Shown: piece by piece, positions 1 to 64,000 of the stretch
How positions within the stretch are numbered: the first letter of the stretch is position 1
Layout of the letters: each line of letters starts with the position of its first letter
From: Kiritimatiellia bacterium
GTDB taxonomy: Bacteria; Verrucomicrobiota; Kiritimatiellia; RFP12; UBA1067
Length of the DNA stretch: 64,000 nucleotides
Assembly (NCBI GenBank): GCA_050949565.1
Contig: JBMNFY010000017.1
Location: forward strand, 1,431,299 to 1,495,298
Direction: 5' to 3'
Position numbers and translations under genes: made by a program
The notes under the pieces: model-generated
What the model was told of the DNA's origin: nothing
The model's database searches: none
Seen by the model: the letters and a program-made list of their open reading frames with translations, nothing else

Positions 1-1
1 C

Positions 2-490
2 GATAAGCAGATCGCTGGTTTTCTGGCGAAGCCTTGCGATCCGTCGGACCTGTTGATGGAGGTCAACCGTATCCTGTTCGAGACCGCCGGTGCCGGACAC
101 GTCGCGGCAAGCGCGCCTGCGTTGCGTCGCTTGGTGGTCGCGGAACATGACGCTGTCCTGCGGCAGAAGCTGGAGGTCGAGTTCATACAGGCGGGCTTTG
201 ACGTGAAGGCGGTCGCTACGGGACCGGAGGCGGTCGAGGCGTGCGTCACCTTGCAGCCGCATGCCATCGTGATGCGTCTGGAACTCGCGGAGATGAGCGC
301 GGATGAGGTCGTCGCCATGCTGCGACGTCTCCCGACCACGCGCGAAACGCCAGCGATCGTCTACGGCATGGACCTGCCGGAAGCGCAGCTTGATCATGTG
401 GCCAATCTCGATGTCCCGCAGACCTGCATGCTGAAGGACCTGACGGTCAACTCCATTATTGATCGGACAATGGCCGTGACGGGCGCGTGA
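2..490 (+). CDS. Response-regulator-like protein with tandem receiver (REC) domains; 5'-partial. The second REC has Arg at the phospho-acceptor position, so it is a pseudo-receiver
   Basis: Frame open from nt 2. 'FLAKPCDPSDLL' at the start is the C-terminal end of a CheY-like REC domain. ORF 53..490 is a second CheY-like fold, but 'IVMRLEL' replaces the conserved Asp. Confidence 0.55.
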   Translation, partial: DKQIAGFLAKPCDPSDLLMEVNRILFETAGAGHVAASAPALRRLVVAEHDAVLRQKLEVEFIQAGFDVKAVATGPEAVEACVTLQPHAIVMRLELAEMSADEVVAMLRRLPTTRETPAIVYGMDLPEAQLDHVANLDVPQTCMLKDLTVNSIIDRTMAVTGA

Positions 491-546
491 CAAACGTCAT
501 TTAGGATTTGTGATTTAGGATTTAGGATTTAGGATTTGGCGCTTGG

Positions 547-1711
547 AACCACGGAGACACAGAGACACAGAGGTTTTTTGGGAGGCTCTGCTCCAACCGC
601 AGGTCGCGGGTCGAATGTCGCGGGTCAACCTCTCTTATTGCGACCACAAAGTGGCTCGCAATCTTGAGAGTAAAAGCGCTGCTCGGGTTTGTTTAACCAC
701 AGAGAACACAGAGAGCACAGAGGGTTTTGGAGGGCATGGATGCGTTTTTTTAACGCAGAGACGCAGAGGCGCGGAGGTTTTTTGGAGGGAGCGCTGCTCG
801 GGTTTGTTTAACCACAGAGAACACAGAGAGCACAGAGGGTTTTTGAGGGCAGGGATGCGTTTTTTTAACGCAGAGACGCAGAGGCGCGGAGGTTTTTTGG
901 AGGGAGCGCTGCTCGGGTTTGTTTAACCACAGAGAACACAGAGAGCACAGAGGGTTTTGGAGGGCAGGGATGCGTTTTTTTAACGCAGAGACGCAGAGGC
1001 GCGGAGGTTTTTTGGAGGGAGCGCTGCTCGGGTTTGTTTAACCACAGAGAACACAGAGAGCACAGAGGGTTTTGGAGGGCATGGATGCGTTTTTTTAACG
1101 CAGAGACGCAGAGGCGCGGAGGTTTTTTGGAGGGAGCGCTGCTCGGGTTTGTTTAACCACAGAGAACACAGAGAGCACAGAGGGTTTTGGAGGGCATGGA
1201 TGCGTTTTTTTAACGCAGAGACGCAGAGGCGCGGAGGTTTTTTGGAGGGAGCGCTGCTCGGGTTTGTTTAACCACAGAGAACACAGAGAGCACAGAGGGT
1301 TTTGGAGGGCATGGATGCGTTTTTTTAACGCAGAGACGCAGAGGCGCAGAGGTTTTTTGGAGGGAACGCCTGCTCGGGTTTGTTTAACCACAGAGAACAC
1401 AGAGAGCACAGAGGGTTTTGGAGGGCATGGATGCGTTTTTTTAACGCAGAGACGCAGAGGCGCGGAGGTTTTTTGGAGGGAACGCCTGCTCGGGTTTGTT
1501 TAACCACAGAGAACACAGAGAGCACAGAGGGTTTTGGAGGGCATGGATGCGTTTTTTTAACGCAGAGACGCAGAGGCGCGGAGGTTTTTTGGAGGGAGCG
1601 CTGCTCGGGTTTGTTTAACCACAGAGAACACAGAGAGCACAGAGGGTTTTGGAGGGCATGGATGCGTTTTTTTAACGCAGAGACGCAGAGGCGCAGAGGT
1701 TTTTTGGAGGG
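547..1711. repeat. Tandem satellite array 1: ~10 copies of a 115/116-bp unit. Each unit is two related ~57-bp modules, 'AACCACAGAGAACACAGAGAGCACAGAGGGTTTTGGAGGG' and 'AACGCAGAGACGCAGAGGCGCGGAGGTTTTTTGGAGGG'
   Basis: Direct inspection. The motif GCTGCTCGGG recurs at 678, 793, 908, 1023, 1138, 1253, 1369, 1485 and 1600. There are a few SNPs (gcgcGgagg/gcgcAgagg; gAgcgctgc/aAcgcctgc). The first copy is degenerate. Confidence 0.9.
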
Positions 1712-1756
1712 AGCTGCCCTGTGGGCTCTGCCGGGACTGCGGGATCTGCGAGTGGT

Positions 1757-1774
1757 GGCGGCGTGACCGCCGCC
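1757..1774. repeat. GC hairpin GGCGGCG-tgac-CGCCGCC, a member of a dispersed hairpin family
   Basis: Perfect 7-bp stem. Related copies are at 4844-4861, 9401-9418 and 16706-16723. Confidence 0.5.
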
Positions 1775-1859
1775 GGGCTGTGCGCTGGCGACTAAGTGTG
1801 AGAAACTAAGTGTGAGAAACTCCCAACTCCTAAATCCTAAATCCTAACTGTAAACTCCC

Positions 1860-2306
1860 ATGCGTTGTCCCAAATGTGGCCATTTAGATGATAAGGTGCT
1901 GGACAGCCGCGCGGCGCGTGAAGGCGCGTCGATCCGTCGGCGGCGGCAGTGTCTTGCTTGTGAGCATCGCTTCACGACTTACGAAGAGATCGTGAAGGAC
2001 GAGCTGCGCGTGGTCAAACACGATGGCCGGCGCGAAGAGTTCAGCCGGGAGAAACTTGTGCGCGGCCTGATGCGCGCCTGCGAAAAGCGTCCGATCAGCG
2101 CGGATCAAATACGTGATTTGGTCGATCAGGTCGTCGAAAGCTTCGAAGGCGAGAGCGAAGTGACGACGGAAAAAATCGGACAGGCGGTGATGGCGCGGCT
2201 GCACCGGCTTGATGATGTGGCCTATATCCGCTTTGCTTCGGTCTACCGCCGCTTCGCTGATGTCAACCAGTTCTTGCAAGCGGTCAAGGATATGGTGGAG
2301 AAGTAA
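1860..2306 (+). CDS. nrdR: Transcriptional repressor NrdR (zinc ribbon plus ATP-cone)
   Basis: The 148-aa ORF begins MRCPKCG...CLACEHRFTTYE, followed by an ATP-cone; the length is typical. Confidence 0.9.
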   Translation: MRCPKCGHLDDKVLDSRAAREGASIRRRRQCLACEHRFTTYEEIVKDELRVVKHDGRREEFSREKLVRGLMRACEKRPISADQIRDLVDQVVESFEGESEVTTEKIGQAVMARLHRLDDVAYIRFASVYRRFADVNQFLQAVKDMVEK

Positions 2307-3283
2307 ATTTGGGATTTAGGATTTGGAACCATGAAACACATGAAACTTCATGAAAATCAGAGGCTGCCCCTTGCCGCACAGAGCGCGACCCGCGCTATGT
2401 GTGGAGTTAGAAATTTAGGATTTAGGATTTGGAACCATGAAACACATGAAACTTCATGAAAATCAGAGGCTGCCCCTTGCCGCACAGAGCGCGACCCGCG
2501 CTATGTGTGGAGTTAGAAATTTAGGATTTAGGATTTGGAACCATGAAACACATGAAACTTCATGAAAATCAGAGGCTGCCCCTTGCCGCACAGAGCGCGA
2601 CCCGCGCTATGTGTGGAGTTAGAAATTTAGGATTTAGGATTTGGAACCATGAAACACATGAAACTTCATGAAAATCAGAGGCTGCCCCTTGCCGCACAGA
2701 GCGCGACCCGCGCTATGTGTGGAGTTAGAAATTTAGGATTTAGGATTTGGAACCATGAAACACATGAAACTTCATGAAAATCAGAGGCTGCCCCTTGCCG
2801 CACAGAGCGCGACCCGCGCTATGTGTGGAGTTAGAAATTTAGGATTTAGGATTTGGAACCATGAAACACATGAAACTTCATGAAAATCAGAGGCTGCCCC
2901 TTGCCGCACAGAGCGCGACCCGCGCTATGTGTGGAGTTAGAAATTTAGGATTTAGGATTTGGAACCATGAAACACATGAAACTTCATGAAAAGCAGAGGC
3001 TGCCCCTTGCCGCACAGAGCGCGACCCGCGCTATGTGTGGAGTTAGAAATTTAGGATTTAGGATTTGGAACCATGAAACACATGAAACTTCATGAAAATC
3101 AGAGGCTGCCCCTTGCCGCACAGAGCGCGACCCGCGCTATGTGTGGAGTTAGAAATTTAGGATTTAGGATTTGGAACCATGAAACACATGAAACTTCATG
3201 AAAAGCAGAGGCTGCCCCTTGCCGCACAGAGCGCGACCCGCGCTATGTGTGGAGTTAGAAATTTAGGATTTAGGATTTAGGAT
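2307..3283. repeat. Tandem satellite array 2: ~9 copies of a 106-bp unit. Each unit has an 11-bp-stem hairpin (CACAGAGCGCG-accc-CGCGCTATGTG) and ends in AAATTTAGGATTTAGGATTT
   Basis: ATTTGGAACC recurs at 2321, 2427, 2533, 2639, 2745, 2851, 2957, 3063 and 3169. Variation is aaaaTcag/aaaaGcag. No ORF of 60 aa or more in any frame. Confidence 0.9.
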
Positions 3284-3643
3284 TTGTACAAGTTGACTGT
3301 CTATATTCCGGAGTCGCATCTTGAGGTTGTGAAGGATGCGCTGTTTGCTGCGGGGGCCGGACGTTACGCCGCCTATGACCGTTGCTGCTGGCAGGTGCTG
3401 GGCCAGGGGCAGTTCCGTCCGCTCGCTGGCAGTGATCCGTTCATCGGGACACAGGACCAAGAGGAGCGTCTGCCCGAGTACCGTGTCGAGATGATCTGCG
3501 CCGATGATGTGGTCGCTGCGGTAACGGATGCGCTGCGCGCCGCGCATCCCTATGAGGAGCCGGCGTTTGATTTTGTGCGCTGCTCGGGTGTCGGCTCTGC
3601 CGGGACTGCCGGTGATGCGACGCATGCGCCGACGCACTCCTAA
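3284..3643 (+). CDS. Small conserved protein with a PII/CutA/Nif3-C-terminal-like fold (COG3323-type); function unknown
   Basis: TTG start. The 'MYKLTVYIPESHLEVVKDALFAAGAG...GQFRPL...HPYEEPAFD' pattern matches a widespread family of ~100-aa proteins. The family name is recalled, not computed. Confidence 0.5.
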   Translation: MYKLTVYIPESHLEVVKDALFAAGAGRYAAYDRCCWQVLGQGQFRPLAGSDPFIGTQDQEERLPEYRVEMICADDVVAAVTDALRAAHPYEEPAFDFVRCSGVGSAGTAGDATHAPTHS

Positions 3644-3785
3644 ATCCTTGTCTATAAATTGACAGGATTACATGATTTACATGATTTTCAGGATTGAATA
3701 ACATCATGTTAATCATGTAATCATGTCCTAAACTTACTCCATGGTTTTTTCGTGGCGAAGCCACGCGGCAGGCTAACTCCTAAAT
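3637..3785. mobile_element. 149-bp AT-rich MITE-like or sRNA-like element, copy A. It is bounded by 9-bp direct repeats CTCCTAAAT
   Basis: 100% identical to 43552-43700. It contains a -35-like TTGACA, direct repeats TACATGAT x2 and ATCATGT x2, the palindrome AACATCATGTT and a CGTGGC-gaag-GCCACG hairpin. The TAA stop of the 3284..3643 gene and the TAG stop of the 3780..4697 gene both lie in the terminal repeats. Confidence 0.7.
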
Positions 3786-4697
3786 GCAAACTTCTTCCGC
3801 GCCGGGCGCGGAAGGCACGATCACCGAGAGTGCTTTGGGGCGTACGTTGATCGTTACGGGAGTGGTGCCGATGATGTCGCCGTCGGCCTGTACGACGATC
3901 GGGGTTTCGCAGTCGATGGAAACACTGCGGCTGGCCGGCAGTTCGTGGATGATGCGGTTGACATGGCGCGGAAAGATGCTGCGCGGGAAGAGCTTGCGTA
4001 TGAAGTAGTACCACGGGTACTCAATCGCCACCTTCATGCAGATGATGCAGACATCCACCTGTCCATCGTCGGCTCGGACGTCCGGACAGTTGGGATGCAG
4101 CACGCGCACCAGCATACCGCAGTTTGAGATCAGCACGTCGGTCGCATCATAGGTGCGCGCTTCTTCGCCGTCGATGGAGATGGCCAGGTGTTGCGGCTTG
4201 GCCTGCAGCACTTTCCAGACGGCCGTCCCCACATACGCAGTGCGGCCGAACAGGCTCTTGCCCAGACGTGACGTGCGGTCGATGACCTCGGCATTGATCC
4301 CCACTCCGGCATTCAGCAGATAGGTGAAGCCGTTGATCAGCATGGCATCGATAGCGCGTAGCGCGTGCGGCCCTGCCGCAAGCGCCACGGCCGCACGGAT
4401 GTCGAGCGGGATGCCGAGTTCACGCGCGACCAGATTGCCGGTTCCCGCCGGCACGATGCCAAGCGGCACGTGTGTATCGGTCAAGGCGTGTGCCACGGAT
4501 GAGACCGTGCCATCTCCCCCGACCGCCACCACGCCGTCAAACCCTTCATGCAGGCGCGCGCTGACGACTTCGGGAATCGAAACGTCTGGCGTGACTGCAA
4601 AAATCTCACACTCTGACGAAAGGTCTTGCAGGGCCGTCTTCAGGACGGCGCGTGTCTCCTCGCCTATGGTCGGCGCTACTATGAACAGCAGCTTCAT
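3780..4697 (-). CDS. Lipid kinase of the diacylglycerol kinase catalytic-domain family (YegS/BmrU/DgkA-like)
   Basis: 305-aa ORF with a GGDGT motif and DAGK_cat architecture. Confidence 0.8.
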   Translation of the reverse strand: MKLLFIVAPTIGEETRAVLKTALQDLSSECEIFAVTPDVSIPEVVSARLHEGFDGVVAVGGDGTVSSVAHALTDTHVPLGIVPAGTGNLVARELGIPLDIRAAVALAAGPHALRAIDAMLINGFTYLLNAGVGINAEVIDRTSRLGKSLFGRTAYVGTAVWKVLQAKPQHLAISIDGEEARTYDATDVLISNCGMLVRVLHPNCPDVRADDGQVDVCIICMKVAIEYPWYYFIRKLFPRSIFPRHVNRIIHELPASRSVSIDCETPIVVQADGDIIGTTPVTINVRPKALSVIVPSAPGAEEVCI

Positions 4698-4722
4698 GCC
4701 GCTCAGATTAACAAAACGGTGA

Positions 4723-4806
4723 GCTAGTGGCTAGTGGCTAGTGGTTAGTGGTTAGTGGTTAGTGGTTAGTGGCTAGTGGCTAGTGGCTAGTGGTTAGTGG
4801 CTAGTG
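4723..4806. repeat. Heptanucleotide microsatellite (G[C/T]TAGTG) x12, 26 nt upstream of the lipid-kinase start codon
   Basis: Counted directly: three GCTAGTG, four GTTAGTG, three GCTAGTG, one GTTAGTG, one GCTAGTG. Confidence 0.9.
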
Positions 4807-4843
4807 GGGCGCGGCTACGGGACTGCGGGGTACTACCGGTGGT

Positions 4844-4861
4844 GGCGGCACATGTGCCGCC
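4844..4861. terminator. Perfect 18-nt palindrome GGCGGCACA|TGTGCCGCC just 3' of purB; putative intrinsic terminator without a U-tract
   Basis: Hairpin of the GGCGGC family with a conserved flank (CTACGGGACTGCGGG...GGTGGCGGC). Confidence 0.4.
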
Positions 4862-4902
4862 GGTCAAGCAGACGCTTGACCCTCCCGGTGCTTCGCAGGC
4901 CG

Positions 4903-7387
<2,485 letters not shown>

Positions 7388-7484
7388 CGTCAGCCCTTCG
7401 TTCGTTTTCCGATCATGCAAAAGGTTTCCGCCGCTGACGGAAACCCTCTGCAACGTTCGCGTGTCCGAGCGAACCGACGATGGC

Positions 7485-7664
7485 TTACGCCTCGATCGTC
7501 AGAACTTTGCGTCCTCTGTACATGCCGCAGGACTGGCACACGCGGTGCGTCTGCTGCGGGGCACCGCAACTCGGGCAACTCTGTGTCTGGGCGACGATCG
7601 CCTTGACCTGCCCACGGCGCTGACGCACCCGCATCTTCGACTTTTTCCTCTTTGGAACGGCCAT
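7485..7664 (-). CDS. rpmF: 50S ribosomal protein L32
   Basis: Hand translation gives MAVPKRKKSKMRVRQRRGQVKAIVAQTQSCPSCGAPQQTHRVCQSCGMYRGRKVLTIEA (59 aa). It is below the ORF-track cut-off. Confidence 0.85.
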   Translation of the reverse strand: MAVPKRKKSKMRVRQRRGQVKAIVAQTQSCPSCGAPQQTHRVCQSCGMYRGRKVLTIEA

Positions 7665-7675
7665 TTGTTCTCTCC

Positions 7676-8200
7676 TTACTTCTCTCTCGGTCGTGCGCGT
7701 TTCGAGCGCGACGCATCCAGATCTGTTTTCAACACGTCAAGCGCTGCCCACCGGTGATCTTTGCCCTCTTCGTGGCACCGGCACGCGGCATTGTTCAGGT
7801 TTGTCCCGCAAGTCATGCAGAGACCCCGGCACGATTCGCTACAAACCGGATAACCGGGAAGGGCAAGAATGATAGCTTCCCGGACCTCTTCGGTCAAGTC
7901 CACGAAGTCTGTTGTCGCATTTATTTCGTACGACTGGACAAATTCGGGTTCCACGACCTCCGTCACGAAGTTCTCCGCACAGCGCGAACAGACACACGTC
8001 AGCCGTTGGCGCACCTCGCCCCGCACCAGCAACTCGCTGCCGATCAGTTCCACCTTCAGCGCATAACACATGCCGCCTTCCGGCGTCACGAATTCGCTCT
8101 CGCCCAGATCCAGCAGGTTGTCCGCGGTCTCGCCACGGAACCATTCGCCGTCTTTCGCGAGGCGCGCGACATCAACGATCAAACGCCCCTGTGTCTCCAA
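7676..8200 (-). CDS. yceD: YceD/DUF177 protein (large-subunit rRNA accumulation protein) of the yceD-rpmF-plsX operon
   Basis: Operon context and Cys-rich C-terminus. The ORF to 8287 would overlap coaD by 116 nt, so a TTG at 8198-8200 is proposed as the start; this is uncertain. Confidence 0.6.
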   Translation of the reverse strand: METQGRLIVDVARLAKDGEWFRGETADNLLDLGESEFVTPEGGMCYALKVELIGSELLVRGEVRQRLTCVCSRCAENFVTEVVEPEFVQSYEINATTDFVDLTEEVREAIILALPGYPVCSESCRGLCMTCGTNLNNAACRCHEEGKDHRWAALDVLKTDLDASRSKRARPREK

Positions 8201-8723
8201 CTCCGCCTCCTGTCCGGATACACTGCTCCGGATGCTGGCGCATGTGCGCCTCGATATAGGTCTGAACCTGCGGCGGCACGAATGCACGGGTATCGCCGCC
8301 GTAACGCGCGATCTCGCGGATCATACTGGCCGTCACATAGCTGTAGCTCTCGTTCGGCATCATGAACAACGTCTCGACATCGGGTTCGAGCTTGCGGTTG
8401 GTCAGCGCCATCTGGAACTCATACTCAAAATCAGAATACACGCGCAGGCCGCGCACCACCACACCGATCCCACGGTTGCGACAGTAGTCAACCAATAAGC
8501 AGTCAAGCCGGTCAACCTCCACGTTTTTCATGCCGGCCGCCTCCGCGCTTTCGCGGATCATGGCCATGCGCTCTTGCAAGTCAAACATGCCGGTCGCTTT
8601 GAACGATACGCCGGCGACCACGACGATCACCTTGTCAAATAGCGACGCACTGCGCCGCAACAGATCAAAGTGACCCATCGTCAGCGGGTCGAACGTCCCG
8701 GGATATACCGCGATTTTTTCCAT
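8172..8723 (-). CDS. coaD: Phosphopantetheine adenylyltransferase
   Basis: MEKIAVYPGTFDPLTMGHFDLL... is canonical. Confidence 0.85.
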   Translation of the reverse strand: MEKIAVYPGTFDPLTMGHFDLLRRSASLFDKVIVVVAGVSFKATGMFDLQERMAMIRESAEAAGMKNVEVDRLDCLLVDYCRNRGIGVVVRGLRVYSDFEYEFQMALTNRKLEPDVETLFMMPNESYSYVTASMIREIARYGGDTRAFVPPQVQTYIEAHMRQHPEQCIRTGGGVGDTGAFDR

Positions 8724-8748
8724 ACGCTCCCTCTCTGTTACACGCCGG

Positions 8749-9318
8749 TCATCCGGCGCTTTCCGTACCGTTCATCCGGTAGATCACCAGCCGTGTGCGG
8801 CCGTAAGTCCGGTCGCGCCACAAAACCCAGCCCTCTACCTCTTCAGGCTGCCGCCTCACCGGCATTTCAGCGGCGAACAGCCCGTCCGCGCCCAACACCT
8901 GGTTTTCGCGGATCAGCCGCATCACCCCGGCGAAGCCCTGATCGAGCCCGGCCACATACGGCGGATCGGCGAAAGCGATGGTGGCCTGCCGTCCGCGCCC
9001 GGCACCTTTCAGCCAGCGCGACACGTCACTGCAGACCACCTCGCCCTCGCCCGGCATCAGCGCCGCGACGTTGGCCTTCAGCACGGCCACATTGCGCGGA
9101 TCCTGCTCGACCCACGTCACGTGACGCGCGCCGCGACTGTATGCCTCGATCCCTACCGCGCCCGAACCTGCGAACAGGTCAATGAACACGGCATCAGGGA
9201 TCACCGTCATCAGCATCGCGAAAAGCGCCTCGCGCACACGGTCCTGAGTCGGCCGCACCTTGTCGCCCGGCGGAACCTTCAACTTCCGGCCGCACATCTC
9301 GCCGCCTGAAATTCGCAT
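8749..9318 (-). CDS. rsmD: 16S rRNA (guanine966-N2)-methyltransferase RsmD
   Basis: 'DLFAGSGAVGIEAYSRGA' and 'FADPPY' motifs. The start is at the internal ATG MRISGG. Confidence 0.8.
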   Translation of the reverse strand: MRISGGEMCGRKLKVPPGDKVRPTQDRVREALFAMLMTVIPDAVFIDLFAGSGAVGIEAYSRGARHVTWVEQDPRNVAVLKANVAALMPGEGEVVCSDVSRWLKGAGRGRQATIAFADPPYVAGLDQGFAGVMRLIRENQVLGADGLFAAEMPVRRQPEEVEGWVLWRDRTYGRTRLVIYRMNGTESAG

Positions 9319-9400
9319 AGGGGGATAAGTATAGGGGATCGGGGCGCCTCGGCGCAACCCTCCAAGCGCGCGAGCACGCGGCGCTACCGGTGGCGGTGGT

Positions 9401-9418
9401 GGCGGCGTGAACGCCGCC
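9401..9418. terminator. GGCGGCG-tgaa-CGCCGCC hairpin 3' of the MFS gene
   Basis: Same hairpin family, with flank CCCACAGAACTGGA as at 16724. Confidence 0.4.
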
Positions 9419-9495
9419 CACAGAACTGGAGGGTGCGGCTACGGGCGCTGCCAGGGCTGCCGGTGGCGGCTCGCGGGGACGCTCGCCCTCCAGTG

Positions 9496-10755
9496 CTAAG
9501 TCCCGATCATGCGCCAGGCCTCCGCGCCACGCGCAGGGCGCTTCCCAGGCAGGAGGGCAATGAGGACAGCGCCGGTGAGGGCGAGGACGATCAGGACGGA
9601 GAAGCCGAGTGCATAGCTCTTCGTGGCTTCGTTGTACAACGCGCCGACCAGCATCGGGAAGGCTGATTCGGCCACGCCGTCTGCCACCAGGATGATCCCC
9701 ATGACACGGCCTAATGCGCGTACGCCGAAGAGGTCACCGGCCATCAGCGGGATGATCATGTAGTCGCCGCCCAAGCCGATGCCGAAGATCAGCGCGAAGA
9801 GGTAGATGCGTCCCGGGAAGGCCGGCATGAGCAACAGCGGGATGGCGCACGCCACGAGCATGTAAATCAGTATCATCACGCGTTTGCGGCTGAAACGGTC
9901 GGCCAGCCAGCCCATCAGCACGCGGCCGACAAGGCTCGACAGCAGGACGAGGGAGAGGATGCGTGCCGCGCCTTCTTGGGTAAAGGCTTGGTCGCGCAGA
10001 TAGAGCTTCAGGTGCTGCATCACGCCGCCGACCGCGCCGATCGAGCACATGCTGCCGAATGCCAGCAGATAAAAAGCGGGTGAACGCAGGATCGCGCCGA
10101 TCTCTCCCTTGGGGGCGGCCGGTGGCGGCGCGGGGGCGGCCGGTGGCGGCGCGGCATCGGGGCTCTTAAGGATGAGCGGCAGGGGAAGCGCCAGCAGGAC
10201 GATCAGTCCGCCCAGCGTGAGCAACGCGTAGTGCCAGCCCATGACGTGTTGCAGGCGCGCGGCCAACAACGGCACCAGCGCGCCGCCCGCGCCGATACCG
10301 AGATAGGCGATGCCCATGGCTTTGCCACGGTTTTTTTCAAAGCGCCGCGCGATCAGCACTTGGCAGGGCAGCGGCCCGCCGCAGACGTACGCCAGCGCAT
10401 TGAGGATATAGAAGAGGTAGAAGAGCGGCAGGGTGTCGGCCCTGCTCAGCCCTGCCAGCGCGAGACCGCCCATCAACGCGCCTGCCGCCATCATGCGCTG
10501 CGGCCCGAAGCGGTCGACCATCCATCCGGCGATAAAGCCGAACAGCGGGCCGACCAGCAGTTTGCCCAGCGCGTTACCGCTGGTCACGATGGCGCGTGAC
10601 CAGCCGTATTCCCGGACCATGAAGTCATAGAAAAACGGTAGCCCGTACAGGGCGAACCCCACGAGTGCGAAGAGCGCCAGAAAAGCTGCTACTACAGTGA
10701 GTGCCTTCGAAGAGCGCCAGTTGGCGGTCGTGCGCGAGGGTGTGTTTGTCGTCAT
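9496..10755 (-). CDS. MFS transporter
   Basis: 419 aa, about 12 predicted TM helices, with a central proline/alanine-rich loop. Confidence 0.8.
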   Translation of the reverse strand: MTTNTPSRTTANWRSSKALTVVAAFLALFALVGFALYGLPFFYDFMVREYGWSRAIVTSGNALGKLLVGPLFGFIAGWMVDRFGPQRMMAAGALMGGLALAGLSRADTLPLFYLFYILNALAYVCGGPLPCQVLIARRFEKNRGKAMGIAYLGIGAGGALVPLLAARLQHVMGWHYALLTLGGLIVLLALPLPLILKSPDAAPPPAAPAPPPAAPKGEIGAILRSPAFYLLAFGSMCSIGAVGGVMQHLKLYLRDQAFTQEGAARILSLVLLSSLVGRVLMGWLADRFSRKRVMILIYMLVACAIPLLLMPAFPGRIYLFALIFGIGLGGDYMIIPLMAGDLFGVRALGRVMGIILVADGVAESAFPMLVGALYNEATKSYALGFSVLIVLALTGAVLIALLPGKRPARGAEAWRMIGT

Positions 10756-10874
10756 GGCTTCAAGGTCCGGGGGCTAAATGGTTAACAGTGGGAGCACTTG
10801 CAAAACCCTCGGATCACGGGCAAGATGCCCGTGCCACATCTGCAGGCCAAGAGTTTTGCAAGGAGCTCATCGAA

Positions 10875-13052
10875 TTACTTGACCAGCACGGTCAGACGGC
10901 GGACCTCGTATTGGCCGCCGTTACCCATGAAGGTGTAGTCAGGATGCTCACCGGCGGTGTTGTTGCCGATACCGATATCGCAAGCTGCGCCGCCGTTGAA
11001 GTTGTTGTACGCGAAGAGCGTCATCCTGTTCTTCCAACTGTGGACCTGCATGCAGCCGTAGCTGCCGTCGGCGGCGGGCTTATCGTCGAAGTCATACTTG
11101 GAGCCGTTCGCGCCGGGCAGGTTCAGGCCGTTCGGATTGCCGTAATTCACCGGCCAGAACTCGATGTTGCCGCCGTCCGAGTTGTCCAGCGTGGGGATGC
11201 CCTCGATGTTGGAACGCACCGTCAGGTTGGCGACCTTGGTCTGGTGGTGGATGCCGCTGCGGGCGTGCGGGATGCCCAGTTTCTTGGCGTCTTTCGTGAA
11301 GGCGTCCATGACCGTGCAGACGTAGCGGATGCTCTCGGCCTGCTGAAGCTGGAGCACGTACGCCACGCGCGTGAAGGCGCCTGCGGTGCCGCTGGCGTCG
11401 ACGGAGTACTTGGGCGGCGTCGCACCGAAGTTGCCGTTGAGCGGCAGGTCGATTTCGTAAACTTTGCGGAAGCCCTGAAGCTCGGACATGCCTAGTGCAC
11501 CGTCCAGTTTGGGCTTGTTGCCGCAGCGGAACGCGCCGGCGGGCAGGCCCAGACCGTTGACGAGGTTGGGCTCGGCGAGCTGGTCCCAGGCGAAGCGCAT
11601 CGCCATCGGCGCGGTGATGCCGGAGGCGGAGAGCACAACGCTGTTGCCTTCGATCACGGCGTCGGCCTTGCGATAGAGTCCGTCCTGGCCGCAGAGTTCG
11701 AACCAGGTCGGCGGCTTGCCGTCACGCGTCTTCAGCCCGTCGGCATGGTCAAACGTAACACGCATCTTCGCGCCTTCGATGGCGAAGGATTTGTAGACCG
11801 GTCCTTCCCAGCGGATATCCTTCATGCCGTAAGTGCGGTTGAGCGCCTGGTTGGCCATGCGCAGACCCACATCCTGCTTATTGCGCGGATGGATGTCCTT
11901 GATGTTGCCGATATCGTTGATCACGGTATAGCCGGTGTTGGGAATCGCCGCAGGCACGGCGGCCTGTGCCTCCCAGATACCGGGCAGGTGCGTGGCACGG
12001 GATGCGCCGTAGTTGTAGGGCGCGAGTTGCACCAAGTAGTAAGGGAAGTCGCCTTGGCCCCACACCTTGCGCCAGCCGTTGACGAGCGCCTTGGTCTTCT
12101 CCAGATAGAGCATGCCCTCGCCGTTGTTGGAGCAGCCCTGATACCAGATTGCGCCTTTGATGGCGAAAGGCACGAGGCCCGCCATCATGCCGTTGTAAAG
12201 CACTGTAGGCTCTTGGTGTCTACCCTGGGCGTTCGAGAACACCAGATGCTGCGGGAATCCGGGCGCTTCGCTGAGCGCCTGTCCGGCCGCACTCTTGGCT
12301 TTGGCGTCGGCGATCCACGTCTGCATGGCGGAGATATAATCGCTGAGCACTTTTGTGTGCAACTCGGTACCGGGAATGGCGGTATCGACCCGCGCCTTGA
12401 TGGAGGCCAACGCAGGCAGTCCGTCAAAGCCGCACGGCGGCGTCCACGGCTCAATGCGTGTGCCGCCCCACGAGGAGTTGATGAGGCCCACCGGCACCTT
12501 GAGCACCTGATGCAGGCGGCGTCCGAAGAAGTAGGCCACGGCCGACTCATCGCTGATGCCTTCGGGCGTCGTCACTTCCCATGCGGCCTGAATGTTCTTT
12601 TCCGGCAGGGGCTTGAAGGCCTTGGGTGCCTTGAAGTGACGGATCATCGGGAAATTCGCGGCAGCGCGCTCTTGTTCGGCGTTGTCCACATTCGCCATGC
12701 GCCACTCCATGTTCGACTGTCCGGAACAGAACCAGACTTCGCCCACGACCACGTTGTTGAAGGTGACCGTGTTTGCACCGGAAACGGTGAAGGTCGCGGG
12801 ATCGGACGAGGCTTGCAGCGCCCTCAACGTCACGCGCCACGCGCCGTCTTTGCCGGCCTCGGTTTTCTGCGTCTGTCCCGCGAACGAAACCGTCACCTGC
12901 TCGCCCGGCGCGGCCCAGCCCCAGACTGGTACCGGTTGCCCGCGCTGCAAGACCATGTTGTGGTTAAAGATATTCGGCAAACTGACATCCGCCGAGACCA
13001 CCCCGGCGAACAGTGCGGCACCGGCCGCTAAAACGAACCCCATCCGTTGCAT
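10875..13052 (-). CDS. Secreted sialate O-acetylesterase-like SGNH hydrolase with a C-terminal beta-sandwich region
   Basis: Signal peptide; the 'FCSGQSNMEW' catalytic motif of the SIAE/DUF303 family. Confidence 0.7.
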   Translation of the reverse strand: MQRMGFVLAAGAALFAGVVSADVSLPNIFNHNMVLQRGQPVPVWGWAAPGEQVTVSFAGQTQKTEAGKDGAWRVTLRALQASSDPATFTVSGANTVTFNNVVVGEVWFCSGQSNMEWRMANVDNAEQERAAANFPMIRHFKAPKAFKPLPEKNIQAAWEVTTPEGISDESAVAYFFGRRLHQVLKVPVGLINSSWGGTRIEPWTPPCGFDGLPALASIKARVDTAIPGTELHTKVLSDYISAMQTWIADAKAKSAAGQALSEAPGFPQHLVFSNAQGRHQEPTVLYNGMMAGLVPFAIKGAIWYQGCSNNGEGMLYLEKTKALVNGWRKVWGQGDFPYYLVQLAPYNYGASRATHLPGIWEAQAAVPAAIPNTGYTVINDIGNIKDIHPRNKQDVGLRMANQALNRTYGMKDIRWEGPVYKSFAIEGAKMRVTFDHADGLKTRDGKPPTWFELCGQDGLYRKADAVIEGNSVVLSASGITAPMAMRFAWDQLAEPNLVNGLGLPAGAFRCGNKPKLDGALGMSELQGFRKVYEIDLPLNGNFGATPPKYSVDASGTAGAFTRVAYVLQLQQAESIRYVCTVMDAFTKDAKKLGIPHARSGIHHQTKVANLTVRSNIEGIPTLDNSDGGNIEFWPVNYGNPNGLNLPGANGSKYDFDDKPAADGSYGCMQVHSWKNRMTLFAYNNFNGGAACDIGIGNNTAGEHPDYTFMGNGGQYEVRRLTVLVK

Positions 13053-13157
13053 CTTAACTCCTCTGTTGTGTCCTGCCCGGCCACGAGCCGGGCGTTTGTG
13101 TCAGACCGACGCGGGCTTTGCCCGCAACCCCTTTCGGTCTCACGTAAAAAACGCTGA

Positions 13158-14366
13158 TTACAAACGGCGCGAGCGCCAGTAAGCGGCGAGAAGATGCGCC
13201 GTACGGCAGAGGCCCGCCCGTTCCAGCGGCTCCCTGAGCACGGCATCCTCGAGAAAGCGGCGGTACGGCTCGTCCGGACGGAATCCCGGCACCATCGACT
13301 GCGCCAGCAGCAACTCGCCGTCCCAGCACATGCCGTAGGGCCTGTACTTTGGGTCGAGTTGCGCCCGGACCTGCCGGTCACGGGCGAATCCGGCAAACAC
13401 CTCCAAGGCCTCCTGGATACGGTCCCGGCGCTTCTGATTCTTCTCGTATGCGAGGATGGGATCGAAGGAGATCACGCACTGGAAAAGCGAATAGCACGGC
13501 ATCCGCCCCTGTATCTGATCCTGTGTCTTGTTCTTGAACCCGCCGTACTTGATCTTGAGCGTAATGTCGATCGCCTCGTCGATGTATTTCTCGTACAGTT
13601 CCTTCCAGTGCGGATCGTCGGTCGCCATGAAAGCCGCAACATAGATCATCGGCAGACGCGCCGCCTCGTGCGGCCACACTTCCGGCCCCCACATCGTGCA
13701 GATGGTGCGGTAGTCGGGCTTGGAATAATCGTCCGCGTACCCGAAGTTCCACTGGTTCTCCGCAGTGATGCGCTCCTCCATGAACTTCGCCACCTCGACG
13801 ATTTGCTCCTGATAGCCCTTGACGATCTCAGGATCGGCCATCGACGAATTGCAGTAACGCCAGAGTCCATGCACCCAGTGCGTGTACTGGTCGCGGCTCG
13901 AGAGCGACACCGTCGTCTTGCCGTCATTGCAGAAGCCGCGGCAGACGAACCCCTTGTAGCCGTGGAGGATCGCGAGATTCAATACACCTTTCGCGAGCTT
14001 GGCGGCGTCAGCCTTGACCGCCGGATCGTGTGTGACGTCCCATTTGTCAACGAGTCCGGAAAGCGCGGTCCCGCAGATGAGCGGCGCGTCTCCCACGCCG
14101 GGCGGCCCCCATCCGCCCGGGCGTTTGTCGTACATCGGATAGAGATTGTTCTTCGCGTCCGGCGGCGGCGGTGACTTCGATTTGTCCCTCACCCCCGTGA
14201 CGAGCGACGTCACCGGATCCCAGGTCTCCATCATTTTCGCCCAGCCCCGGTCGCAGGCGGCTCTGAGCTGCGCATCGGGAACCGGCTCGCGCGCAGGCTG
14301 GGCTGACGGTTCTCCGTACGCAGCGAGGACAACACACAAAAAAGCACCTACTGTAAGCCTCTTCAT
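13158..14366 (-). CDS. Secreted hypothetical protein (possible glycoside hydrolase-like), in the glycan-degrading gene cluster
   Basis: Signal peptide MKRLTVGAFLCVVLAAYG; no family recognised. Confidence 0.6.
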   Translation of the reverse strand: MKRLTVGAFLCVVLAAYGEPSAQPAREPVPDAQLRAACDRGWAKMMETWDPVTSLVTGVRDKSKSPPPPDAKNNLYPMYDKRPGGWGPPGVGDAPLICGTALSGLVDKWDVTHDPAVKADAAKLAKGVLNLAILHGYKGFVCRGFCNDGKTTVSLSSRDQYTHWVHGLWRYCNSSMADPEIVKGYQEQIVEVAKFMEERITAENQWNFGYADDYSKPDYRTICTMWGPEVWPHEAARLPMIYVAAFMATDDPHWKELYEKYIDEAIDITLKIKYGGFKNKTQDQIQGRMPCYSLFQCVISFDPILAYEKNQKRRDRIQEALEVFAGFARDRQVRAQLDPKYRPYGMCWDGELLLAQSMVPGFRPDEPYRRFLEDAVLREPLERAGLCRTAHLLAAYWRSRRL

Positions 14367-14389
14367 ACTTCTGCACCCAAACTGAAACG

Positions 14390-16585
14390 TCACCGGCGAG
14401 CCGCCGCGCCCATCTCAAAGACCAGCGTCCCGCCCTTCATGATGTCTGCGTGCGAGAGCTTCATGCCCGGGAATGGCTTGCCGTTGAGCGTGATGCTCTG
14501 CACGTATTTGTTCTCCTGCGAAAGGTTCCGCGCTTCGACCGTGAAGGTGCGGCCGCGCGGCAGGCGCAACGCGATCTTGCTGATCTGCGGCGCGCCGAAC
14601 ACGTAGCCGTCGTTGCACGGGTTGAAGGGATAAAATCCCATCGCGGAAAAGATATACCAAGCAGACATCTGGCCGCAATCATCATTACCGCACAGACCGT
14701 CGGGCTTGTTCTTGTACTGCGTATCGAAAATCTCGCGGATCAGCTCCTGCGTGCGCCACGGCTGGCCTGCGTAATTGAAAAGGTAGGCCGTGTGGTGGCT
14801 GGGCTCGTTGCCGTGCGCGTACTGGCCGATCAGGCCGGTGACATCGAGCACAAAGCCCGCGCCTTCGGTCTTGGTCGGGAGCGTGAAGAGCGTATTGAGT
14901 TTGGCGGCGGTGGCGGCCTTGCCGCCCATGAGCGTGACCAGCCCTTCGGGATCGTGCTGCACATGCCAGGTGTACTGCCAGGCGTTGCCCTCGGTGTAGT
15001 CATAGCCGCTGTGCTCGCCGTGGTTCAGCTTCATCGGATCGAACGGCGTGCGCCAGTTGCCCTTGGAGTCGCGGCCGCGCATGAAGCCGGTTTCCGGGCA
15101 GAAGAGGTTTTTGTAGAACCCCGCCCGCTTGGAGAAAGTTTCCGCGTCGTCGTATTTATCCAGCGCCTTGGCGAACTGCGCGGCGCAATAGTCGTCGTAG
15201 GCATACTCCAGCGTGCGCGAGACGCTCTCGCCCTTGATGATGTCGAACGGCAGATAGCCGTAGCGCGTGTAGACATCCCAGTCCGACTTGGGGTGATTGA
15301 CCGTGAGCGATGTCTTGACGGCGTCGAACGCGGCCTCGGCGTTGAAGCCGCGGAAGCCCTTGAGATAGGCGTCGGCGATGACCGGTATCGAGTGGTTGCC
15401 GATCATGCAGTGGTTCTCCTTGCCCCACAACGTCCAGATCGGCAGATAGCCCTGTGCCTTGTGGTGCGCGATCATGGTTTTGACAAAGCCGTTCACGCGC
15501 TCGGGTGCCAGAATCGTGTAGAGCGGGTGCGCCGCGCGGTAGGTGTCCCAGAGCGAGAGCGTCGAGTAGTAGGTCTTGTCCGGCGCGGTCAGTACTTTGT
15601 CGTCTGCGCCGCGATAGCGTCCGTCCACATCTGTGATATTGTTCGGCTGGATGAACAGGTGGTACATCGCAGTGTAGAAGTTCTCCTTTTGATCGAGCGT
15701 CCCTTCGATCTTGGCGCGAGAGAGCAGGGCGTTCCACGCTGTTTTGGTCTGAGCGCGTACCTTCGTGAAGTTCCAATGCGGGATCTCGGCGGCCAGATTC
15801 TTTTTGGCTCCATCGACGCTGACCGTCGAGAGCGCCACCTTGACCTGCAAGGTCTCGCCGGGCTTGAGGTCGAAGTCCAGCACATAGCGCGGAGCCTTCT
15901 CGCCCTTCTGCGCCGGGAGCTGGCGGATTGCGGCGTAGGGTTTGTCGAACTTGATGACATAGAAGTAGTGGCGCTTGACCCATGCTTGAGCCTGGTTGTG
16001 GCCGCTGATCGTCATGGCGTCTTCGACCGTCACGTCGCTGGCCAGAATGTGCGTGCGCAGCGCATCCTTGCCGCTGACGATGCCGTACTGCAAATCGACC
16101 AGCAGACGTGCGGGCGCGGCGTCCTTGAAGGTGTAGCGGTGGAAGGCCACGCGCGGCGAGGCGGTCAGCTCGACATCCACGCCGAAGTCATCCAAGGTCA
16201 CTGCATAGTAGCCGGGCTTGGCCTGCTGCGTCTCCTTGCGGTAGCGGCTGTGATAATTCTCGCGTTCGATCGGTCCTGTGAACGGCTGGAGCTGGATGTC
16301 GCCGAGGTCGGGGCAACCCGTTCCGTTGAGGTGGGTCTGCGAGAATCCCCAGATTTTCTCGTCAAGGTACATGTAGCCGGAACAGTAGGCCCAGGTGCAG
16401 TTACCGGTATCGGGGCTGGGCTGCACCAGTCCGAACGGGAAGCAGGCACCGGGGAAGGTGTGGCCGTTGTCGGCCGCGCCGATAAAGGGGTTCACGTACT
16501 GCGTGAGATCCCGCTCCGAACTACGGAAGGGGCAGGTGCATCCGGCGATCAGCGCCAGAAGCAAAAGACCAGTGATTTTTTTCAT
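14390..16585 (-). CDS. GH92 alpha-mannosidase (lipoprotein signal)
   Basis: 'YVNPFIGAADNGHTFPGA...PFGLVQPSPDT' N-terminal GH92 signature; 731 aa. Confidence 0.85.
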   Translation of the reverse strand: MKKITGLLLLALIAGCTCPFRSSERDLTQYVNPFIGAADNGHTFPGACFPFGLVQPSPDTGNCTWAYCSGYMYLDEKIWGFSQTHLNGTGCPDLGDIQLQPFTGPIERENYHSRYRKETQQAKPGYYAVTLDDFGVDVELTASPRVAFHRYTFKDAAPARLLVDLQYGIVSGKDALRTHILASDVTVEDAMTISGHNQAQAWVKRHYFYVIKFDKPYAAIRQLPAQKGEKAPRYVLDFDLKPGETLQVKVALSTVSVDGAKKNLAAEIPHWNFTKVRAQTKTAWNALLSRAKIEGTLDQKENFYTAMYHLFIQPNNITDVDGRYRGADDKVLTAPDKTYYSTLSLWDTYRAAHPLYTILAPERVNGFVKTMIAHHKAQGYLPIWTLWGKENHCMIGNHSIPVIADAYLKGFRGFNAEAAFDAVKTSLTVNHPKSDWDVYTRYGYLPFDIIKGESVSRTLEYAYDDYCAAQFAKALDKYDDAETFSKRAGFYKNLFCPETGFMRGRDSKGNWRTPFDPMKLNHGEHSGYDYTEGNAWQYTWHVQHDPEGLVTLMGGKAATAAKLNTLFTLPTKTEGAGFVLDVTGLIGQYAHGNEPSHHTAYLFNYAGQPWRTQELIREIFDTQYKNKPDGLCGNDDCGQMSAWYIFSAMGFYPFNPCNDGYVFGAPQISKIALRLPRGRTFTVEARNLSQENKYVQSITLNGKPFPGMKLSHADIMKGGTLVFEMGAAARR

Positions 16586-16705
16586 AATGCGGGCCTTTCG
16601 GTATAGGACACATATACTATAACAGGCAGAACCTACTCAAACAAGCCGGAGCGTGTTAGCGCATGAGTTTGTTTGGCGCTGCTCGGCTGCCAGGTTGCCG
16701 ACAGT

Positions 16706-16723
16706 GGCGGTGTAAACACCGCC
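16706..16723. terminator. GGCGGTGT-aa-ACACCGCC hairpin 3' of the giant CotH gene
   Basis: Hairpin family plus the CCCACAGGACTGGA flank. Confidence 0.4.
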
Positions 16724-16747
16724 CACAGGACTGGACCGCGCGCCGCC

Positions 16748-19700
16748 TCACTCGCGTGTTTGGCGGATGCGGAAGAAGGCGCGGGCGGGCAAGTTCAGTG
16801 CGGCCGGATCAAGCGTGTAACTGAGCACGGCACCGGTACCCGCGACCGGCGTGTCTGCGTTGACCGGAAGCCAGACGGGAGCGGCCAGGTCCGCGCACCA
16901 CTCAATGGTGTAGAAGGTGTGCGGTTTGCTCGCCCATTTCAGTTCTAGGTTGTCGCCCGCCGCAGTCGTCGTCAGTGCGGTAACGCTCAGATTGCGCGTG
17001 TCGACCACTAGCCTGATCGTCGTGCTCAGCGCTGCGCCGGCACCGTCGAAGGCGCGTACGCGGAAGCTGAATGATCCGGTCTGGTCGGCGCGCGGCTGCC
17101 ACTGCACGTGTCCGGTCTCGGAGTCGATCGTCAGTCCTTCTGGACCATCGGACGACAACCTGTAGGTGAAGACGTTGGGCGGTAGGTCGGGATCGTTGTA
17201 ACGCAGTCGCACGGAGAAGGGCTCTTCTCGCCAGAGCATGAAGGTGGTGGGCGAAACGTAGGTGAAGGGCCGGTTGACCTCGTTGACGCGGATGGTCACC
17301 TGCGCGGTGCTGAAGACGCTCGGATCGTCGGCGTCCTCGGCGATTACGGTGATAAGATAATCGCCCGGCCCGTCCGGCTCATCTGTCTGCCAAGTGAACA
17401 CGCCGGTTTCGGCATTGAAGACGGCGTTCGAGGGCAACGCGCCCTCTAGCCGCAGGCGCGTCGTGGTGGGATAAGGCGGCATCTCTTCCGCGCGCGTGAC
17501 GGTCACGGTGAAAGCGGCGATCTGGCCTTCGTCGACCGTGATATCCACAAGCGGACCGAGTTGCGGGCGGCTGGGTGTTTCCAGTACGCACAGGGTCAGC
17601 AGGGTTTCGTCACAGCCGACTACGCTCAAACCGTCAACCAAGAAGCCGCAGAGGCGCAATGCGTAGAGGCCGGGGCCCTGTGCTTCGCTCGGGGTCCAGG
17701 TCAGTACGCCGCTCTCGGTGTCGAACTGAAGGCCCTCGGGCAGTGCGTCGCCTTCGGTCGGGAAAAGACGGAAGGTGAAAGCGGCGGGCCGCGTCACCGC
17801 GAGGGTGTTGGTGCAGGTGAACGGCTCCTCCTCGCGCAAGACGTAGGGGCCGGGCTGCGCGATCAGCGCTTCCGTGAAGCGTGGGTTGCGGTTGGGCGCG
17901 CCGGGGGTCGGGTTGTCGAAGCGTACGAGATCGCCAGATGCGCCGTTGAACCAGCGGCCCATGCTGGCGGTACCGATCTGTTCGGTCGCGTACTCAAGGC
18001 GATCGGCCAGTGCCAGCGTCGGTGTGAAGAGACAGATGCGGTCGCCGCTCTTGCTGAGGCCGAAGGGCGCCTGGAGGTTCGCGGGATCGACCGGCAGCGA
18101 TGCGGCGTCTTTCGCACCGGTCCAGATACGCAGTGCCGCGCCGGGCGCGAGTACCACACCCGCCGGAATGACCAGCGCTTTGGAGGTGCGCAGGTCCGGC
18201 GTCGGCGGCGATTCGCTGGTCAGGGTGTCGGTGACGACCCAGCCGCCGAGATCGACCGGTTCCGTACCATCGTTGAACAGCTCGAACCAATCATCCTTCT
18301 TGCCGGTAAGCGGGTTGGTAAAGAGGTCGTTCTGCGCCATGAACTCATTGACCACAATGCAGCACTGCGGTCGGTCGGCGCGGTTGGGTGCGCCGGGCGT
18401 GGCGGGGTGGAGCCAACGGCGCTGGTCCGGCGAGCCATCGGGCCAAGCGCCCCATGCCATGTCATCGGCGCAATCGGTAATCTCTAAGGCATCGACCACC
18501 ACCGTGCGGCCATCGAGCGGCGCACGCAGCAGCAGCGTGCCGGAAACAAAATCGAAGCGGAAGCTGGCGTGCAGGTGGCCGGGGGCGCTCTCGTTGGGTT
18601 CGGCATCAAGCCAGACACGCAGGAATGCGCCGGGGTCGATCAAGGTGTCGGGCGGGAAACTCCAACCGGGGTCGCTCTGCGCTGTGGACAGTGTCCAGCC
18701 ATCCAGCGCCACCGCGTTGGTGCCGCTGTTGTAGAGTTCTACCCACGGTTCACGCTCGCCGACGTTGTCGATGGCACCGGTCAGATTGCGCGGCTGGAGT
18801 TCGTTGAGCCAGACCGCCGGCAGGGCCGTGGGCGTCAGCGAGGAGACGTTGGACGCGCCTGGTGTACATGTGACGATTGAGGTCGTCATGATGTCGAGCG
18901 TCATGCCAAATACGAGGTCGGAGCTGGCACCCTGATTCTGATGGACGCTGACAGCCAGAGTATTGAGGCCGTTGTGCAGAGCGGTGGCGGGTAGCTCGAA
19001 GACCCCTTGTATTTGGCCTTCCGGCTGGATGTGTGTGGTCGCGACGCTGCTGTCGGTCAGCGGACCGACAGGCATCAACGACGAACGGTGAATCTCTTCG
19101 CCGTTGAGGTAGAAGGCGGCCGCGTCGTCGAGCATGTAGGTGAGCCGTAGCGTGGCGTTGGCGGGATTGCCGCTGTAAGCGAACTTCGTGCGGAAGTAAT
19201 AGACGACACGTCCGCTCACCTTGGGGATGGTAGTGGCGAGCGGGATCGGCAGCGGGTCGGTTTCGAAACCCAGCGGGCCGCGACCGGCGGACCACGCCGC
19301 GTCGTTAAAGGCGGGCACGGTCCATGTGTCGCCGGGATAGTCAGTGAGATAGGACCAGATGTGCGCCCACGGCACGACGGTCACGGTGTTGCTGGTGACG
19401 GCACTTCCCGCCGCCCAGTTGGCTGGCCGGTTGTTGTCGAGCGCGGGGTTGATGAGTTGCAGGGCGGTGCCCGGCGACACAGCCTCGGGCCAAGGGTAGC
19501 GGTCGCCGTAAGTCACGCGGTCAAGCATTGGGTCGTCAGGCTCGAAGCCCGTCGCGCGCCGGTGCAGGCACAGGGTGCCGGCCAACGGCAGGACACCGCT
19601 GTAGGTGCCGACGACCCGTTGCCGCGCACTGGTGCCGTAGACCTGCGCAATCGCATCAGGGTCAGCCGCGATGATCAGGCACTCGCCGGGGTCTAAGCGT

Positions 19701-22700
19701 GTACCGCTGGGGAAGGCGAAGGTGACCGCTCCGTCCAGATAGACGCCGGTCAGGTTCATGCATGTTGAGGCCGAGCGGTTGGCGATCTCGATGTATGCGG
19801 CGGTGTTGGTGACCGGATGCGCCATGATCTCGCTGATCACGAGGTAACCCTCCAGCGGATCGAGCGGCGTGCCGGTGTAGACGATCGTGCGGGTGATGTT
19901 ACCGCCGGGCAGGCGTGTACCGTCGGCGGTGAAGGCCTCGATCTGGAAGGCGTTGGTACCGTTATTGAGCACCACCTGTGCGCTCCACATGGTGGACGAG
20001 GTCCACGTGACGGGAGTCTCCGCACCGTTGATGCGCAGGGTGGTGACCGCGAAGGGCGCATCACCGGAGAGAGTCAGGATATTGACGGCGGCCTCCGACG
20101 TGGCTGCGGCCGGCGACGTCACGCGGAATGCGCTGGCGTTGGCGGCGGCGAGCTGACTGGCCACGTTGGCGCGCCGCGTCTCGACATTTGCGAAATGGGC
20201 ATTGTAATCGCCGTTGAGCACGGTGGCGTCGGCGCGTAGCGCGTCGTACTTGGCGCGTGTCCAGGTGCGCAGCGCGGGATCAGCCGAGGCGGCGAGCAAC
20301 TTCTCGATGGCCCGCCAGAAGACACGCGCCACGACGGGATGTTTCAAGAAGGTCCGCATCGTCGGGTCATCGGTCATGAATGTGGCGAGCGAAGGATTGA
20401 TCGGATCGGTCAGCGGACGGTTCGCGCCAAACGAGACATCGAGGTCCCAGGCGACGAGTTGCCAGCCGGCAGCGCTGTCGTAGAGGTACATATTTTTGCC
20501 ACGGTTGAAGCCGTAGGTGTCGTAGTTGCCGGCGAACTGGTTCATGGCGATCACGCCGACGAAGCCGTCGAGGTTGATCTCCTGCTGGATGCGCTGCGTG
20601 TAGGTGGCGGGATCGGTCGTGTTAAGCATCTCGACCAGCGAGAAGAAGTTGGCGTAGTCATTGGCGCAGAAATTGTCATAGCCGCGCCTTTGCCAGTTCC
20701 AACGGTAACGACCGGTTTTAAACACCTGACCGCCACCGTCCGGCGCATCGGTCCGATACGGCTGCAGGCGCGCGGTGATGATCGAAAAAGACGAGATATC
20801 GAGTGTGTACTCGAACCAGTCGTCGATCTTGAAGAGGTCGTTGTCGTCGTCTTCCGGGAACCAGTGTTTGATGTAGCTGGCATTGGGTTTCTCGGTGTCC
20901 TCGTAGATCTTTTTACTGAACTGCTCGGTGCCGTTGGCGTAGACGTGAACAAAACGGCGGTGGACATGCGGCAGCCCGAGCGCCTGCACCAACGAGTAGC
21001 AAAACTGCTCGCGGATGCCGATGTCGTCGTTGCCGAGGTTGCCGACGGTCGAGAGCACCATGCCGTCATCATCAAGTACGGTGTCGTCGCTCTGGAAAAC
21101 CGCCTCGTAATCAACGGTGCCGGTGCCGATCGGCGACGAATAGTTGCTGTGAAACGGACTGCCGGCGTACATCATGGCGGCATGGTAAAGCACGCGGTCG
21201 TTGCCATAGATGAAGGTGGCGTCGACCGGCGCGTTACTGGCCCGTTCGCGGCGAGTCCAGTAATCGATATTCTCCTGCGTCATCCAGAAGCGGTAGATGC
21301 CGAAGGCGCGGCTGTCGAGCGGTTCGCTGAAACGTATCAGGCACTCGCGCTCGGGGGCGTTGGCCGGGAAGCGGGCGTAGGCGGTAGGCACGCTGCAATC
21401 CGCAGCTTCGATATGGAAGGCGACCAACGCGCCTGCGGGCATCCCTGCCGGAATGTTAGCCGACAGAAAACCGGCCGCGCACGGCCGCATGGGCACCCGG
21501 TTGGTGACGGCCTGGCCTTGCACGCGATAGACAAGGTACGCCCGCGCGAGGCCGTCGGGATCGTGCAACCGCGCATAGACGGTGACCTCTTCACCGGTGC
21601 GCGGCAGGAGAGGCTGGTGGATCACGTCATAGATCGCGGGGGCGGCGTTGGCGGCGCGGCTGTTGGGTTGGCCGGGTGAACCGAGCGCGCGCGTGGTGAG
21701 AATCGGAGCACAGGCTTCCAGCCAGTTGCCGCGCGTGCGGATCAGCAACTCGGGGCAGCCGGAGATCCAGCGGACACGGGCACGGATGGTGCCGGTGCCG
21801 CTCTTGGGCAGCGTGGCGCTCATGGCGCCGCGGATGACGTTCATGCCGGTGTGGACGCGGTCGGAGGCGCGTAACCTGAGCACGCGCTGGCTATCGAAAG
21901 CGTCGGCGACCGGTTCGATCGCGGAGCGGTCGTGCGTGCCCATGAAACGCCAGTCGGGCGTATCGTGCTCGAACGACGGATTGTTGACGAGGTTCGCGCC
22001 GCCCGCCGCGCGCACCTCGACGGCATCGATCAAGCATTCGCCGGCATCCATTAGCCCGATGTGCATCTCGTTCGGGTCGCCGTTGGAACTGGCGGTGAAG
22101 CCGTGGTCGATGCGTCCGGTGAACTCGATCGTGGTCCACGCGCTCTTCTGCGATTCGTCGCTGGCGGCCCAACTGCGTGCGAGTGTGGGGTCGGTGCGCG
22201 GATCAATCCGTTCGAGCGAACTGCCGCCGCCGTCCGCCAGTATGTGCCACTCGCCGCCGTCGCGGTAGGTGACACGCTCCACGACCGTGTTGTTTGTGGT
22301 GACGGAAGGCGCGAGCGGGTCGGTCGTGTCCATCACCGGCACCGGTTGCGAGAGTGTGACGGTATCGCGTTTATTACCGAGTGAGCCGCTGAAACCATCG
22401 GGCGTGGCGAGCGCCGCGCAATCGGGATAGAGCTGTGCAAAAGCGGCGGGATTGCGCGGCACGACCAGATAGCCGCCGGCCGGGATGCTGAGCGACCTGA
22501 AGGTATACGCGATGCCGCCGCCCAGCTTCCAGCCGTCGAGGTTTACGCTCTGCGTGCCGGGGTTGAAGAGTTCGACATACTCCTCGTCTTTGCGCTCGGA
22601 GATGGGGTTGTACATGATCTCATTGAGCACAACCGGCGCGGGGCGGCGCGGGGTGTTGGGCTCACCCGGCGTAGGCGTCACCAGAATATTCCAGCGCGCA

Positions 22701-24700
22701 TCGCCATCGGGGAAACGGCCGTGCGCGACACCGATCTGCTGGTCGTCCAGGCGCAGAGCGTCGATCACATAGCCGCCGGACGCGGCGGGTGCGAAGAGCC
22801 AGACGGTGTCGCCGCTACCGTTGATCAGGAAGCCGAGCGTAGATTCGTGAAAGACGAGGAAACCGCGCGCGGGGAGTTGGGTGCCGTCGGGGATGAGGTA
22901 GCCGGGTGCGCTGAGGTCGCTGCGTTTGAGCACGCAGCCGCCGAGCGCGAGCGGGGTGTCGGCGAGATTGTGCAACTCGATGAAGCCGGGGGTCGCGCCG
23001 GAGTGGGCCAGCACTTCGTTGATCAGCACGGCCTCGAAGGCGGTGGGACGCGCGGGGTCTGCCGCGCCGGGCGAACCGCCGGGCAAGGCCGAGGCCGACC
23101 AGCCGTCGGCATCACGCTCACCGTAGGAGGGGCGGGCGAGGACCAGAGTGTGGCCCGAGCCGTTGGCGGCGACCGGCCACGACGGGCCGTCGCCGTAGGT
23201 CACGGTGCTGAGCCAAGCGCCGTGCTCGTCGTACAGCGTGATTTCGCCGCTGTCGTCGAAGGCGTAGGCCTCGAAACCGCCCAACACCCGTTGCAGGCCG
23301 GTGACCGCCATGACATCGGCGGGCGACGGTGCCACGACAAGATAGCCGTTGGCGGCCAGCACGGTGCCGGTCGGGAGCGTGTAGTCGAAGACGCCGGAGA
23401 GGCGGTAGCCGCTGATGTCCTGAAAGAACGGGTTGGAGTTGTACAGCTCCACAAAGCGCAGGTCGCGGCCATCGCTGCGGGCGGCGGGCGTGTGGTTGAT
23501 CTCGGTGATGGCGATCGAGGTACGGCGCGAGGAGGGGCCGGGCGATTCGCGTCCGCCGTACACGAGAGCCGCAGGCACCGGTGCATTAAGCGGCGGGGTG
23601 AAGGCATAGCTGGTGAGCGTCAGCGTGTTCGCCGGCACGGCGCAATCCTGCACAGTGAGCGTCAACGTGTGGGACACGCCGGCGGTCAGCGGGGTGTCCA
23701 TGTGCAACGCCACACCGGAACCGTCTTCCAGCAACGTCGCGCGAAGCACCGCGTGGCCGCTGACAGCATAGTTGGCGGGGTTGGTGGCCGAAGCGGGAGC
23801 GAGCGGCTCGGAGAAGGAAAGCGCTAGGATACGGCGGTCGTGGAAAACACTCCAGTCGGTCAGCGCAGGCGTGGTGACGTCCGGCACGAGGCGGTAGCAG
23901 GCGGCGGCGCTGGTGACGGTACCGACCAGATTGGAGAGCACACAGCGGAAGAGGCGGTTGCTGTTGGCGAAATCGGCCGTCAGCGTGTAGCTAGGTGCCG
24001 TCGCGCCGGGAATGTTCACGCCGTCGCGCTGCCACTGATAGGTAACGCCGCCTCGGCGCACGGCTTCGACCGAGAAGGTGGCGTTGCGCAGGCCGGCCCA
24101 TTGCTCCTCGATGTCAAGCGAGACCGGCTGCGTCCGGATGACAGGCGGATCGAGGTAGGGCGTCAGCACGGCGGCCGGGATGACATTGGTGGCGGTGGTG
24201 CCGGGCACTTGCCAGGCCACAGCGAGGTTATCGCCGCCGCTGTTTTCCTTCTGGAGCACCTCGATGTAGTAGCGCGTGCCGGCGGTGAGGGTGATCGGTG
24301 CGGACTTCTGATTGGCCTCTTTGGTCCACTCGCGTGAACTGGTCCAGCCCGAGACATAGGCGATGCGCCGACGCGAGGCGGGTGTGTGGTCGGTGCCGAG
24401 CCAGAGTTCGCCGCCGTCGTCGGTCGCCACCCAGAAGGTGTAGGAACCGGTGACCGACGGGGTCAGCAACGCCCGCACGCGCTGGCCGTAGTAGTCGGCC
24501 ACGTTGACGCCGGTTTCGAGCTGATTGTTGACGACCTCTTCGACGGTCGGCGAATCAGGAAACGCGGCGGCAGCGGTCAGGTCCGCGACGCGGTTGCCGG
24601 GGATGCCGGCATAGTATTCACGGTAAAAGCCCTGCTGAGCGCCGAGCGGCAAGCTGACGCAAGCGAGAGCGACGGCTACTAAACAGAGCGACACACGCAT
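16748..24700 (-). CDS. Giant secreted protein (~2650 aa): N-terminal PA14, at least six lamin-tail (LTD) domains, a central CotH kinase-like domain and C-terminal cadherin/Ig-like repeats
   Basis: Signal peptide MRVSLCLVAVALACVSLPLGAQQ. PA14-like 'GSYTFWVATDDGGELWL'. LTD motifs (LINEV...ELHN; LNEIMYNP...ELFNPG). CotH-like 'FWMTQENIDYW...LYHAAMMYAGSPF...IDDWFEY'. Confidence 0.8.
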   Translation of the reverse strand: MRVSLCLVAVALACVSLPLGAQQGFYREYYAGIPGNRVADLTAAAAFPDSPTVEEVVNNQLETGVNVADYYGQRVRALLTPSVTGSYTFWVATDDGGELWLGTDHTPASRRRIAYVSGWTSSREWTKEANQKSAPITLTAGTRYYIEVLQKENSGGDNLAVAWQVPGTTATNVIPAAVLTPYLDPPVIRTQPVSLDIEEQWAGLRNATFSVEAVRRGGVTYQWQRDGVNIPGATAPSYTLTADFANSNRLFRCVLSNLVGTVTSAAACYRLVPDVTTPALTDWSVFHDRRILALSFSEPLAPASATNPANYAVSGHAVLRATLLEDGSGVALHMDTPLTAGVSHTLTLTVQDCAVPANTLTLTSYAFTPPLNAPVPAALVYGGRESPGPSSRRTSIAITEINHTPAARSDGRDLRFVELYNSNPFFQDISGYRLSGVFDYTLPTGTVLAANGYLVVAPSPADVMAVTGLQRVLGGFEAYAFDDSGEITLYDEHGAWLSTVTYGDGPSWPVAANGSGHTLVLARPSYGERDADGWSASALPGGSPGAADPARPTAFEAVLINEVLAHSGATPGFIELHNLADTPLALGGCVLKRSDLSAPGYLIPDGTQLPARGFLVFHESTLGFLINGSGDTVWLFAPAASGGYVIDALRLDDQQIGVAHGRFPDGDARWNILVTPTPGEPNTPRRPAPVVLNEIMYNPISERKDEEYVELFNPGTQSVNLDGWKLGGGIAYTFRSLSIPAGGYLVVPRNPAAFAQLYPDCAALATPDGFSGSLGNKRDTVTLSQPVPVMDTTDPLAPSVTTNNTVVERVTYRDGGEWHILADGGGSSLERIDPRTDPTLARSWAASDESQKSAWTTIEFTGRIDHGFTASSNGDPNEMHIGLMDAGECLIDAVEVRAAGGANLVNNPSFEHDTPDWRFMGTHDRSAIEPVADAFDSQRVLRLRASDRVHTGMNVIRGAMSATLPKSGTGTIRARVRWISGCPELLIRTRGNWLEACAPILTTRALGSPGQPNSRAANAAPAIYDVIHQPLLPRTGEEVTVYARLHDPDGLARAYLVYRVQGQAVTNRVPMRPCAAGFLSANIPAGMPAGALVAFHIEAADCSVPTAYARFPANAPERECLIRFSEPLDSRAFGIYRFWMTQENIDYWTRRERASNAPVDATFIYGNDRVLYHAAMMYAGSPFHSNYSSPIGTGTVDYEAVFQSDDTVLDDDGMVLSTVGNLGNDDIGIREQFCYSLVQALGLPHVHRRFVHVYANGTEQFSKKIYEDTEKPNASYIKHWFPEDDDNDLFKIDDWFEYTLDISSFSIITARLQPYRTDAPDGGGQVFKTGRYRWNWQRRGYDNFCANDYANFFSLVEMLNTTDPATYTQRIQQEINLDGFVGVIAMNQFAGNYDTYGFNRGKNMYLYDSAAGWQLVAWDLDVSFGANRPLTDPINPSLATFMTDDPTMRTFLKHPVVARVFWRAIEKLLAASADPALRTWTRAKYDALRADATVLNGDYNAHFANVETRRANVASQLAAANASAFRVTSPAAATSEAAVNILTLSGDAPFAVTTLRINGAETPVTWTSSTMWSAQVVLNNGTNAFQIEAFTADGTRLPGGNITRTIVYTGTPLDPLEGYLVISEIMAHPVTNTAAYIEIANRSASTCMNLTGVYLDGAVTFAFPSGTRLDPGECLIIAADPDAIAQVYGTSARQRVVGTYSGVLPLAGTLCLHRRATGFEPDDPMLDRVTYGDRYPWPEAVSPGTALQLINPALDNNRPANWAAGSAVTSNTVTVVPWAHIWSYLTDYPGDTWTVPAFNDAAWSAGRGPLGFETDPLPIPLATTIPKVSGRVVYYFRTKFAYSGNPANATLRLTYMLDDAAAFYLNGEEIHRSSLMPVGPLTDSSVATTHIQPEGQIQGVFELPATALHNGLNTLAVSVHQNQGASSDLVFGMTLDIMTTSIVTCTPGASNVSSLTPTALPAVWLNELQPRNLTGAIDNVGEREPWVELYNSGTNAVALDGWTLSTAQSDPGWSFPPDTLIDPGAFLRVWLDAEPNESAPGHLHASFRFDFVSGTLLLRAPLDGRTVVVDALEITDCADDMAWGAWPDGSPDQRRWLHPATPGAPNRADRPQCCIVVNEFMAQNDLFTNPLTGKKDDWFELFNDGTEPVDLGGWVVTDTLTSESPPTPDLRTSKALVIPAGVVLAPGAALRIWTGAKDAASLPVDPANLQAPFGLSKSGDRICLFTPTLALADRLEYATEQIGTASMGRWFNGASGDLVRFDNPTPGAPNRNPRFTEALIAQPGPYVLREEEPFTCTNTLAVTRPAAFTFRLFPTEGDALPEGLQFDTESGVLTWTPSEAQGPGLYALRLCGFLVDGLSVVGCDETLLTLCVLETPSRPQLGPLVDITVDEGQIAAFTVTVTRAEEMPPYPTTTRLRLEGALPSNAVFNAETGVFTWQTDEPDGPGDYLITVIAEDADDPSVFSTAQVTIRVNEVNRPFTYVSPTTFMLWREEPFSVRLRYNDPDLPPNVFTYRLSSDGPEGLTIDSETGHVQWQPRADQTGSFSFRVRAFDGAGAALSTTIRLVVDTRNLSVTALTTTAAGDNLELKWASKPHTFYTIEWCADLAAPVWLPVNADTPVAGTGAVLSYTLDPAALNLPARAFFRIRQTRE

Positions 24701-24809
24701 GAGGGCATCCTTCGGTCCGAAGACCAGAAACAAACAGACCTTCTGCCCGCTATTGTAGCGTGTCAGGGGGAGGGTGAACAGCGAATAACGAATTCAGTCT
24801 TTTAGGCTT

Positions 24810-25031
24810 TTATATCACGCGTTCGACCACGATCTCAGGGTCGATCGACTCCCGCAAGCAGCGCTCGATGCCCTGCTTGAGCGTCATTGTGGCGTGCGGG
24901 CAACTCCCGCAGGCACCGCGCAGGCGCAGCTTGACCGTTTTACCTTCAATCGCCACCACGTCCATGTCGCCGCCATCCGACTGCAACATGCCGCGAAGTT
25001 CTTCCAGTTTGGCCTGAATCTGTTCCGTCAT
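24810..25031 (-). CDS. NifU-like (Nfu-type) Fe-S cluster scaffold domain protein
   Basis: 'GGDMDVVAIEGKTVKLRLRGACGSCP'; the start is at the internal ATG MTEQIQ. Confidence 0.75.
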   Translation of the reverse strand: MTEQIQAKLEELRGMLQSDGGDMDVVAIEGKTVKLRLRGACGSCPHATMTLKQGIERCLRESIDPEIVVERVI

Positions 25032-25091
25032 TGTGGACTCCTTCTCAAAAGGCGGTATGATGCCGAAAACGCGCCGTGCCGTCAAGGGGCG

Positions 25092-25222
25092 GCCGTCTAA
25101 ATAGTCGATGCTGGACCGTCTAAATACCTGTCCCTTAGTCGTCTGTTTTGTTCCGCACGCACACGGAGGTGCGTGGGTACGGGAAGGGGCGGCCGTCTAA
25201 ATACCTGTCCCTTAGTCGTCGC
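25092..25222. repeat. Divergent promoter region carrying a direct repeat of ~35 bp, 'GGGGCGGCCGTCTAAATACCTGTCCCTTAGTCGTC' x2. The first copy has an internal 23-bp duplication
   Basis: Direct inspection. The core GTCTAAATACCTGTCCCTTAG also occurs, reverse-complemented, at 43208, 48543 and 48805. Confidence 0.7.
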
Positions 25223-25329
25223 ACAGCCCATCGCGGGCTTTGCCCGCGCACGGGAGCGAAACACGTTGACTGCAAAACAGAAGGCATTTATGATGGCTGC
25301 GTAACTGGTATTAGTTTGAGGAGTTTAAA

Positions 25330-27240
25330 ATGAAAAGAGTGATGATTTCTGCGGTTGCTGTCATGATGGTTTTCGCCGCGGCCGCCCAAGATTCCGGGAA
25401 GGCGCGGGCACCGGTCCGCAGCGAGATCGGTGATGTGCGGCTCAAGGGTTTTCTCGGCGAGCGGCTTGATCTGATGATCGAACGTCATGTGATCGGAACA
25501 GATGTCGATTACATCACCGCCGTGTTCCAAGAAAAGACCGAGACCAAGCGCTGGTGGCAGACGGAATTTTGGGGCAAGTACATGCACTCTGCCATGCCGT
25601 ATCTGCAATACACCGGCTCCGCAAAGCTGAAGACGGCTGTCGACCGCGGCATCGAGCGCATGCTCGCTTCGCAGGAGAAAAACGGTTACATCGGCAACTA
25701 TCCGGATGAGCTGCGTTGCGGCGAAGGGTGGGACGTCTGGGGCATGAAGTACACCATGCTGGGGTTCTTGCACTACTATGACGTGACGAAGTCGCAGGAG
25801 GTTTTGGATGCGTGCAAGCGGCTTTGCGATTACGTGATTGCAGAGCTGGGGCCGGACGGCAAGCGCGGCCGGCGCCTGTATCAGACCGGCAACTGGTCCG
25901 GCTATGCCAGTTCGTCGATCTTGGAGCCGGTGATGTGGCTCTATAAGCGGACGCAGGACAAGAAGTACCTCGATTTCGCGACCTACCTCGTCAAGGACAT
26001 GACCGAGGTGGAAGACGGCCCGCGGCTGCTCGACCTCGCCCTGAAGGGCATTTCCGTGGCGGATCGCAACGGTTACGGTAACAAAGCCGAAGCTCACGGC
26101 GGCTACGTGATGAAGCACAACCGCTGGAAGGCCTACGAGATGATGAGCTGTTATCAGGGTATGCTTGAGTACTTCGAGGTGACCGGGCGCAAGGACCTTT
26201 TCGATGCGGCGGTCATGACGGGCAACGACATTATCAAAGAAGAGATCAATCTCGCCGGCGGCTGCGCGTGCTCTGAGGCGTGGTTCCACGGCGCGCGGAA
26301 GCAACACCTGCCCTATCTGCGGCTTCAGGAAACATGTGTCACAACGACGTGGATGCGCTTTTGCGAAAAGCTGCTCGATATGACGGGCGACCCGAAGTGG
26401 GCGGATGAGATTGAGCGCACATTCTACAACGCCTATCTCGGCGCCATGAAGCTGGACGGATCGGAGTTCGCCGGTTACACGCCGCTTTCCGGCAATCGCT
26501 ATCACGGTCAGCACCACTGCTACATGCACACGGACTGCTGCACGGCGAACGGCCCGCGAGGTTTTCTCTGCTTCCTCAAGGGGTTCTTCCGCACGACGGG
26601 CAATACGGCGATCTTCAACTTCTATGCATCCGCGCTGGTGAAGAGCGTCATTCCCGAGACCGGCAAGACGGTTGCCTTTGACATGTACTCGCTCTATCCG
26701 CGCTCGAATGCTGCCCGGATCGTCAGTCACACCGAAAACGCCGGCGTGGTTCCGCTCAAGCTGCGCATCCCGAAATGGAGCGAAAAGACGGTTGTTAAAG
26801 TGAACGGCCAGGAGCAGCAGGGCGTCGCGCCCGGAGCATACTTCACGATCGAGCGCGAGTGGAAGCTCGGCGACATCGTTGAAATCTACTTTGACATGCC
26901 GGTCATTGCGCACAAACTTGAGCACAACATCGCTTTTACCCGCGGTCCGGTCCTTCTGGCCCGCGACAGCCGCTTCGGCGATGGCGATTTCACCGAGCCG
27001 TTCCGGCAGGGCATCAAGGATGGACAGCGCATGACAGGGTTCTCCGACGTGCGCACGCCGTCGGGTGATATCTGGATGGCGTTTTCAGCGACGCTGCCGA
27101 TTGGCTCGCATCATGAAAACCCGGAAGGGCGACTGCCGAGCACCGTCTTCTTCTGCGATTATGCGTCAGCCGGCAACACCTGGCAGCGCGACAACTACTA
27201 CCGCACCTGGTTCCCGGAAGAGTACGGCCCGACGGAGTAG
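25330..27240 (+). CDS. Secreted GH127/DUF1680-family glycoside hydrolase (beta-L-arabinofuranosidase-like)
   Basis: 636 aa, signal peptide, Cys-rich C-terminal region typical of DUF1680. Confidence 0.65.
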   Translation: MKRVMISAVAVMMVFAAAAQDSGKARAPVRSEIGDVRLKGFLGERLDLMIERHVIGTDVDYITAVFQEKTETKRWWQTEFWGKYMHSAMPYLQYTGSAKLKTAVDRGIERMLASQEKNGYIGNYPDELRCGEGWDVWGMKYTMLGFLHYYDVTKSQEVLDACKRLCDYVIAELGPDGKRGRRLYQTGNWSGYASSSILEPVMWLYKRTQDKKYLDFATYLVKDMTEVEDGPRLLDLALKGISVADRNGYGNKAEAHGGYVMKHNRWKAYEMMSCYQGMLEYFEVTGRKDLFDAAVMTGNDIIKEEINLAGGCACSEAWFHGARKQHLPYLRLQETCVTTTWMRFCEKLLDMTGDPKWADEIERTFYNAYLGAMKLDGSEFAGYTPLSGNRYHGQHHCYMHTDCCTANGPRGFLCFLKGFFRTTGNTAIFNFYASALVKSVIPETGKTVAFDMYSLYPRSNAARIVSHTENAGVVPLKLRIPKWSEKTVVKVNGQEQQGVAPGAYFTIEREWKLGDIVEIYFDMPVIAHKLEHNIAFTRGPVLLARDSRFGDGDFTEPFRQGIKDGQRMTGFSDVRTPSGDIWMAFSATLPIGSHHENPEGRLPSTVFFCDYASAGNTWQRDNYYRTWFPEEYGPTE

Positions 27241-27286
27241 GGAACGCAGAACGCAGAACATCGAACGCAGAACGTATAGCGGTTTG

Positions 27287-27318
27287 CAGGGACGCGCGAG
27301 CGTCCCTGTTTTTTTTTT
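27287..27318 (+). terminator. Rho-independent terminator of the GH127-like gene
   Basis: CAGGGACGC-gcga-GCGTCCCTG followed by T10. Confidence 0.85.
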
Positions 27319-27428
27319 GACTGGCGACCGGCGAGGCCAAACTCCTTGCCTATAAATTGACGGTATTTCCCGCTCCGCGGGCACATGTATCCAGAGTTTT
27401 CAGGATTGAACAACATCATGTTTTGTGT

Positions 27429-27724
27429 GTGCGCAGTCGGGAGCGCGGGCGTCCCCGCCCGCTCTGTGAAAGGCCGATCGAGATTCCGATGCGCGGCATC
27501 CGGGCTCGCGGAGCGCCGGGAGGGGCAAGCGTCTGCTTGCCCGCGGACGAGCAGACGCTCGTCCCTCCCCCTGCGGGCAAAACAAAAAAAATCTGCGCAA
27601 TCTGTGCAAATCTGCGGATAAAACCGGAAAACCGCAAGACACGTTGTTGCGGGCGAGGACGCCCGCGCTCCCGACTCCCTGTCCTCCTTTTCACCAGAAA
27701 CGCATGATTTTCGCCCCCTGTCGC
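27429..27724. mobile_element. Composite REP/MITE-like element. Inverted 32-bp arms (GCGCAGTCGGGAGCGCGGGCGTCCCCGCCCGC) at 27431-27462 and 27645-27676 enclose nested GC hairpins, and a right-end TIR CGCCCCCTGTCGCTAACC follows
   Basis: Arm and TIR sequences recur at 32140-32175, 48372-48465 and 55180-55310. There is a minus-strand T8 tract at 27585-27592 after a hairpin. Confidence 0.65.
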
Positions 27725-28659
27725 TAACCAACTCCGCGCGTAGCGCGGCGACCGCCCCACTTCTTCGATGCGTTTTCGCGGATCCAGGCGCGGGAGACGT
27801 TCACGGCATCAAGATTCATGTCCACGAGCGGGGTGCAGTGGAAGATCAGCCCGTCGATCGCTCCGGCGGCGAGGAGCCGCGAGGCCTGCGCGAGTTGGTT
27901 TTCCATCACCGCGCCCGGCATCTGTTTGCGGCCGCCGAAGTCGTACATGTATTGCCCGAGCAGGATCGGCTTCTCCGATCCGATCAAATCCCTGAGTTTC
28001 TCGACCCGCGCCTCAATGGTGCCGACGTTCTTACCGTGCCAGAACCAGAATGTGACTTCGTCGCAAAGGTCAAGGACGCTCTTGAATTCGGGCTTGATGT
28101 CGTTCGCATCGGAGTAGAGCACGACACCGAGCTTCATGCCGCGTTCGCTGGTACCGCGCTGTACTTCACGAATCGCGTCGAGCGAAAGCCCGTAGCCCTT
28201 GTAGCTGAAGAAATCATCCATGATGAGCGTCGTCAGGTTCGGCATCTTGTCGGCGTACTCGAAGCCCAGCCTGACCTTCTCCTCGAAGCTCTCTTCCGCG
28301 CTGTCGGTGATTGAGAAACCGATCCGCTTCATATTGCGGAACTGCTTCATGTATTCCGGCAACTCCGCTTTCTTGGGGTTGTTCGTCCAGCGGACGACAA
28401 AGCATCCCGGAATGCCCATGGACTTACAGGCATCAGCCATATCAATGCGCGTATCGTAGGGAAGGTTGTACTGCTCCTTGCTACCCTTGAGCGCCTTGAA
28501 CGAATCGCGGTGGTGCCCCCACATCCACAGGCGATCGCCGATTGTGTCCCCGTATGGCACACGTCCGTCGCGCCCGACTCCACCGCATATCCGGCACCCG
28601 CCGGTCACCGCCGCCGCAGCCGTGAGAGCGGACACTTTCATGAATTCTTGTCTGTTCAT
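27724..28659 (-). CDS. Tat-secreted hypothetical protein (TIM-barrel glycosidase-like?)
   Basis: MNRQEFMKVSALTAAAAV Tat-like signal; no confident family. Confidence 0.55.
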   Translation of the reverse strand: MNRQEFMKVSALTAAAAVTGGCRICGGVGRDGRVPYGDTIGDRLWMWGHHRDSFKALKGSKEQYNLPYDTRIDMADACKSMGIPGCFVVRWTNNPKKAELPEYMKQFRNMKRIGFSITDSAEESFEEKVRLGFEYADKMPNLTTLIMDDFFSYKGYGLSLDAIREVQRGTSERGMKLGVVLYSDANDIKPEFKSVLDLCDEVTFWFWHGKNVGTIEARVEKLRDLIGSEKPILLGQYMYDFGGRKQMPGAVMENQLAQASRLLAAGAIDGLIFHCTPLVDMNLDAVNVSRAWIRENASKKWGGRRATRGVG

Positions 28660-28780
28660 CGAAGCAAAACGCTGCATGCTCTTCCTCCTTTTTACAGACG
28701 CGCTACTGACAGCCTGACGCGGAGCAACGCCCGCAGCACCGGCGGCACCCGCAGTATCGGGAAAACCTCCGCGCGCAACG

Positions 28781-30067
28781 CTACGCCAGCAGGCGCGCGG
28801 CGGCGGTACCGCCGTCTTGCGCGAGGGCGTCCACCATCTCTGCGGTGATGCGGATATCCTTGAGCTTGGCGTTGCTCGGAGCCTCGAACATGATCTCCAT
28901 CATCAGGTCTTCCATGACAGCCCGCAGACCGCGTGCGCCGGTTTTGCGTTGCGTGGCCAGCTTGGCAATGCCGCGCAGCGCGTCGTCATCAAAAGCAAGC
29001 GAGACGCCACCCATGGCGAGTAGCTTCTGGTACTGGCGCACCAGACAGTTCTTGGGCTCGGTAAGAATACGCACCAGATCGTCTTCGGTCATCTCGCTCA
29101 TTGAGGTGATCACCGGCAGACGACCGACAAATTCCGGGATCAGGCCGAAGCGGATCAGGTCTTCCGGCTGTACAGACAGCGGCGCAGGACGCCCGTCCTT
29201 GGCGGTGGATTTGCGCGTGTTCTTGTGCTGCTCGCCATAGCCGATGGTCTGACGTCCTTCGCGCTGGCGTACGATGGTTTCCAGCCCCACGAAGGAGCCG
29301 CCGCAGATGAAGAGGACATTGCGCGTATTGATCGCGATGTACTCCTGCTGCGGGTGTTTGCGGCCGCCCTGCGGCGGCACACGCGAAATGACGCCCTCAA
29401 GGATCTTGAGCAACGCCTGCTGCACGCCTTCACCGGAGACGTCGCGTGTGATCGAGACGTTCTCGGTCTTGCGGGCGATCTTGTCGATCTCATCGATATA
29501 GACGATGCCGCGCTCGGCCTTGGCGACATCCATATCCGCCGCTTGAAGCAGGTAGAGCAGGATGTTTTCGACGTCCTCGCCCACATAACCGGCCTCGGTG
29601 ATGGTGGTAGCGTCGGCAATCGCGAACGGCACATCCAGCAGGCGCGCCAGCGTGCGCGCAAAGAGCGTCTTGCCGCAACCGGTGGGACCGATGAGCAGGA
29701 TATTGCTCTTTTCGATCTCCACGTCTGCGAAAGGATCAGACTTGCCGCCAGTCGGCTGGTTCAAGCGTTTGTAGTGGTTATGCACCGCGACCGCGAGCAT
29801 TCTCTTGGTGTGGTCGTGGCCGATGATGTACTGGTCGAGGAATTCCTTGATCTCAGCGGGCGGCGGCACTTTAAGGGCCGGTAGCGTAGACGCATCACTG
29901 CTCTTCTTTTGCGGCGAGTTTTCACTGATGATCCTGGCGCAGATATCGACGCACTCTTCGCAGATGTTCACGTCGGGGCCAGGAATGATCAGCACACCGG
30001 AGCGTGCATTCCTGCCGCAAAATGAGCAGGCCAAGTCGCCTGACGAACTTGAAGAGCGACGGGCCAT
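28781..30067 (-). CDS. clpX: ATP-dependent Clp protease ATP-binding subunit ClpX
   Basis: N-terminal C4 zinc finger, Walker A 'GPTGCGKT', IGF-loop region. Confidence 0.95.
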
Positions 30068-30068
30068 C

Positions 30069-30680
30069 TTATTTCTCCTGCACGCGTTTTACCAAAACCT
30101 CGTCAACAAGCCCGTACGTCTTGGCTTCGTCGGCAGACATGAAGAAGTCGCGTTCGGTATCTTTCGCCAGCGTGGTGGCTTTCTTGCCGGTGTGTGCGGC
30201 GAGGATTTCGTTGAGGCGGTCTTTGAGGCGCAGGATCTCTTTGGCCGCAATGCTGATATCGGTCGCCTTGCCTTCCGCGCCGCCCCAGGGCTGGTGGATC
30301 ATGATACGCGCGTTGGGTAGCGAGTAGCGCTTGCCCTTGGTGCCAGCCGCCAACAGTACAGCACCCATGCTCGCCGCCTGGCCCACGCAATAAGTCGCGA
30401 TGTCGCAAGTGACGAACTGCATGGTGTCGTAGATAGCGAGGCCAGCGGTCACCGAACCGCCCGGCGAGTTGATGTAGACCGAGATGTCCTTGGTGGCATC
30501 CTGCGACTGCAGGAAGAGCAGTTGGGCGATGACCAGATTGCTGATCTCATCGCTGATTGCCGTGCCGATGAACACAATGCGGTCTTGCAACAACCGCGAA
30601 TAGATATCGTAGGCGCGTTCGCCGCGACCGGTCTGTTCAACCACGATCGGCACGAGAACGCTGTCTTGGGGATTGATCAT
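30069..30680 (-). CDS. clpP: ATP-dependent Clp protease proteolytic subunit ClpP
   Basis: 203 aa; '[15 protein letters not shown]...GQAASMGA' catalytic region. Confidence 0.95.
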
Positions 30681-30692
30681 AGTGGGCCTCGT

Positions 30693-31985
30693 TTATTTCT
30701 TGGCTGCATCCAGCAGGCTCTGCATGGTCTTCTCGTCGCGGATCCGGGAACGCAACATATCCATGCGGTCGTTCTTTTCGATCTGAGCGCGGATCTTCTC
30801 GGGCGTGGAACGTTGTCCTGCGGCCAGCGTCTGAATCTTGGCGTCGACCTCGTCATCGCTAACCGTGATGCCTTCCTCCTCCGCGATGCGGCCAAGCAGG
30901 TAGCGCAAGCGCAGTTGGCGCTTGGCGGTGAGGGTGGCGCTCTCAATGATTGCATCGCGGTTCTGCTCCAACTCTTCGCGCGTGAGACCGCGGTAATGCG
31001 CCTCGTTCACCACGGTGTCGAGCACGGCATTGATCTCGTCCGCGACAAGTGACTCGGGCAGGTCGAACTCGGCTTTCTTGAGCAGAAACTCGACCACGGT
31101 GTCTCTACGGCGCTGCTCCTCGGCCTGTACCGCAGCCTCCAGCATACGTTTGCGGGTCTGGTCGCGCAGTTGGTCAAGCGTTTCGAGCTTGAACTGCGCC
31201 AGCAGTTCGGCGTCTTCCGCCACCTGACGCGTGCGAACAAGTTTGGGTGTCACAGTGTACACGGCTTTCTTGCCGCGCAGCGCTTCGATCGGATGATCCT
31301 TGGGAAACTTGACCTTGACCTCTTGGGTCTCGCCGACCTTCACGCCAACGAGCGCATCGAGAACCTCTTGGACAAAGCGTCCTTCCTCAATCTGCACCCA
31401 GAAACCGGTGCCTTCGGAGATCGGCTTGGCCTCCTCCGCCAGCGTGTGGATCGGCTGGTCATCCACAAGACCCGTGAAATCGATACTGACCAGATCGCCG
31501 GCCGCGATCGCGTATTCAGGAGCTGCTTCTTCAAATTTGGCAAAGGCTTTGCGCAACTGGTCGAGTTGCTCATCGACCTGTTCTTCGGTGACGGTCGGCT
31601 CATCGAAAGTGACCGGAATCTTCTTGTACTTCGGCAGGTCAAACTCCGGCTCGGCATCGACCGTCATTGTAAAGGTGATGCCGGTTTCGGGCGAGAAGAG
31701 CACGTTGTCGATATCGCGCAGTGCCACCATTTTGACACCGGCCTGTTCCAGCGCAGGCTTGTAGAAGGCCTGGAAGAGCCGTCTCTGCACCTCCTCCATA
31801 ATCTGCGAATGGAACTCGCGCTTGATGATCTCGCGCGGCACCTTGCCGGGACGGAAGCCGGGGACGCGTCCTTCGCGCATAAAGACCTTCAGCACTTCGT
31901 CATAGTCGTTGCGGGTCTCATCCGCCTCGGCCTTTACGATCAGCTTGACCTTACACGGGCCGACATTCTGGGTATCCACTTTCAT
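30693..31985 (-). CDS. tig: Trigger factor
   Basis: 430 aa; the 'GFRPGKVP' ribosome-binding motif; tig-clpP-clpX synteny. Confidence 0.9.
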   Translation of the reverse strand: MKVDTQNVGPCKVKLIVKAEADETRNDYDEVLKVFMREGRVPGFRPGKVPREIIKREFHSQIMEEVQRRLFQAFYKPALEQAGVKMVALRDIDNVLFSPETGITFTMTVDAEPEFDLPKYKKIPVTFDEPTVTEEQVDEQLDQLRKAFAKFEEAAPEYAIAAGDLVSIDFTGLVDDQPIHTLAEEAKPISEGTGFWVQIEEGRFVQEVLDALVGVKVGETQEVKVKFPKDHPIEALRGKKAVYTVTPKLVRTRQVAEDAELLAQFKLETLDQLRDQTRKRMLEAAVQAEEQRRRDTVVEFLLKKAEFDLPESLVADEINAVLDTVVNEAHYRGLTREELEQNRDAIIESATLTAKRQLRLRYLLGRIAEEEGITVSDDEVDAKIQTLAAGQRSTPEKIRAQIEKNDRMDMLRSRIRDEKTMQSLLDAAKK

Positions 31986-32287
31986 CCGATTTCAAAACCT
32001 TTCGCTACTTTCGCCTCTTCCGCTATCAAAAAAGTCAGACAGGGTAACATGCCTCCACCCCGAATTCACGCAAAAAAGCACACCGCGCGGTAATTGGTAA
32101 TCGTTTAGTAACAAGGAGCATGCGAGTTTAGTGCGTGGTTTGTGTGTGCGCAGTCGGGAGCGCGGGCGTCCCCGCCCGCAGAAAGTTGAACGTTGAGCGT
32201 TAAACGTTTTTTAACTCTGAACGCTGAACGTCGAATGCTGAACGCTGAAGTGAAAAACTCCTAAATCCCAACTCCTAAATTCTCCTT

Positions 32288-32320
32288 CGGGTGCTGATTC
32301 AACCGGTTGAATCAGCACCC
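32288..32320 (-). terminator. Perfect 32-nt palindrome (GGGTGCTGATTCAACC|GGTTGAATCAGCACCC) 5 nt 3' of rho
   Basis: Direct inspection; no U-tract. Confidence 0.4.
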
Positions 32321-32324
32321 GTCA

Positions 32325-33960
<1,636 letters not shown>

Positions 33961-33986
<26 letters not shown>

Positions 33987-34578
33987 TGGCTTTCTCCATC
34001 AAGAAGCGGTAGACTTTTTTCGCTTCCCTCGCCAACGCCTCAGCATCGGCATCATTATGAACCACGAGATGCGATCGGGCGGCTTTTTCCGCAACCGGCA
34101 TCTGCGCGGCGATACGTTTACGGGCCTGTTCATCAGTCAGACCTCTAAAACGCATCAGTCGTTCGCGTTGAAGCGCCTCGTTTGAAACGAGGCAGATGAT
34201 GATATCCCAGTCGTCCGTCCATCCCGCCTCAAACAAAAGCGGGATCACGACAATCCTCAGTGTATCTGAAGGTTCCTCCAGCCAGCGCCGCAGGGCCGTC
34301 CGCACCAGCGGGTGCACAACCGCATTCACCTGCCGTCTGGCTTCCGGATCACTGAACACGCGTTCAGCGAGCACGGCACGGTTGATTCCGCCATGCTCAT
34401 CGAGAACGGAGGAGCCGAACAGGCGCACCAAATCAGGCACGGCCGCACCGCCGGGCGCCTCCAGGCGGTGCACCACGTCGTCGGCGTCCAACAATTCCAC
34501 GCCTAATTGCTCAAGGGCTCGGGAAAAGAGACTTTTACCGCACGCAATGCCGCCGGTTATCGCTACACGCATGACCAT
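33961..34578 (-). CDS. coaE: Dephospho-CoA kinase
   Basis: '[10 protein letters not shown]' P-loop; 205 aa. Confidence 0.85.
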
Positions 34579-34695
34579 GCAGGATCGTCAACAGGGGATA
34601 AATAACAGGGGCGGGATGGACACACGTCCATCCCATCCCGTAGTACGTACACTGCTGTTGACCAGCGGCGTCCCGTCCCTTGGGGGACTCAGGCC

Positions 34696-35349
34696 TTATT
34701 GGACGGCCGCATCCGGTGCCGGTGCCGCGCCACCTTCCGGCGCACTCGGAGCCGAAGGCGTACCCGCCGCCAGCAACGCAGACTCGCCGCCGGTCCGCAC
34801 CACGCGGCCGGCAGGATCCACCAAGCGCGCCGTCACGAATACCAGCAGATTACGTTTGATCGACTGCTCAGAACGGCTCCGGAACAGACGGCCGAGGAAC
34901 GGCAGATCGCCGAGGAACGGGATCTTGTCCTCCATCGTCTTGCGGTCTTCCGTGATCAGGCCGCCCATGACGACCGTCGCGCCGTTGTAAACCGAAAGCT
35001 GTGTCTGCACCGAGCGCACATGGAAGAAGGGCTGCTCCATCGGCAGATCGTGTACTCGGCTCTCTGCGACACCATAAATGACTCCTCCAGGAGACTCGCT
35101 CCCAGACCCGCTTACGCACGGCCTCGGAATCTTTGTGCCGTAGTTCTTCCAGACCGGCTCAGAAACCACCTGCGGGTTCAGCAACAGGTTGATCATCTGG
35201 CCCTCAGCCGAAACTTCCGGCACCACCTGCAGGATCACGCCCACCTCGCGCATCTCGAAGTTCTGCGGCTCAACCATGAAGGGACCGGACACCGTAGGTG
35301 GCTGAGGAGGTACTGCTGCCGCCCGATGTATTGACCTCTTGGACTTCAA
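34696..35349 (-). pseudogene. C-terminal secretin-domain fragment of a PilQ/GspD-family secretin. It is out of frame with the upstream N-terminal part
   Basis: 'IPFLGDLPFLGRLFRS...NLLVFVTARLV' secretin signature. Overlaps the 35270..37897 ORF by 80 nt in a different frame. Confidence 0.7.
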
Positions 35350-37897
35350 ATTCGGTCGGATAGATGTACTCGGTGACGACCTTCATGATGGCTTCCTGCC
35401 CCGACTTGGTAACCACCTTGGGGGCCGACAGCAGATCCGTATCTGAACGCTGGCTCAGCATGTGCAGGATCATAGAGAGGTCAGCATTGCCAAGGAAAGC
35501 GTTGATACGCATGAAATTGTCGTTGATCCTGTTGCCTTCGCCGGCGATTGCGTTACCCTCGGTGCTCAGGTAGCGCTGACCGGTGCTGTAATTGACGCCA
35601 TCGATGGCATCAATGCTTGCGTTGTGATTGGGTGCGAGCACCGTGCCGTATTGGCCGGCACCGACCGCACCGGGCTTCAATGTGGCCCCGTCCCATCTAT
35701 AGCCACCCTGTCCGGCTGCGCTTCCGGGACGCGTATAGGGCGCATAGCCCATCAGCGGTGTCTCGCCATCAGCCGCAAACAGCGGGTGGCCCGCCGCATC
35801 CGTGAGCTGAGTCGGCTTGTTGCTGAACTCGCGCATGTTGAGCGCTTTGTCGAGGAAACCGCCAGCGTCGAAGCTGAAGTCGCTGTTCAGCAGCCACTCG
35901 AAACCGAGCGAGTTGAGGTCTTCCTGCGCGACCTCCACGAAGCGCGCCTCAATCTCGATCAAGCGGGGCGTGACGTTAAGGTCTTCCAGAACCTGCTCAA
36001 AGACAGCGAGTTGCTCAGCCGTATTGGTGACACGCAGCTTGCCGATGGTGGCGAGGTAGGAGATCGAGGAGCCGTCCGGCCACTTCACGCCCAACTGCTC
36101 GAAGAAGACCTTCCAGTCCTGCTTCTGACCCATGTCCGCCGTCTGCATAAAGGTTGTATCGCCGCCGCCGCCCTGCGGCCCCATCTCGCTGATCGCAGCC
36201 GTTACGCGGTCAGTCAGAGACGAGAGCACGTTGTAAGAGCGGGTCATCAGTTCGGTGTCCGGTTCGTTGGCCGGCACGATCATCACGATGTTGCCGCGGA
36301 TCTTGAACTTCATGCCGGTCACGTCGCAGACCAGCTTGAGAGCGTCGTAAAGGCTGATGAAGCGGGCGCTCAACGCCGAGATGGTCGGTGCCCCGCCCGG
36401 TGCCGGAGCGGCAGAGACCGGCGCGAAGGGATCCGGATTTTCCGGGGCAGGAGCAGCGGCGGTCGGGGTGGTGCTCAGCTTGAGCACGAGGTTCACGCCG
36501 CGCTGCTCGAGCGGAATTTCGGGCTTGTCGAAATCCCGGCTGGCCTGCTTAAAGAAGTCCACCGCATCGATAATGGTGGCGGGCGGACGGAAAGTGACTT
36601 CCGGAATGACGATATCGCGCAGCTTCTGCTGGACAACCTGCTCGGCCGTCTTGGTGCCCAGTGGATCGATGGTCGGCTCTTTACTTGTGAGATCGCCGCT
36701 CCCCTTGGGGCGCTGTGCACTATCGATGGCGTAGCGATCCGGCGTCCATGACGCACGCACGTCTCGGATCATCTTGCTGCGAGTGGCTTCAAACTCAATG
36801 TCCGAAACAGTTTTCATGCGGTCGGCGATGCGGTCGCGCAACTCCATGGCCTCAACCTCGTAGGGATGATCGCGCAGAATCAACTCACACTCCTCCATCG
36901 CTTTGTCATACTCGGCGGTGGTATAATACTGGCGCGAACGGCGCAGACGGCGCCGGATCTCGTCACGCTGCGTCTTGTATTCTTCCTCGTTGACGCGGTG
37001 CGAAATGCTGGAAGTATCGGCTTCGACCTTCGGCGGCTGACGCTTCAGTGCTTCAATCATACGCTCGGCCTGCGGATGGCCGTACTCTTTGGCCTGTGCG
37101 GCCAGCGGCAGCGCCTTCTCGACATCGGCCGCCTTCATCGCCTGCTTGGCATCCAGATAGAAGGCTTCGGCCATGCCGGCCTTGGCTTCATCGCGTGCAG
37201 CCTGGGTGGCGGGACGATTGCCGATGAACTCAAGCGCTTGCTTGTATTGATCCCGAGCCAACTCGTAGTCGCCAGCAGCCAAAGCTTTACGCGCGGCCTC
37301 CAGCGAGGCGAAGCCGTGGCTATCGAGCGACTTGCGGCGGATGGTCTCCAACGTCACCAGTTCCGATATCAAGCTGGCAGTGTCACCGTCCTGCTGCGCG
37401 ACAGCCGGAGTGGCAGGCGCGGGGGCCGCAGCGGGCTCAGCCGCCGGTGCGGGCGCAGGTTCTGCCGCCGGTGCAGGCGCAGGCTCTGCCGCCGGGGCAG
37501 GTGCGGGCTTTTCCTCAGCCTTGGGCTCTGCTGCGGGAGCAGGAGCGGGCGCAGGCTTTTCTTCAGCCTTAGGCTCTGCTGCGGGAGCAGGTGCCGGGGC
37601 GGGTTTTTCCTCGGCCTTCGGCTCTGCCGCCGGGGCAGGCGCGGGCTTTTCTTCAGCTTTCGGTTCCGCTGCAGGTGCGGGCGCGGGCGCAGGAGCCGGT
37701 TCGGCGGGTTTGGCCTCCGCCTTGGGCGCCGCCTCTGCGGCTGGAGCCGCCGGTTGCGCCGCCGCCGGTTTCTTACGCTGCCCACCCAAATCCTGCAACA
37801 GCGCTTCGAGATCATCTTGCGCGTACAGGCCGGTCACGGCTCCACAAGCCATGGCCGAAACACTCAACACTAACAACCACCGTTTACTATGCGTCAT
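35270..37897 (-). CDS. N-terminal part of the secretin: signal peptide, (PAPAPAAEPKAEEK)n low-complexity linker, TPR-like region and secretin N domains
   Basis: 'RLIEIEARFVEVAQEDLNSLGFEWLL' N-domain motif. The frame ends at 35270 before the secretin C-domain. Confidence 0.7.
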   Translation of the reverse strand: MTHSKRWLLVLSVSAMACGAVTGLYAQDDLEALLQDLGGQRKKPAAAQPAAPAAEAAPKAEAKPAEPAPAPAPAPAAEPKAEEKPAPAPAAEPKAEEKPAPAPAPAAEPKAEEKPAPAPAPAAEPKAEEKPAPAPAAEPAPAPAAEPAPAPAAEPAAAPAPATPAVAQQDGDTASLISELVTLETIRRKSLDSHGFASLEAARKALAAGDYELARDQYKQALEFIGNRPATQAARDEAKAGMAEAFYLDAKQAMKAADVEKALPLAAQAKEYGHPQAERMIEALKRQPPKVEADTSSISHRVNEEEYKTQRDEIRRRLRRSRQYYTTAEYDKAMEECELILRDHPYEVEAMELRDRIADRMKTVSDIEFEATRSKMIRDVRASWTPDRYAIDSAQRPKGSGDLTSKEPTIDPLGTKTAEQVVQQKLRDIVIPEVTFRPPATIIDAVDFFKQASRDFDKPEIPLEQRGVNLVLKLSTTPTAAAPAPENPDPFAPVSAAPAPGGAPTISALSARFISLYDALKLVCDVTGMKFKIRGNIVMIVPANEPDTELMTRSYNVLSSLTDRVTAAISEMGPQGGGGDTTFMQTADMGQKQDWKVFFEQLGVKWPDGSSISYLATIGKLRVTNTAEQLAVFEQVLEDLNVTPRLIEIEARFVEVAQEDLNSLGFEWLLNSDFSFDAGGFLDKALNMREFSNKPTQLTDAAGHPLFAADGETPLMGYAPYTRPGSAAGQGGYRWDGATLKPGAVGAGQYGTVLAPNHNASIDAIDGVNYSTGQRYLSTEGNAIAGEGNRINDNFMRINAFLGNADLSMILHMLSQRSDTDLLSAPKVVTKSGQEAIMKVVTEYIYPTEFEVQEVNTSGGSSTSSATYGVRSLHG

Positions 37898-37978
37898 CTG
37901 GAGAGACTCCTAATTTGTGGCAGCATCTTTTCCTTCAACAGGCAATAAAGGGTACCCATATTAGCTTGTGTGACATCA

Positions 37979-39052
37979 CTAATCAAGCTTGGGAATAACT
38001 TTTTGTTGCCCGTTAGCCTCGTTCTCTATCGTGACAACCGTTTTCTCACCATCCACGGTAAGGACGCGGTATGTTTCTTCGCGGACTTTGAACGTGCCAC
38101 CCTCCAACACCGTGTACTCGGCATTGTCGAGCGGGAACACGATCACCGCTTCAACATCTGTGACCTTTCCGCCTTCGTTGATTGTCAACGTCATCACCTT
38201 GTTGTCCGACAGTCTTTTCACTTCTACGGTCGAGACGTCCACCCGCATTTTGATGCCGGGCATATTAGGATTCTCGCGCTCGACGGATTTTGCCGTGACC
38301 GTTCCCGCAGCATAACCGGTCTCGCCGATCGGCTCATTCTCGCGCACCCAGTGGGTCCTGCGGATCGGTTCGACTTGGTTAAACACAATCTGGTTTTTGC
38401 CATCAGGCATCTTGTTGACGCCGCTGAAAATCAATGGCATGCGTTTGCCGCGCAACTCTTTCACGCGCAGGAGACTGACCAGCGGCGGATGTGATTTGGG
38501 GTCTTTCGGATCCGTCTTGGCGATGAACTCCTGAAGGTTGGTAAAGCCGTCGCCGTCGAGGTCGCCGTGGGCGTCCGCAGGGTCGTTCGGATTCAGACCA
38601 AGCGCAATCTCGATGCGATCCGGGATACCGTCGCCGTCGGTATCCAAGTCTGGATCCGCCTCCGCAGGTTTCGGTTGGCCGCCCCCGCAGAAGGGGCATT
38701 TCTCGGCGGCGTAGGGGATGGGTTTCTGGCACTCTTTAACCACGCAGGTCACACGCCGCTCCGGCATCAAAAAACCTGCCTTCTGGGCATCGGGAGTAGC
38801 AAGCTGCAACGGTGTGCGCGCCAACCGGATGGCGTCTTCAAACTCCGTCATGTCGATGGCTTTGAGGGCAGTGGAATCAGGCTTCAGCGAATCGATCCTG
38901 AGCTTGTAGTTCGCCTCTTCACGCTGCCGGGCAGGCCCTGCCGAGCGCGTGAGGTAAAACAGGGAGATGACGAGGCCAATCAGCACCACGACCACGATCA
39001 CTTTGTCGTAGTACTTGACGATGGGGTTATTCGCGTTGAATTTCAAGGCCAC
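37979..39052 (-). CDS. Membrane-anchored protein in the PilP position, with a CxxxC...CxxC zinc-ribbon-like motif and thrombospondin-type-3 Ca-binding repeats
   Basis: N-terminal TM; 'DTDGDGIPD...DLDGDGFTN'; sits between the PilO-like gene and the secretin. Confidence 0.45.
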   Translation of the reverse strand: MALKFNANNPIVKYYDKVIVVVVLIGLVISLFYLTRSAGPARQREEANYKLRIDSLKPDSTALKAIDMTEFEDAIRLARTPLQLATPDAQKAGFLMPERRVTCVVKECQKPIPYAAEKCPFCGGGQPKPAEADPDLDTDGDGIPDRIEIALGLNPNDPADAHGDLDGDGFTNLQEFIAKTDPKDPKSHPPLVSLLRVKELRGKRMPLIFSGVNKMPDGKNQIVFNQVEPIRRTHWVRENEPIGETGYAAGTVTAKSVERENPNMPGIKMRVDVSTVEVKRLSDNKVMTLTINEGGKVTDVEAVIVFPLDNAEYTVLEGGTFKVREETYRVLTVDGEKTVVTIENEANGQQKVIPKLD

Positions 39053-39055
39053 GGT

Positions 39056-40024
39056 TTATACTCCCTCAAACGAGTAGACATCGATCTCAAGTTTCACTGC
39101 CACCGGCGGTTCCAGTTCGGGATCGGTCACAATCCGTTCGACATGCGACAACTTGGCCGGATCGACAGGTTCCGCCGCGCCTTCGGCGGCAGCCTTCGAA
39201 GAACTCTCTTTTCTCTTGGCGTTGAACTGCGCCAAGGGATCGGCCGTCTTGCGCAACTCGGCTTCGGCCACAACCACAAACATATCCATGGCCGCCAGCC
39301 GGTTCAGCGCCTCAATGAGCGCAACAGGGCGCGCGACGAATTCGAGCGTAAAGCGCTGGCTGGTCCAATACGCCGACTCCGTGCGTGCGGCGGCCCCGGA
39401 TGCTCTGGCACTTCCGCCGCTGTCATCCCGGCGACGGGAACGGCGGCGCGAGGACGACTCCTGTTCCTCTTCCTCTTTTTTCACGACGTCAAAGACCTCG
39501 CGGGAAACGCTTCTCAACTCCATGATGCCGGCTGCGTAAAGCTCCTCACAGAGCTTCTCGATGATGGTCAGTTGCGCGGTCAGGCGATCCACATGTTCTG
39601 ACGCAGGCAGACTGTCGGACTGGCCAAGGTATTGGTCGAAGCCGAAGTTAAATCCGGGGGCGACAACCCTGCCCTGCACCGCACCGGCCTGAGCGGAGAG
39701 TTTGCGGACCGTAGCTTGAAGCGTCTGCTTGAAACTGGTCGGCGTTTTGGATTCAATCTGGAGGTCGCCTTTGTGAAGCTGATTGGAGGCGGTCACGAGC
39801 CAGCCTTCCAGCACCTTCTGATCCTCGCCGACGCGCGCGATATTCTCGTCGCTGGGGAAAACCTTGCCCCGGTAGATCTGCTGCAACGCCTGATATGCCT
39901 GGTCACGCTCTTCTGCCGCCCTGTTTTTGGCGGTTGTTTGGGTAAAGAGGAACCAGCCGGCAACGCCGCAGACAGCGGCCATCACGATGCCGCAAACGAT
40001 CATTATGATCTGTTGACGTTTCAT
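39056..40024 (-). CDS. PilO-like pilus assembly protein (TM plus coiled coil)
   Basis: Called from position and architecture only. Confidence 0.45.
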   Translation of the reverse strand: MKRQQIIMIVCGIVMAAVCGVAGWFLFTQTTAKNRAAEERDQAYQALQQIYRGKVFPSDENIARVGEDQKVLEGWLVTASNQLHKGDLQIESKTPTSFKQTLQATVRKLSAQAGAVQGRVVAPGFNFGFDQYLGQSDSLPASEHVDRLTAQLTIIEKLCEELYAAGIMELRSVSREVFDVVKKEEEEQESSSRRRSRRRDDSGGSARASGAAARTESAYWTSQRFTLEFVARPVALIEALNRLAAMDMFVVVAEAELRKTADPLAQFNAKRKESSSKAAAEGAAEPVDPAKLSHVERIVTDPELEPPVAVKLEIDVYSFEGV

Positions 40025-41712
40025 TTCGTTTCGGTATCCTTCGCGGCTGCTTCGGCCAACGTCGCCTCGATTGTAAACTCAATCAAATACGCCTCGATAT
40101 CCTTCTGGCCGGTGATTTTGACATCTTTCGGTCCATTGCCGAACACTGGCTGCGTCTTCAGACGGTCGCGCAACACCTCCAACGCTGTCGCACTGCGTCC
40201 GGCTTCGCGCTCTTTCTCCTCGACCGCCTTGAGCTTGTCCACCCAACCGCGTCCGACAATGCGCAATCCGGTCACAACGCCGCCCTCGTCCTTGATCGGC
40301 ACCAGTTCGGTGAGCCAGACCCCATCCAGCAGGCTTTTGCGCACGGCGTCCACGCGTTTCAGCCATGCCGTCCGCTGCAAGATCACGTCTCGCATCGCCT
40401 CGGCCTTCTTCGCGACCTCTCCTTCGGCAGCCTGCGCCTTGTTGAGCCGGGCCAGATCGCCCTTGCGCACGTCCAGCGCCGCGTTCACCTGCGCGCTCTG
40501 GGCATGGTAGAGTTCTGCGAGTTGCTTGGCGTGCACCGCCCAGATGAACAGGCAGAGCAACACGCCGGCCGCCGCCAGAGCAAAGTACGGCACGCGCTTC
40601 TTGAACGACTTGCGCTTCACGATCTCGGGCGGCATCAGGTTGATTTCAACCGGACACGCCAACGAGCGGCGCAGCGCCAATCCCACGCTCTCGGCCAACA
40701 CGAAGGCGTCTATGCTAACCCGGTCGCTATTGATCCGGTTGCTGATCCCGACGTTCTCAAACGGGTTGAGGTAGGTGACCTCAATCTGCAACTTGTCGTG
40801 AAAGAAGGTGTCCAGATGCGGCATAACCGACGAACCACCCGTCAGGAACATCCGGACCGGTGCGTTGCCGCCCTGCTGGCTACGATAAAAGTTAACGGAA
40901 CGATTGATTTCGGCGTGCAGACGCGTCACCACGTTGCGCACGATTTTCGAAACCCGCTCGGATGTCTCGTCCTCCGAGACGGTCACCCCGCCCAGCGATA
41001 CGAAAGCAACCTGCCGTTTCAATGCCTCGGCCTCTTCAAAGGAAATCTGGAAGCTCTTGGCGACCTCTTGCGTGATGGCATTACCGGCCACCGGGATGCA
41101 GCGGGTGTAAATTTTCTCGTCTTCAATAAAAATCAGATTGGTCGAACGCGAACCGATATCAAGCAACACCGTGCAGCCGTCCAACTGCGAGTAGTTGTAG
41201 CGCAGGCAGTTGTAGAGCGCCATCGGTGCCACATCGACGACCTCGGGCTCCAGCCCCATCTCCACGATGCGGTCGGTAATCTCGCGGACGTTCTCGGTCT
41301 TGGCCGCGACGATCATCGCACACTGCTCGCCCATTGTGGCGTCGCCGATGAACTGGTGGTTCCAAACGATCTCGCTCATCGGGAACGGGACGTTCTGCTC
41401 CACCTCGTACTGCACCATCTGGAGCAGTTTGTCCTCGGCGACGGCAGGCAACCGCACGAAACGCGGAAATACCATCTGACCGGAGAGCGAGAGCATCAGC
41501 GGCGCGGGGCGGATCCCGCATGTCTTCATGATCTCGCGGATAGCGGACTCCAGATTCGGACCAACACCTGTGTCGGTCTCCGGATTGCCTCCCACCTCGG
41601 CCATGCCGTAGTTGGTCAGCTCCGGCGCGCGCCCGCTCCTGACGGCGAATTCGGCCAATACAACTTTGCTCGCGCCCACATTGAGCGCGAGGATACGATC
41701 AGACGAGAACAC
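40021..41712 (-). CDS. pilM: Type IV pilus assembly ATPase-like PilM (actin/FtsA fold) fused to a PilN-like TM/coiled-coil C-terminus
   Basis: N-terminal 'ILALNVGASKV...' actin-like fold; TM 'VPYFALAAAGVLLCLFIWAV' at about aa 370, then coiled coil. Confidence 0.7.
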   Translation of the reverse strand: MFSSDRILALNVGASKVVLAEFAVRSGRAPELTNYGMAEVGGNPETDTGVGPNLESAIREIMKTCGIRPAPLMLSLSGQMVFPRFVRLPAVAEDKLLQMVQYEVEQNVPFPMSEIVWNHQFIGDATMGEQCAMIVAAKTENVREITDRIVEMGLEPEVVDVAPMALYNCLRYNYSQLDGCTVLLDIGSRSTNLIFIEDEKIYTRCIPVAGNAITQEVAKSFQISFEEAEALKRQVAFVSLGGVTVSEDETSERVSKIVRNVVTRLHAEINRSVNFYRSQQGGNAPVRMFLTGGSSVMPHLDTFFHDKLQIEVTYLNPFENVGISNRINSDRVSIDAFVLAESVGLALRRSLACPVEINLMPPEIVKRKSFKKRVPYFALAAAGVLLCLFIWAVHAKQLAELYHAQSAQVNAALDVRKGDLARLNKAQAAEGEVAKKAEAMRDVILQRTAWLKRVDAVRKSLLDGVWLTELVPIKDEGGVVTGLRIVGRGWVDKLKAVEEKEREAGRSATALEVLRDRLKTQPVFGNGPKDVKITGQKDIEAYLIEFTIEATLAEAAAKDTETK

Positions 41713-42413
41713 TATTGCACCACCTCGTAATCGTCCGGGTTAACCAAGGCAAACGGCGTCTTCGAACGCTCCAACAGCCCTGGGCGCCGGACCAAGAACG
41801 GATTGCCAGCCGCATCGCGCCTGTCCATCACGTTGGTGTCGCGCCACCACTCCTGCGGCAGTTGAATGCCGGTGGCCAGCGCCTCGCTGGCCACCACCTT
41901 ACCGTCCTTACCGGAAATTTCGAGTGCGATCGCGACCGGCTCGCCGTAGCGTTCCACGAGACTCGGCGGCAGAGCCACGCAACTCATGTGGCTGCCTTTC
42001 GGGATGTCGATGTACTTGACCGTCGCGGTGTAGTAACTGTAAATATCCTTGTTGTCGTCATCGCGGCCCTTGGTCATCACGTGGTAGATGAAGGTCAACT
42101 CGTCGGTCCACTTGGCGGAAGTTTCGTACCTCACCTCGAAGAGCGCCCACTCGCGCGGCCTGCGGCTGACTCTGGGCTGGACGTTGTTCACCGAATAGTT
42201 GAACTCGGGGGTTCTCACCATCGCCGTCTTGCCCGGCGGCGGGAAGCGCGTAATCTTGACCGTCTCCTCTTTCTTGGCCGTGGCCTGCGTAGCCGTACGC
42301 TGACTCAGCCGCCCGACCTGAGCCACAGCAGACTCAGCCAGACAGAAGAGGGCTGCTACCACACACACCGTTCGCAGAAACGTTTGCTCTCTTTTCATGT
42401 CGACGATCTCCAA
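41712..42413 (-). CDS. Secreted hypothetical protein, first gene of the pilus-like operon
   Basis: Signal peptide; shares a 1-nt overlap (coordinate 41712) with pilM. Confidence 0.5.
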   Translation of the reverse strand: MEIVDMKREQTFLRTVCVVAALFCLAESAVAQVGRLSQRTATQATAKKEETVKITRFPPPGKTAMVRTPEFNYSVNNVQPRVSRRPREWALFEVRYETSAKWTDELTFIYHVMTKGRDDDNKDIYSYYTATVKYIDIPKGSHMSCVALPPSLVERYGEPVAIALEISGKDGKVVASEALATGIQLPQEWWRDTNVMDRRDAAGNPFLVRRPGLLERSKTPFALVNPDDYEVVQ

Positions 42414-42684
42414 TCCGGGCCGAGGGAACCATCCTCTCTACGTCACCCTTTTATCATTTAGCACATCCAATTTAATCACATGCGGCGCAGAATGCAACAC
42501 AGAAACACAAATTTTTTCAGGAAATTTTTTCAAGGGCATAACTCCTAACTCCTAAATCCTAACTCCTAAATCTTCCTTGGAAGGAGATATCGCATTGCCT
42601 CCAGGGCGGTTTACGTGCCATAATCCCGCCTCACACATGCCGCATGGTCCCGGATGGTCGGGACAACGGCCTGAAGACACAGCT

Positions 42685-43155
42685 ATGATCGCCGATCTCA
42701 ATCCGCTTCATTATTTTACCACCCCTTGGTTCTGGTCCTCTTTCATCGGTTGGACCCTCGCCCAATCGATCAAGATGACCGTCGGCTTTGTCCGGACCCG
42801 GAAGATTGATTTCCGCTACCTGCTCAGCACCGGCGGCATGCCCAGCGCCCACTCTGCCATGGTCTGCGGCCTCTGCACGTCGGTCGGCCTGACCGAGGGA
42901 TTCGACTCGCCGGTCGCCGCGCTCGCGCTCGGCATCGCCGCCATCACAATGTTCGACGCCACCAATGTCCGGCGTGCCGCCGGCCATCAGGCGCGCGTGC
43001 TCAACGTGATGATCGAGGAGCTGTTCAAAGAGCATAAGCTACGCCACACGCGCCTCAAGGAATTACTCGGCCACACGCGCAAAGAGGTCTTTGCCGGTAT
43101 GCTCGTCGGCATCGCGGTGGCGCTGCTGGTCGTGCACTTCTGGCCGGCCGCGTAA
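42685..43155 (+). CDS. Divergent PAP2 / DUF212 (YuiD-like) membrane protein
   Basis: 'GGMPSAHSAMVCGL...' acid-phosphatase-like motif; the start is at an internal ATG. Confidence 0.6.
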   Translation: MIADLNPLHYFTTPWFWSSFIGWTLAQSIKMTVGFVRTRKIDFRYLLSTGGMPSAHSAMVCGLCTSVGLTEGFDSPVAALALGIAAITMFDATNVRRAAGHQARVLNVMIEELFKEHKLRHTRLKELLGHTRKEVFAGMLVGIAVALLVVHFWPAA

Positions 43156-43156
43156 G

Positions 43157-43545
43157 GCGCTGCTCGGTTTAACCACAGAGGCACGGAGGCACAGAGGTTT
43201 TTTGGAGCAACTAAGGGGCAGGTAATTAGACGACCACAAGAGGTTCAAGGGTTCAAGGGTTCAAGAGGTTCATCGGGATCGGGATCGCTATCGGGATCGG
43301 ACAGAACAGACAAAAACAGCGCAGCACTTTTACTCTCGCGGCTGCGGGGCGCTGCGTGGCCCAACAAAGAGAGGCTGACCCGCGACATTCGACCCGCGAC
43401 CTGCGGCGGTAGCGATACCGATACCGATAGCGATACCGATAGCGAACTAATGCGGGCGGAGCCCGCAACCCAATTCTTACCACGAAGTCACGAAGGAACA
43501 CGAGGGGTCCAAAAACCTCTGTGCCTCCGTGTCTCCGTGGTTCAA
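43157..43545. mobile_element. MITE-like element of ~385 bp with ~35-bp terminal inverted repeats (AACCACAGAGGCACGGAGGCACAGAGGTTTTTTGG / reverse complement). Internal (GGTTCAAG)x3, GGGATCGGGATCGCTATCGGGATCG and its near-inverse CGATACCGATACCGATAGCGATACCGATAGCG
   Basis: Direct inspection. The TIR module matches the units of array 1 (547-1711) and partial copies at 48190-48272 and 63582-63710. Confidence 0.7.
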
Positions 43546-43551
43546 CAAAAA

Positions 43552-43700
43552 CTCCTAAATCCTTGTCTATAAATTGACAGGATTACATGATTTACATGAT
43601 TTTCAGGATTGAATAACATCATGTTAATCATGTAATCATGTCCTAAACTTACTCCATGGTTTTTTCGTGGCGAAGCCACGCGGCAGGCTAACTCCTAAAT
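43552..43700. mobile_element. 149-bp AT-rich element, copy B (identical to 3637-3785), flanked by CTCCTAAAT direct repeats
   Basis: Base-by-base identical to copy A. The TAG stop of cimA (43695-43697, minus strand) lies inside the right repeat. Confidence 0.7.
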
Positions 43701-45296
43701 CCGCGCGCTGCGAGGCTGCGCGGCCGCGCGGGTTTCGAAGAGCTTGTGCTCGATGCTGTCCAGCAACGCTTGCCACGACGCCTCGATAATGTTTTCGGAG
43801 ACGCCCACAGTGCTCCACTGGCGTGTGCCGTCGCCGGACTCGATCAGTACGCGCGTCACCGCCCGGGTCGCCTCTTCCGGATCAAGGATGCGCACCCGGT
43901 AGTCCGTCAGCGCGATCTGCTCGATCTCAGGATAGAAGCGCGTCAGGGCCTGGCGTAGCGCCGCGTTGAGCGCGTCAACCGGACCCTGCCCTTCGCCGGC
44001 CGTCAGCCCGGTCACGCCGCCGACCTTGATCTTGACCGTGGCTTCAGAGAGGCACGGCTCTTCGTTGCCGCGCTTCTCGACAATCACGCGGAAGCCCTCT
44101 AACTCGAAGAAGGGATGGTGCTGGTTGAGCACTTTCTGCAGCAGGATCTTAAAGGAGCCATCCGCCGACTCGTAGGAATAGCCCTGCTCCTCGCGCCGCT
44201 TGACCTCGTCCAGAATCGCCCGCGCCCGCTCTTTGTCCAATCCGCTGAAATCGGTGCCCAACTCGGCGGCCTTCATCATCACGTTGGACGCGCCCGATAA
44301 TTCGGAGACCAGCACATGGCGCTGATTGCCCACCGCCTCGGGGGCGATGTGCTCGAAGGTGCGCGTGTTTTTCTGGATGGCATTGACATGCGCGCCCGCC
44401 TTGTGACTGAAGGCTGAGCGTCCCGTGTAAGGCTGACGCGGGTCCGGCCGCTGATTGGCCAGGTCGTCGGTCACCAGTGAAACCTCGCGCAGCCGGCGCA
44501 GCCGCTCGGCGCCCACGCACTCAAACCCCATCTTCAGTTCGAGCGCGGGGATGATCGTGGTCATGTTGGCGTTACCGGTGCGTTCGCCGTAGCCGTTGAT
44601 GCAGCCCTGCACCTGACGCGCACCGGCACGCACGGCTTCCAGCGAACTGGCCACCGCCAACCCGCCGTCATTGTGCGTATGGATGCCGACCTGCGCATCG
44701 GGCAATGCCGCGCACACTGCCTGTGTGATCGTGAAAACCTCGTGCGGCAGGGTACCGCCGTTGGTATCGCAGAGCACCACACCAGCGGCCCCCTCGCGCA
44801 TCGCCATCTGTAGCGTGTTCAGCGCATATTCTGGATCATCCTTGTAGCCATCGAAAAAATGCTCGGCATCAAAAAACACGCTCCGCCCCGCCGCCCGCAG
44901 GAAACCCACGGTGTCGGCGATCATCTGCAAGTTGTTCTCGCCGGTGGTGCGTAGCACATCGCGCACGTGCATCAGCCATGATTTGCCGTAGATCGTGACC
45001 CACTCGGTCTCTGCCGCCAGCAGGCCGGCGAGTTGCGGGTCGCCCTGCGCGTCCAGATCCACGCGCCGCGTGCTGCCGAACGCGACGATGCGGGCGTGCG
45101 ACAATTGCTCCTTGCGGATGTCGTCGAAAAAACGGCGGTCACGCGGGTTTGACCCCGCAAACCCTCCCTCGATAAAATCGACCCCGAACTCATCCAGCAG
45201 ATGCGCGAAACGCACCTTGGCTGTATCCGAGAAGGAGATGCCCTCGCCCTGCGCCCCGTCGCGCAGCGTCGTGTCGTAGATGTAGACTTTTTCCAT
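43695..45296 (-). CDS. cimA: (R)-citramalate synthase / 2-isopropylmalate synthase family (CimA-like)
   Basis: 'YDTTLRDGAQ...EGGFAGSNPRD' resembles the Geobacter-type CimA N-terminus; C-terminal LeuA-dimer-like region; 533 aa. Confidence 0.7.
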   Translation of the reverse strand: MEKVYIYDTTLRDGAQGEGISFSDTAKVRFAHLLDEFGVDFIEGGFAGSNPRDRRFFDDIRKEQLSHARIVAFGSTRRVDLDAQGDPQLAGLLAAETEWVTIYGKSWLMHVRDVLRTTGENNLQMIADTVGFLRAAGRSVFFDAEHFFDGYKDDPEYALNTLQMAMREGAAGVVLCDTNGGTLPHEVFTITQAVCAALPDAQVGIHTHNDGGLAVASSLEAVRAGARQVQGCINGYGERTGNANMTTIIPALELKMGFECVGAERLRRLREVSLVTDDLANQRPDPRQPYTGRSAFSHKAGAHVNAIQKNTRTFEHIAPEAVGNQRHVLVSELSGASNVMMKAAELGTDFSGLDKERARAILDEVKRREEQGYSYESADGSFKILLQKVLNQHHPFFELEGFRVIVEKRGNEEPCLSEATVKIKVGGVTGLTAGEGQGPVDALNAALRQALTRFYPEIEQIALTDYRVRILDPEEATRAVTRVLIESGDGTRQWSTVGVSENIIEASWQALLDSIEHKLFETRAAAQPRSARI

Positions 45297-45310
45297 AGGC
45301 TTCGCCCGCG

Positions 45311-46663
45311 TCAGAAGAACGCTTTGTAGAGCGCTTGCACGGCCTTGGCGCGCTGCTCGGCTTTGACGCCGAACATCATGCTGATTTCGGAAGAGCCCTG
45401 GTTCATCATCTCAATGTTGACCCCGGCGTCGGAGAGCGCCCGGGTGGCCTTGGCGGCCATGCCCACTGTGTAGTAGAGCCCCTCGCCCACCACCATGATC
45501 AACGCATAGCCGCGTTCGACCAGCACAGCGTCAGGGTTGAGGTCACGCTTGATGCGCTCCACCACGCGGCGCTCGCACTCCGGACTGAAGTTCTTGTCGC
45601 GGATCACCACGGAGACGTTGTCGATACCCGAGGGCATGTGTTCGTATGAGACGCCTTCCCACTCCAGGATCTGCAACAGGTGACGCCCGAAACCAACCTC
45701 GCGGTTCATCATGTACTTGTCGACAAAGATGTTGCAGAAGCCGTCGTCGCTCGCGATGCCCACGACACATCCCGCCAGCACACGGCGCGTCTGCACGATC
45801 ATCGTGCCCGGCTCTTCGGGCCGGTTGGTGTTGCGCACGTTGATCGGCACGCCGGCCTTGATCGCCGGGACGACCGCCTCGTCGTGGAAAACACCGAACC
45901 CGGCATAGGAAAGCTCACGCATCTCACGGTAGGTCATCACCGGTATCCCGGACTTGACCTCCGGCACCAGACGCGGGTCGACCGGATAGACCGAGTCGAC
46001 ATCCGTGAAATTCTCGTAGACACTGGCCTTGACCGCCGCCGCCAAGATCGCTCCGGTAATGTCCGAACCGCCACGCGGGAAGGTCGCCACCTGGCCCTCT
46101 TTTGTATAACCGAAAAACCCGGGGAAGATCACCAGCTCATCATGGTCGATCAACGTCTTGGCGATGTTCTGATACGATTCGTCAAGCAGCCGCGCGTTGT
46201 CGTAGTCATTCGTCAGATACATGCCGGCATCCTGGGGGCTCATATACGTCGCACGCGCGCCGCGTGACTGGAAGGCCTGGGCCACCAGCTTGGCGCTGTT
46301 ATCCTCGCCGGCCGCCTTCATGCTGGCCAGAAAAATGCCGCGGTGCGACTTGTCGCCCGCCAGGCGGAAGCGCAGGTCTTTTTCGATTTCGGCGGTGATG
46401 CCGTCCGGCAGACCCAACTCACGCTGGATTTCAGCATAGCGTTCCACAATAGCGGCGAGTGCCGCCTCGTAATCTCCGTCCACCAGCGCCAGTTCAGCGC
46501 ACGCCATCAGCAGATCGGTGACCTTGACGTCGTCCTTTGTGCGTTTGCCTGGTGCCGACACGACCACGATGCGGCGCTCCGGATCGGCCAGCACGATATC
46601 CACAATCTTGGCCACTTGCTCCGCGTTGGCGAGTGATGTCCCGCCGAATTTACATACCTTCAT
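45311..46663 (-). CDS. Aspartate kinase
   Basis: 'KFGGTSLA' N-terminus and C-terminal ACT domains. The ATG at 46663 is preceded by a GGGAG ribosome-binding site. Confidence 0.9.
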   Translation of the reverse strand: MKVCKFGGTSLANAEQVAKIVDIVLADPERRIVVVSAPGKRTKDDVKVTDLLMACAELALVDGDYEAALAAIVERYAEIQRELGLPDGITAEIEKDLRFRLAGDKSHRGIFLASMKAAGEDNSAKLVAQAFQSRGARATYMSPQDAGMYLTNDYDNARLLDESYQNIAKTLIDHDELVIFPGFFGYTKEGQVATFPRGGSDITGAILAAAVKASVYENFTDVDSVYPVDPRLVPEVKSGIPVMTYREMRELSYAGFGVFHDEAVVPAIKAGVPINVRNTNRPEEPGTMIVQTRRVLAGCVVGIASDDGFCNIFVDKYMMNREVGFGRHLLQILEWEGVSYEHMPSGIDNVSVVIRDKNFSPECERRVVERIKRDLNPDAVLVERGYALIMVVGEGLYYTVGMAAKATRALSDAGVNIEMMNQGSSEISMMFGVKAEQRAKAVQALYKAFF

Positions 46664-46683
46664 CGCCACATCCACTCCCTCTG

Positions 46684-47991
46684 CTAGATCATTCTCAGTT
46701 TAACCGGCTCTTCATTCAGTACGCCCGCGGCCCGGATTTCGCGCAGCGCCGCGTCCATCTCTGCGCCTTTAGCCGGATGTGTCAGGATCACCACCGGCAC
46801 ATATCCGGCATCGGCCGCCAACTCAGCGGGCGGCTCTTGCTGCGTGGCCGCCAGGATGCTCACGCCGTGACGGCCGAGAATGGTCGTCATCGTGCCCAGC
46901 GAACCGGCCTTGTCCAGCACCATCAACCGCACGTAGTAGCGGCTGACAATCTCTGCGGCGGGGCGCACGCGCAACTGACCCTGATTGGCCGTACACACGC
47001 CGCGCCGATAGCGCGACCGGCCCGACATCAGGTTGCGCGCGATGTCGCCGATATCGCCGATCACGGTGCTGGCCGTAGGTTCGCGTCCGGCCCCGCGCCC
47101 GTAATAGAGCGTATCGCCGCTGAGGTCGCCGTGCACCATCGCCGCGTTGAACACTTGGTTCACCGAAGCCAGCATGTGCGTGAGCGGCACCAGCGTGGGA
47201 TGCACGCGCACCTCCACCTCGCCGGCATCGCGCTTGACCACGGCCAGCAGCTTGATGCGGTATCCGAACCCGGCCGCGAATTTGACGTCCATGCCCGACA
47301 GATTGCGGATGCCCTCCACCAGCACCTGATCCAGCGGCACGTGAAAGCCGTACGCCAGCGAAGCCAGAATGACCGCCTTGTGCGCCGTATCCAGCCCATC
47401 GATATCCAAGGCTGGATCGGCTTCGGCATAACCGGCCTTCTGCGCCTCTTTCAACACTTTGGCAAACGGCAACCCCTCGCGCTCCATGCGTGTCAGGATG
47501 TAATTGCAGGTGCCGTTGAGAATCCCGTGGATGCTCTGGATCTCATTGCCCGCCAGCCCCTCGCGCAACACGCGGATGATCGGGATGCCGCCGCCCACGC
47601 TCGCACCGAAATAGATGTCTACGCCGTTCTTCTCGGCGGCGCCGAAAATCTCCTCGCCGCATTCAGCCAGCAGCTTCTTGTTGGCCGTGACCACCGACTT
47701 GCCGGCATTCAGCGCGGCCAGCACGAAGGTTTTAGCCACACCGGTGCCGCCGATGAGTTCCACGACGATCTGGATGGCGGGGTCATTGATGATCGTCATC
47801 GCGTCGGTCGTCAGCAACGCAGGATCGACCTTCACACCACGGTCAGTCGTGATGTCGACATCCGCGATACGCTTGAGCACGGTCTCAACGCCCAGCCGCT
47901 GCGCCATCACCTTGCGGTTGCGCTGCAGGCCGTCCACGACGCCCGCGCCCACAGTCCCGAATCCGATAAGCCCTACACCGATCTGCTTCAT
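46684..47991 (-). CDS. hom: Homoserine dehydrogenase
   Basis: 'IGVGLIGFGTVG' Rossmann motif and C-terminal ACT domain; 435 aa. Confidence 0.9.
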   Translation of the reverse strand: MKQIGVGLIGFGTVGAGVVDGLQRNRKVMAQRLGVETVLKRIADVDITTDRGVKVDPALLTTDAMTIINDPAIQIVVELIGGTGVAKTFVLAALNAGKSVVTANKKLLAECGEEIFGAAEKNGVDIYFGASVGGGIPIIRVLREGLAGNEIQSIHGILNGTCNYILTRMEREGLPFAKVLKEAQKAGYAEADPALDIDGLDTAHKAVILASLAYGFHVPLDQVLVEGIRNLSGMDVKFAAGFGYRIKLLAVVKRDAGEVEVRVHPTLVPLTHMLASVNQVFNAAMVHGDLSGDTLYYGRGAGREPTASTVIGDIGDIARNLMSGRSRYRRGVCTANQGQLRVRPAAEIVSRYYVRLMVLDKAGSLGTMTTILGRHGVSILAATQQEPPAELAADAGYVPVVILTHPAKGAEMDAALREIRAAGVLNEEPVKLRMI

Positions 47992-48189
47992 ACCCTTTGC
48001 CTTCCTGTGGCTGTCAAAAAAACGAAGGCTATAGGGTAGTAAAAAACAGGAAGAGGAACAAGCTTAAGACGAAGCCGAAGATCGGTTAGCCTAAAAAGAG
48101 CAGTTGAACCGTCAACTCTCTTTGGTTTCTGGTTTCAAGGCTTCATGGTTTCATCCAAATCGGGATCGGGATCGCTATCGGGATCGATT

Positions 48190-48272
48190 GTTTAACCACG
48201 GAACACACCGAACACACGGAAAGGCATGGCTCTGTTTCCGTGTGTTTAGTGTGTTCCGTGGTTCCAATCAGA
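48190..48272. repeat. Long hairpin: a 29-bp stem with two mismatches, AACCACGGAACACACCGAACACACGGAAA ... TTTCCGTGTGTTTAGTGTGTTCCGTGGTT. It is a MITE-TIR-like 'GTTTAACCAC' module folded on itself. GGGATCGGGATCGCTATCGGGATCG sits upstream at 48161
   Basis: Direct inspection. Confidence 0.7.
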
Positions 48273-48371
48273 AATTGCGTTCTGCACCAAACAGGTGCGG
48301 CGAGGATCGCGATGAAAGCCAATGTTTACGCGGCTTTGCTCAAAATCCGTACGCCCAACTGCCGTTTTTAG

Positions 48372-48465
48372 GGTTAGTGACAGGGGGTGCGAGTCGGGCG
48401 TTTCTGGTGAAAAGGGGGGCAGGGAGTCGGGAGCGTGGGCGTCCTCGCCCGCAACAACGTGTCTC
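48372..48465. repeat. Partial REP/MITE copy: left TIR GGTTAGTGACAGGGGGTGCGAGTCG plus the core ...GTTTCTGGTGAAAAGGGGGGCAGGGAGTCGGGAGCGTGGGCGTCCTCGCCCGC
   Basis: Same family as 55180-55310 and 27645-27724. Confidence 0.65.
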
Positions 48466-48879
48466 GCAAAAGGCTGATGCTTACACATACTCGTTTTTAG
48501 GTTTTTTGACAGGATTTACATGATTAACATGATTTGACAACACTAAGGGACAGGTGTTTTGGCCACGCTAAAAATGCCCAAGTTATGGGCAAGGAAAGGA
48601 GCACGGACATTCCTGTCCGTGCCACGGGTTGGAAAACCCGTGCCCCTGTTTTAATGCCAAGTTATAGGCAAGACGATTGATTTAGACGATTCTCAAGTGG
48701 CGTGGCTCGCGGAGCGCTGGGAGGGACGAGCGTTGCTCGTCCGGGCGGCGTTTCACGCCGCCACACGGGCAAGATGCCCGTGCCACACAGCCCGGCACCT
48801 GCAACTAGGGGACAGGTATTTAGACCCCCAAAAAACCTTCGTGCCCTTTGTGCCTTTGTGTGAGAAAAAACTCCTGCCT

Positions 48880-50298
48880 CTAGCCGATTATGTCGAAGCC
48901 GAAGTACCGCACCGCATTGCGGTAGCAGATGTCTTTGACGATCTCGCCGACCCACGGGATGTCGTCGGGAATCCTGCCGTCCGTAATGTCGCCGCCCAGC
49001 AGATTACAGAGGATGCGGCGGAAGTATTCGTGGCGCGTATAGCTTAGGAAAGAGCGGCTATCCGTCAGCATGCCGACGAAACGGCTGAGCAGCCCGAGTT
49101 GCGAGAGCGCCTCTAACTGGCGCAACATGCCATCGCGCTGATCGTTGAACCACCAGCCGCTGCCGAACTGCATGCGGCCGGCCACCGGACCGCGCTGGAA
49201 ATTGCCGATCATCGTGCCGACCACTTCGTTGTCGCGCGGATTGAGCGTATAGATCACGACGCGCGGCAGGGCGTCTGCCTGCTCCAGCCGGTCAAACAGT
49301 CGCGCCATAGGCACCGCCACGTTCCAGTCGCCGATGCTGTCGAATCCGGTGTCCGGGCCGAGCGCCTCGAACATCCGAGTGTTGTTGTTGCGCAGAGCGC
49401 CGTAGTGGATCTGGGCGCTCCAATCACTGCGCGCGTCCATACTCAGCGCTTCAAACAAAAACGCCGAACGGAACGCGGCGATCTCATCAGCCGTGGCGGT
49501 GCCGCCTTGGCGTACACGCGCGAAGAGTTCGCGGATCGCGGCATCGCGGTAGGGCGTGGCATAGAGCGTATCCAGCCCGTAGTCGGAAAGACAACAACCG
49601 TTCTGCGCAAAGAAGTCGTGGCGCTTCTGCAAAGCGCAGAGCAGGTCGTCCCACGTCGCGACCGGCATGGCTGCGGCGGCGGCGAGCCGATCCAGCCACG
49701 CATTCCAAAAGGCGGGCCGGTCGATGGCCAGCGCCTTGTCCGGACGCCAGGTGGGCAGAACCTGCACCTCAAAGCCCGAGGCCTTCACCGCCGCATGGTG
49801 TTCGAGCGTGTCACAGGGATCGTCCGTGGTGCAGACCAGCCGCACGTTGCTGCGCGTCATCAGGCCACGCGCGCTGAAAGCGGGCTCTGCCAGACGTTCG
49901 GCGGTCGTCGACCAGACCGCCTCCGCCGTGGCGGGCGTCAGCAGATCGTAAATGTCGAAATAGCGCGCGAGTTCAAGCTGCGACCAATCGAAGAGCGGGT
50001 TGCGCAACAGGTAGGGCATGGTTTCGGCGAACTTCTGGAACTTCTCGCGGTCGGGCGCGTCGCCGGTGATAAAGCGCTCGTCGATCCCGTTGGAGCGCAT
50101 GGCGCGCCACTTATAGTGGTCGCCGCCGAGCCACACCTGCGCCATATTCTCCCAGCGCTTGTCTTGCGCGATCTCCGCCGGCGGCAGGTGGCAGTGGTAG
50201 TCAATGATCGGCATCTGCGCGGCGTAGCCGTGATACAACTCGCACGCCGCCGGGCTCTGAAGTAAAAAATCGTCGTGGATAAAAGGTTTTGCAGTCAT
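48880..50298 (-). CDS. uxaC: Glucuronate isomerase
   Basis: 'MPIIDYHCHL' N-terminus; about 470 aa. Confidence 0.85.
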   Translation of the reverse strand: MTAKPFIHDDFLLQSPAACELYHGYAAQMPIIDYHCHLPPAEIAQDKRWENMAQVWLGGDHYKWRAMRSNGIDERFITGDAPDREKFQKFAETMPYLLRNPLFDWSQLELARYFDIYDLLTPATAEAVWSTTAERLAEPAFSARGLMTRSNVRLVCTTDDPCDTLEHHAAVKASGFEVQVLPTWRPDKALAIDRPAFWNAWLDRLAAAAAMPVATWDDLLCALQKRHDFFAQNGCCLSDYGLDTLYATPYRDAAIRELFARVRQGGTATADEIAAFRSAFLFEALSMDARSDWSAQIHYGALRNNNTRMFEALGPDTGFDSIGDWNVAVPMARLFDRLEQADALPRVVIYTLNPRDNEVVGTMIGNFQRGPVAGRMQFGSGWWFNDQRDGMLRQLEALSQLGLLSRFVGMLTDSRSFLSYTRHEYFRRILCNLLGGDITDGRIPDDIPWVGEIVKDICYRNAVRYFGFDIIG

Positions 50299-50412
50299 GG
50301 TTCCATGGTATCCTAACGGCTGACGCCGGGTCAATGAAACCGACGTTTACTTTTTAGACCAGCCCCCTCCCACCCTCGAACGAAATCCATCCCTTGCGAT
50401 GGGATTGTGCTG

Positions 50413-52350
50413 CTATTTGGCGAAGCCTCGCACGCCCCTGACCTTGAGCTTGATTGAATAGACGCCTCTCTTGCCGCAAACATACAGGATGTTCTTGTCC
50501 GGCCCGCCGATGCAGCAGTTCCCGCACCAGAACTCCGGAATCCTGATGACGCCGAGCTTCTCGCCGTTCCGGTCCCACACGTTGATGTCTTCCGCCGTCA
50601 TGTACAGTCGTCCGTCCGCATCGATCGTCATGCCGTCGGTTCCGAACCCTATGTCGCAGAAAAGACGCTTGTCCGAGAGACGTCCGTTCTCGTCGATGGA
50701 ATACGCCCAGCATTTCCTGCCGCGGTGGTCGGCCACGTAGAGCGTCTTGCCGTCCGGCGTTCCCGTGATGCCGTTCGGTTCCACGAGGTCGTCGGTCACG
50801 CGGATCACTTCACCGTTTGCGGTCACATAATAGACCTGCTTCGTGTCCATCGGCGGTTGCGCGTATTTCGACCATTCTTTCCACCGGTAGAAGGGATCGG
50901 TAAAATACCATCCCGATCCGTCAGGACGCTCCCACACGTCGTTCGGCCCGTTGAAGTCCCGGCCGCCGAAGCCCTTGGCCAGCACCTTCCGGTCCGTGCC
51001 GTCGCGGTTCAGCAGTCGCAGTTCATTCTCGCCCATCGAGCAGGCCAGCAGCGTTCCGTCTTTCCGGAACAGCATGCCGTTGACATGTCCTGCTGGTCTT
51101 TTGAAGAGCCTGACGCCGTCCGCCTCGTTCCAGCGCAGGATCTCGTCCGACATGAAATCGCTGAAGAACAGGTCTCCGCTCACCGGGTCGACCGTCGCGC
51201 CCTCGGCGGTCTTGAAAACGTCACCGAGCGTGCGCACGTACTCCCCTTCCTCGACAATCTCCCGCATCCGCTCGCCTTCGACGACGTATTGCCACACGTC
51301 GCCGCCCTTCACGCCGCGCCACGTCGCTGGCACGTCGCTCACCGCCAGCGCGCGAAACAGGTCCGGACGCTCCCGATAGGCCCTCACGGCGGCTTCACAG
51401 ACGTTTCCACTGGCTTCGAGATAGATTTTCTCTTTGCCGCCCGGCTGCGCCATGATCTGCTGCGCCCGTTCAAGGATCAGGGATTTCTGGTTCTCGATGT
51501 CGTTGCACGCTTTTCCGCGGCAGCCGGGATCCTTCGCGAAGATCCGTCGCCCGCCGCCCCATCGGACGGGTTCGACGAACTCCACGCCGTGAATCACCTC
51601 ACGTATGCCGTTCCCGCCAAAAGGCGCGGTCGGCTCGTGCCCAAGCAGGATGCGATACTTCGGATCTGCATAGCGTTCAAAAAAAGCCGCGCTTTCGGCC
51701 GCGTTTCCCGTTGATGCGGTCGGTATCTTCCGCACGAGGTTGTCCGGCGAATAGCAGGCATCGCCGGCAATCACGTAAACCTGTCCGCACGCGAGCGGAA
51801 TCTCGACGACCGAATGCCCCGAAGTGTGACCGCCGACCCGGCGCAGGATCATGCGTCCGCCGAAAAGTTCAAGCTGCTCGTCGAATGTCGTGACCGCGCG
51901 TCCATACAGCAGTTTCTTCGCACGTTCCGCCTCCTTCGCTTGAATGTAAACGCGCGCGTCGGGAAATGACGCAAGAGCCCCGATGTGGTCGTCATGGTGA
52001 TGCGTGATAAGGCAGTCGGTAATGGTTTCGGGCGCGATGCCGTTTTTCCTGAGCAATTCGTCGGGGCGGATGAAATGCTCGGCCGTTCGCCCGAGGAAGA
52101 AAAACTTATCGCACCCGACGTCGACGAGAATGCGGCGTTCGCCGAAATCAATGAAGTGGAACAGGAGCGATATCGTCTGCAGCTTCTCCTTTGATCCGCC
52201 CGGAAAGATCATGTTCTCCGGCAGGTCGAACTCGCCATACTTGCAGGTCCAGAGGCGCGGTTTCGGCGCATCGTTCTCACCGTGCGACATGCCAAGGAGC
52301 GGATAAAGGCCGCTCAGCGAAACAAACAAAAACACAAGCACTGTTCTCAT
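50413..52350 (-). CDS. Secreted fusion protein: an N-terminal MBL-fold metallohydrolase (HxHxDH) and a C-terminal SMP-30/gluconolactonase/LRE-like beta-propeller
   Basis: Signal peptide. 'ITHHHDDHIG' metal-binding motif. The C-terminal half has SGL-type repeats ('TDG...LYV...'). Confidence 0.65.
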   Translation of the reverse strand: MRTVLVFLFVSLSGLYPLLGMSHGENDAPKPRLWTCKYGEFDLPENMIFPGGSKEKLQTISLLFHFIDFGERRILVDVGCDKFFFLGRTAEHFIRPDELLRKNGIAPETITDCLITHHHDDHIGALASFPDARVYIQAKEAERAKKLLYGRAVTTFDEQLELFGGRMILRRVGGHTSGHSVVEIPLACGQVYVIAGDACYSPDNLVRKIPTASTGNAAESAAFFERYADPKYRILLGHEPTAPFGGNGIREVIHGVEFVEPVRWGGGRRIFAKDPGCRGKACNDIENQKSLILERAQQIMAQPGGKEKIYLEASGNVCEAAVRAYRERPDLFRALAVSDVPATWRGVKGGDVWQYVVEGERMREIVEEGEYVRTLGDVFKTAEGATVDPVSGDLFFSDFMSDEILRWNEADGVRLFKRPAGHVNGMLFRKDGTLLACSMGENELRLLNRDGTDRKVLAKGFGGRDFNGPNDVWERPDGSGWYFTDPFYRWKEWSKYAQPPMDTKQVYYVTANGEVIRVTDDLVEPNGITGTPDGKTLYVADHRGRKCWAYSIDENGRLSDKRLFCDIGFGTDGMTIDADGRLYMTAEDINVWDRNGEKLGVIRIPEFWCGNCCIGGPDKNILYVCGKRGVYSIKLKVRGVRGFAK

Positions 52351-52425
52351 GGGGCTCCCTAGGTTAAGTCATGTTGGGCCTTCGCCGCGTCTTTTGTCCA
52401 TTCTACAGATCTCTTTTCGAAGCGA

Positions 52426-53622
52426 TCACCGGATTTCGGAAAGATCGACCGTCGGCAGGTTGCAGGCGTCGAGCGAGACCTTGTGAACGAGCAGGTCATG
52501 TTCGTAGAGCCCGGGCGGATTGGGAATTTCGCCGCGGATGATGCGCGCCAACTCCTGAAGCTGTCCCGCATAGCGATCCGTCGGCACCGGGAACGAAATG
52601 CGGTTGATGCCGGTGTGGTACCCCGCCGCCTTCGCCGCGCCGTTCACGACCTTCAAATACATTTTCACTTCGAGCTTGTCAACGCGGGCAAGACCTTCAT
52701 TCAGCCCCGTCGTGTGCTTGACTGTCCTGAAGTCCTCGATCGGTTCGAGCGCCATCGACCCGTTGGTCCCGTCGATCCGAATGTGGCGGCACGGCTGCGT
52801 GCCGCGCGAGCAAACGCGGATCACGACGTTTGCACGCGGATATTCGAGAATTGTCAACGAATGCGTGAGCGCATCCTCCGGATCTCCCGGCGCCGCCTTG
52901 AGAATCGAATACGTCTTCGCCGGCAACGCATCGTTGAAGATCGGCATCGCCCACTCGATCACGTGGCACGCGAGAAGGTAGGCCGTGCCCCCAGGGTAAA
53001 ACGATGCGTATTCGGGATATTTCGGATAGCCGTAACTGTGATCGAGATCGGCTTCGACTGAGTAGATCTCCCCGAGCGCTCCCGACTTCGCGATTTCCAC
53101 CATCTTGTTGATGGCCGCGTTGGAGCGGAACATGTAGCCGATTTGGAGCGGCACACCCAGACGTTCACAGATGCGACTCATCTTCGCGAACCCGGCCTGA
53201 TCCGTGCCGAGGGGCTTGTCCATGTGCATCGGGATTCCATGGTGCGCGATTTCGGTCGCGACACCGACCAGTTCCGAGTTGGAACACTCAATGACGATGA
53301 GGTCCGGCTTCACCTCGTCGAAAACCTGCTGCGGCGTGAAACACGGATAGTTGGTGTAGCCTTTCAACGACGGCTCAGTCATCCGCATCGCCGTCGAGGC
53401 GCGGTCATCCACCCAGCCGACCATCTCGAAGTCATTCGTGAGCTTCAGCACCGCATCCCACTTGCCGCGCGAATGGTTGTGAATAATTCCCCAATGGACG
53501 ACCCGCGCCTTGCGGTTTCCGATTGGTTTCCATTGCTCCCCCACCGCCCTCTCGCAGACCACGCAGCCGACCAACAACATCGCCGCCACGCCGAAAATTC
53601 CCTTCAGCCTGTTCGTGCTCAT
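52426..53622 (-). CDS. Gfo/Idh/MocA-family NAD(P)-dependent oxidoreductase (lipoprotein-type signal)
   Basis: Rossmann N-terminus. The start at the internal ATG abuts the upstream stop. Confidence 0.7.
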   Translation of the reverse strand: MSTNRLKGIFGVAAMLLVGCVVCERAVGEQWKPIGNRKARVVHWGIIHNHSRGKWDAVLKLTNDFEMVGWVDDRASTAMRMTEPSLKGYTNYPCFTPQQVFDEVKPDLIVIECSNSELVGVATEIAHHGIPMHMDKPLGTDQAGFAKMSRICERLGVPLQIGYMFRSNAAINKMVEIAKSGALGEIYSVEADLDHSYGYPKYPEYASFYPGGTAYLLACHVIEWAMPIFNDALPAKTYSILKAAPGDPEDALTHSLTILEYPRANVVIRVCSRGTQPCRHIRIDGTNGSMALEPIEDFRTVKHTTGLNEGLARVDKLEVKMYLKVVNGAAKAAGYHTGINRISFPVPTDRYAGQLQELARIIRGEIPNPPGLYEHDLLVHKVSLDACNLPTVDLSEIR

Positions 53623-53623
53623 T

Positions 53624-55105
53624 TCATCCCCTCGCAAACGGATCCCAGCCCTTGCGATAGGCCTTCGTGACATTCTTGTCGGCTTCCGCATTGTTCGTCA
53701 CATGATGGCCGTCCCACTCCAGCACCGAGCCCTTTCCGGCCACTGACGAGATGTTGCCGAGGCAGACCGTCTTCGCGAGCGGAACCGAATACTCAAAGTT
53801 GTCGTTCGCTTCGCGCTGTTCGCGGATCGCCTTGTAGAATTCGTAGAAGTGCATCGGCGTCACGCGGCGGTAGTTGAAGTCGTGCGGACGGTCCACGCGC
53901 GGGATGCACCAGCCCGCCGAACGCGGCATGAAGCGATAGCCGCCGTGATGCGTGAACCAGAGATTCGCCTTCGTGCCGACGAAAAGGACCCCGTTCTTGT
54001 AAAACGGATCGTTCTCAAAGCCGTTTGCCTTCTCGACCTCGAGAACCTTCGGCGGGATATTGAGATGCTCGCGCTTATGGGGCATACCGAACTTGTTGAC
54101 GAATTCCTTCGTGTAGGGCACGCCTTCGTTGAGTCCGTCCCACCAGTGCATCGTCACCTCGTGGCCGAACTTCGAGGTCGGATAGTGGAACTCGAACGCA
54201 TCGCGGAAGCCCCAGGCGCCTTCAAGCGCGAACTGCGCATCGTGACACGTCACGCGATCGGGATCCTTGAGGCCGAGCGCCCAGAACGCGACATCCATGA
54301 TGTGCATGCCGAGGTTGCCGATCGACCCGTTGCCATAGCCGATCCAACTGTGCCAGCCGTGCGGATGCATGCCGTCCTGGTCAGGAGTTTCTGGGTAGTA
54401 GTCGCAGATGGGCGAGCCGCCGCACCAGAGATCCCAGTCCATCCCCTTCGGCGGCGGAGCGGCCGCGGGACGCTGGTAGATGGAATTACAACGGTCGTCG
54501 TAAGCCCAGACCTCCTTCACCTCTCCGAGATTCCCCTCGGCGATGCGGTCGACACAGTACTTCATTGACGGGAAGGAGTGTCCGTACGTGCCGCACTGCG
54601 TCACGATACCCGGACGCTTACGCGCCTCGGCGAGGATGAGGTCGCATTCGGCCACTGTAAGACAGAGAGGCTTGTCGAGATAAACGTGGATGCCGCGGCG
54701 CAGCGCCATCACCGCCGGCAGCGTGTGCTGATGGTTCGGGGTTTCAACGACGATGGCATCGATCTCGTCACCCATCTGATCAAACATGTCCTGATAGGTG
54801 GAGAAGCGCCGCGCGGACGCGAAGTTCGCCTTGTCTGCGGCACTGCACGTCTTGGCGACGAGCTTTTCAAGAATGTCGAAACGGACCGGATCGGGATCGA
54901 CGATCGCAACGAGATTTTCGCAGAGAACCCCGTCGATCATACATCCCGTCTGCAATCCGCATCCGATCAGCGCGACGCGGATTTTCGCGCCCTTGGCGAT
55001 CTGGCGGTTACGCGAGAGGCCGAAGCCTGCGCAACCGATATTAAAGAGCGGCAAGGCCGAAGCCGCCGCGACGCCCTTCAGAAGATTCCGTCGATTGGTG
55101 TTCAT
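53624..55105 (-). CDS. Tat-secreted Gfo/Idh/MocA-fold protein, GH109-like (NAD-dependent glycosidase candidate)
   Basis: Tat motif 'NRRNLLKGVAAASALP'; 'ALIGCG' Rossmann motif; about 490 aa, typical of GH109. Confidence 0.6.
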   Translation of the reverse strand: MNTNRRNLLKGVAAASALPLFNIGCAGFGLSRNRQIAKGAKIRVALIGCGLQTGCMIDGVLCENLVAIVDPDPVRFDILEKLVAKTCSAADKANFASARRFSTYQDMFDQMGDEIDAIVVETPNHQHTLPAVMALRRGIHVYLDKPLCLTVAECDLILAEARKRPGIVTQCGTYGHSFPSMKYCVDRIAEGNLGEVKEVWAYDDRCNSIYQRPAAAPPPKGMDWDLWCGGSPICDYYPETPDQDGMHPHGWHSWIGYGNGSIGNLGMHIMDVAFWALGLKDPDRVTCHDAQFALEGAWGFRDAFEFHYPTSKFGHEVTMHWWDGLNEGVPYTKEFVNKFGMPHKREHLNIPPKVLEVEKANGFENDPFYKNGVLFVGTKANLWFTHHGGYRFMPRSAGWCIPRVDRPHDFNYRRVTPMHFYEFYKAIREQREANDNFEYSVPLAKTVCLGNISSVAGKGSVLEWDGHHVTNNAEADKNVTKAYRKGWDPFARG

Positions 55106-55179
55106 GTTCCCGCTCCTTTTGATGCTCATGTTACCATCTTCTTTCCGGGATTTCATCCTCAACCTCATGCCGAACAGCA

Positions 55180-55310
55180 ATCGGTTAGTGACGGGGGCAC
55201 GCGAGGATCATGCGTTTCTGGTGAAAAGGGGAGCCGAGAGTCGGTTTTTGGACATGATAGACATGAGCACCAACCACGCACTCGACTCGCACCCCCTGTC
55301 ACTAACCGAT
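55180..55310. mobile_element. Complete ~130-bp MITE with 26-bp TIRs (ATCGGTTAGTGACGGGGGCACGCGAG / CTCGACTCGCACCCCCTGTCACTAACCGAT)
   Basis: Direct inspection; lies between the GH109-like gene start and the giant gene. Confidence 0.7.
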
Positions 55311-55484
55311 TATTTTTTACGCGCTGTTTTCGCTTGATCGTGAAAGCGTATAGGCGTTAAGCTACGGGCGATCTATCCCCTGTATCTTTAGGTGAAGAAC
55401 GATTCGCACGACGAAAGGAGATTGACATGATCCGTCATTGTGTCCGTAGTTCACGCTTGGCCGCGTTTGTGACCTCTGGTAGCC

Positions 55485-58400
55485 GTGAGCGCTGTCTCGG
55501 CAGTGGATTCTGTTTGGATTGGAGGTGCCACAGGCTCGTGGACAGACGCCGCCAACTGGTCGGACGGCGTGCCGCAAGCCGCGTCCGACACGGCAACCTT
55601 CAACACCCCGGCGGTTGTCACGATCCCGGCAAGCATCACGCTGAAAACGATCTTCGCCAATGCCCCGGCCACCGTCACGGTCGCGGCGGGTGCAACGCTC
55701 GCCCTCTCGAACGGCGGCGGCGATATTCTGGTCGCCAGTGCGGACTTCATCCTCGGCGGCGACGGCGACATTACGGTCTCGCGCAACGGCACGTCCACCA
55801 CCGATTTTGCGAATATCAAGCCAGCGGCAGGCACCACCCTCACAATCGCCGCCCGCATCACCGGCGTGGAGGGTTCGGGCGTCGAGTTGAACGCGGCGGG
55901 TACCCTGCTGCTGACGAATCCCGGCAACTCCTTCACAGGGACAACCCGCATCTCGAGGGGCAACGGCACCGTCGTGTTCACCGATCCCGCCGCGCTGGGC
56001 GTGACGGCCGTGCGCTCCGACGGCAGCCCGTCCAAATTCGTCTACACCGGCACCTCGCAAGCCACGCTAACGCTCCCCGTCCAACTCAGCGCCGGCAGCA
56101 CGTCGTTCGAAAACGCAGGCGGCGGTCCCTTGACCTTCAGCGGTGCCATCGCCCCCATTTCCTCCGGCACCAAAACGCTGACCTTCAGCGGTACGCAGAC
56201 CAACATCCTCAGCGGCACGCTCTCCAACGGCACCGGTGCCCTGAATGTCGTCGTAGCAGGCGGCGGCACGCTCGTTTTCTCCGGTACGGCCACTGACAAC
56301 GCCTTTACCGTCAACGAAGGCGGCACGCTGGCAGTCGGTCCCGGCGCGACCTTCAACACCACCTTGCTCACTTGTCAGGCAGGCAGTACCCTAGCGTTCA
56401 ACCCGGCGGCGGCAGACAATTTTGCCGTCACCCTGCCGCTGACCAACGCGCTCAACGGTGCCGGTGTCCGCTGGTTGATCCCGAACGCCCCCTCTGCTTC
56501 GACCGTCGCCGTACCGACGCTCGAACGTGTCACAGGTGCCACTCTGGACGTCGTGGCTCCGGCGCTGGGCACCCCTTCCAACCGACTCGTGATCCAGAAC
56601 CTGACCCCCGGCCCGCTGCCCGCCTGGTTCACCGTCAACGGCCAGCCCGCCGTTTATGATGCCGCGCTGGGCGTGTTGGCCGCGAGCGCCACCGGCCCGA
56701 CCGTTTCCCTGACAGCGCTCGGCCCTTCGGTGATCCCGGACGACGCGACCGCCGCCGCCGTCATCGACGCCGCCGGCACAGCGGGCGGCATCACGCTTGC
56801 CGCTGATCCCACGCACCTCTTCTCGCTCACGCAACAACATGCGGACAATCCTGCGGCCGTCGACCTCGGCGGGCAGACCCTCGCCGCTTCACTTGTTGCC
56901 ATCGACGCGAACGGCAACAACCTGACACTCGCCAACGGTACGCTGACCACGCCCTCCGCCCAGACCCCGCCCAGCGGCGCCGCCGTGCTGCCCACGCTTC
57001 CGGCCGCCCCGCTGGCCTGGTACGACCTCGCCGACGCCGCGACCGTCACCACCGATGCCGACGGTCGTATCACACGGGTGGCCAACAAAGGCTCGCGCGG
57101 TAGCGAGTTGGACGCCGCCGTGCCCGGCGACCGTATCGGACCGCGCTATGTCCCGGGGGCGGTCAACGGACTCGGCGTCGCGCGGGCCGACGGCATCGCG
57201 CCGCCGCAGGGCCTCGCCTCGCTTGGCACCCCCGGCATCTCCGGTAAGGCCCCGCGCACCACCTTTTTGGTCGCAGCGCGCCATCCCACCTCGCGAAACA
57301 ACTTCTACGCCCTCTATCTTGGTTCCGATGCCGGCAACAACCAAGACTTCACCACCTGCGAGCGCTATTACGTCACGTCCTTCTCCACCAAGGACAATGA
57401 CCTCGACATCACCACGCCCTCGCCCGCCGGGCATAATGTACTGACCTTTATCTCGGGCCTCAACGACATACCGGACGCCGGCGCGGGCTATCGCAACGGC
57501 GTGCTGCTCGGCACCAAGACCTTCGCCTTTGCCACGGTCGACGCCCCCATCCACCTGCTGCACCGCCCGAACACCGCCGCCAATTTCTCGGGGCCCGGCG
57601 ATGTGGCCGAAGTGCTTGTCTTCGACTACACGCTCTCGGACACCGACCGCGCGGCCGTCGAAGCCTACCTTATGCAGAAATGGCGGATCACTGCGCAACG
57701 CGATGAGACGTTGCTGGCATTGCGTAACGACAACCCAGACGCTGAACTGACCGTCACGGCCAACGTGGCCGACGCCTACGGCACGCACCTCGCGCTCGCC
57801 AAGTCCGGCCCCGGCAACGTGACGCTTGGTGGTCCGCTCGACTTCACCGGGCCACTCCTGATTCAGGACGGATTTCTCACGTTTGACATACCCGCCGATC
57901 GCTCCGCTGTCGTGAACGCGGCCATCAGCGGTCTCGGAACGCTGTGCAAGACCGGGGCCGGTGGCCTGGCCCTCTCCCTGCCCAGTCCCTTCTCGGGCGG
58001 TACCCTTATCCAGGGCGGCACCCTCTACCCCGGACACAACGGCTCGCTTGGTAGCGGTCCCGTCTCCATCGCGAACGGCGGCGCGCTGGATATCGCCAAC
58101 GCGCCGGCCACCGCCAACCCCGTCACAGGTACCGCGTCCATCGCCAATCCGATCACAGCGGAAGGCACCGGCCCGGACGGCTTGGGCGCCCTGCGCCACA
58201 GCGGCGGCGTCAGCCAGCAGAACGCCTTCAGGAACGTGGCGCTCTCAGGTGACACGGCCGTCTATTCGGCCTCGCGCTTCGATGTGCGCGGCGGCGCCTT
58301 CGATTTCGGCGGCCACGCGCTGACCGTCAACGGCGGCGGCGAATTCTCCATCGTGCAGTCGGCGGTCTCCAATGTGACCGCCGCTACTTCCGTGCAGATC

Positions 58401-61400
58401 GCCGACGGCATGTTCCGCTTTGAGCAGAGCGACTTCCAAGGCTCGGCGGCCACGGTCGCCGACGCCGCCGCCGGCGCGGGCGTCTGCCTGTATCAGATGA
58501 CAGCGCCCCTGCTGTGGTCGCTGAATCTTGCGGACAACGCCTATTTCCGCGTCAACAACGGCAACATGGACACCAATCTGAATGTCTGGGCCGGGCCGGT
58601 GACGCTCGCCGCAGGCACGTCGCGCCTCAATGCCCTGCCCGGCGGAACCGCCGCCATCACCGGCGCCGTCGGCGGAGACGGCGGCCTGCTCAAGGAGGGC
58701 GAAGGCTGGTTCTGGCTCTTCAACCCGGCCAACACGTACGCCGGCGCCACCACCGTGACACAGGGCAACCTCTACGCCGTCGCGCCCGGTACACTGGGTG
58801 CGCAGGCCGTCGCGGGCCTCACCGTTTCCGACACCGGCGCCTTCATCGCCCGTGTCGCCTCCGGCACCTCCGCCGACGGCTTCAGCCACGCGCAGCTCAC
58901 GGCCCTGGCCGATACAACGTTCTCCACGGCACCCGCCTCCACCGCCCTCGGCTTCGACACCTGTTACGAGGATTTCGCCTTCACGAGCGACTTCCCGTTC
59001 ATCGGACTGAAAAAACTCGGGACGCACACGCTCAGCCTCACGGGCAGCGCTCCCGATCTGGGTCCGGTCGATGTGTACAACGGGGAACTCGACCTGACCG
59101 CCACCGGCAACCACGCGCTGCACACCTATTCGGTCGCCGTCGGCGCAGCACCCGACGCCTCCGCACGCGCCGTCCTGCGACTGGCCGGCACCGCGCTCAA
59201 CACGGATGATCCCGGCTACAGCCGGACCGGTCCGGCGCTGCTCGTCGGCGCGGCATCCGACTCCCGCGCCATTCTGCATGTCGGCGAGGGCGCCGTCGCC
59301 AACGGACGGCTGCTCGTCGGCAACGGCACCGGCTCCGCCGGCGCCGTCTATCAGACCGCAGGGGTCGTGACCAACACGGGCGGCACCGCCAACGACAGTC
59401 GCATCGGCGAAAACGGTTTCGGTTATTACCGCCTCGACGGCGGCGAACTGGCCAACAAGGGCTATGTCCAGCTCGGCCGCAACAGCGGGGCCACGGGTAT
59501 CATCGAACAGCGTGGCGGCACGCTGCGTATCAACACCGGTGTCGCCCCCGCCAGCGGCGTCATCGGCGACTACTACAACGGCACCCTCTCCTGCCGCGCC
59601 GGCGTGGGCATCTTCCATCTGGCGGGCGGCGTGTTCGACACAGGCGGCCACTCCCTCCAGCTCGGCGAGTGGGCAGGTGAGAACAACTACTCCAACGGGT
59701 TCGCCGTGCTCACGCTCGAAAACGACGCCCAAGCCGTCGTCAACAGTGAGATCCGCCTCGCCAATCGCAACGGGGCGCCGGAAGCGTACGTCAACCTCAA
59801 CGGCGGCGCGCTGACCGCCCGCTACTTCCAAAAGGGCGGCAACAACGCTGCCGGCAATGCGTCGGCCGCCGCGATCGCCTTCAACGGCGGCGTGCTGCGC
59901 GTGGCCGATCAGGGCAATACCGCGTCGTCCTTGGTCCGTACCGGCAGCAACAACAGCCCGGCCATGCTCAACGTCTACGCGGGCGGCGCCGTGATCGAAA
60001 CGCCCGGCGCCGGCGGCGGCACCACAGCTCGACCAGCCGCTGCAGCGCGCCGTCCGGCCTCGGCGTCGCATCCGTCACCGTCACCGCGCCCGGTAGCAGG
60101 CTACATCGCGCCGCCGGCCGTGCTCTTCTCGGGCGGCAACGGCTCCGGCGCCACGGCCATCGCAGAGATCGACACCGCGACCGGTACGCTGACTGCCATC
60201 CGCGTGACCTCGCCCGGCACGGGATATACATCCGCGCCGACCGTCGTCCTGCGTGGCGGAGGCGGCACCGCAGCCGCGGCCTCGGCTGCCGTTGCCACGT
60301 CCGCCAGCGGCGGCCTCACCAAGCTCGGCACCGGCCTGCTCAACCTGGCCGCCGCCAACACCTACACCGGCCCCACCATCGTCTCCAACGGCACCCTGCG
60401 CCTCGCGGCCGGCAACCAAACCCTCTCGCCGGCCAGCGCGCTCACCCTCGCCGGCGGCACGCTGGATCTGGCGGCGCCACGGTCACCAACTTCCAGCCCG
60501 TGGCCATCGAGAGCGGACGCCTCGTCAACGGCAGCCTCTCGGCCCAGTCCTTCACCAAGACCGGCCCAGGCACGGCCACCCTCACGGCCGCGCCGGTGGT
60601 TCCATCGCCCGAAGCCCTTTTCCAAAGTTACGTACGGACCCTCGCTCCCGTGGCGCTGGTACGACCCCTCGGACTCGTCCGCCGTCACCCTCAACGGGGC
60701 AGGGCGCGTCGTTGCGCTCGCCAACAAGGGCACGCGCGGCGCCGCCCTCGACGCCGCCCCCACGGCCGCGCCCAACCTCTCCAACCCGCCTCTCCTCGCC
60801 ACCGGCACGCTCTCCTACGCCGCCTCTGGCCTGCCCATGCTCAAGATCGACGCCAACAATACCGGGCTCGTCTCGACAGAAGCCCTCGGCATCACCGGCG
60901 CCGTCCCCCGTACGGTTGTCACCGTCCTCACCCGCGAGTCCGACACCACCGCCGCCTACACCTGCTTCGGTGCCGCCTCCGCCGGCCAGATGTGGGAAGT
61001 CGGCGACCGCGCCGACAACTCTTCCGTCGTCATTGGCGGCTACTCCGACTTCGACCTGAGCATGTCGCCCCGGCCCACGGCCAAGGTCGCCCACGTCGTC
61101 TATTCCCAGCTCACGACCGCCAAAAAATCGGAGGCCTGGCGCACCGGCGACGGCCAGAATTACAATTCCCTGACCACCGCCGGGGACTTCAACACCGCCG
61201 ACTCGCGCTTCGTCATCGGCAACCGCATCGACGCCGGCAAGACCACGGCGCGCGGCGAGATCGGCGAAATCCTCATCTTCGACCGCCTTCTCTCTGCTGG
61301 CGAACGCGAGCAGCTCATGGAGATGCTCCGGCAGAAATGGACAACCGCCGAAGGCTTGGCCGAGCCGGAAGACGCCGCCGAGCCCGTCACCGTCGCCGAA

Positions 61401-62600
61401 GGCACACTGCGGCTCGCGCCCGGCGCGGAGGCGATCGCGGCCCTCGCGCCGACCGTCTGGTATGACCCGTCCGATCCCGCCACCGTCACCACCGACGCCG
61501 CCGGACGTGTCACCGCCCTCGCCAACAAAGGCACGCGCGGAACATCCATGGATGCCGGTATCCAGCCCAACTACCAAGGTCCGCTGCTGGTGACCGACGC
61601 CGACTCCTACTCCGCAGCCGGACGACCGATGCTCAAGATCGACAGCAACACCACCGGCCTCCGTTCCGCCTCCAACACCGGCATCAGCGGCGCGATGCCG
61701 CGCATCTTGATCGCCGTGCTCTCGCGCGATGTCGGAACCGGATCGGACGACCAGCAGGCGGTCGTCGCCTTCGGCAATCAGAGCGCACCCCGCGCGATGT
61801 ACGAGTTGACCGATCGGGCGTTCGGCAACTGTTTCGGTAACAACAGCGACGATCTTTCCATCTCGCCGGTGCTCCCTCCGGCCGCCGCCAACGTCTACAT
61901 GATGGAAGCCACGGCGGCCGACATCATCACCGGCTGGCGCTCGGGAGGCGTTCCCTCCAAGGTCAGCAAAGTGCTGGGCGGCGACTGGGTTACGGTCGAC
62001 ACGCCGATCTGCCTCGGCTACCGGCCTCACACTCACCGCACCACGTTCCGCGGCCAGATCGGCGAGGTGCTGCTCTTCGACCGGCTGCTCAGCGAACGGG
62101 AGCGTGCCGACGTCGAGGACTACCTCGTCAACAAATGGACGCGGGCGGATGGCGCGGACGGCCTCTTTGACGGTGCGGTGTTCGATGTCGCCGCCGGTGC
62201 CACGCTTGACTTGGGTGGTGCGCGTTCCGGTGTCACCGTCACTGGCAGTGGCACGCTGGCGAACGGCACGCTCGGCGCGGGCTTCATCATCAGTCCCGCC
62301 GGTGATGACGCGATCGGCGAGCTTGCGCTGAACGGCGTCACCTTCGGTGCGGGTGCAGAATACCGCCTGACCGTCCTCGACACGGCCAGTGATCGCCTGT
62401 TGGTTGACGGCGACCTCAGCGCCCTGACGGTCGTGCCCGCCACCGCTGCGGAACTCACCGGCACCAGTTACGTCATTGCGACCGGTGCCATCACCGGCAA
62501 GCCCGCGCTCAGCGGCTTCCCGGAGAAGTTCAAGGTGATCCAGCAGGGTAATGACCTGCTGCTCACCAGTATTGGGGGCACGGTTCTGATGCTGCGCTGA
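55485..62600 (+). CDS. Giant surface protein (2371 aa) with many autotransporter-associated beta-strand repeats and three LamG/ConA-like domains
   Basis: Repeated 'G.LTL.G.NTYTG.T.V..GTL' modules. Three '...VLVFDYTLSDTDRAAVEAYLMQKW'-type LamG endings. GTG start with no signal peptide; see the start-site finding. Confidence 0.75.
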   Translation: MSAVSAVDSVWIGGATGSWTDAANWSDGVPQAASDTATFNTPAVVTIPASITLKTIFANAPATVTVAAGATLALSNGGGDILVASADFILGGDGDITVSRNGTSTTDFANIKPAAGTTLTIAARITGVEGSGVELNAAGTLLLTNPGNSFTGTTRISRGNGTVVFTDPAALGVTAVRSDGSPSKFVYTGTSQATLTLPVQLSAGSTSFENAGGGPLTFSGAIAPISSGTKTLTFSGTQTNILSGTLSNGTGALNVVVAGGGTLVFSGTATDNAFTVNEGGTLAVGPGATFNTTLLTCQAGSTLAFNPAAADNFAVTLPLTNALNGAGVRWLIPNAPSASTVAVPTLERVTGATLDVVAPALGTPSNRLVIQNLTPGPLPAWFTVNGQPAVYDAALGVLAASATGPTVSLTALGPSVIPDDATAAAVIDAAGTAGGITLAADPTHLFSLTQQHADNPAAVDLGGQTLAASLVAIDANGNNLTLANGTLTTPSAQTPPSGAAVLPTLPAAPLAWYDLADAATVTTDADGRITRVANKGSRGSELDAAVPGDRIGPRYVPGAVNGLGVARADGIAPPQGLASLGTPGISGKAPRTTFLVAARHPTSRNNFYALYLGSDAGNNQDFTTCERYYVTSFSTKDNDLDITTPSPAGHNVLTFISGLNDIPDAGAGYRNGVLLGTKTFAFATVDAPIHLLHRPNTAANFSGPGDVAEVLVFDYTLSDTDRAAVEAYLMQKWRITAQRDETLLALRNDNPDAELTVTANVADAYGTHLALAKSGPGNVTLGGPLDFTGPLLIQDGFLTFDIPADRSAVVNAAISGLGTLCKTGAGGLALSLPSPFSGGTLIQGGTLYPGHNGSLGSGPVSIANGGALDIANAPATANPVTGTASIANPITAEGTGPDGLGALRHSGGVSQQNAFRNVALSGDTAVYSASRFDVRGGAFDFGGHALTVNGGGEFSIVQSAVSNVTAATSVQIADGMFRFEQSDFQGSAATVADAAAGAGVCLYQMTAPLLWSLNLADNAYFRVNNGNMDTNLNVWAGPVTLAAGTSRLNALPGGTAAITGAVGGDGGLLKEGEGWFWLFNPANTYAGATTVTQGNLYAVAPGTLGAQAVAGLTVSDTGAFIARVASGTSADGFSHAQLTALADTTFSTAPASTALGFDTCYEDFAFTSDFPFIGLKKLGTHTLSLTGSAPDLGPVDVYNGELDLTATGNHALHTYSVAVGAAPDASARAVLRLAGTALNTDDPGYSRTGPALLVGAASDSRAILHVGEGAVANGRLLVGNGTGSAGAVYQTAGVVTNTGGTANDSRIGENGFGYYRLDGGELANKGYVQLGRNSGATGIIEQRGGTLRINTGVAPASGVIGDYYNGTLSCRAGVGIFHLAGGVFDTGGHSLQLGEWAGENNYSNGFAVLTLENDAQAVVNSEIRLANRNGAPEAYVNLNGGALTARYFQKGGNNAAGNASAAAIAFNGGVLRVADQGNTASSLVRTGSNNSPAMLNVYAGGAVIETPGAGGGTTARPAAAARRPASASHPSPSPRPVAGYIAPPAVLFSGGNGSGATAIAEIDTATGTLTAIRVTSPGTGYTSAPTVVLRGGGGTAAAASAAVATSASGGLTKLGTGLLNLAAANTYTGPTIVSNGTLRLAAGNQTLSPASALTLAGGTLDLAAPRSPTSSPWPSRADASSTAASRPSPSPRPAQARPPSRPRRWFHRPKPFSKVTYGPSLPWRWYDPSDSSAVTLNGAGRVVALANKGTRGAALDAAPTAAPNLSNPPLLATGTLSYAASGLPMLKIDANNTGLVSTEALGITGAVPRTVVTVLTRESDTTAAYTCFGAASAGQMWEVGDRADNSSVVIGGYSDFDLSMSPRPTAKVAHVVYSQLTTAKKSEAWRTGDGQNYNSLTTAGDFNTADSRFVIGNRIDAGKTTARGEIGEILIFDRLLSAGEREQLMEMLRQKWTTAEGLAEPEDAAEPVTVAEGTLRLAPGAEAIAALAPTVWYDPSDPATVTTDAAGRVTALANKGTRGTSMDAGIQPNYQGPLLVTDADSYSAAGRPMLKIDSNTTGLRSASNTGISGAMPRILIAVLSRDVGTGSDDQQAVVAFGNQSAPRAMYELTDRAFGNCFGNNSDDLSISPVLPPAAANVYMMEATAADIITGWRSGGVPSKVSKVLGGDWVTVDTPICLGYRPHTHRTTFRGQIGEVLLFDRLLSERERADVEDYLVNKWTRADGADGLFDGAVFDVAAGATLDLGGARSGVTVTGSGTLANGTLGAGFIISPAGDDAIGELALNGVTFGAGAEYRLTVLDTASDRLLVDGDLSALTVVPATAAELTGTSYVIATGAITGKPALSGFPEKFKVIQQGNDLLLTSIGGTVLMLR

Positions 62601-62608
62601 CCATTGAG

Positions 62609-63166
62609 TTATTCACCCAGCGGAATCACCGCCTTGACGCGGTAGAACTGCGCGGCGGGCGGCGGACCGGCGGGGGGTGCGGTGTCGACCTCGCGCGTCA
62701 TGGTGGCGCCCGCGTCGGGAACCATCACGCCCAAGCCCGTCGGCGACCGGTCATTGGTCGACAGCGTCGGCGACCGCCACAGTTCGTAGAAGCGGGTCTG
62801 CTCAACGGTCCACGTCAGGCGGTTGGTCGTGCTGGACCGCGAGAACGCGGTGAAGGCCAGTCGCGACTGGCCGTCCAGCGGGTCGGTGTCGGCGCCGTAT
62901 TCGTCAATGTCGCACACGCCGTCGCCGTCCGCGTCGTGCGCCCCGCCCTCCAGGGCGGTGAGGCCGCCGGTCATCCGCATCTCCCACGGGTCGGGGATGC
63001 CGTCACCATCGCTGTCCGGGCCCGCGCTCAGCACCGTCGTGCGGACGCCGCCGAGGCTGATCCAGCCGAGGTTTGCGCCCCACGCGCAGCCGCTCAGGTC
63101 GCCGGTTACGAGATTCACCTGCGGGTCGCCCGTCTCCTCAAAGGCGATCCAGCCCGCGTTCGCGCT
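62609..63166 (-). pseudogene. N-terminally truncated remnant of a repeat protein (G-W-I repeats plus TSP3 Ca-binding motifs)
   Basis: The frame is open upstream to a stop at 63167-63169 with no ATG. 'DSDGDGIPD...DADGDGVCD'. It overlaps the AraC fragment. Confidence 0.5.
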
Positions 63167-63195
63167 TCACCCACACCCGCGTCATCACCCGGCTC

Positions 63196-63546
63196 TCGAC
63201 CGATGCGGATGCCCTCGACGATCCCTTTGTCGCCGCCGCCCTGCGCTTCGTGCGCAACAACCTCTCCCAGAAACTCGATGCCGCCATGATCGCACGCAAG
63301 GTCGGCTACTCGAAACGGATGCTCCAGATCCGGGCCGAACATGCGCTCGGGCACACCCTTGGCGAGGAAATCCGGCGCATCCGCCTGGCCGCTGCACGTG
63401 AACTCATCGCCGAGACCGACAATCCCCTTGCCGAAATCGCCGAGGACTGCGGCTTCAGCTCCGTCTCGCACCTCACGCTCCGCTTTCGTGAAGCGTTCAA
63501 TATGACGCCGCTCGCGTTCCGGCATTCACAGCCCTACCACCGTTAG
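63196..63546 (+). pseudogene. C-terminal AraC/XylS-type HTH DNA-binding domain fragment; the N-terminal sensor domain is missing
   Basis: 'IAEDCGFSSVSHLTLRFREAFNMTPLAFR' AraC HTH signature. Upstream in-frame sequence is Arg-rich nonsense overlapping the opposite-strand ORF. Confidence 0.6.
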
Positions 63547-63581
63547 TGCCTTATCGACCGATAAGGCCAATAAAAAACAAG

Positions 63582-63710
63582 TTGTTTGTTTAACGCAGAG
63601 GCGCAGAGACGCAGAGGTTTTTTTGGAGGGAACGCGCTCCCGGACAAACTAATGCACTAAGTAACTAACGCACTAATTAACTTGGGTTGCGGGCTGCGCC
63701 CGCATTAGCA
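63582..63710. repeat. Partial MITE copy: GTTTAACGCAGAGGCGCAGAGACGCAGAGGTTTTTTTGGAGGG plus TTGGGTTGCGGGCTGCGCCCGCATTAG (reverse complement of 43441-43467)
   Basis: Direct comparison with 43157-43545. Confidence 0.65.
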
Positions 63711-63779
63711 ACCCGCCGATTGACAAATCGGCGAGGCTGGCGTAACGTAGCCTTGTGTTGTGAGTCGGGAGGTTTTGTT

Positions 63780-64000
63780 TTGGTCGTCAACACAGACGCG
63801 ATAAGACTGGCGCTTTCTGCGCAGACAAAGGACGGCAAGAAGGCTCAACTTGGGCAGTTCTTGACGCCCTCGTCTGTTGCGTGCTTCATGGCGTCTCTTT
63901 TCTGCGCAGGCTCATTTTCAAAGTGCCGCCTTCTGGATCCGGGCGCAGGCATCGGTACGCTTTCTGCGGCCTTTCTTGACCGATGCATTGCGGGAAAGCT
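63780..64000 (+). CDS. N6-adenine DNA methyltransferase (gamma-class, TaqI/Eco57I-like), 5' end only; continues beyond the window
   Basis: TTG start 8 nt after a GGGAGG ribosome-binding site. 'GQFLTPSSVACFMASLF...LLDPGAGIGTLSAAF' carries motif X (GxFxTP) and motif I. Confidence 0.65.
   Translation, partial: MVVNTDAIRLALSAQTKDGKKAQLGQFLTPSSVACFMASLFCAGSFSKCRLLDPGAGIGTLSAAFLDRCIAGK

Follow-up and report, generated by a model that had tools for sequence, protein, structure and literature searches.

REP sequences and their REPIN doublets are short extragenic repeats tied to a small nuclease- or transposase-type gene (RAYT), and they occur singly, as inverted doublets that form hairpins and in ordered tandem arrays. 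In Pseudomonas fluorescens SBW25, tandem REP/REPIN clusters include one of 12 units of 184 bp (Bertels & Rainey 2011, PMC3116915). Individual REPs are palindromic, carry GTAG or CGTC tags and are lineage-specific, and RAYT, a HUH Y1 enzyme, lies beside them. Minisatellites or VNTRs such as the mycobacterial MIRUs consist of 40-120-bp head-to-tail units in operon spacers, are co-oriented with the flanking genes and vary in copy number between strains; MIRUs contain short ORFs that overlap the stop and start codons of the flanking genes and are not known to be connected with any nuclease cassette or with modules shared across phyla. Pneumococcal BOX elements (boxA-boxB(n)-boxC), Escherichia coli BIMEs and neisserial NIMEs are built from short intergenic modules in both orientations, one of which is tandemly repeated a variable number of times. 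Their sequences are genus-specific, and we know of none in which a gene is embedded between module pairs. In cyanobacteria, heptamer repeats (STRR) and small dispersed repeats reportedly include 21-27-nt mobile-looking modules nested in intergenic heptamer tracts, with which no gene is said to be associated. Finally, 23S rRNA can contain ORF-bearing intervening sequences, in which a small ORF occupies the loop of a long inverted-repeat stem within the host transcript; these are located in helices of the rRNA, and RNase III excises them.

Here we analysed a 64-kb stretch of DNA (hereafter the window) from a Kiritimatiellia metagenome-assembled genome (MAG), in which nrdR lies between two tandem arrays, in a neighbourhood made up of a response regulator gene, nrdR itself, a small ORF and a lipid kinase gene (Table 1). 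The NrdR protein is well supported by Pfam (Zn_ribbon_NrdR, 7e-22; ATP-cone, 5e-23). An earlier note had described two arrays of about 1 kb each from the sequence, and Tandem Repeats Finder (TRF) confirmed both: 9.0 copies of 115 bp at 675-1714 for array 1 (98% matches, score 2013) and 9.2 copies of 106 bp at 2305-3278 for array 2 (99% matches, score 1927). Array 1 had been placed at 547-1711 with some ten units; the 115-bp period holds, but the array starts at 675 and has nine units, and the tandem DNA around nrdR comes to about 2.0 kb instead of ~2.1 kb. The segment 547-674, outside the tandem part, consists of a solo module (546-578) and a fragment of ~100 nt (590-690). Both arrays are minisatellites or VNTRs, that is, head-to-tail non-coding copies of a 10-150-bp unit, in agreement with their earlier description as non-coding satellites: array 2 has no ORF of at least 50 aa on either strand, and the ORFs of 104-128 aa in array 1 (543-926, 1380-1766 and, on the minus strand, 1095-1409) are generated by the repeat and have no Pfam match. 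The hairpin noted in each array-2 unit, CCGCACAGAGCGCGACCCGCGCTATGTGTGG, is real; instead of an 11-bp stem, it forms 7+6 pairs interrupted by one mismatch. The GC-rich hairpin between array 1 and nrdR belongs to a dispersed family, with similar sequences at about 4841, 9395 and 16712. Every array module lies in the sense orientation of nrdR. Array 2 sits within a run of ATTTAGG heptamers, a repeat that in either orientation also borders nrdR and the next ORF, and array 1 sits between AGCGCTGC and an AGCTGCC microhomology.

Table 1 Features of the nrdR locus and related modules in the window (positions are those of the window)
Feature	Position	Strand	Evidence or composition
ATTTAGG heptamer tract	499..537	+	Directly 3' of response-regulator stop codon; TRF 7 bp x 5.6
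Solo triple-repeat module (GAACCACGGAGACACAGAGACACAGAGG + T-run)	546..578	+	94% complementary to MITE right terminus 43511-43543
Inverted-orientation fragment of interior of MITE at 43.2 kb	590..690	+	Inverted repeat, 101 nt, 78% complementary to 43313-43413
Array 1, 9 units of 115/116 bp	675..1714	+	M1 (AACCACAGAGAACACAGAGAGCACAGAGG) + linker + M2 (AACGCAGAGACGCAGAGGCGCGGAGG) + linker per unit
GC-rich hairpin GGTGGCGGCGTGACCGCCGCC	1754..1774	.	Unique spacer, array 1 to nrdR; read from sequence
ACTAAGTGTGAGAA x 2.2, then CCTAAAT heptamers abutting nrdR start	1791..1858	+	TRF and sequence reading
nrdR, 148 aa	1860..2306	+	Pfam Zn_ribbon_NrdR and ATP-cone; NCBI name NrdR [Kiritimatiellia bacterium]
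Array 2, 9.2 units of 106 bp	2305..3278	+	ATTTAGG heptamers + CATGAAA-type module (AACCATGAAACACATGAAACTTCATGAAAA) + spacer + GC hairpin per unit
ATTTAGG heptamer tract abutting TTG start of next ORF	3261..3285	+	TRF
119-aa ORF 3' of array 2	3284..3643	+	NCBI name 'NIF3'; weak P-II-like Pfam match below cut-off
150-bp element with CATGATT-type module palindrome (3661-3727)	3636..3785	+	Perfect second copy 43551-43700; fold z-score -6.4
MITE-like element, 36-nt inverted termini of CACAGAG/CACGGAG module	43157..43546	+	Termini 92% complementary
ORF-less palindrome: CACGGAA-type module, 12-nt loop, inverted module	48194..48263	+	Fold -53 kcal/mol, z-score -9.2
Solo CGCAGAG-type module with T-run and GGAGGG linker	63584..63623	+	93% to array-1 M2

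Several known types of array were compared with the locus and rejected. Whole units, including the parts between modules, are 98-99% identical and there are no unique spacers, which excludes a CRISPR array. An array of toxin-antitoxin RNAs of type III (ToxI-like, with repeats of ~36 nt 5' of a ToxN/AbiQ-type gene) does not match units of 106-115 nt followed by nrdR and a 119-aa ORF, and the neighbours are not the partition or replication initiator genes of a plasmid centromere or iteron array (sopC, parC). Integron attC sites, a DnaA-box cluster and boxA-like, Mu-end-like and RSS-like elements were dropped because the positions that would form their cores vary from copy to copy, and the intrastrand-triplex repeat (PMC4666352) has a different motif. 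Rfam 15 gave no match in the window at gathering score and, at permissive E-values over 450-3800, returned only noise (E of at least 0.4, far below gathering scores); a scan for tRNA and tmRNA found none.

Comparison with related contigs showed that the arrays are real and that not every strain has them. A second assembly, represented by a 645-kb JGI contig (L001), also has 9+9 units and differs from the window at 11 points over 12.3 kb (~99.9% identity), with internal array variants in different positions. Seven of these 11 differences fall within the arrays, although the arrays make up 16% of the length, and all seven exchange variants that are already found in other units, as gene conversion or unequal exchange would give. 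An assembly artefact, which the earlier note had allowed for, would mean that the repeats were mis-expanded: near-identical tandem units of 106-115 bp are error-prone, and short-read assemblies show only one to three of them. Such low counts are the expected result of collapse, however, and because two assemblies that lie 0.09% apart (a divergence from which we assume their independence) both give 9+9 units with differently placed variants, we consider an artefact extremely unlikely. Across contigs with identical NrdR, the unit counts are 0, 1, 2, 3 and 9; the zero (L009) is firm, whereas those of 1-3 come from short-read assemblies, which collapse repeats.

One contig with a 100% identical NrdR protein and flanking genes that are 98-99% identical (L009) lacks both arrays. 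Its nrdR flanks, 139 bp upstream and 45 bp downstream, hold nothing but heptamer repeats, and an ATTTAGG tract (x4) alone separates nrdR from the next ORF. Another contig (L002) has a single array-1 unit and a different insertion 3' of nrdR. In the single-unit alleles of L004 and L008, an 85-nt element lies inside the ATTTAGG tract, of which the empty allele is (ATTTAGG)x4; this 85-nt element together with heptamers makes up the 106-bp period of array 2. About 7.6 kb upstream of the window there is a third array, of units like those in array 2 (L001 1-560). Of the functions that the earlier note had suggested (recombination hotspot, protein platform, structured RNA), the first has a counterpart in the data, in that rearrangement breakpoints coincide with these repeats. 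The arrays are real, strain-specific and recent, and they are dispensable because near-identical strains lack them.

These comparisons also bear on whether the arrays regulate nrdR, for instance by activating or repressing it from upstream and by acting as a stabiliser in its 3' UTR, as their position on both sides of the gene suggests. However, strains with identical NrdR lack one or both arrays, and the third array, of the same kind, stands beside unrelated genes. Moreover, the NrdR box (ACACWATATATWGTGT, up to 3 mismatches) occurs nowhere in the window, in line with the earlier note. Scanning 400-3900 for sigma-70 promoters and intrinsic terminators found no convincing sites; no promoter-like site lies in the arrays, and the terminator-like matches amount to nine weak ones on the minus strand, one per array-2 unit, with none on the nrdR strand. 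Regulation specific to nrdR is thereby largely refuted, and we regard it as very improbable. The arrays have no nrdR-specific role and would serve at most as a longer, structured transcribed spacer and a recombination substrate. Any special tie to nrdR is unsupported, since the same kind of repeat recurs elsewhere, as the third array and as module cores at hundreds of loci in metagenomes across many phyla. The earlier note also overstated the rarity of such arrays in bacteria, given the tandem REP/REPIN arrays of P. fluorescens SBW25 and given that Pseudoalteromonas and a Fibrobacterota MAG have comparable module arrays.

The core of the array units is a module that consists of AAC(C) followed by three sub-repeats of 8-10 nt and that comes in many sequence types. 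The window contains 43 such triple-repeat modules, all outside the longest-ORF map, where 0-1 would be expected by chance; in mosaics, adjacent inverted modules are often of differing types. The proposal that the array-1 unit is a dimer of a dispersed MITE terminal module was borne out, because its two modules of ~57 bp align with the termini of 43157-43546, with 48194-48263 and with 63584-63623. The element at 43157-43546, which is present at its site in 10 of 10 strains examined, resembles a MITE in that it is small and ORF-less and has 36-nt inverted termini; the family has many intergenic copies, shows presence or absence between strains and has the same termini around a candidate protein-coding 'parent'. 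It differs from MITEs in that the candidate parent encodes only a 125-aa protein with a nuclease fold and not a DDE, HUH, serine or tyrosine transposase, and in that each terminus consists of a triple repeat, in any of many interchangeable sequence types. No direct repeat indicative of a target-site duplication flanks 43157-43546 or a hairpin copy that lies beside a GxxExxY gene (see below) in L284 and is absent from L283, and the empty and filled alleles of that pair differ by a deletion-like junction instead of a clean duplication. The ORF at 42577-43155, on the DUF212 side, has no database record. A REP or REPIN-RAYT system was rejected because the module comprises three direct sub-repeats, has no self-complementarity and carries no GTAG/CGTC tag; unlike REPs, the triple direct repeat recurs verbatim across phyla, and a PD-(D/E)XK nuclease gene lies between an inverted module pair. 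The nesting in heptamer tracts is shared with the cyanobacterial STRR and small dispersed repeats, from which the modules differ in sequence. Intergenic mosaics of short modules in both orientations are a trait in common with BOX elements, BIMEs and NIMEs, and head-to-tail units that run in the direction of the flanking genes are one in common with the MIRUs.

The candidate parent was found through the modules themselves. At least 13 bacterial phyla have exact copies of the 24-nt core of the array-1 module, and each of the three array module types is also found beside GxxExxY genes, as a matched inverted pair whose members adjoin the start and the stop codon. The ORFs between such pairs, of ~125 aa, match TIGR04256 and PF13366 (PD-(D/E)XK) and not PF01797, the family expected of a RAYT. 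A 28-mer of the array-2 module forms both flanks of GxxExxY genes at two loci (L035, L073); a 28-mer of array-1 M1 forms the upstream flank at four (L154, L249, L261, L270), with Acidobacteriota among the carriers; and array-1 M2 is 3 positions off the flanks at two more (L075, L076). The inverted-repeat score between flanks had a median of 23.5 for 27 GxxExxY genes, compared with 7.5 for controls (95th percentile, 10.5). Likewise, all six GxxExxY genes picked by protein homology alone (from Kiritimatiellae, Desulfuromonadaceae, Verrucomicrobiota and others) have modules of the same type on both sides, with 0-20 nt between the upstream module and the ATG and 0-5 nt between the stop codon and the downstream module. 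Module tandems also occur beside GxxExxY genes, with 2 copies in L035 and 1 in L073 at the same site, and with 97-nt x 2.9 (L075, L076), 61-nt x 2.6 (L076a) and 44-nt x 2.8 (L115) elsewhere. A search with an alignment of three GxxExxY sequences returned only two viral-contig loci, one with clear modules. Among the neighbour proteins at 120 cross-phylum module loci, no family was present in more than 8 loci, and the GxxExxY cluster accounted for 5. Covariation of protein clade and module type was no more than suggestive, the correlation of protein identity with module similarity falling short of significance (Mantel r = 0.19, p = 0.07).

The GxxExxY protein is modelled by AlphaFold with a pLDDT of 94.6; its catalytic E-x-K is invariant and the catalytic D is at least 90% conserved, and a PDB sequence search returned no relative. 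The closest named relative is a Kiritimatiellae MAG protein (P0216); tblastn with 10 diverse GxxExxY proteins gave no match in the window, and no GxxExxY gene lies in L001 either. Neither a filled/empty pair nor a target-site duplication was found for a gene-bearing element. The PF13366/TIGR04256 family is very large, with 35,195 clusters at 50% identity; it has been catalogued as a family of unknown function that has often been transferred between bacterial divisions (PMC3424549). Our literature search on the module sequences and on GxxExxY, PDDEXK_3 and PF13366 returned no description of flanking repeats, and the link between triple-repeat modules and GxxExxY genes appears to be new and undescribed.

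The same arrangement admits a reading at the RNA level, in which the inverted pair around a GxxExxY gene would form a stem of ~28 bp in the operon transcript, RNase III-type processing would release or silence the inserted gene, and the nrdR arrays would be a transcribed spacer whose half-stems and hairpins affect the stability or processing of nrdR mRNA. Consistent with this idea, the modules abut the GxxExxY start and stop codons, and the cassettes are squeezed in among host genes of the same orientation, an arrangement suggestive of read-through transcription. The small ORF in the loop of a long inverted-repeat stem within a host transcript recalls the 23S rRNA intervening sequences, although the host context here is protein-coding operons and any processing is putative. 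At the sufD-sufS site in Pyrinomonadaceae, the module pair has been retained even where protein identity has dropped to 72-81%, which counts in favour of the link between modules and GxxExxY genes; that the pair is better conserved than the protein over such divergence at one orthologous site is, however, no less compatible with a function for the host or in RNA than with decaying transposon ends. Complete palindromes fold very stably (z-scores -9.2 and -6.4), and the array modules are all sense relative to nrdR. Furthermore, the window and the array-less L009 have only the last ~45 nt of nrdR upstream sequence in common, which suggests that nrdR may be read through from upstream. However, the array modules are all direct repeats and so cannot pair with each other, the plus strand of the array-1 unit folds no more strongly than shuffles (z-score -0.4), and neighbours in mosaics are inverted but often of different type, which likewise prevents pairing. 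Verbatim conservation of 24-28 nt across phyla is not explained by pairing alone, and the Rfam search was negative. Flank alignments showed no bias towards G-U wobble between the two arms by eye, with too few mismatches. Overall, we judge an RNA-level role to be unlikely, albeit the most serious of the rival readings.

Another reading makes the arrays a functional protein-binding platform: the 27 modules of the two arrays, with 81 sub-repeats at a spacing of roughly one helical turn, would titrate or assemble a DNA-binding protein, the GxxExxY nuclease or another, and act as decoys, insulators or nucleoid anchors. The sub-repeat period of 8-10 bp, with three sub-repeats per module, the conservation of module sequence across phyla and a tendency of protein clades to go with one or other module ending (...AA, ...AG or ...AT) agree with such binding. 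Against it, the absence of the arrays from near-identical strains marks them as dispensable, and near-identical units fit a recent expansion and not a long-maintained function, so that we hold this explanation to be distinctly improbable.

Because the same module types bracket GxxExxY genes elsewhere, the arrays are probably strain-specific non-coding minisatellites whose units are ORF-less, MITE-like derivatives of GxxExxY cassette ends that were expanded by unequal recombination. A unit would first have landed in an existing short-repeat tract. The flanking direct repeats could then have given rise to the first duplication, through slippage during replication or through unequal recombination, after which homologous exchange between units would have expanded the array and would keep homogenising it. 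A GxxExxY nuclease acting in trans may recognise the sub-repeats and spread the modules. More tentatively, and with somewhat less than even confidence, we propose that the modules and the GxxExxY/PDDEXK_3 gene constitute undescribed pan-bacterial selfish cassettes of ~450 bp, in which a minimal Cas4/RecB-like nuclease lies between inverted ends of three 8-10-nt sub-repeats and recognises its own module type, with protein clades that tend to follow the module ending, and whose ORF-less derivatives are the source of widespread intergenic hairpins, of the Kiritimatiellia mosaics and of minisatellites, including the nrdR pair.

Taken alone, the arrays are a large but otherwise ordinary bacterial minisatellite and have nothing to teach about the regulation of ribonucleotide reductase. 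The sequence-matched triple-repeat ends, by contrast, give the PF13366/TIGR04256 family a concrete candidate substrate. The position of these genes between such ends would also explain the verbatim 24-28-nt intergenic hairpin arms that are common to at least 13 phyla, and it accounts for the hypervariable intergenic DNA, prone to rearrangement, at which short-read assemblies of PVC bacteria and other environmental bacteria break up.

Both large tandem arrays detected by Tandem Repeats Finder lie near the start of the window (within 3.3 kb), on either side of an ORF that we assign to nrdR because of its domains (table). The coordinates given for array 2 in an earlier note were right, and those for array 1 had included 547–674, which is non-tandem: a solo module (546–578) and, after it, a piece of the element interior at 43313–43413 in inverted orientation. 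Counting unit by unit gives nine array-1 units, not about ten. Array 2 does form a hairpin, although it folds as 7+6 pairs and not as an 11-bp stem; its longest ORFs are all shorter than 50 aa. Array 1 is crossed by ORFs of 104–128 aa, none of which matches a Pfam family. NrdR boxes, reported as lacking in the arrays, are absent from the entire window.

Features of the array region and of related repeats in the window
Feature	Position	Description
Array 1	675–1714	Period 115, 9.0 copies, 98% matches (Tandem Repeats Finder)
nrdR	1860–2306	148-aa ORF between the arrays; Zn_ribbon_NrdR and ATP-cone domains
Array 2	2305–3278	Period 106, 9.2 copies, 99% (Tandem Repeats Finder)
150-bp direct repeat	3636–3785; 43551–43700	Perfect; each copy with a CATGATT-type palindrome
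CATGATT-type module palindrome	3661–3727	Within repeat copy 3636–3785
GCTAGTG/GTTAGTG heptamer × 12	4723–4807	Between lipid-kinase and purB genes
Element	43157–43546	Inverted termini of module design
Module palindrome	48194–48263	
Solo module copies	546; 63584	
GC-rich hairpins	1754–1774; 4841–4861; ~9395–9425; ~16712–16740	GGTGGCGGC-loop-GCCGCC

A second assembly argues against an artefact: the 645-kb JGI contig L001, which matches window positions 1–12306 at 99.91%, likewise has nine plus nine units. The two differ at 11 positions. Seven of these are in the arrays, although the arrays account for only 16% of the length, and another falls in the heptamer tract at 4723–4807. All of the array differences swap variants already present in other units, a pattern that suggests units exchanging sequence and not fresh mutation. 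The identical NrdR protein is recorded on many contigs; the one to three units seen in short-read contigs reflect the collapse that such assemblies should produce and do not give real copy numbers.

We rate the arrays as unrelated to nrdR and, as arrays, ordinary. A special link to the gene, suggested by its position, is contradicted by contig L009, which has an identical NrdR and neighbours that are 98–99% identical, yet neither array: its 139-bp spacer upstream of nrdR is made of unrelated repeats of seven or eight nucleotides, and on the downstream side only four ATTTAGG heptamers separate the gene from the following ORF. L002 carries a single array-1 unit, and its heptamer tract downstream of nrdR holds another, 176-bp insertion. 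In L003 (a 42.7-kb contig), the gene upstream of nrdR and one array-1 unit encodes an Asp/Glu racemase and not the response regulator; the junction (9680–9760) falls in a CACGAAG-type module with its usual linker, and reflects either genuine rearrangement or a chimaera of the assembly. Nor are such arrays confined to nrdR, because a third, more degenerate one lies ~7.6 kb upstream of the window (L001 1–560), in front of a T2SS-F-like gene. It has at least five array-2-like units of ~100 bp in opposite orientation, each comprising a CATGAAA module, CCTAAAT heptamers and a CCGCGC hairpin. MIRUs and BOX elements are known arrays of the same minisatellite kind, and the nrdR arrays resemble REP/REPIN tandem clusters in this respect (PMC3116915). 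Membership tests placed them among none of REP, CRISPR, ToxI-type or centromere arrays.

Comparison of an empty allele (L009), single-unit alleles (L004 and L008) and the array suggests how array 2 arose. Its element is 85 nt long and sits inside an ATTTAGG tract; the 106-bp period is this element plus the heptamers flanking both sides. The direct repeats of 14–20 nt on either side are the evident place for an initial unequal exchange to have occurred. The single array-1 unit in L002 sits between AGCGCTGC and AGCTGCC. After a first duplication, 106–115 bp of homology would drive further expansion and homogenization, and we infer that the arrays originated by duplication followed by exchange between units.

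Array-1 units are dimers, made of the ~57-bp modules M1 (CACAGAG) and M2 (CGCAGAG), whereas an array-2 unit has one (CATGAAA). A module consists of AAC(C) and three 8–10-nt sub-repeats; in array 1 each is followed by a T-run and a GGAGGG-type linker, and in array 2 by a spacer and then a GC hairpin. A simple detector found 43 modules in the window, compared with 0–1 in Markov-1 simulations, and none of the 43 lies within the longest-ORF map. The description 'MITE-terminus-derived satellite' is correct as far as it goes, because one module design is common to the arrays, the element termini, the palindromes and the solo copies.

In this Kiritimatiellia MAG, heptamer tracts, GC hairpins and modules together form mosaic intergenic regions. 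ATTTAGG/CCTAAAT tracts border most genes at the array end of the window and provide AGGA just upstream of some start codons. The dispersed GC-rich hairpins often adjoin a GGGACTGCGGG-like motif; a similar motif, GGGACTGCCGG, lies within the coding sequence for the C-terminal tail of a 119-aa ORF (~3600). The 150-bp repeats bracket ~40 kb of housekeeping genes (purB, plsX, rpmF and others). This genome is rearranged at the repeat, because in L004 and L005 the 119-aa ORF is directly followed by leuA (window 43695–45296). The homoserine dehydrogenase–uxaC spacer (window 47991–48880) is a hypervariable module mosaic of 601, 889 or 980 bp across strains with identical LeuA (L251–L260).

The modules extend far beyond this genome. 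An exact M1 24-mer, AACCACAGAGAACACAGAGAGCAC, occurs in at least 120 stretches of one-genome-per-species contigs (by our estimate, ~0.004 would be expected by chance in a collection of 596 Gb). Cultured isolates are among the 80 matches listed, which come from at least 13 bacterial phyla: Planctomycetota, Chloroflexota, Verrucomicrobiota, Chlamydiota, Pseudomonadota, Acidobacteriota, Gemmatimonadota, Cloacimonadota, Desulfobacterota, Nitrospirota, Bacteroidota, Fibrobacterota and Hydrogenedentota. Another three carry archaeal labels of doubtful value; one of them, L195, binned as Methanosarcinales, has nearly the same flanks around the module as L192 (Anaerolineales), so this label is probably a binning error and no proof of the module in archaea. 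Across phyla only the ~28-nt module is shared, usually as one arm of a long hairpin, and the flanks are unrelated. An array-2 20-mer occurs on at least 119 metagenome contigs, where many module types are concatenated in both orientations. Tandem arrays recur too: the ~439-kb megaplasmid of Pseudoalteromonas shioyasakiensis A316 (CP076682.1; L250 2350–3310) has four ~240-bp units, each a CACAGAG-module hairpin with a ~70-nt loop, and a Fibrobacterota MAG (L207 6459–6748) has a 77 bp × 3.8 array with the exact CACAGAG module, reaching the contig end. The megaplasmid region, from a cultured gammaproteobacterium, is unannotated and lies near dptF (phosphorothioation restriction). A digester contig (L018) has a CRISPR array (32–3067; repeat GTCGCGCCCCATGCGGGGCGCGTGAATTGAAAC) and a CATGAAA module at 4594.

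Clustering of ORFs near the 120 cross-phylum matches gave no recurrent neighbour except one small family at five loci, a 123-aa ORF in L154 and L249 that belongs to TIGR04256 'GxxExxY' (PF13366, PDDEXK_3). The ORF is bracketed exactly, in the order AACCACAGAGAACACAGAGAGCACAGAG, 8 nt, ATG...TGA, 3 nt, CTCTGTGTTCTCTGTGTTCTCTGTGGTT. For all 27 GxxExxY genes collected, several at loci fetched for other reasons, the median inverted-repeat score between flanks was 23.5, against 7.5 for random controls (95th percentile, 10.5). An unbiased test, in which proteins were chosen solely by homology before the DNA was fetched, gave same-type modules on both sides in six of six cases (L275, L279, L280, L281, L283/L284 and L287); the modules abut the start and stop codons, and each cassette points in the same direction as its neighbouring host genes. 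Module type matches within a locus and varies between loci: CATGAAA (L035, L073), CGCAGAG (L075, L076), CACAAAG (L076a), CGCGAAG (L112), CAGGATT (L115), CACGGAT (L273, a viral-collection contig) and CACAGAG (Acidobacteriota). Each of the three module types in the nrdR arrays therefore serves elsewhere as a GxxExxY gene end, and M1 and the array-2 module share identical 28-mers with such ends.

The family is very large, with 35,195 clusters at 50% identity; the only survey found to include it lists its function as unknown, with multiple transfers between divisions (PMC3424549). Sequence searches found no relative of solved structure, and the papers searched, an incomplete set, make no mention of its flanking repeats. 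Protein clades track the module endings ...AA, ...AG and ...AT, although weakly in a formal test (r = 0.19, p = 0.07). Among the family matches P0279–P0428, many of the best-scoring representatives are two-domain proteins of ~260–290 aa, which may represent cassettes in tandem or fusions formed by reading through the modules between them.

Tandem multiplication of modules is common directly beside GxxExxY genes, and modules also exist as ORF-less hairpins and arrays that differ in presence between strains and lie at rearrangements. L284 has an 89-nt CATGAAA-type hairpin downstream of the gene (~776–960) that L283 lacks; because the empty allele retains TCAACCATG, its junction resembles one left by deletion between short repeats more than a clean insertion site. 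At an orthologous sufD–sufS site in Pyrinomonadaceae, the module pair is kept while protein identity falls to 72–81%. Such strong conservation fits the main rival explanation, in which the inverted pair works at the RNA level, forming a stem for processing that encloses a gene inserted in an operon, but this leaves unexplained both the verbatim cross-phylum module sequence and the direct arrays, which do not pair. We favour a role for the nuclease itself: it would recognize the sub-repeats, three per end, and spread or process module elements, with arrays as by-products. These elements are MITE-like but lack a target-site duplication, and their 'parent' encodes only a small PD-(D/E)XK nuclease. 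The link between modules and GxxExxY genes is apparently an undescribed variant of the MITE/REPIN theme, and is directly testable.

Follow-up and report, generated by a model that had tools for sequence, protein, structure and literature searches.

A short AT-rich sequence occurs twice, base for base, in a 64,000-nucleotide stretch of a Kiritimatiellia genome (the window, by which the whole of that stretch is meant), and both copies are located between convergent genes, immediately beside the stop codons. This arrangement raises the question of what the sequence is and how it came to occupy both places. The initial annotation had likened it to Correia- or ERIC-type MITEs that bring promoters or terminators, or to a small RNA gene family. 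The comparisons described below identify a MITE-like element without terminal inverted repeats (TIRs) and without a target-site duplication (TSD), which constitutes a new family within an under-studied class, though of a kind of small repeat already familiar from bacteria.

Two identical copies and their empty sites

A repeat search of the 64-kb window found positions 3636-3785 and 43551-43700 to be identical at 150 of 150 nucleotides, which upheld the 100% identity first described and lengthened the repeat by one base, from 149 to 150. The identity between the copies (A and B; Table 1) ends at the ends of the bordering heptamer tracts, and the flanks beyond are unrelated. The element was correctly described as AT-rich, with a GC content of 36.7% compared to 61.4% for the window. 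Genes were called with a codon-usage model. The ORF coordinates agreed with the earlier placement of stop codons inside the bordering 9-mers, with a TAA to the left of copy A and a TAG (read as CTA) to the right of both copies. Nine occurrences of the 9-mer CTCCTAAAT were counted in the window, where 0.05 would be expected, and four of these (3637, 3777, 43552, and 43692) bound copies A and B. Heptamer motifs were also found, as previously noted, at 497-537, 1818-1850, 32256-32287, and 42533-42578.

Table 1. Positions in the window of the element copies, their target tracts, internal features, and adjoining genes
Feature	Position	Strand	Remarks
ORF, small protein	3284..3643	+	weak P-II-like Pfam match; TAA stop in left 9-mer
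Left half of split heptamer tract, site A (ACTCCTAAATCC)	3636..3647	+	contains TAA stop of ORF 3284..3643; contiguous with right half in L067
Copy A, inserted element proper (TTGTCTATAAATTG...GCGGCAGGC)	3648..3773	+	126 nt; window minus this segment equals the L067 empty allele
Long imperfect palindrome	3661..3727	+	28-nt arms, 3661-3688 and 3700-3727, 89%
32-nt core (TTTCAGGATTGAATAACATCATGTTAATCATG)	3686..3717	+	97-100% identity across all units, both species
Tail hairpin, CGTGGC-GAA-GCCACG	3751..3765	+	T6 just before; 8 nt from right end
Right half of split tract, site A (TAACTCCTAAAT)	3774..3785	+	contains TAG stop (CTA) of the lipid kinase gene
ORF, DAGK/YegS-type lipid kinase	3780..4697	-	TAG (read CTA) in right 9-mer
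Third family member, truncated, diverged	27346..27422	+	nhmmer E = 7e-10; left flank ends CTCC
Unoccupied exact 24-nt target tract (ACTCCTAAATCC^TAACTCCTAAAT)	42548..42571	+	0 mismatches; same 24-mer at L067 empty site A
Left half of split heptamer tract, site B	43551..43562	+	
Copy B	43563..43688	+	126 nt, 100% identical to copy A
Right half of split tract, site B	43689..43700	+	contains TAG stop of cimA
ORF, cimA/HMGL-like	43695..45296	-	TAG (read CTA) in right 9-mer

The boundaries of the mobile unit were defined by an empty allele of site A in L067, a contig of the same species (metagenome Ga0255345) in which the kinase and nrdR genes are 99% identical to those of the window. L067 carries an intact tract, gacgcACTCCTAAATCCTAACTCCTAAATgcaaac, in which ACTCCTAAATCC and TAACTCCTAAAT are contiguous exactly at the position where the window holds the insert. 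Deletion of 3648-3773 from the window recreates this tract, and the mobile unit is therefore 126 nt long (TTGTC...CAGGC) and sits between ATCC and TAAC. The junction is ambiguous by at most 1 nt, which leaves no TSD. A 7-bp TSD, suggested by matching heptamers at L015 and L014, was ruled out by L067 and is also opposed by the lone-heptamer sites L001 and L011, where the left flanks are unmatched. A core duplication of the attC-like or tyrosine-recombinase type was rejected as well, since the L067 comparison shows direct, not inverted, ends and reveals no duplicated core. Both stop codons are already present in the empty L067 tract, indicating that the element neither brought nor altered them, and the kinase and P-II-like genes have the same ends in occupied and empty alleles. 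The 9-bp direct repeats, originally described as flanking repeats that supply stop codons, are thus the halves of a pre-existing (A/C)TCCTAA heptamer tract, which the element neither makes nor includes.

Further unoccupied sites were found, as the empty-site check proposed with the first description had called for. Relative to the window as reference, L039 and L068, from a sister lineage (88-92%), contain ATCCTAAATCCTAAAT at site A, two heptamers with both stop codons and without the element. In more distant relatives of ~80% nucleotide identity (L040/41 and L042-45), the kinase gene and the P-II-like gene are either overlapping (by 8 nt) or separated by 10 nt, with neither heptamers nor element. 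The polarity read from the sister lineage and the distant relatives indicates that the occupied site A is the derived state; L067 could instead represent a precise excision, and the element moved either way. The site B of L035 lacks the element: its cimA encodes 536 aa with a different tail, and 68 nt separate this gene from a DUF212 gene. The identity of L035 to the window is 99% on the side of cimA but falls to ~88% on the far side, and the contig may for this reason be chimeric or recombinant. Copy B was present at 100% identity in every contig that spans site B with the cimA allele of the window.

A repeat family with a common grammar and target

When one genome per species was scanned with a 22-nt core pattern, 20 loci were found in two Kiritimatiellia metagenome-assembled genomes (MAGs), and these supplied the further copies that had been sought. 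The sister-species genome JAPXSY01 (binned_ad_9.220) contains ~40 head-core units at ~20 intergenic sites; its copies bear out the proposed multi-copy, intergenic, and non-coding family. The monomers are 126-155 nt long, and all copies are intergenic. The same grammar was found at all loci: a head, an optional reversed type-1 insert, a core, and an optional type-1 or type-2 insert, the series being repeated one to four times and followed by a single tail. The head is TTGCCTATAAATTGMCAGGATKACAGGAT (beginning TTGYCTATAAATTGMCAGGAT...), and the core is TTTCAGGATTGAACAACATCATGTTAATCATG, which is 97-100% conserved. The optional hairpin inserts are 31 nt or 38 nt in length, and the 31-nt insert also appears reversed in the left arm. 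The core or insert is followed either by a further head-core unit, with a tandem period of 59 or 90, or by one tail, TCCTAAACKTATTCCAAGG-T6-CGCGGC-nGA-GCCGCG-CGGCRGGC (pattern TCCTAAAC...T6-GC hairpin...GGC). The family ends are TTGYCTATAAATTG... on the left and ...GCGGCRGGC on the right.

A window search with an nhmmer profile built from family members recovered the two full copies and one shortened copy. The latter confirms the diverged relative reported at about 27343-27420 and shows it to be truncated: its head is followed by a type-1 hairpin insert in reversed orientation and by 25 nt of the core, after which the copy breaks off into another repeat module. The version reported at 48505-48535 proved to be a short left-arm-like match without significance (E = 1.8). 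A further insertion site in the species of the window was seen in L062 (gcaaaCTCC/TTGTC). Many JAPXSY copies share larger flanking modules, so that they may not all be independent insertions, and were perhaps copied within a bigger mosaic. Neither solo heads or tails nor a longer element with these ends was found in ~220 kb of fetched loci sequence, and plasmid and phage collections and viral contigs gave no match to the element. A search of the literature for described Kiritimatiellia repeats found nothing relevant.

The internal features listed for copy A were largely confirmed, including the TTGACA box (at 3660), two occurrences of TACATGATT, and the palindrome; ATCATGT was counted three times rather than twice, and the tail hairpin, given earlier with a GAAG loop, has a GAA loop. 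Compared to the rest of the family, the window variant contains extra matching 9-nt and 8-nt blocks in the two palindrome arms and a change of CAGGAT to CATGAT, through which the palindrome is lengthened symmetrically and becomes almost perfect. The hairpin of this variant has predicted folding energies of -43.5 and -45.1 kcal/mol on the two strands (z = -5.5 and -5.1 against shuffles), whereas the JAPXSY monomers fold no better than shuffled sequences (z = -1.3 to -1.9). The strong fold is confined to the window variant, indicating that the family conserves primary sequence and not a long hairpin. The tail hairpin differs from the CGCGGC-nGA-GCCGCG of the JAPXSY copies by one compensatory C-G to T-A change. 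In two copies, L001 and L011, the tail-hairpin loop is inverted (TCC for GGA). Inverted tail loops and matched arm blocks look like the products of quasi-palindrome template-switch mutation rather than of selection. One hairpin is situated 13 nt inside the left end, and a GC hairpin 8 nt inside the right end; the two do not resemble each other, and in the sister species the left hairpin is weak. No TIRs were found: the ends TTGYCTATAAA... and ...GCGGCRGGC are non-complementary, and the repeat search returned the internal palindrome only. A short ORF inside the element was rejected because its reading frame differs between variants.

The flanks of the family members follow a simple rule. The left flank ends in (C/A/T)TCC at 22 of 26 heads, and the right flank starts with TAA at 20 of 21 tails. 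Sites with a lone heptamer obey the same rule (CTCC/.../TAAT in L001 and TTCC/.../TAAT in L015). The spacer between complete tandem elements is exactly one heptamer at L002 and exactly two at L010 and L007, as expected from independent hits on adjacent TCC^TAA sites. The aligned junctions indicate that insertion is precise between the TCC and TAA of (A/C/T)TCCTAA heptamers, usually within short heptamer tracts. In copies A and B, one variant has recently inserted into two identical 24-nt tracts at convergent 3′ ends.

Mode of spread and rival readings

The element is probably a member of a lineage-specific, non-coding, and non-autonomous Kiritimatiellia family that is directed to a TCC^TAA target, generates no TSD, carries no TIRs, and is moved in trans. 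An enzyme encoded elsewhere would mobilize it, and the single-strand "peel and paste" route of IS200/IS605-type (Y1/HUH) elements would be the best fit, because TSD and TIRs are absent, insertion is specific and beside a conserved tetranucleotide, and hairpins lie near the ends. IS200/IS605 elements excise precisely, and their left end inserts 3′ to an element-specific tetra- or pentanucleotide (PMC5027513), a position taken in the Kiritimatiellia family by (C/A/T)TCC (22/26). The palindrome-associated derivatives of IS200/IS605, and the related REP/RAYT systems (PMC8266576), are likewise small, non-coding, and hairpin-rich, lack TIRs and TSD, and insert precisely at a short target (PMC5027513, PMC8266576). 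However, the two end hairpins of the Kiritimatiellia family are unlike each other, whereas typical IS200/IS605 members have similar subterminal imperfect hairpins at left and right, recognized by one TnpA; this counts against membership in IS200/IS605, and the conservation of both flanks, TCC and TAA, resembles recognition of a whole site more than of a single 5′ tetranucleotide. Also unlike IS200/IS605, the target is a heptamer microsatellite, and neither a Y1 transposase nor a parent element with shared ends was found in the fetched loci. No transposase or recombinase for the element was detected in this ~220 kb of sequence. Recombinases of the IS91, IS607, or IS110 type are possible alternatives; IS607-family elements also lack TIRs and TSDs (PMC6188088). 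Elements of the IS200/IS605 type would be expected to favor the lagging-strand template; the three window copies share one orientation, but the GC skew of the window gives no clear direction of replication. An excised circular intermediate would join ...GCGGCAGGC to TTGTCTATAAA... (GGC/TTGTC). A cellular function would not be required, and any effect of the hairpin on transcript 3′ ends would be a by-product. The comparisons establish the target and the precise boundaries of the element, together with alleles from natural populations that contain it and others that lack it, and TSD-less insertion into a microsatellite offers a concrete handle for finding the responsible enzyme.

Comparison with known small repeats set the family apart from the MITE groups to which it was first likened. 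MITEs are defined as small elements with TIRs and a TSD (PMC3049150); the family resembles them in its size (below the 200-300 bp of the definition), non-coding nature, multiple copies, and AT-richness relative to the genome, and differs in having neither TIRs nor TSD. Its architecture, with a 5′ module, variable tandem internal modules, and a single 3′ module, is reminiscent of the BOX elements of Streptococcus, which are intergenic, strain-variable, and built as boxA-boxB(n)-boxC (PMC3049150). This likeness is one of architecture; the host phylum and base composition differ, and the Kiritimatiellia family has no complementary terminal modules and inserts at a defined site without duplication. 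Correia (CREE/NEMIS) and ERIC elements are similar in their length of 100-150 bp, their location at gene ends, and the possibility of hairpins in transcripts. Insertion of Correia elements creates a duplication of a TA target, and promoters and IHF sites are found within them. They also possess 26-bp TIRs (PMC3049150), and none of these features is present in the Kiritimatiellia element. Without TIRs and a TSD, the family is thus not a classical MITE, a Correia element, or an ERIC element.

A broader, and unlikely, reading is that the heptamer tracts are the sites of an undescribed site-specific system that inserts many non-coding cassettes at TCC^ junctions. The putative cassettes may include the element itself, the 85-nt unit of a 106-bp tandem array, GC-hairpin modules, and a 96-nt module (see below). 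Heptamer tracts border several unrelated modules, and the intergenic mosaics differ between strains that are 99% identical. If true, such a system would be integron-like or similar to Neisseria dRS3, but devoted to non-coding DNA; it would explain the wholesale intergenic differences between strains with 99%-identical genes, and several module types sharing a heptamer target would be of more interest than a single repeat family. Neisseria RS units are bounded by dRS3, and with these, as with the cyanobacterial STRR heptamers, short repeats link or are targeted by assorted non-coding modules. The Kiritimatiellia mosaics are similar in their short-repeat linkers and their differences between strains, whereas the linker is a tandem 7-mer, (A/C)TCCTAA, and not a 20-bp inverted repeat as in dRS3. 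The (A/C)TCCTAA linker is not known to be associated with a phage or recombinase.

Spread without a dedicated enzyme, the principal rival reading, in which homologous recombination or gene conversion between identical tracts, or microsatellite template switching, copies the contents of one tract into another, is decidedly unlikely. Such copying would be consistent with the identical 12-nt tract halves on each side of sites A and B, with the absence of a TSD, with the heptamer tracts that border other modules (the 106-bp array and a GC-hairpin module), and with intergenic mosaics that differ greatly between strains of 99% identity. However, the lone-heptamer copies (L001, L015, and L011) have 3-4 conserved nucleotides per side, too little for homologous recombination, and the junctions fall always exactly at TCC^TAA rather than variably within the tract.

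The location of both window copies against the stop codons of convergent genes, and the stability of the window-variant hairpin on both strands, would also suit a co-opted bidirectional terminator, an insulator, or a stabilizer of mRNA 3′ ends, as proposed for REP/BIME and ERIC. This role is improbable. A search of 3400-4000 found 0 sites with a hairpin followed by a T-run on either strand, the T6 lying 5′ of the GC hairpin; the terminator and promoter that the element had been thought to deliver are thus represented by no terminator-like site and by promoter-like hexamers within variant-specific arm sequence. Sister-species variants fold no better than shuffles, and strains or relatives without the element have 0-24 nt between the same genes. 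In JAPXSY the head side is directed to a gene 5′ end in 11 cases and to a 3′ end in 5, and the tail side in 9 and 8, respectively, so that the copies show no preferred direction with respect to genes. A Shine-Dalgarno sequence (CAAGGAG / TTAGGAG) supplied to downstream genes by the left end or the heptamers was also considered; it is plausible at L010 only, the start at L062 is doubtful (TAT signal from residue 44), and most head-side genes are >180 nt away.

A family of small RNA or cis-regulatory RNA genes with its own promoter (TTGACA...) is highly improbable. The TTGACA hexamer, the strong fold of the window variant, and the highly conserved 32-nt core could be read in its favor. However, no Rfam family matched at the gathering score, permissive thresholds gave only chance-level miRNA and snoRNA matches, and a search for tRNA and tmRNA found none. 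A promoter scan returned two weak promoter-like sites, both within the variant-specific arm sequence, and there is neither a conserved -10 box nor a terminator. The random orientation to genes, the tandem repetition of units, the nested inserts, and a fold that is not significant in the JAPXSY species further argue against RNA genes, and the earlier suggestion of an sRNA family was set aside on the grounds of Rfam, orientation, and fold.

A segmental duplication or an assembly artefact has practically no chance of explaining the two copies, since the identity stops exactly at the tract ends, between unrelated flanks without the longer shared sequence by which a duplication was to be recognized, and each copy recurs in an unchanged context in >20 independent contigs, which come from different samples. 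The 150-nt identity, together with the neighboring tandem arrays, does break or mis-join short-read MAG assemblies (L013/L017, L032, L038, and L062). The flanks of site B are identical in the MAG Kiritimatiellia bacterium AMR_MDS_2917, whose contigs (L013 and L017) break inside the element; L032 has an N-gap at the repeat, and the contigs L037, L053-55, and L061 terminate within the element. Exact matches to the cimA, aspartate kinase, and lipid kinase proteins are recorded in >100 sample blocks for each protein, and the contigs examined that run through a site contain the element there at 100% identity. The presence of the same copies in contigs of many samples indicates that they did not arise from a fault in a single assembly. 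In L038, cimA is connected through the element to the P-II-like gene, and this contig looks like a mis-join because the assembly k of 141 is shorter than the 150-nt repeat and the same sample contains dead-end contigs (L061). L062 joins the kinase gene, the element, and an AP_endonuc_2 gene; a real rearrangement was not accepted here, and the contig was treated as a likely mis-join across identical copies, the flank of which still reveals a third site. Joins of these two kinds are probably mis-assemblies in deposited MAGs.

Neighboring repeats and intergenic mosaics

The family adds a defined small mobile element to the poorly studied Kiritimatiellia of anaerobic digesters, and its surroundings contain several other repeats. 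Large tandem arrays flank nrdR at 540-1800 and 2295-3336, in which units of 115 bp and 106 bp, respectively, are each repeated ~10 times; the 106-bp unit consists of an 85-nt module and three heptamers. Both arrays are absent from L067, L040, L042, and L068, in which nrdR abuts its neighbors. The junction of the 106-bp array falls in the start codon of the P-II-like gene (3280-3290; cccATGtacaag at L067:720-740, compared with gatTTGtacaag in the window), where the native ATG and the upstream region have been replaced, leaving a TTG start. At the other end of this gene and in the convergent kinase gene, lineage-specific C-terminal extensions of 10-24 aa (3580-3640 and 3786-3815) pass through GC-hairpin-like sequence to the stops in the heptamer tract. 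The relatives L039, L040, and L042 end just past the conserved domain (...VIVP; ...AFDFVRIK). ORF ends and starts beside the mosaics are therefore unreliable, with tails that stop inside a heptamer tract and one ATG converted to TTG.

Copy B is adjoined by an element of ~380 nt (43167-43546) with 36-nt inverted repeats (GTTTAACCACAGAGGCACGGAGGCACAGAGGTTTTT, 92% complementary), which is absent from L035. Related modules, AACCAC(A/G)GAG...GAGGTTTTT, are located at 546-578, in the 115-bp array, at 48188-48263, and at 63584-63623. A module of ~96 nt (GGTTAGTGACAGGGGGTGCGAGTCGGG...GGGAGTCGGGAGCGYGGGCGTCC) occurs at 27634-27729 (minus strand), 48372-48467 (plus strand), and 55201-55307, with 84-100% identity and no Rfam match, and a relative of it flanks many JAPXSY copies of the element. 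The region upstream of the kinase gene contains, at 4711-4822, (TAGTGGY)n, a second heptamer microsatellite; it is present in L067 too, and is followed there by a different mosaic. A gene cluster at 38000-42413 combines domains of the Amuc_1100 and Amuc_1102 families with PilM and a secretin, and thereby resembles, within a Kiritimatiellia genome, the pilus-associated locus of the Akkermansia type.

What the first reader, a model, noticed from the sequence alone, without database searches (positions are those of the whole stretch)
34696..37897. Pilus/T2SS secretin gene split by a frameshift between the N-domains and the secretin domain
The 875-aa ORF (35270..37897) has the signal peptide, an A/P/E/K-rich linker and secretin N-domains, but it stops at 35270. 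The conserved secretin C-domain (IPFLGDLPFLGRLFRS...) is in the +1 frame (34696..35349) and overlaps by 80 nt around GGTGTCCGGTCCCTTCATGGTTGAGCC. There is no homopolymer at the junction. The options are a sequencing or assembly indel, a true pseudogene meaning the pilus system is inactivated, or, least likely, programmed frameshifting.
Basis: seen in the sequence. Interest (0 to 1): 0.5.

Follow-up and report, generated by a model that had tools for sequence, protein, structure and literature searches.

The report
Secretin gene split by assembly error
A pilus secretin gene in an uncultured Kiritimatiellia genome really is split by a one-base frameshift in this sequence, but the split is most likely an error made when co-existing strains were merged into one consensus, so it is ordinary.

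Summary
ORF1 (35270..37897, minus strand, 875 aa) and ORF2 (34696..35349, 217 aa, +1 frame) are two pieces of one PilQ-like secretin related to Akkermansia Amuc_1098. It ends an Amuc_1102-to-1098-type pilus cluster.

The break lies inside the secretin domain (Pfam positions 2-58 and 51-169), not between the N-domains and that domain.

The window comes from an NCBI metagenome-assembled genome (MAG) with a 1.97 Mb contig. The split allele was found only in that record. At least ten other assemblies of the same species carry an intact 1058-1074 aa gene, and one is about 100% identical in DNA over most of the gene.

The extra base sits in a loop that varies between strains. A second variable loop 170 nt downstream has its reading frame scrambled by several small indels that cancel out. 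That scrambling removes an aromatic residue kept in 234 of 238 relatives.

The same contig has similar private 1-nt indels in another variable gene. There the window carries the bases of both known alleles. All 9 window-private frame-breaking indels lie within 6 nt of strain-polymorphic sites (P = 6e-8).

Verdict: collapsed-strain consensus artefact, about 0.8. A real strain-specific pseudogene is about 0.13. Programmed frameshifting is effectively excluded. Interest is low.

The parts
34696..37897 (-). Whole PilQ-like (Amuc_1098-type) secretin gene, read as ORF1 plus ORF2. Removing one base near 35293 gives a 1066-aa product.
   Evidence: Intact 1058-1074 aa homologues.
35270..37897 (-). ORF1, 875 aa (NCBI MGI6391412.1, locus tag ACOX7Q_14675). 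It holds the signal peptide, an A/P/E/K-rich repeat linker, a TPR-like region, the N-domains and the first ~58 profile positions of the secretin domain. Its last 7 residues (GVRSLHG) are out of frame.
34696..35349 (-). ORF2, 217 aa from TTG. NCBI calls it from the ATG at 35277 as a 193-aa protein (MGI6391411.1). It holds the rest of the secretin domain, Pfam positions 51-169.
35285..35296 (-). Frameshift site in variable loop 1. The window reads TAC G GTG T CCGGT CCC TTC. The intact allele reads TAC GTG CCG GTT CCC TTC (ATYVPVPFMV). The net change is +1 nt.
   Evidence: DNA alignments. Frameshift-aware protein-to-DNA alignment puts the shift at 35293-35299.
35047..35125 (-). Variable loop 2, frame-scrambled but open. 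Against the L002/L005 allele class the indels are about -1, +2, -1, +1, -1 (net 0). ORF2 reads RPCVSGSGSESPGGVIYGVAESRVHDL. The pieces VRKRVWERV / LLEE(F) / IYGVAE / AEYT, which match intact alleles (RTVRKRVWDDVLEEFIYGVAETEYIDL), lie in three different frames.
37979..39052 (-). Amuc_1099-family pilus-like system protein, intact.
   Evidence: 83.7 bits, cut-off 50..
39056..40024 (-). Amuc_1100-like pilus-like protein, intact. It has a clean 3-nt codon insertion relative to the JGI strain.
40021..41712 (-). Amuc_1101-like / PilM-like protein, intact.
41712..42413 (-). Amuc_1102-related pilus-like protein, intact.

Best explanation
The gene is an ordinary, normally intact PilQ-like outer-membrane secretin of an Amuc_1098-1102-type type IV pilus-like cluster in a Kiritimatiellia bacterium from biogas or anaerobic-digester communities. 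The frameshift is most likely not in any living cell. I infer it arose when a long-read metagenome assembly merged reads from co-existing strains that carry different alleles of two hypervariable loops of the secretin domain. Where two alleles differ, gap-containing read alignments make a majority consensus keep the bases of both alleles, or of neither. That produces private 1-nt insertions and deletions. In loop 2 these cancel out, so the segment is scrambled but open. In loop 1 they sum to +1 and split the gene. Shown: the location, the uniqueness of the allele, the association with polymorphic sites and the both-allele signature. Inferred: the consensus mechanism itself, because no reads were available.
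For: (1) The window is 99.6-99.9% identical to JGI contig Ga0534105_00111 over about 61 kb. Within the secretin gene it is 100% identical in most 100-nt bins, and that strain has an intact 1074-aa gene. (2) The split allele was found only in the source record, as a cluster of one protein on one contig among about 15 billion proteins. The 90%-identity cluster of the intact protein has 31 members from NCBI, JGI, ENA and Logan assemblies. (3) All frame-breaking differences in the gene lie in two short patches that are hypervariable and mosaic among strains. The conserved 150 nt between the patches and the other ~2.9 kb have none. (4) Loop 2 matches real alleles only when read in three frames. As written, it replaces an aromatic residue present in 234 of 238 homologues with Val, while the +1 frame reads AEYT. 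(5) The same contig has further private 1-nt indels at 55475, 60026, 60045, 60096, 60472 and 60654. At several of these the window holds the bases of both known alleles. For example, the references read CACCAC[A]CTC or CACCAC[G]CTC and the window reads CACCAC[AG]CTC. Elsewhere GTGA-TTCTGG or GTGA-CCTTGG becomes GTGACCTCTGG. (6) All 9 window-private non-3n indels lie within 6 nt of a site polymorphic among the other assemblies, against a background of 15.7% (binomial P = 5.6e-8). (7) Away from these sites, strain differences are clean SNPs or codon indels. Other genes checked give full-length domain matches. (8) The other large contig of this species has its own private indels that split the same hypervariable giant gene. 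Gene truncation by indels is a documented quality measure for long-read genome and MAG assemblies, and microdiversity is reported there to affect MAG fragmentation (PMC9262707).
Against: No reads, coverage or assembly method were available, so the mechanism is inferred from sequence comparison only. No sampled intact allele equals the window with its indels removed, so the true allele is unknown. Variable loops are also where real indels are best tolerated. Three of the four indel groups sum to a multiple of three, which could hint at selection for an open frame, although chance gives this roughly 1 time in 9. The 7-mer painting of the loops by known alleles was suggestive only.
Confidence: 0.8

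Rival explanations
1. It is a real strain-specific pseudogene. One strain in the community truly carries the +1 frameshift and the scrambled loop 2, which inactivates the secretin and hence the pilus-like system, perhaps as escape from a pilus- or secretin-dependent phage.
For: The sequence as deposited has the lesion. The loops are clearly fast-evolving and recombining within the species, so they may be under diversifying pressure. Loss of surface structures is a common resistance route (general knowledge).
Against: About 6-8 small indels are packed into roughly 110 nt of two variable patches. There are none in the other ~3 kb, which is about 100% identical to an intact allele, and that is not how neutral decay looks. 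The four other cluster genes are intact. The allele was never sampled again, although the species appears in about 160 data blocks. The same contig shows the same private-indel pattern, with both-allele bases, in an unrelated gene.
Confidence: 0.13
2. It is a generic long-read base-calling error, such as a homopolymer or methylation-motif miscall, that polishing failed to fix because short reads map poorly to the variable loops. No mixing of alleles is involved.
For: A 1.97 Mb MAG contig implies long reads. Several putative missing bases sit in CC, CCC or TT runs, and GGWCC, CCGG, CCTGG and GATC motifs are nearby (sequence). This reading is still an artefact and overlaps with the best explanation.
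Against: At most private sites outside the secretin the error is an insertion that carries both alleles' bases, not a homopolymer miscount. Over 60 kb there are no private indels outside polymorphic sites.
Confidence: 0.05
3. It is programmed +1 ribosomal frameshifting that makes a full-length secretin from the two ORFs.
For: Only the +1 frame relation and the 80-nt overlap.
Against: None of the more than 250 homologues retrieved needs a shift, including strains about 100% identical in DNA over most of the gene. Homology places the switch at ACC TAC G GTG, where there is no in-frame stop, no CUU-UGA-type shifty site and no run. Even after a shift, loop 2 stays scrambled.
Confidence: 0.01

Closest known systems
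Amuc_1098 (PilQ) of Akkermansia muciniphila and its Amuc_1098-1102 pilus-like gene cluster (NCBIfam NF042912; PMC4960237, PMC5332112)
   Same: It is the best-scoring family for both ORFs (E 1e-85 and 2e-47). The profile is covered end to end, positions 5-804 of 805, in intact allele P0254. The architecture is the same: an N-terminal TPR-like region followed by a C-terminal secretin domain. The gene order is the same, with Amuc_1102-rel, Amuc_1101/PilM, Amuc_1100 and Amuc_1099 homologues directly upstream.
   Different: The host is a different class (Kiritimatiellia). Even the intact alleles score 446-448 bits against the curated equivalog cut-off of 750. The protein has an extra A/P/E/K-rich repeat linker of about 140 aa. 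In this record the gene is split.
Type IV pilus PilQ and type II secretion GspD secretins (TIGR02515, TIGR02517; PDB 6VE2, 5WQ7, 6I1X)
   Same: The C-terminal secretin domain is shared, including the ...GGL...(V/I)P(F/L)LGD(I/L)P.LG.LF... motif. An N-domain match is present (TIGR02515 positions 129-196).
   Different: All scores are below the family cut-offs. The N-terminal half is unrelated. There are two long variable insertions inside the secretin domain.
Indel-derived split genes in long-read genome and MAG assemblies (PMC9262707; proovframe preprint 10.1101/2021.08.23.457338)
   Same: A private 1-nt indel splits a gene that is otherwise intact in other assemblies, on a contig of megabase scale.
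   Different: The errors here are not spread along the contig or tied to long homopolymers. They are confined to strain-polymorphic sites and often contain both alleles' bases.
Programmed +1 frameshifting as in prfB (release factor 2)
   Same: Only the +1 relation of the two frames.
   Different: There is no conservation of the shift, no shifty stop context and no regulatory logic, and a second scrambled segment lies downstream.

Membership tests
Secretin superfamily (Pfam PF00263) | A C-terminal secretin domain scoring above the Pfam gathering score | tested here: met
   ORF2 alone scores 97.8 bits against a cut-off of 27.5 (HMM positions 51-169). ORF1 supplies positions 2-58 at 22.5 bits. 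Intact allele P0001 scores 118 bits.
Secretin superfamily (Pfam PF00263) | One continuous polypeptide joining the N-domains to the secretin barrel | tested here: not met
   In the window as written, a stop at 35270 ends ORF1 within the domain. The feature is met in every other assembly of the species.
Amuc_1098 family type IV pilus outer membrane protein (NCBIfam NF042912, equivalog) | Whole-protein score at or above the curated cut-off of 750 bits | tested here: not met
   ORF1 scores 288 bits and ORF2 162 bits. Intact alleles P0001 and P0254 score 446 and 448 bits. It is the best-matching family with full-length profile coverage, but the protein is a distant relative, not an equivalog by NCBI's threshold.
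Amuc_1098 family type IV pilus outer membrane protein (NCBIfam NF042912, equivalog) | Gene neighbourhood with Amuc_1099, Amuc_1100, Amuc_1101 (PilM-like) and Amuc_1102 homologues | tested here: met
   All four are found in that order directly upstream. Amuc_1099_fam is above its cut-off (83.7 vs 50). The others are below theirs (81 vs 180, 471 vs 650, 29.7 vs 55). Precomputed Pfam hits to PF28028 and PF28178 were found on these genes in L001, which in the window differ only by a few SNPs and one codon insertion.
Programmed +1 ribosomal frameshift genes | The frameshift is conserved in orthologues | tested here: not met
   No shift is needed in any of the more than 250 homologues retrieved, nor in the 31-member 90% cluster other than the source record itself.
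Programmed +1 ribosomal frameshift genes | A shift-prone site (slippery codon before a stop or a rare codon) at the point where homology changes frame | tested here: not met
   The switch is at ...GCC ACC TAC G GTG..., and the 0-frame stop lies about 20 nt further on. No such motif was seen on reading the sequence.
True (decaying) pseudogene | Disabling mutations and relaxed constraint spread along the gene, or decay of partner genes | tested here: not met
   All indels lie in two variable patches. The rest of the gene is about 100% identical to an intact allele, and the partner genes are intact.
True (decaying) pseudogene | The same disabled allele is present in reads or in independent samples | tested here: inconclusive
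   The allele was not found in any other assembly at protein level. Read data could not be examined.

The most novel reading that the evidence does not exclude
The frameshift and the scrambled loop are real in one strain. In that case a Kiritimatiellia lineage has knocked out its abundant PilQ-like secretin by indels inside loops that are hypervariable and mosaic within the species. That would point to strong diversifying pressure, for example from phage, on these secretin loops, ending in loss of the pilus-like system. The within-species loop hypervariability itself looks real whatever the status of the frameshift.
Probability: 0.12. Interest if true: 0.3.

Novelty: not a real feature. Interest (0 to 1): 0.1.

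Why it matters
The practical point is that the two deposited proteins (MGI6391412.1, 875 aa, and MGI6391411.1, 193 aa) should be treated as one secretin. Loss of the pilus system should not be inferred for this MAG. More generally, near-finished long-read MAGs can carry private, frame-breaking indels exactly where strains differ. Those sites tend to be surface-protein loops, so apparent pseudogenes and compensated frameshifts there need read-level confirmation. The real biology underneath is modest but worth noting: two loops of an Amuc_1098-type secretin are hypervariable and mosaic among strains of one species.

Tried and rejected
- Exact look-ups of ORF1 and of the 193-aa ORF2 product in the contig index found nothing. 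The source was identified through the protein cluster tables instead.
- Scans of metagenome and genome collections with a 56-nt conserved pattern next to the junction returned only a 93% relative whose contig ends at the variable loop (L003) and a 77% relative (L004). They returned neither the source nor a second copy of the allele.
- A third protein search with a frame-repaired C-terminus (ATYGVPVPF...; RAVRKRVWERVLLEEFIYGVAETEYTDL) found no identical intact allele. The best hit was 85% identical.
- 7-mer painting of the loops by known alleles was too noisy to prove a two-allele blend.
- The a/b run pattern of SNP matches shows fine mosaicism around the private indels. Real recombination could also give this, so I use it only as consistent evidence.
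- Rfam and tRNA scans of the window were empty.
- I looked for other split genes. The candidates 7676-9438, 4903-7453 and 52426-55207 are separate, complete genes.
- I did not predict a structure or place the two loops on a solved secretin. The only alignment, to 6I1X, puts loop 1 opposite the S/T/G-rich segment after the VPV motif. Calling that segment GATE1 rests on my memory only.
Full report
**1. Observation**

The window holds the two ORFs exactly as described. ORF1 is 35270..37897 (-), 875 aa, and ORF2 is 34696..35349 (-), 217 aa. They overlap by 80 nt. ORF2 is in the +1 frame relative to ORF1, and there is no long homopolymer at the junction.

Pfam Secretin is split, with HMM positions 2-58 at the end of ORF1 and positions 51-169 in ORF2. 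The break is therefore inside the secretin domain, not between the N-domains and that domain.

**2. What the gene is**

- The best family for both pieces is NCBIfam Amuc_1098_fam, the PilQ-like outer-membrane protein of the Akkermansia pilus-like cluster (E 1e-85 and 2e-47).
- Directly upstream on the same strand lie homologues of Amuc_1099, Amuc_1100, Amuc_1101 (PilM-like) and Amuc_1102.
- Amuc_1098 is the experimentally localised, highly abundant outer-membrane PilQ of A. muciniphila (PMC4960237).
- Even the intact alleles reach only 446-448 bits against the curated cut-off of 750. This is a distant relative with the same architecture and synteny, not an equivalog.
- Homologues are Kiritimatiellia/Kiritimatiellota proteins of about 900-1200 aa, and all are continuous.

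**3. Source and population context**

- The 193-aa ORF2 product and the 875-aa ORF1 product are NCBI proteins MGI6391411.1 and MGI6391412.1 (locus tag ACOX7Q_14675). They come from a Kiritimatiellia MAG with a 1.97 Mb contig.
- The scrambled ORF2 sequence forms a cluster of one protein on one contig.
- The intact protein's 90%-identity cluster has 31 members. Many are full-length, at 1074, 1066, 1065 or 1058 aa, and come from independent NCBI, JGI, ENA and Logan assemblies.
- Other proteins of this organism recur in about 160 data blocks, mostly biogas or digester metagenomes.
- JGI contig Ga0534105_00111 is 99.6-99.9% identical to the window over about 61 kb. It carries an intact 1074-aa gene.

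**4. Anatomy of the lesion**

Across the secretin gene the window is 100% identical to the JGI allele in most 100-nt bins. Divergence is concentrated at 35306-35047.

*Loop 1, the junction.*
- The window reads TAC-G-GTG-T-CCGGT-CCC-TTC.
- The JGI allele reads TAC GTG CCG GTT CCC TTC (ATYVPVPFMV).
- The net change is +1 nt at about 35293.

*Loop 2, 35047-35125.*
- The window belongs to the allele class of L002/L005 (protein RTVRKRVWDDVLE(E/L)F(I/F)Y(G/D)VAETEYIDL).
- It differs from that class by about five small indels (-1, +2, -1, +1, -1).
- As a result VRKRVWERV, LLEE(F), IYGVAE and AEYT lie in three different frames, and ORF2 reads RPCVSGSGSESPGGVIYGVAESRVHDL.
- A frameshift-aware protein-to-DNA alignment still prefers two or three extra frame changes here, even at a penalty of 10 each.
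- The written frame puts Val where 234 of 238 homologues have Tyr, Trp or Phe. The +1 frame restores AEYT.

Both loops are hypervariable in length and sequence, and mosaic among strains of the same species.

**5. Is it biological?**

Several lines of evidence say it is not.

(a) The indels are confined to the two variable patches. The 150 conserved bases between them and the other ~2.9 kb have none.

(b) The cluster partners are intact. Other genes in the window that I checked give full-length domain matches.

(c) I compared the window with up to seven other assemblies per position. The window has further private 1-nt indels, and they fall only in another strain-variable region. These are at 55475 (just upstream) and at 60026, 60045, 60096, 60472 and 60654, inside a giant PATR-repeat gene. 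At these sites the window often contains the bases of both alleles:
- CACCAC[A]CTC or CACCAC[G]CTC in the references becomes CACCAC[AG]CTC in the window.
- GTGA-TTCTGG or GTGA-CCTTGG becomes GTGACCTCTGG.
- CCCGTGG-GCTGG or CCCGTGG-CGTGG becomes CCCGTGGCGCTGG.
- The deletion at 60472 is what results if both gap-aligned SNP columns are dropped.

(d) All 9 conservatively counted private non-3n indels lie within 6 nt of a site polymorphic among the other assemblies. The background is 15.7%, giving P = 5.6e-8.

(e) Elsewhere, differences from the JGI strain are clean SNPs or a codon insertion.

(f) The JGI long contig has its own private indels that split the same giant gene, and another MAG (GCA_040774445.1) is riddled with indels. 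Such errors are therefore common in assemblies of this population. Gene truncation by indels is an established quality measure for long-read genome and MAG assemblies, and microdiversity is reported to affect MAG fragmentation (PMC9262707).

**6. Mechanism proposed (inferred)**

I infer that reads from co-existing strains with different loop alleles were collapsed into one consensus. Where alleles differ, alignment columns containing gaps lead the consensus to keep both bases or neither. This gives private ±1 indels.
- In loop 2, and in two groups within the giant gene, the indels sum to a multiple of three.
- In loop 1 they sum to +1 and split the gene.

I estimate about 0.8 for this explanation. 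A further 0.05 goes to unpolished generic long-read error, which is also an artefact.

**7. Rivals**

*Real strain-specific pseudogene (about 0.13).*
- It cannot be excluded without reads.
- It would need about 6-8 indels packed into about 110 nt of an otherwise identical 3.2 kb gene.
- It would also have to coincide with the same pattern in an unrelated gene on the same contig.

*Programmed +1 frameshifting (about 0.01).* It fails on three counts:
- conservation of the shift;
- a shift-prone motif at the switch point;
- loop 2 staying scrambled even after a shift.

**8. What did not help**

- Exact look-ups and DNA scans did not find a second copy of the allele.
- k-mer painting and SNP run patterns are consistent with the artefact but not decisive.

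**9. Verdict**

The gene is a known kind of secretin in a known kind of cluster. The split is most probably not a real biological feature but an assembly-consensus artefact at a strain-hypervariable loop. Interest is low, about 0.1. Read-level phasing at 35000-35350 would settle it.

Noticed in passing
window 35285-35330 and 35047-35125; homologues P0001-P0282: Two segments of the secretin domain are hypervariable in length (loop 2 ranges from about 12 to about 38 aa) and in sequence. They are mosaic among strains that are otherwise about 97-100% identical in DNA over the gene region, which suggests recombination and diversifying pressure on these loops. Loop 1 aligns opposite the S/T/G-rich segment after the VPV motif of GspD (6I1X).
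   Followed up: partly
window 55485-62600 (+), private indels at 60026, 60045, 60096, 60472, 60654; also 55475: A giant 2371-aa PATR-repeat surface-protein gene (GC 67-72%) carries window-private 1-nt indels that scramble short stretches while the ORF stays open. The JGI contig has different private indels and a split gene there. The strains are finely mosaic in this gene.
   Followed up: partly
window 675-1714 and 2305-3278: Two tandem arrays, of 115 nt x 9 copies (98% identical) and 106 nt x 9.2 copies (99%). They lie in an ORF-poor region of lower GC (50-57%) with strong GC skew and are flanked by ATTTAGG heptamer repeats at 499-537 and 3261-3285. There is no Rfam match. The arrays are conserved in the JGI contig.
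   Followed up: partly
window 3636-3785 and 43551-43700: An exact 150-nt direct repeat with copies 40 kb apart, each lying just 3' of a minus-strand gene. It begins and ends with ATTTAGGAGT and folds into a long hairpin (dG -45 kcal/mol, z = -5.1). Synteny with GCA_900198705.1 breaks at 43560. It may be a small mobile or MITE-like element.
   Followed up: partly
window 37420-37800 (N-terminal linker of the secretin): The A/P/E/K-rich linker is built of AEPKAEEKPAPAPAP-like repeats. One Logan allele (P0253, 1058 aa) lacks one 16-aa unit, so repeat copy number varies between strains.
   Followed up: no
L014 (GCA_040774445.1, JAXGUI010000004.1), aligned to window 40098-62355: This public MAG differs from all other assemblies by well over 100 small indels across its ~22 kb aligned to the window, and its genes are fragmented. 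It should not be used as a reference for frame calls.
   Followed up: partly
L003 (Ga0255343_1005093): A short-read metagenome contig of a 93% relative ends 14 nt beyond the conserved block next to loop 1. This fits assemblers breaking at this hypervariable loop.
   Followed up: no

Follow-up and report, generated by a model that had tools for sequence, protein, structure and literature searches.

The locus and its genes

The question raised by this locus is what kind of machine is encoded by a compact run of type IV pilus-like genes in a metagenome-assembled genome (MAG) of digester origin that belongs to the Kiritimatiellia rather than to the Verrucomicrobiia sensu stricto. Our analysis of the window, by which we mean the whole 64,000-nucleotide stretch of DNA, leads us to conclude that the run very probably corresponds, in Kiritimatiellia, to the Amuc_1098-1102 ("MUL2") cluster of Akkermansia muciniphila, and that its products form the scaffold of a machine that spans the envelope and descends from the type IV pilus/type II secretion (T4P/T2SS) lineage. 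The first-pass annotation had listed a secreted protein, a PilM-PilN fusion, a PilO-like protein, a 357-aa membrane protein and a secretin, followed by coaE and rho. All of these open reading frames lie where it put them and in that order on the minus strand, with coaE and rho downstream. The interval that it gave, 37979-42413, holds the first four genes, but the secretin falls outside it.

41712..42413, minus strand: Amuc_1102-like secreted protein, 233 aa from a TTG start
40021..41712, minus strand: PilM-transmembrane-coiled coil-PilN/GspL-like fusion of the Amuc_1101 family, 563 aa
39056..40024, minus strand: Amuc_1100-family protein in the PilO/GspM position, 322 aa
37979..39052, minus strand: Amuc_1099-family protein in the PilP/GspC position, 357 aa
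34696..37897, minus strand: Amuc_1098-family secretin, split into an 875-aa ORF (35270-37897) and a 217-aa ORF (34696-35349)
33961..34578, minus strand: coaE, dephospho-CoA kinase (Pfam CoaE, 160.5 bits)
32325..33986, minus strand: rho, transcription termination factor (Pfam Rho_RNA_bind and ATP-synt_ab)

The first four genes are packed in an operon-like manner, with gaps of -1, -4 and +3 nt between successive genes and +81 nt up to the secretin, and rho overlaps coaE by 26 nt. By NCBIfam family the five co-oriented, tightly spaced cluster genes read 1102-, 1101-, 1100-, 1099- and 1098-like. The full gene order recurs in the homologous loci L007 and L008 (Kiritimatiellia) and L009 (Ca. Spyradenecus), and it is at least partly kept in L043 (Roseibacillus), L040 and L019. 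Synteny among sibling and homologous loci marks coaE and rho as conserved downstream neighbours of the cluster, the coaE position being retained in L002, L007 and L040. The window also carries glycan-related genes encoding GH92 and GH127 family members, a SASA esterase, UxaC and an MFS transporter.

Family assignment

The resemblance to Amuc_1098-1102 proposed in the first-pass annotation is borne out by matches of all five cluster proteins to the NCBIfam Amuc_1102, 1101, 1100, 1099 and 1098 models and by matches to solved Akkermansia structures. The scores are 29.8 bits (E 4e-7; cut-off 55) for the 233-aa protein against Amuc_1102_rel, 471.9 (E 3.9e-141; cut-off 650) for the 563-aa protein against Amuc_1101_fam, 81.2 (E 8.8e-23; cut-off 180) for the 322-aa protein against Amuc_1100_fam, 83.7 (E 1.7e-23; cut-off 50) for the 357-aa protein against Amuc_1099_fam and, for the intact secretin of the sibling contig L091, 446 (E 2e-133; cut-off 750) against Amuc_1098_fam. 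The curated equivalog cut-off is thus passed by Amuc_1099_fam only, one model of the five, so the cluster proteins are best described as diverged family members and the same function is not guaranteed for the four that score below. Precomputed Pfam annotation of identical proteins agrees, with PF28178 (Amuc_1102) on the first gene product and PF28028 on the 322-aa protein, and PGAP already names two of the cluster proteins, one as PilM and the other as an "Amuc_1100 family pilus-like protein"; names from other sources are in line with this. The cluster is ordinary for this group of bacteria and of a kind that is already known and partly annotated by PGAP.

Predicted architecture of the inner-membrane and periplasmic proteins

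The 563-aa protein passes the PilM model TIGR01175 (160.5 bits, cut-off 133; 131.8 bits for Pfam PilM_2) and divides as follows; structure modelling used no templates.

40663-41712, minus strand: PilM actin-like domain, approximately aa 1-350
40528-40584, minus strand: transmembrane (TM) helix, aa 377-395
40057-40320, minus strand: bb-aa-bb periplasmic domain after a long helix, approximately aa 465-552

Fold analysis assigns the C-terminal half to the PilN/PilO/GspL-type periplasmic domains, which confirms the proposed PilM-PilN fusion and shows it to have the architecture of GspL, in which a single polypeptide carries an actin-like domain in the cytoplasm, one TM helix and a ferredoxin-like domain in the periplasm. 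Family models found no separate PilN or PilO protein in the cluster. The 322-aa protein is bitopic, anchored at its N-terminus by a TM segment (aa 6-24), and no PilO or GspM HMM matched it. Its profile aligns with the Amuc_1100 structures 6kny, 6lad and 6laf over positions 43-324 (E ~8e-18). Since the solved Akkermansia Amuc_1100 shares the PilN/PilO-type fold, we place the homologue in the PilO/GspM role.

The 357-aa protein in the PilP position had been described as unlike canonical PilP lipoproteins, and this holds: it is held by a TM helix with no lipid anchor and carries two inserts.

38948-39004, minus strand: TM anchor, aa 17-35
38687-38746, minus strand: Cys4 knuckle, C103/C108/C119/C122
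38498-38650, minus strand: two TSP3 calcium-binding repeats, aa 135-185
37994-38467, minus strand: two beta domains, one of them PilP/GspC-HR-like, aa 196-353

The TSP3 repeats read from the sequence are real (two stretches matching Pfam TSP3_bac, 38.6 bits, cut-off 25), but the cysteine motif is C103-x4-C108...C119-x2-C122 and not the CxxxC...CxxC first written down. Across 54 homologues neither the Cys4 motif nor the aspartates of the TSP3 repeats vary. Structure prediction recovered a PilP/GspC-type beta domain that matches 4av2_M, 2ivw, 2y4x and 3jc8_P; the model gives this domain the fold shared by PilP and the HR domain of GspC, a fold type that binds secretins. No PDZ or coiled-coil domain follows at the C-terminus, and the T2SS-C HMM did not match. 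In a recent survey amuc_1099 is still listed as uncharacterised.

For the first gene product the start is likely to be the ATG at 42398, the gene callers' choice, which gives 228 aa where the TTG gives 233 aa. The protein has a Sec-type signal peptide with a hydrophobic N-terminal segment at residues 12-34, and it matches the Amuc_1102 crystal structure, PDB 7dsz (E 5e-4). No class III (prepilin) signal was found in it, and the prepilin motif is absent from every frame of the 64-kb window.

The secretin and its frameshift

The secretin named by the first-pass annotation is present, but in the window it consists of two ORFs that overlap by 80 nt, a frameshift that had been missed. The two halves score 288 and 162 bits against Amuc_1098_fam and 97.8 bits against Pfam Secretin, with profile positions 51-169 of the latter falling in the second ORF. 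The protein comprises a signal peptide, a region of repeats rich in Ala, Pro, Glu and Lys, a helical region, one or more N-domains and a C-terminal secretin domain. An N0/STN domain was not detected at the sequence level, nor did Pfam give an AMIN match at E <= 1. The intact copy in L091 (1074 aa) gives 118 bits for the Pfam secretin domain, 132 bits for GspD TIGR02517 (cut-off 351) and 108 bits for PilQ TIGR02515 (cut-off 284).

35284..35293, minus strand: frameshift patch, GGTGTCCGGT in the window and GTGCCGGTT in seven sibling contigs with intact secretins, net +1 nt
35039..35142, minus strand: hypervariable cassette within the secretin domain, a strain-variable insertion
37434..37693, minus strand: tandem 24/48-nt repeats (TRF), a AAEPKAEEKPAPAPAP-type low-complexity linker near the N-terminus

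The cassette differs from L091 and L087 at 96 positions and from L005 and L006 at 20, in a gene that is otherwise ~98% identical; the copy number of the tandem repeats is also strain-variable, L004 having a 48-nt deletion.

The broken frame raises the possibility that the cluster in the sequenced genome is a decaying remnant, in which a secretin pseudogene with a truncated product that lacks most of the beta-barrel domain has left the system no longer functional. We consider this somewhat unlikely. The frame is unbroken at 35284-35293 in 12 of 12 sibling contigs that span the site, nine of which carry the complete gene (1058-1074 aa), so the frameshift is either a private mutation or an assembly error; we found no other record of the 875-aa product. 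The lesion consists of small differences clustered in 10 nt beside the hypervariable cassette, as is typical of mixed-strain consensus errors, and there are no further stops or frameshifts in the gene. The other cluster genes are intact and identical to copies in many independent assemblies. The secretin copy in the window is thus probably either mis-assembled or inactivated.

What machine the cluster would encode

In the fusion the PilM domain is cytoplasmic, and one TM helix followed by a long coiled coil links it to the periplasmic PilN/GspL-type domain. The outer-membrane secretin, which is closest to Amuc_1098, is the last component, and the first gene encodes an Amuc_1102-like protein that is exported by Sec and lacks a prepilin signal. 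We propose that the PilM-PilN fusion would heterodimerise with the Amuc_1100-like protein in the inner membrane. Docking on the periplasmic N-domain of the secretin may fall to the HR-like domain of the 357-aa protein, with the calcium-loaded TSP3 segment acting as a rigid spacer across the periplasm. Genes for a motor ATPase, a platform protein and any pilins would have to lie in other parts of the genome. The precedent of A. muciniphila suggests that the machine could let a glycan-degrading anaerobe capture or transport complex glycans at its surface. The Amuc_1098-1102 proteins are abundant in the envelope fraction (Ottman 2017, PMC5332112), and reviews describe MUL genes for pili and a periplasmic complex as required for mucin uptake (PMC12418764; PMC13174399, citing Davey 2023).

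Other readings of these genes have to be weighed against this counterpart of MUL2. A cell-division role for the cluster, with the 563-aa protein as a divisome component of the FtsA type, is almost certainly wrong, even though Amuc_1101 was historically annotated as FtsA (PMC5332112) and there are weak matches to Pfam FtsA (53 bits) and TIGR01174 ftsA. The latter reaches 58.3 bits against a cut-off of 175.85, and PRK09472 reaches 19.5 against 409, while the pilM model passes; the C-terminal domain is PilN/GspL-like, and the neighbours are the secretin, homologues of Amuc_1099, 1100 and 1102, coaE and rho, with no ftsQ or ftsZ. We therefore rejected this identity. A canonical type IVa alignment subcomplex with its secretin, serving real retractile or adhesive pili with PilB, PilT, PilC and PilD encoded elsewhere and the Amuc_1102-like protein as an accessory or tip, is a more serious candidate, though we judge it unlikely. 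The PilM score, the PilN/PilO-like and PilP-like folds and the secretin are all consistent with it, and the Akkermansia cluster has been termed a type IV pili cluster, with pili-like structures reported (PMC5332112, PMC10688800, PMC13174399). However, the class III signal motif occurs nowhere in the window, the sole small exported protein has a Sec-type signal and lacks the hydrophobic alpha-1 helix, the PilP-position protein is no lipoprotein, and the secretin scores far higher with Amuc_1098_fam than with PilQ. No pilin, PilB/GspE, PilC/GspF, PilT or prepilin peptidase gene was found in the 64-kb window or beside the distant loci L009 and L043.

It is quite unlikely, in our view, that the cluster is a streamlined exporter of the type II secretion kind, in which GspL-like fusion, GspM-, GspC- and GspD-like parts would export folded cargo, glycoside hydrolases or surface proteins, by way of the secretin. 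GspD is the next best secretin model after Amuc_1098_fam, and the surrounding DNA has many genes for secreted glycan enzymes and giant surface proteins. Nevertheless, GspD stays under its cut-off, no T2SS-L, -M or -C HMM matched, the GspC-like protein has the C-terminus described above, and GspE, GspF, pseudopilins and GspO are absent from the window; in addition, the orthologous Akkermansia locus is tied to mucin uptake and not to secretion (PMC12418764, PMC13174399). A more speculative idea, to which we give little credence, is that the MUL2-type clusters of PVC bacteria (Akkermansia, other Verrucomicrobiia, Kiritimatiellia and MAGs labelled Lentisphaeria) form a distinct pilin-less branch of the type IV filament/T2SS superfamily that is neither pilus nor secretion system but an inward, gated outer-membrane portal capturing and importing large glycans. 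Such a branch would combine the GspL-like PilM-N fusion and its Amuc_1100 partner with a dedicated secretin and a GspC/PilP-like connector that binds calcium and is TM-anchored. If it were true, Amuc_1100 would be an inner-membrane PilO/GspM-like scaffold and no surface pilin.

For the window alone the practical point is small. Its wider interest lies in homology to the Amuc_1100 locus, which Akkermansia needs for mucin foraging. If the fold assignments hold for the MUL2 counterpart described here, the Amuc_1099 family would be a predicted PilP/GspC-type connector to the secretin and Amuc_1100-type proteins would be PilO/GspM-like scaffold partners in the inner membrane, which bears on how the Akkermansia proteins are interpreted.

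Comparison with known systems

Compared with the GspC-GspL-GspM and GspD proteins of type II secretion, the cytoplasmic domain in the window is PilM by sequence and not T2SS-L, the connector lacks a PDZ or coiled coil after its HR-like domain, and its Cys4 knuckle and TSP3 repeats are not known from GspC. The GspE/F/G-K/O genes are absent near the locus, and the sibling secretin scores 132 bits with GspD, below the cut-off of 351. The PilM-PilN-PilO-PilP proteins and PilQ of the type IVa pilus (Pseudomonas, Myxococcus, Thermus) follow the same positional logic as the window, and the likeness extends to PilM passing TIGR01175, the predicted PilP-type beta domain and the secretin domain. In contrast to that system, PilM and PilN are fused in the window and the PilN, PilO and PilP HMMs have no matches, the PilP analogue is TM-anchored with Cys4 and TSP3 inserts in place of a lipoprotein, and the secretin neither scores as a PilQ nor shows an AMIN domain in Pfam.

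Akkermansia MUL2 includes the TLR2-active Amuc_1100, which ranks among the best-studied gut-microbiota proteins that act on the host. The window shares with it the gene order and strand, 1102-, 1101-, 1100- and 1099-like and then the secretin, and each protein matches the corresponding NCBIfam model, with the Amuc_1102 and Amuc_1100 structures recovered by sequence. The PilM-TM-extension fusion is common to both, since the alignment with Amuc_1101_fam continues beyond the TM helix as far as position 480. The two differ in host, an anaerobic-digester Kiritimatiellia as against a gut mucin specialist, and they have diverged strongly, as the four scores under equivalog cut-offs attest. In the 357-aa protein, the Cys4 knuckle and the second of the two TSP3 repeats are additions with no equivalent in the Verrucomicrobiia-side orthologues at L019, L040 and L043, and the secretin of the window has a lineage-specific Ala/Pro-rich repeat N-terminus in addition to its frameshift. 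The downstream coaE-rho pair is common to both, and a secretin-coaE-rho run is reported for Akkermansiaceae MUL2 loci (neighbours in the Fig. 2B legend of PMC13174399). The conservation of the whole cluster together with coaE-rho out to digester Kiritimatiellia argues for a machine of the envelope that is old and general among PVC glycan degraders, and not for an adaptation to the gut or to a host.

Identity of the cluster

In identity and architecture the cluster is probably the counterpart of the Amuc_1098-1102 (MUL2) locus of Akkermansia. The first-pass annotation had pointed to this likeness, and computed matches to five NCBIfam families now confirm it. Its description of the locus, where four closely spaced ORFs occupy 37979-42413 on the minus strand and a secretin, coaE and rho lie downstream, is accurate apart from three corrections: the interval contains the four ORFs but not the secretin; the secretin is in place but is spread over two overlapping ORFs in the window instead of one; and the cysteine motif of the 357-aa protein is Cx4C...CxxC, not CxxxC...CxxC.

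Genes of the cluster and its downstream neighbours
41712-42413, minus strand, 233-aa ORF, Amuc_1102-like protein (gene callers start it at the ATG at 42398, which gives 228 aa)
40021-41712, minus strand, 563-aa ORF, putative PilM-PilN fusion
39056-40024, minus strand, 322-aa ORF, Amuc_1100-like protein
37979-39052, minus strand, 357-aa ORF, PilP-position protein
34696-37897, minus strand, secretin, downstream of the four-ORF block
33961-34578, minus strand, coaE, downstream of the secretin
32325-33986, minus strand, rho, downstream of the secretin

The spacing across the four ORFs is -1, -4 and +3 nt, with +81 nt to the secretin; promoter and terminator scans returned nothing informative. Hydropathy analysis gives a signal peptide on both the 233-aa protein and the secretin, a single N-terminal transmembrane (TM) anchor in the 322-aa (aa 6-24) and 357-aa (aa 17-35) proteins, and a sole, internal TM helix in the 563-aa protein (aa 377-395).

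NCBIfam matches, with the curated equivalog cut-off of each family
233-aa protein, Amuc_1102_rel: E 4e-7, 29.8 bits, cut-off 55
563-aa protein, Amuc_1101_fam: E 3.9e-141, 471.9 bits, cut-off 650
322-aa protein, Amuc_1100_fam: E 8.8e-23, 81.2 bits, cut-off 180
357-aa protein, Amuc_1099_fam: E 1.7e-23, 83.7 bits, cut-off 50
Secretin halves, Amuc_1098_fam: E 1.1e-85 and 1.9e-47, 288 and 162 bits, cut-off 750
Intact secretin of a sibling contig, Amuc_1098_fam: E 2e-133, 446 bits, cut-off 750

Because four of the five fall under their equivalog cut-offs, we regard the cluster proteins as diverged members of these families. The 233-aa protein also matched the crystal structure of Amuc_1102 (7dsz, E 5e-4), and a six-sequence profile combining the 322-aa protein with syntenic orthologues matched the Amuc_1100 structures 6kny, 6lad and 6laf at E ~8e-18 over almost the entire length. 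The profile was required, since phmmer with the 322-aa sequence alone did not find Amuc_1100 in the PDB. An FtsA/divisome reading, given in the first-pass annotation as an example of what would refute its assignment, is rejected on gene context and on HMM scores, the 563-aa protein exceeding the threshold of the pilM model TIGR01175 (160.5 bits against 133) and falling well below that of ftsA (58 bits against 176).

The proposed fusion of PilM to a PilN-like part in the 563-aa protein holds at the level of the fold, because of structural matches to PilN, PilO and GspL and because three homologue fragments were independently labelled 'PilN' by the JGI pipeline. In the AlphaFold2 model of residues 350-563 (pLDDT 80.7), one long helix, TM segment plus coiled coil, leads into a bb-aa-bb domain. 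The PilN, PilO and T2SS-L/M HMMs gave no match to this protein, and a homologue search with its C-terminal half returned only 14 fragments. The Amuc_1101_fam alignment extends to residue 479, beyond the TM helix, so the fusion is a trait of the family and not a novelty of the source genome.

Fold matches of the modelled domains (structure, score)
563-aa protein, C-terminal domain:
PilO, 2rjz_B, 7.7
XcpY/GspL periplasmic domain, 6ghu_A, 7.7 (75 of 78 residues, 2.5 A)
EpsL, 2w7v_B, 7.1
PilO, 3jc8_Oa, 7.0
PilN, 4bhq_B, 6.9
PulL C-terminal domain, 8a9w_A, 6.7
Amuc_1100, 6lad_A, 5.7
357-aa protein, beta region:
GspC HR domain of the GspC-GspD complex, 3oss_C, 9.2 (63 of 65 residues, 1.9 A)
PilP, 4av2_M, 7.2
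OutC, 6hcg_e, 6.9
PilP, 2ivw_A, 6.5
PilP, 2y4x_A, 6.5
PilP, 3jc8_Pa, 5.8
GspB, 4wfw_A, 5.8

The PilP-position protein

As modelled, the 357-aa protein carries the fold by which PilP and GspC bind the secretin N0 domain. The template-free AlphaFold2 model (pLDDT 77) runs from a TM helix and its helical stalk through a small knuckle (residues 100-125) and a TSP3 segment to two all-beta domains, at 196-260 (six strands) and 268-353; the first of these, with its six strands and 65 residues, is the natural candidate for the matching domain. Foldseek with the whole model returned nothing. The first-pass annotation had called this protein unlike canonical PilP lipoproteins, which is right in that it is no lipoprotein and does not resemble PilP in sequence, but does not extend to its predicted fold. 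A Pfam search at E <= 5 over all 54 family members found no PilP or T2SS-C, its sole matches being TSP3_bac and, both weak, a zinc ribbon and DUF6406, and a profile of the family alignment retrieved neither PilP nor GspC from the PDB sequences.

The TSP3 repeats noticed earlier are confirmed by a significant TSP3_bac match (38.6 bits). At 20.6 bits (cut-off 29) the zinc-ribbon match to UPF0547 is weak, but it recurs in 44 of the 54 members. Across these 54 homologues (52-89% identity), C103, C108, C119 and C122, the TSP3 aspartates and the C-terminal L356-D357 never vary, and K355 hardly does. Searching the representatives exhaustively with the family profile gave 31,507 matches, which is no gauge of family size because giant multi-TSP3 proteins swamp the search; true members of ~350 aa make up ~28 of the best 150. 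Since the Amuc_1099_fam alignment covers residues 142-342, the suggested connector role should hold for Amuc_1099 as well. Of the orthologues, only those on the Kiritimatiellia/Lentisphaeria side (L007-L009) carry the Cys4 knuckle and the second TSP3 repeat, whereas those on the Verrucomicrobiia side (L019, L040 and L043) have one motif, DxDGDGF[ST]NLxE...(D/N)PxxxxxS(H/F)P, directly before the beta domains.

The secretin gene

In the window, a frameshift of net +1 divides the secretin gene into ORFs of 875 and 217 aa, the first terminating at 35270. In a 10-nt patch at 35284-35293 (minus strand) the window has GGTGTCCGGT where seven sibling contigs with an intact secretin have GTGCCGGTT; the patch, with its net gain of one base, is the only difference from those seven here, and an eighth sibling (L088) has one further base difference 7 nt upstream of it. 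Programmed frameshifting is rejected because the frame is unbroken at the site in all 12 spanning sibling contigs, in nine of which the gene is complete (1058-1074 aa) and in three cut by the contig end. No other record of the 875-aa product was found. A hypervariable cassette within the secretin domain (35039-35142) lies ~140 nt from the patch, which is upstream of it, and differs at 96 positions from L091 and L087 and at 20 from L005 and L006, against ~98% identity between strains in the rest of the gene. The pattern may reflect diversifying selection on a surface-exposed loop, or inter-strain recombination. Judged from the sequence, the frameshift is probably either an error of assembly or consensus where strains vary, or a private pseudogene; small differences clustered beside such a region resemble the consensus errors of mixed-strain assemblies.

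In the N-terminal region (37434-37693), tandem repeats of 24/48 nt code for a linker of the AAEPKAEEKPAPAPAP type, rich in Ala/Pro/Glu/Lys; their copy number is strain-variable, since L004 lacks one 48-nt unit. A Pfam search of the secretin turned up no N0/STN domain.

Distribution and public records

The complete gene order is present in two Kiritimatiellia-type MAGs (L007 and L008; 51-77% identity to the window proteins) and in Ca. Spyradenecus (L009; Lentisphaerota at NCBI; 27-57%). Roseibacillus (L043) has at least the PilM-like, 1099-like and secretin genes by tblastn (~23-31%), a Verrucomicrobia MAG (L040) has the 1099-like gene, secretin, coaE and rho (~25-48%), and a Chthoniobacterales locus (L019) has the 1099-like gene and the secretin (~26%). 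The contig scan behind these comparisons gave 80 loci, only ~8 of which are real cluster loci; most are unrelated TSP3 proteins because the search patterns were TSP3-based. One of them, an Akkermansia locus (L018), was rejected as an orthologue, as it encodes a different TSP3 protein. Downstream of the cluster, a coaE-rho-tig-clpP-clpX run followed by a 317-aa protein without a Pfam match keeps the same order in all sibling contigs (window 27724-34578; loci L087-L094).

Dozens of metagenome contigs, from samples of biogas plants and digesters, encode identical proteins, and GenBank MGI6391413-416 are the same proteins on a 1.97-Mb contig, 'MAG: Kiritimatiellia bacterium'. In the PGAP annotation the 563-aa protein is a 'type IV pilus assembly protein PilM', the 322-aa protein an 'Amuc_1100 family pilus-like protein', and the 233-aa and 357-aa proteins are 'hypothetical'; remoter homologues of the 357-aa protein in Kiritimatiellia MAGs are called 'Amuc_1099 family pilus-like system protein' or 'thrombospondin type 3 repeat-containing protein'.

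Genomic surroundings

Housekeeping neighbours in the window include tig, clpP, clpX, hom, lysC, a citramalate/isopropylmalate synthase-like gene, purB, plsX and coaD. The glycan-related neighbours fit a polysaccharide-degrading lifestyle.

Glycan-related genes around the cluster
10875-16585, 25330-27240 and 48880-50334, glycan-degradation genes: SASA-type sialate O-acetylesterase-like protein (725 aa), GH92 alpha-mannosidase (731 aa), GH127 beta-L-arabinofuranosidase-like protein (636 aa), glucuronate isomerase UxaC
9496-10755, MFS transporter

Two giant surface proteins are predicted, one of 2661 aa (16748-24733, minus strand) with six lamin-tail (LTD) domains, CotH, PA14 and He_PIG Ig, the other of 2371 aa (55485-62600, plus strand) carrying a PATR repeat of the autotransporter type and a LamG-like domain. 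Tandem arrays at 675-1714 (115 nt x 9.0, 98% matches) and 2305-3278 (106 nt x 9.2, 99% matches) sit either side of an nrdR-like ORF (1860-2306, plus strand) and share a ATTTAGGATTTAGGATTTGG-type motif, inverted copies of which lie at 504-546 and 1823-1860; spurious translations of similar appearance turn up near 43253-43501 and 48104-48523. Rfam has no family for the arrays and found none at gathering threshold in the window. A GCTAGTG microsatellite (7 nt x 12, 4723-4807) separates a diacylglycerol-kinase-like gene from purB.

Discussion

The most likely role of the cluster, which we put forward tentatively, would be to capture or transport complex glycans at the cell surface, a proposal that rests on the analogy with A. 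muciniphila and on the glycan-degrading gene context. The A. muciniphila orthologues are abundant envelope proteins (PMC5332112), and its MUL genes are reportedly required for mucin accumulation and growth (PMC12418764; PMC13174399, citing Davey 2023). The PilM-PilN fusion and the Amuc_1100-like protein may pair in the inner membrane in the manner of PilN-PilO and GspL-GspM, while the 357-aa connector would contact the secretin through its HR-like domain. Its predicted calcium-binding TSP3 segment could stiffen the periplasmic stalk, to which the Cys4 knuckle, metal- or disulfide-stabilised, may add further stiffness in this lineage.

A canonical pilus machine whose remaining parts are encoded elsewhere is one alternative. 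Among the annotated neighbours in the window there is no pilin, PilB/GspE, PilT, PilC/GspF or prepilin peptidase, none of the frames of the 64 kb holds a prepilin-type (class III) signal motif, and the flanks of the distant cluster loci hold no pilus genes; within that scope these results argue against it. The Amuc_1102-like protein is the only small exported protein, and has a Sec signal without a hydrophobic alpha-1 helix. A T2SS-like exporter is another alternative. The locus might instead be inactivated in this strain, as the split of the secretin frame at 35284-35293 would suggest, yet all 12 spanning siblings keep that frame.

The cluster type is already known, being named in NCBIfam and Pfam, studied in Akkermansia and surveyed in Verrucomicrobiales, and it is partly annotated in the source genome. 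MUL2 is often kept in Verrucomicrobiales, less so in Chthoniobacterales, and is absent in Methylacidiphilales (PMC13174399); the text and available supplements of that 2026 survey, which lists amuc_1099 as 'uncharacterized', make no mention of Kiritimatiellia or Lentisphaeria. Our literature search found no paper pairing Amuc_1099 with PilP and none combining Kiritimatiell* with Amuc_1100. What this analysis adds is the model-based, fold-level evidence that the Amuc_1099 family may be a TM-anchored PilP/GspC-type connector, and the reach of the cluster into Kiritimatiellia and Lentisphaerota-labelled MAGs, with lineage-specific Cys4 and TSP3 additions.

The secretin-coaE-rho run matches in gene order that described for Akkermansiaceae MUL2 loci (PMC13174399, Fig. 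2B legend). The 563-aa protein has the architecture of T2SS GspL, with a PilM-like domain, a TM segment and a PilN-like domain in a single chain, and the 357-aa protein, unlike the lipoprotein PilP, is TM-anchored as GspC is.
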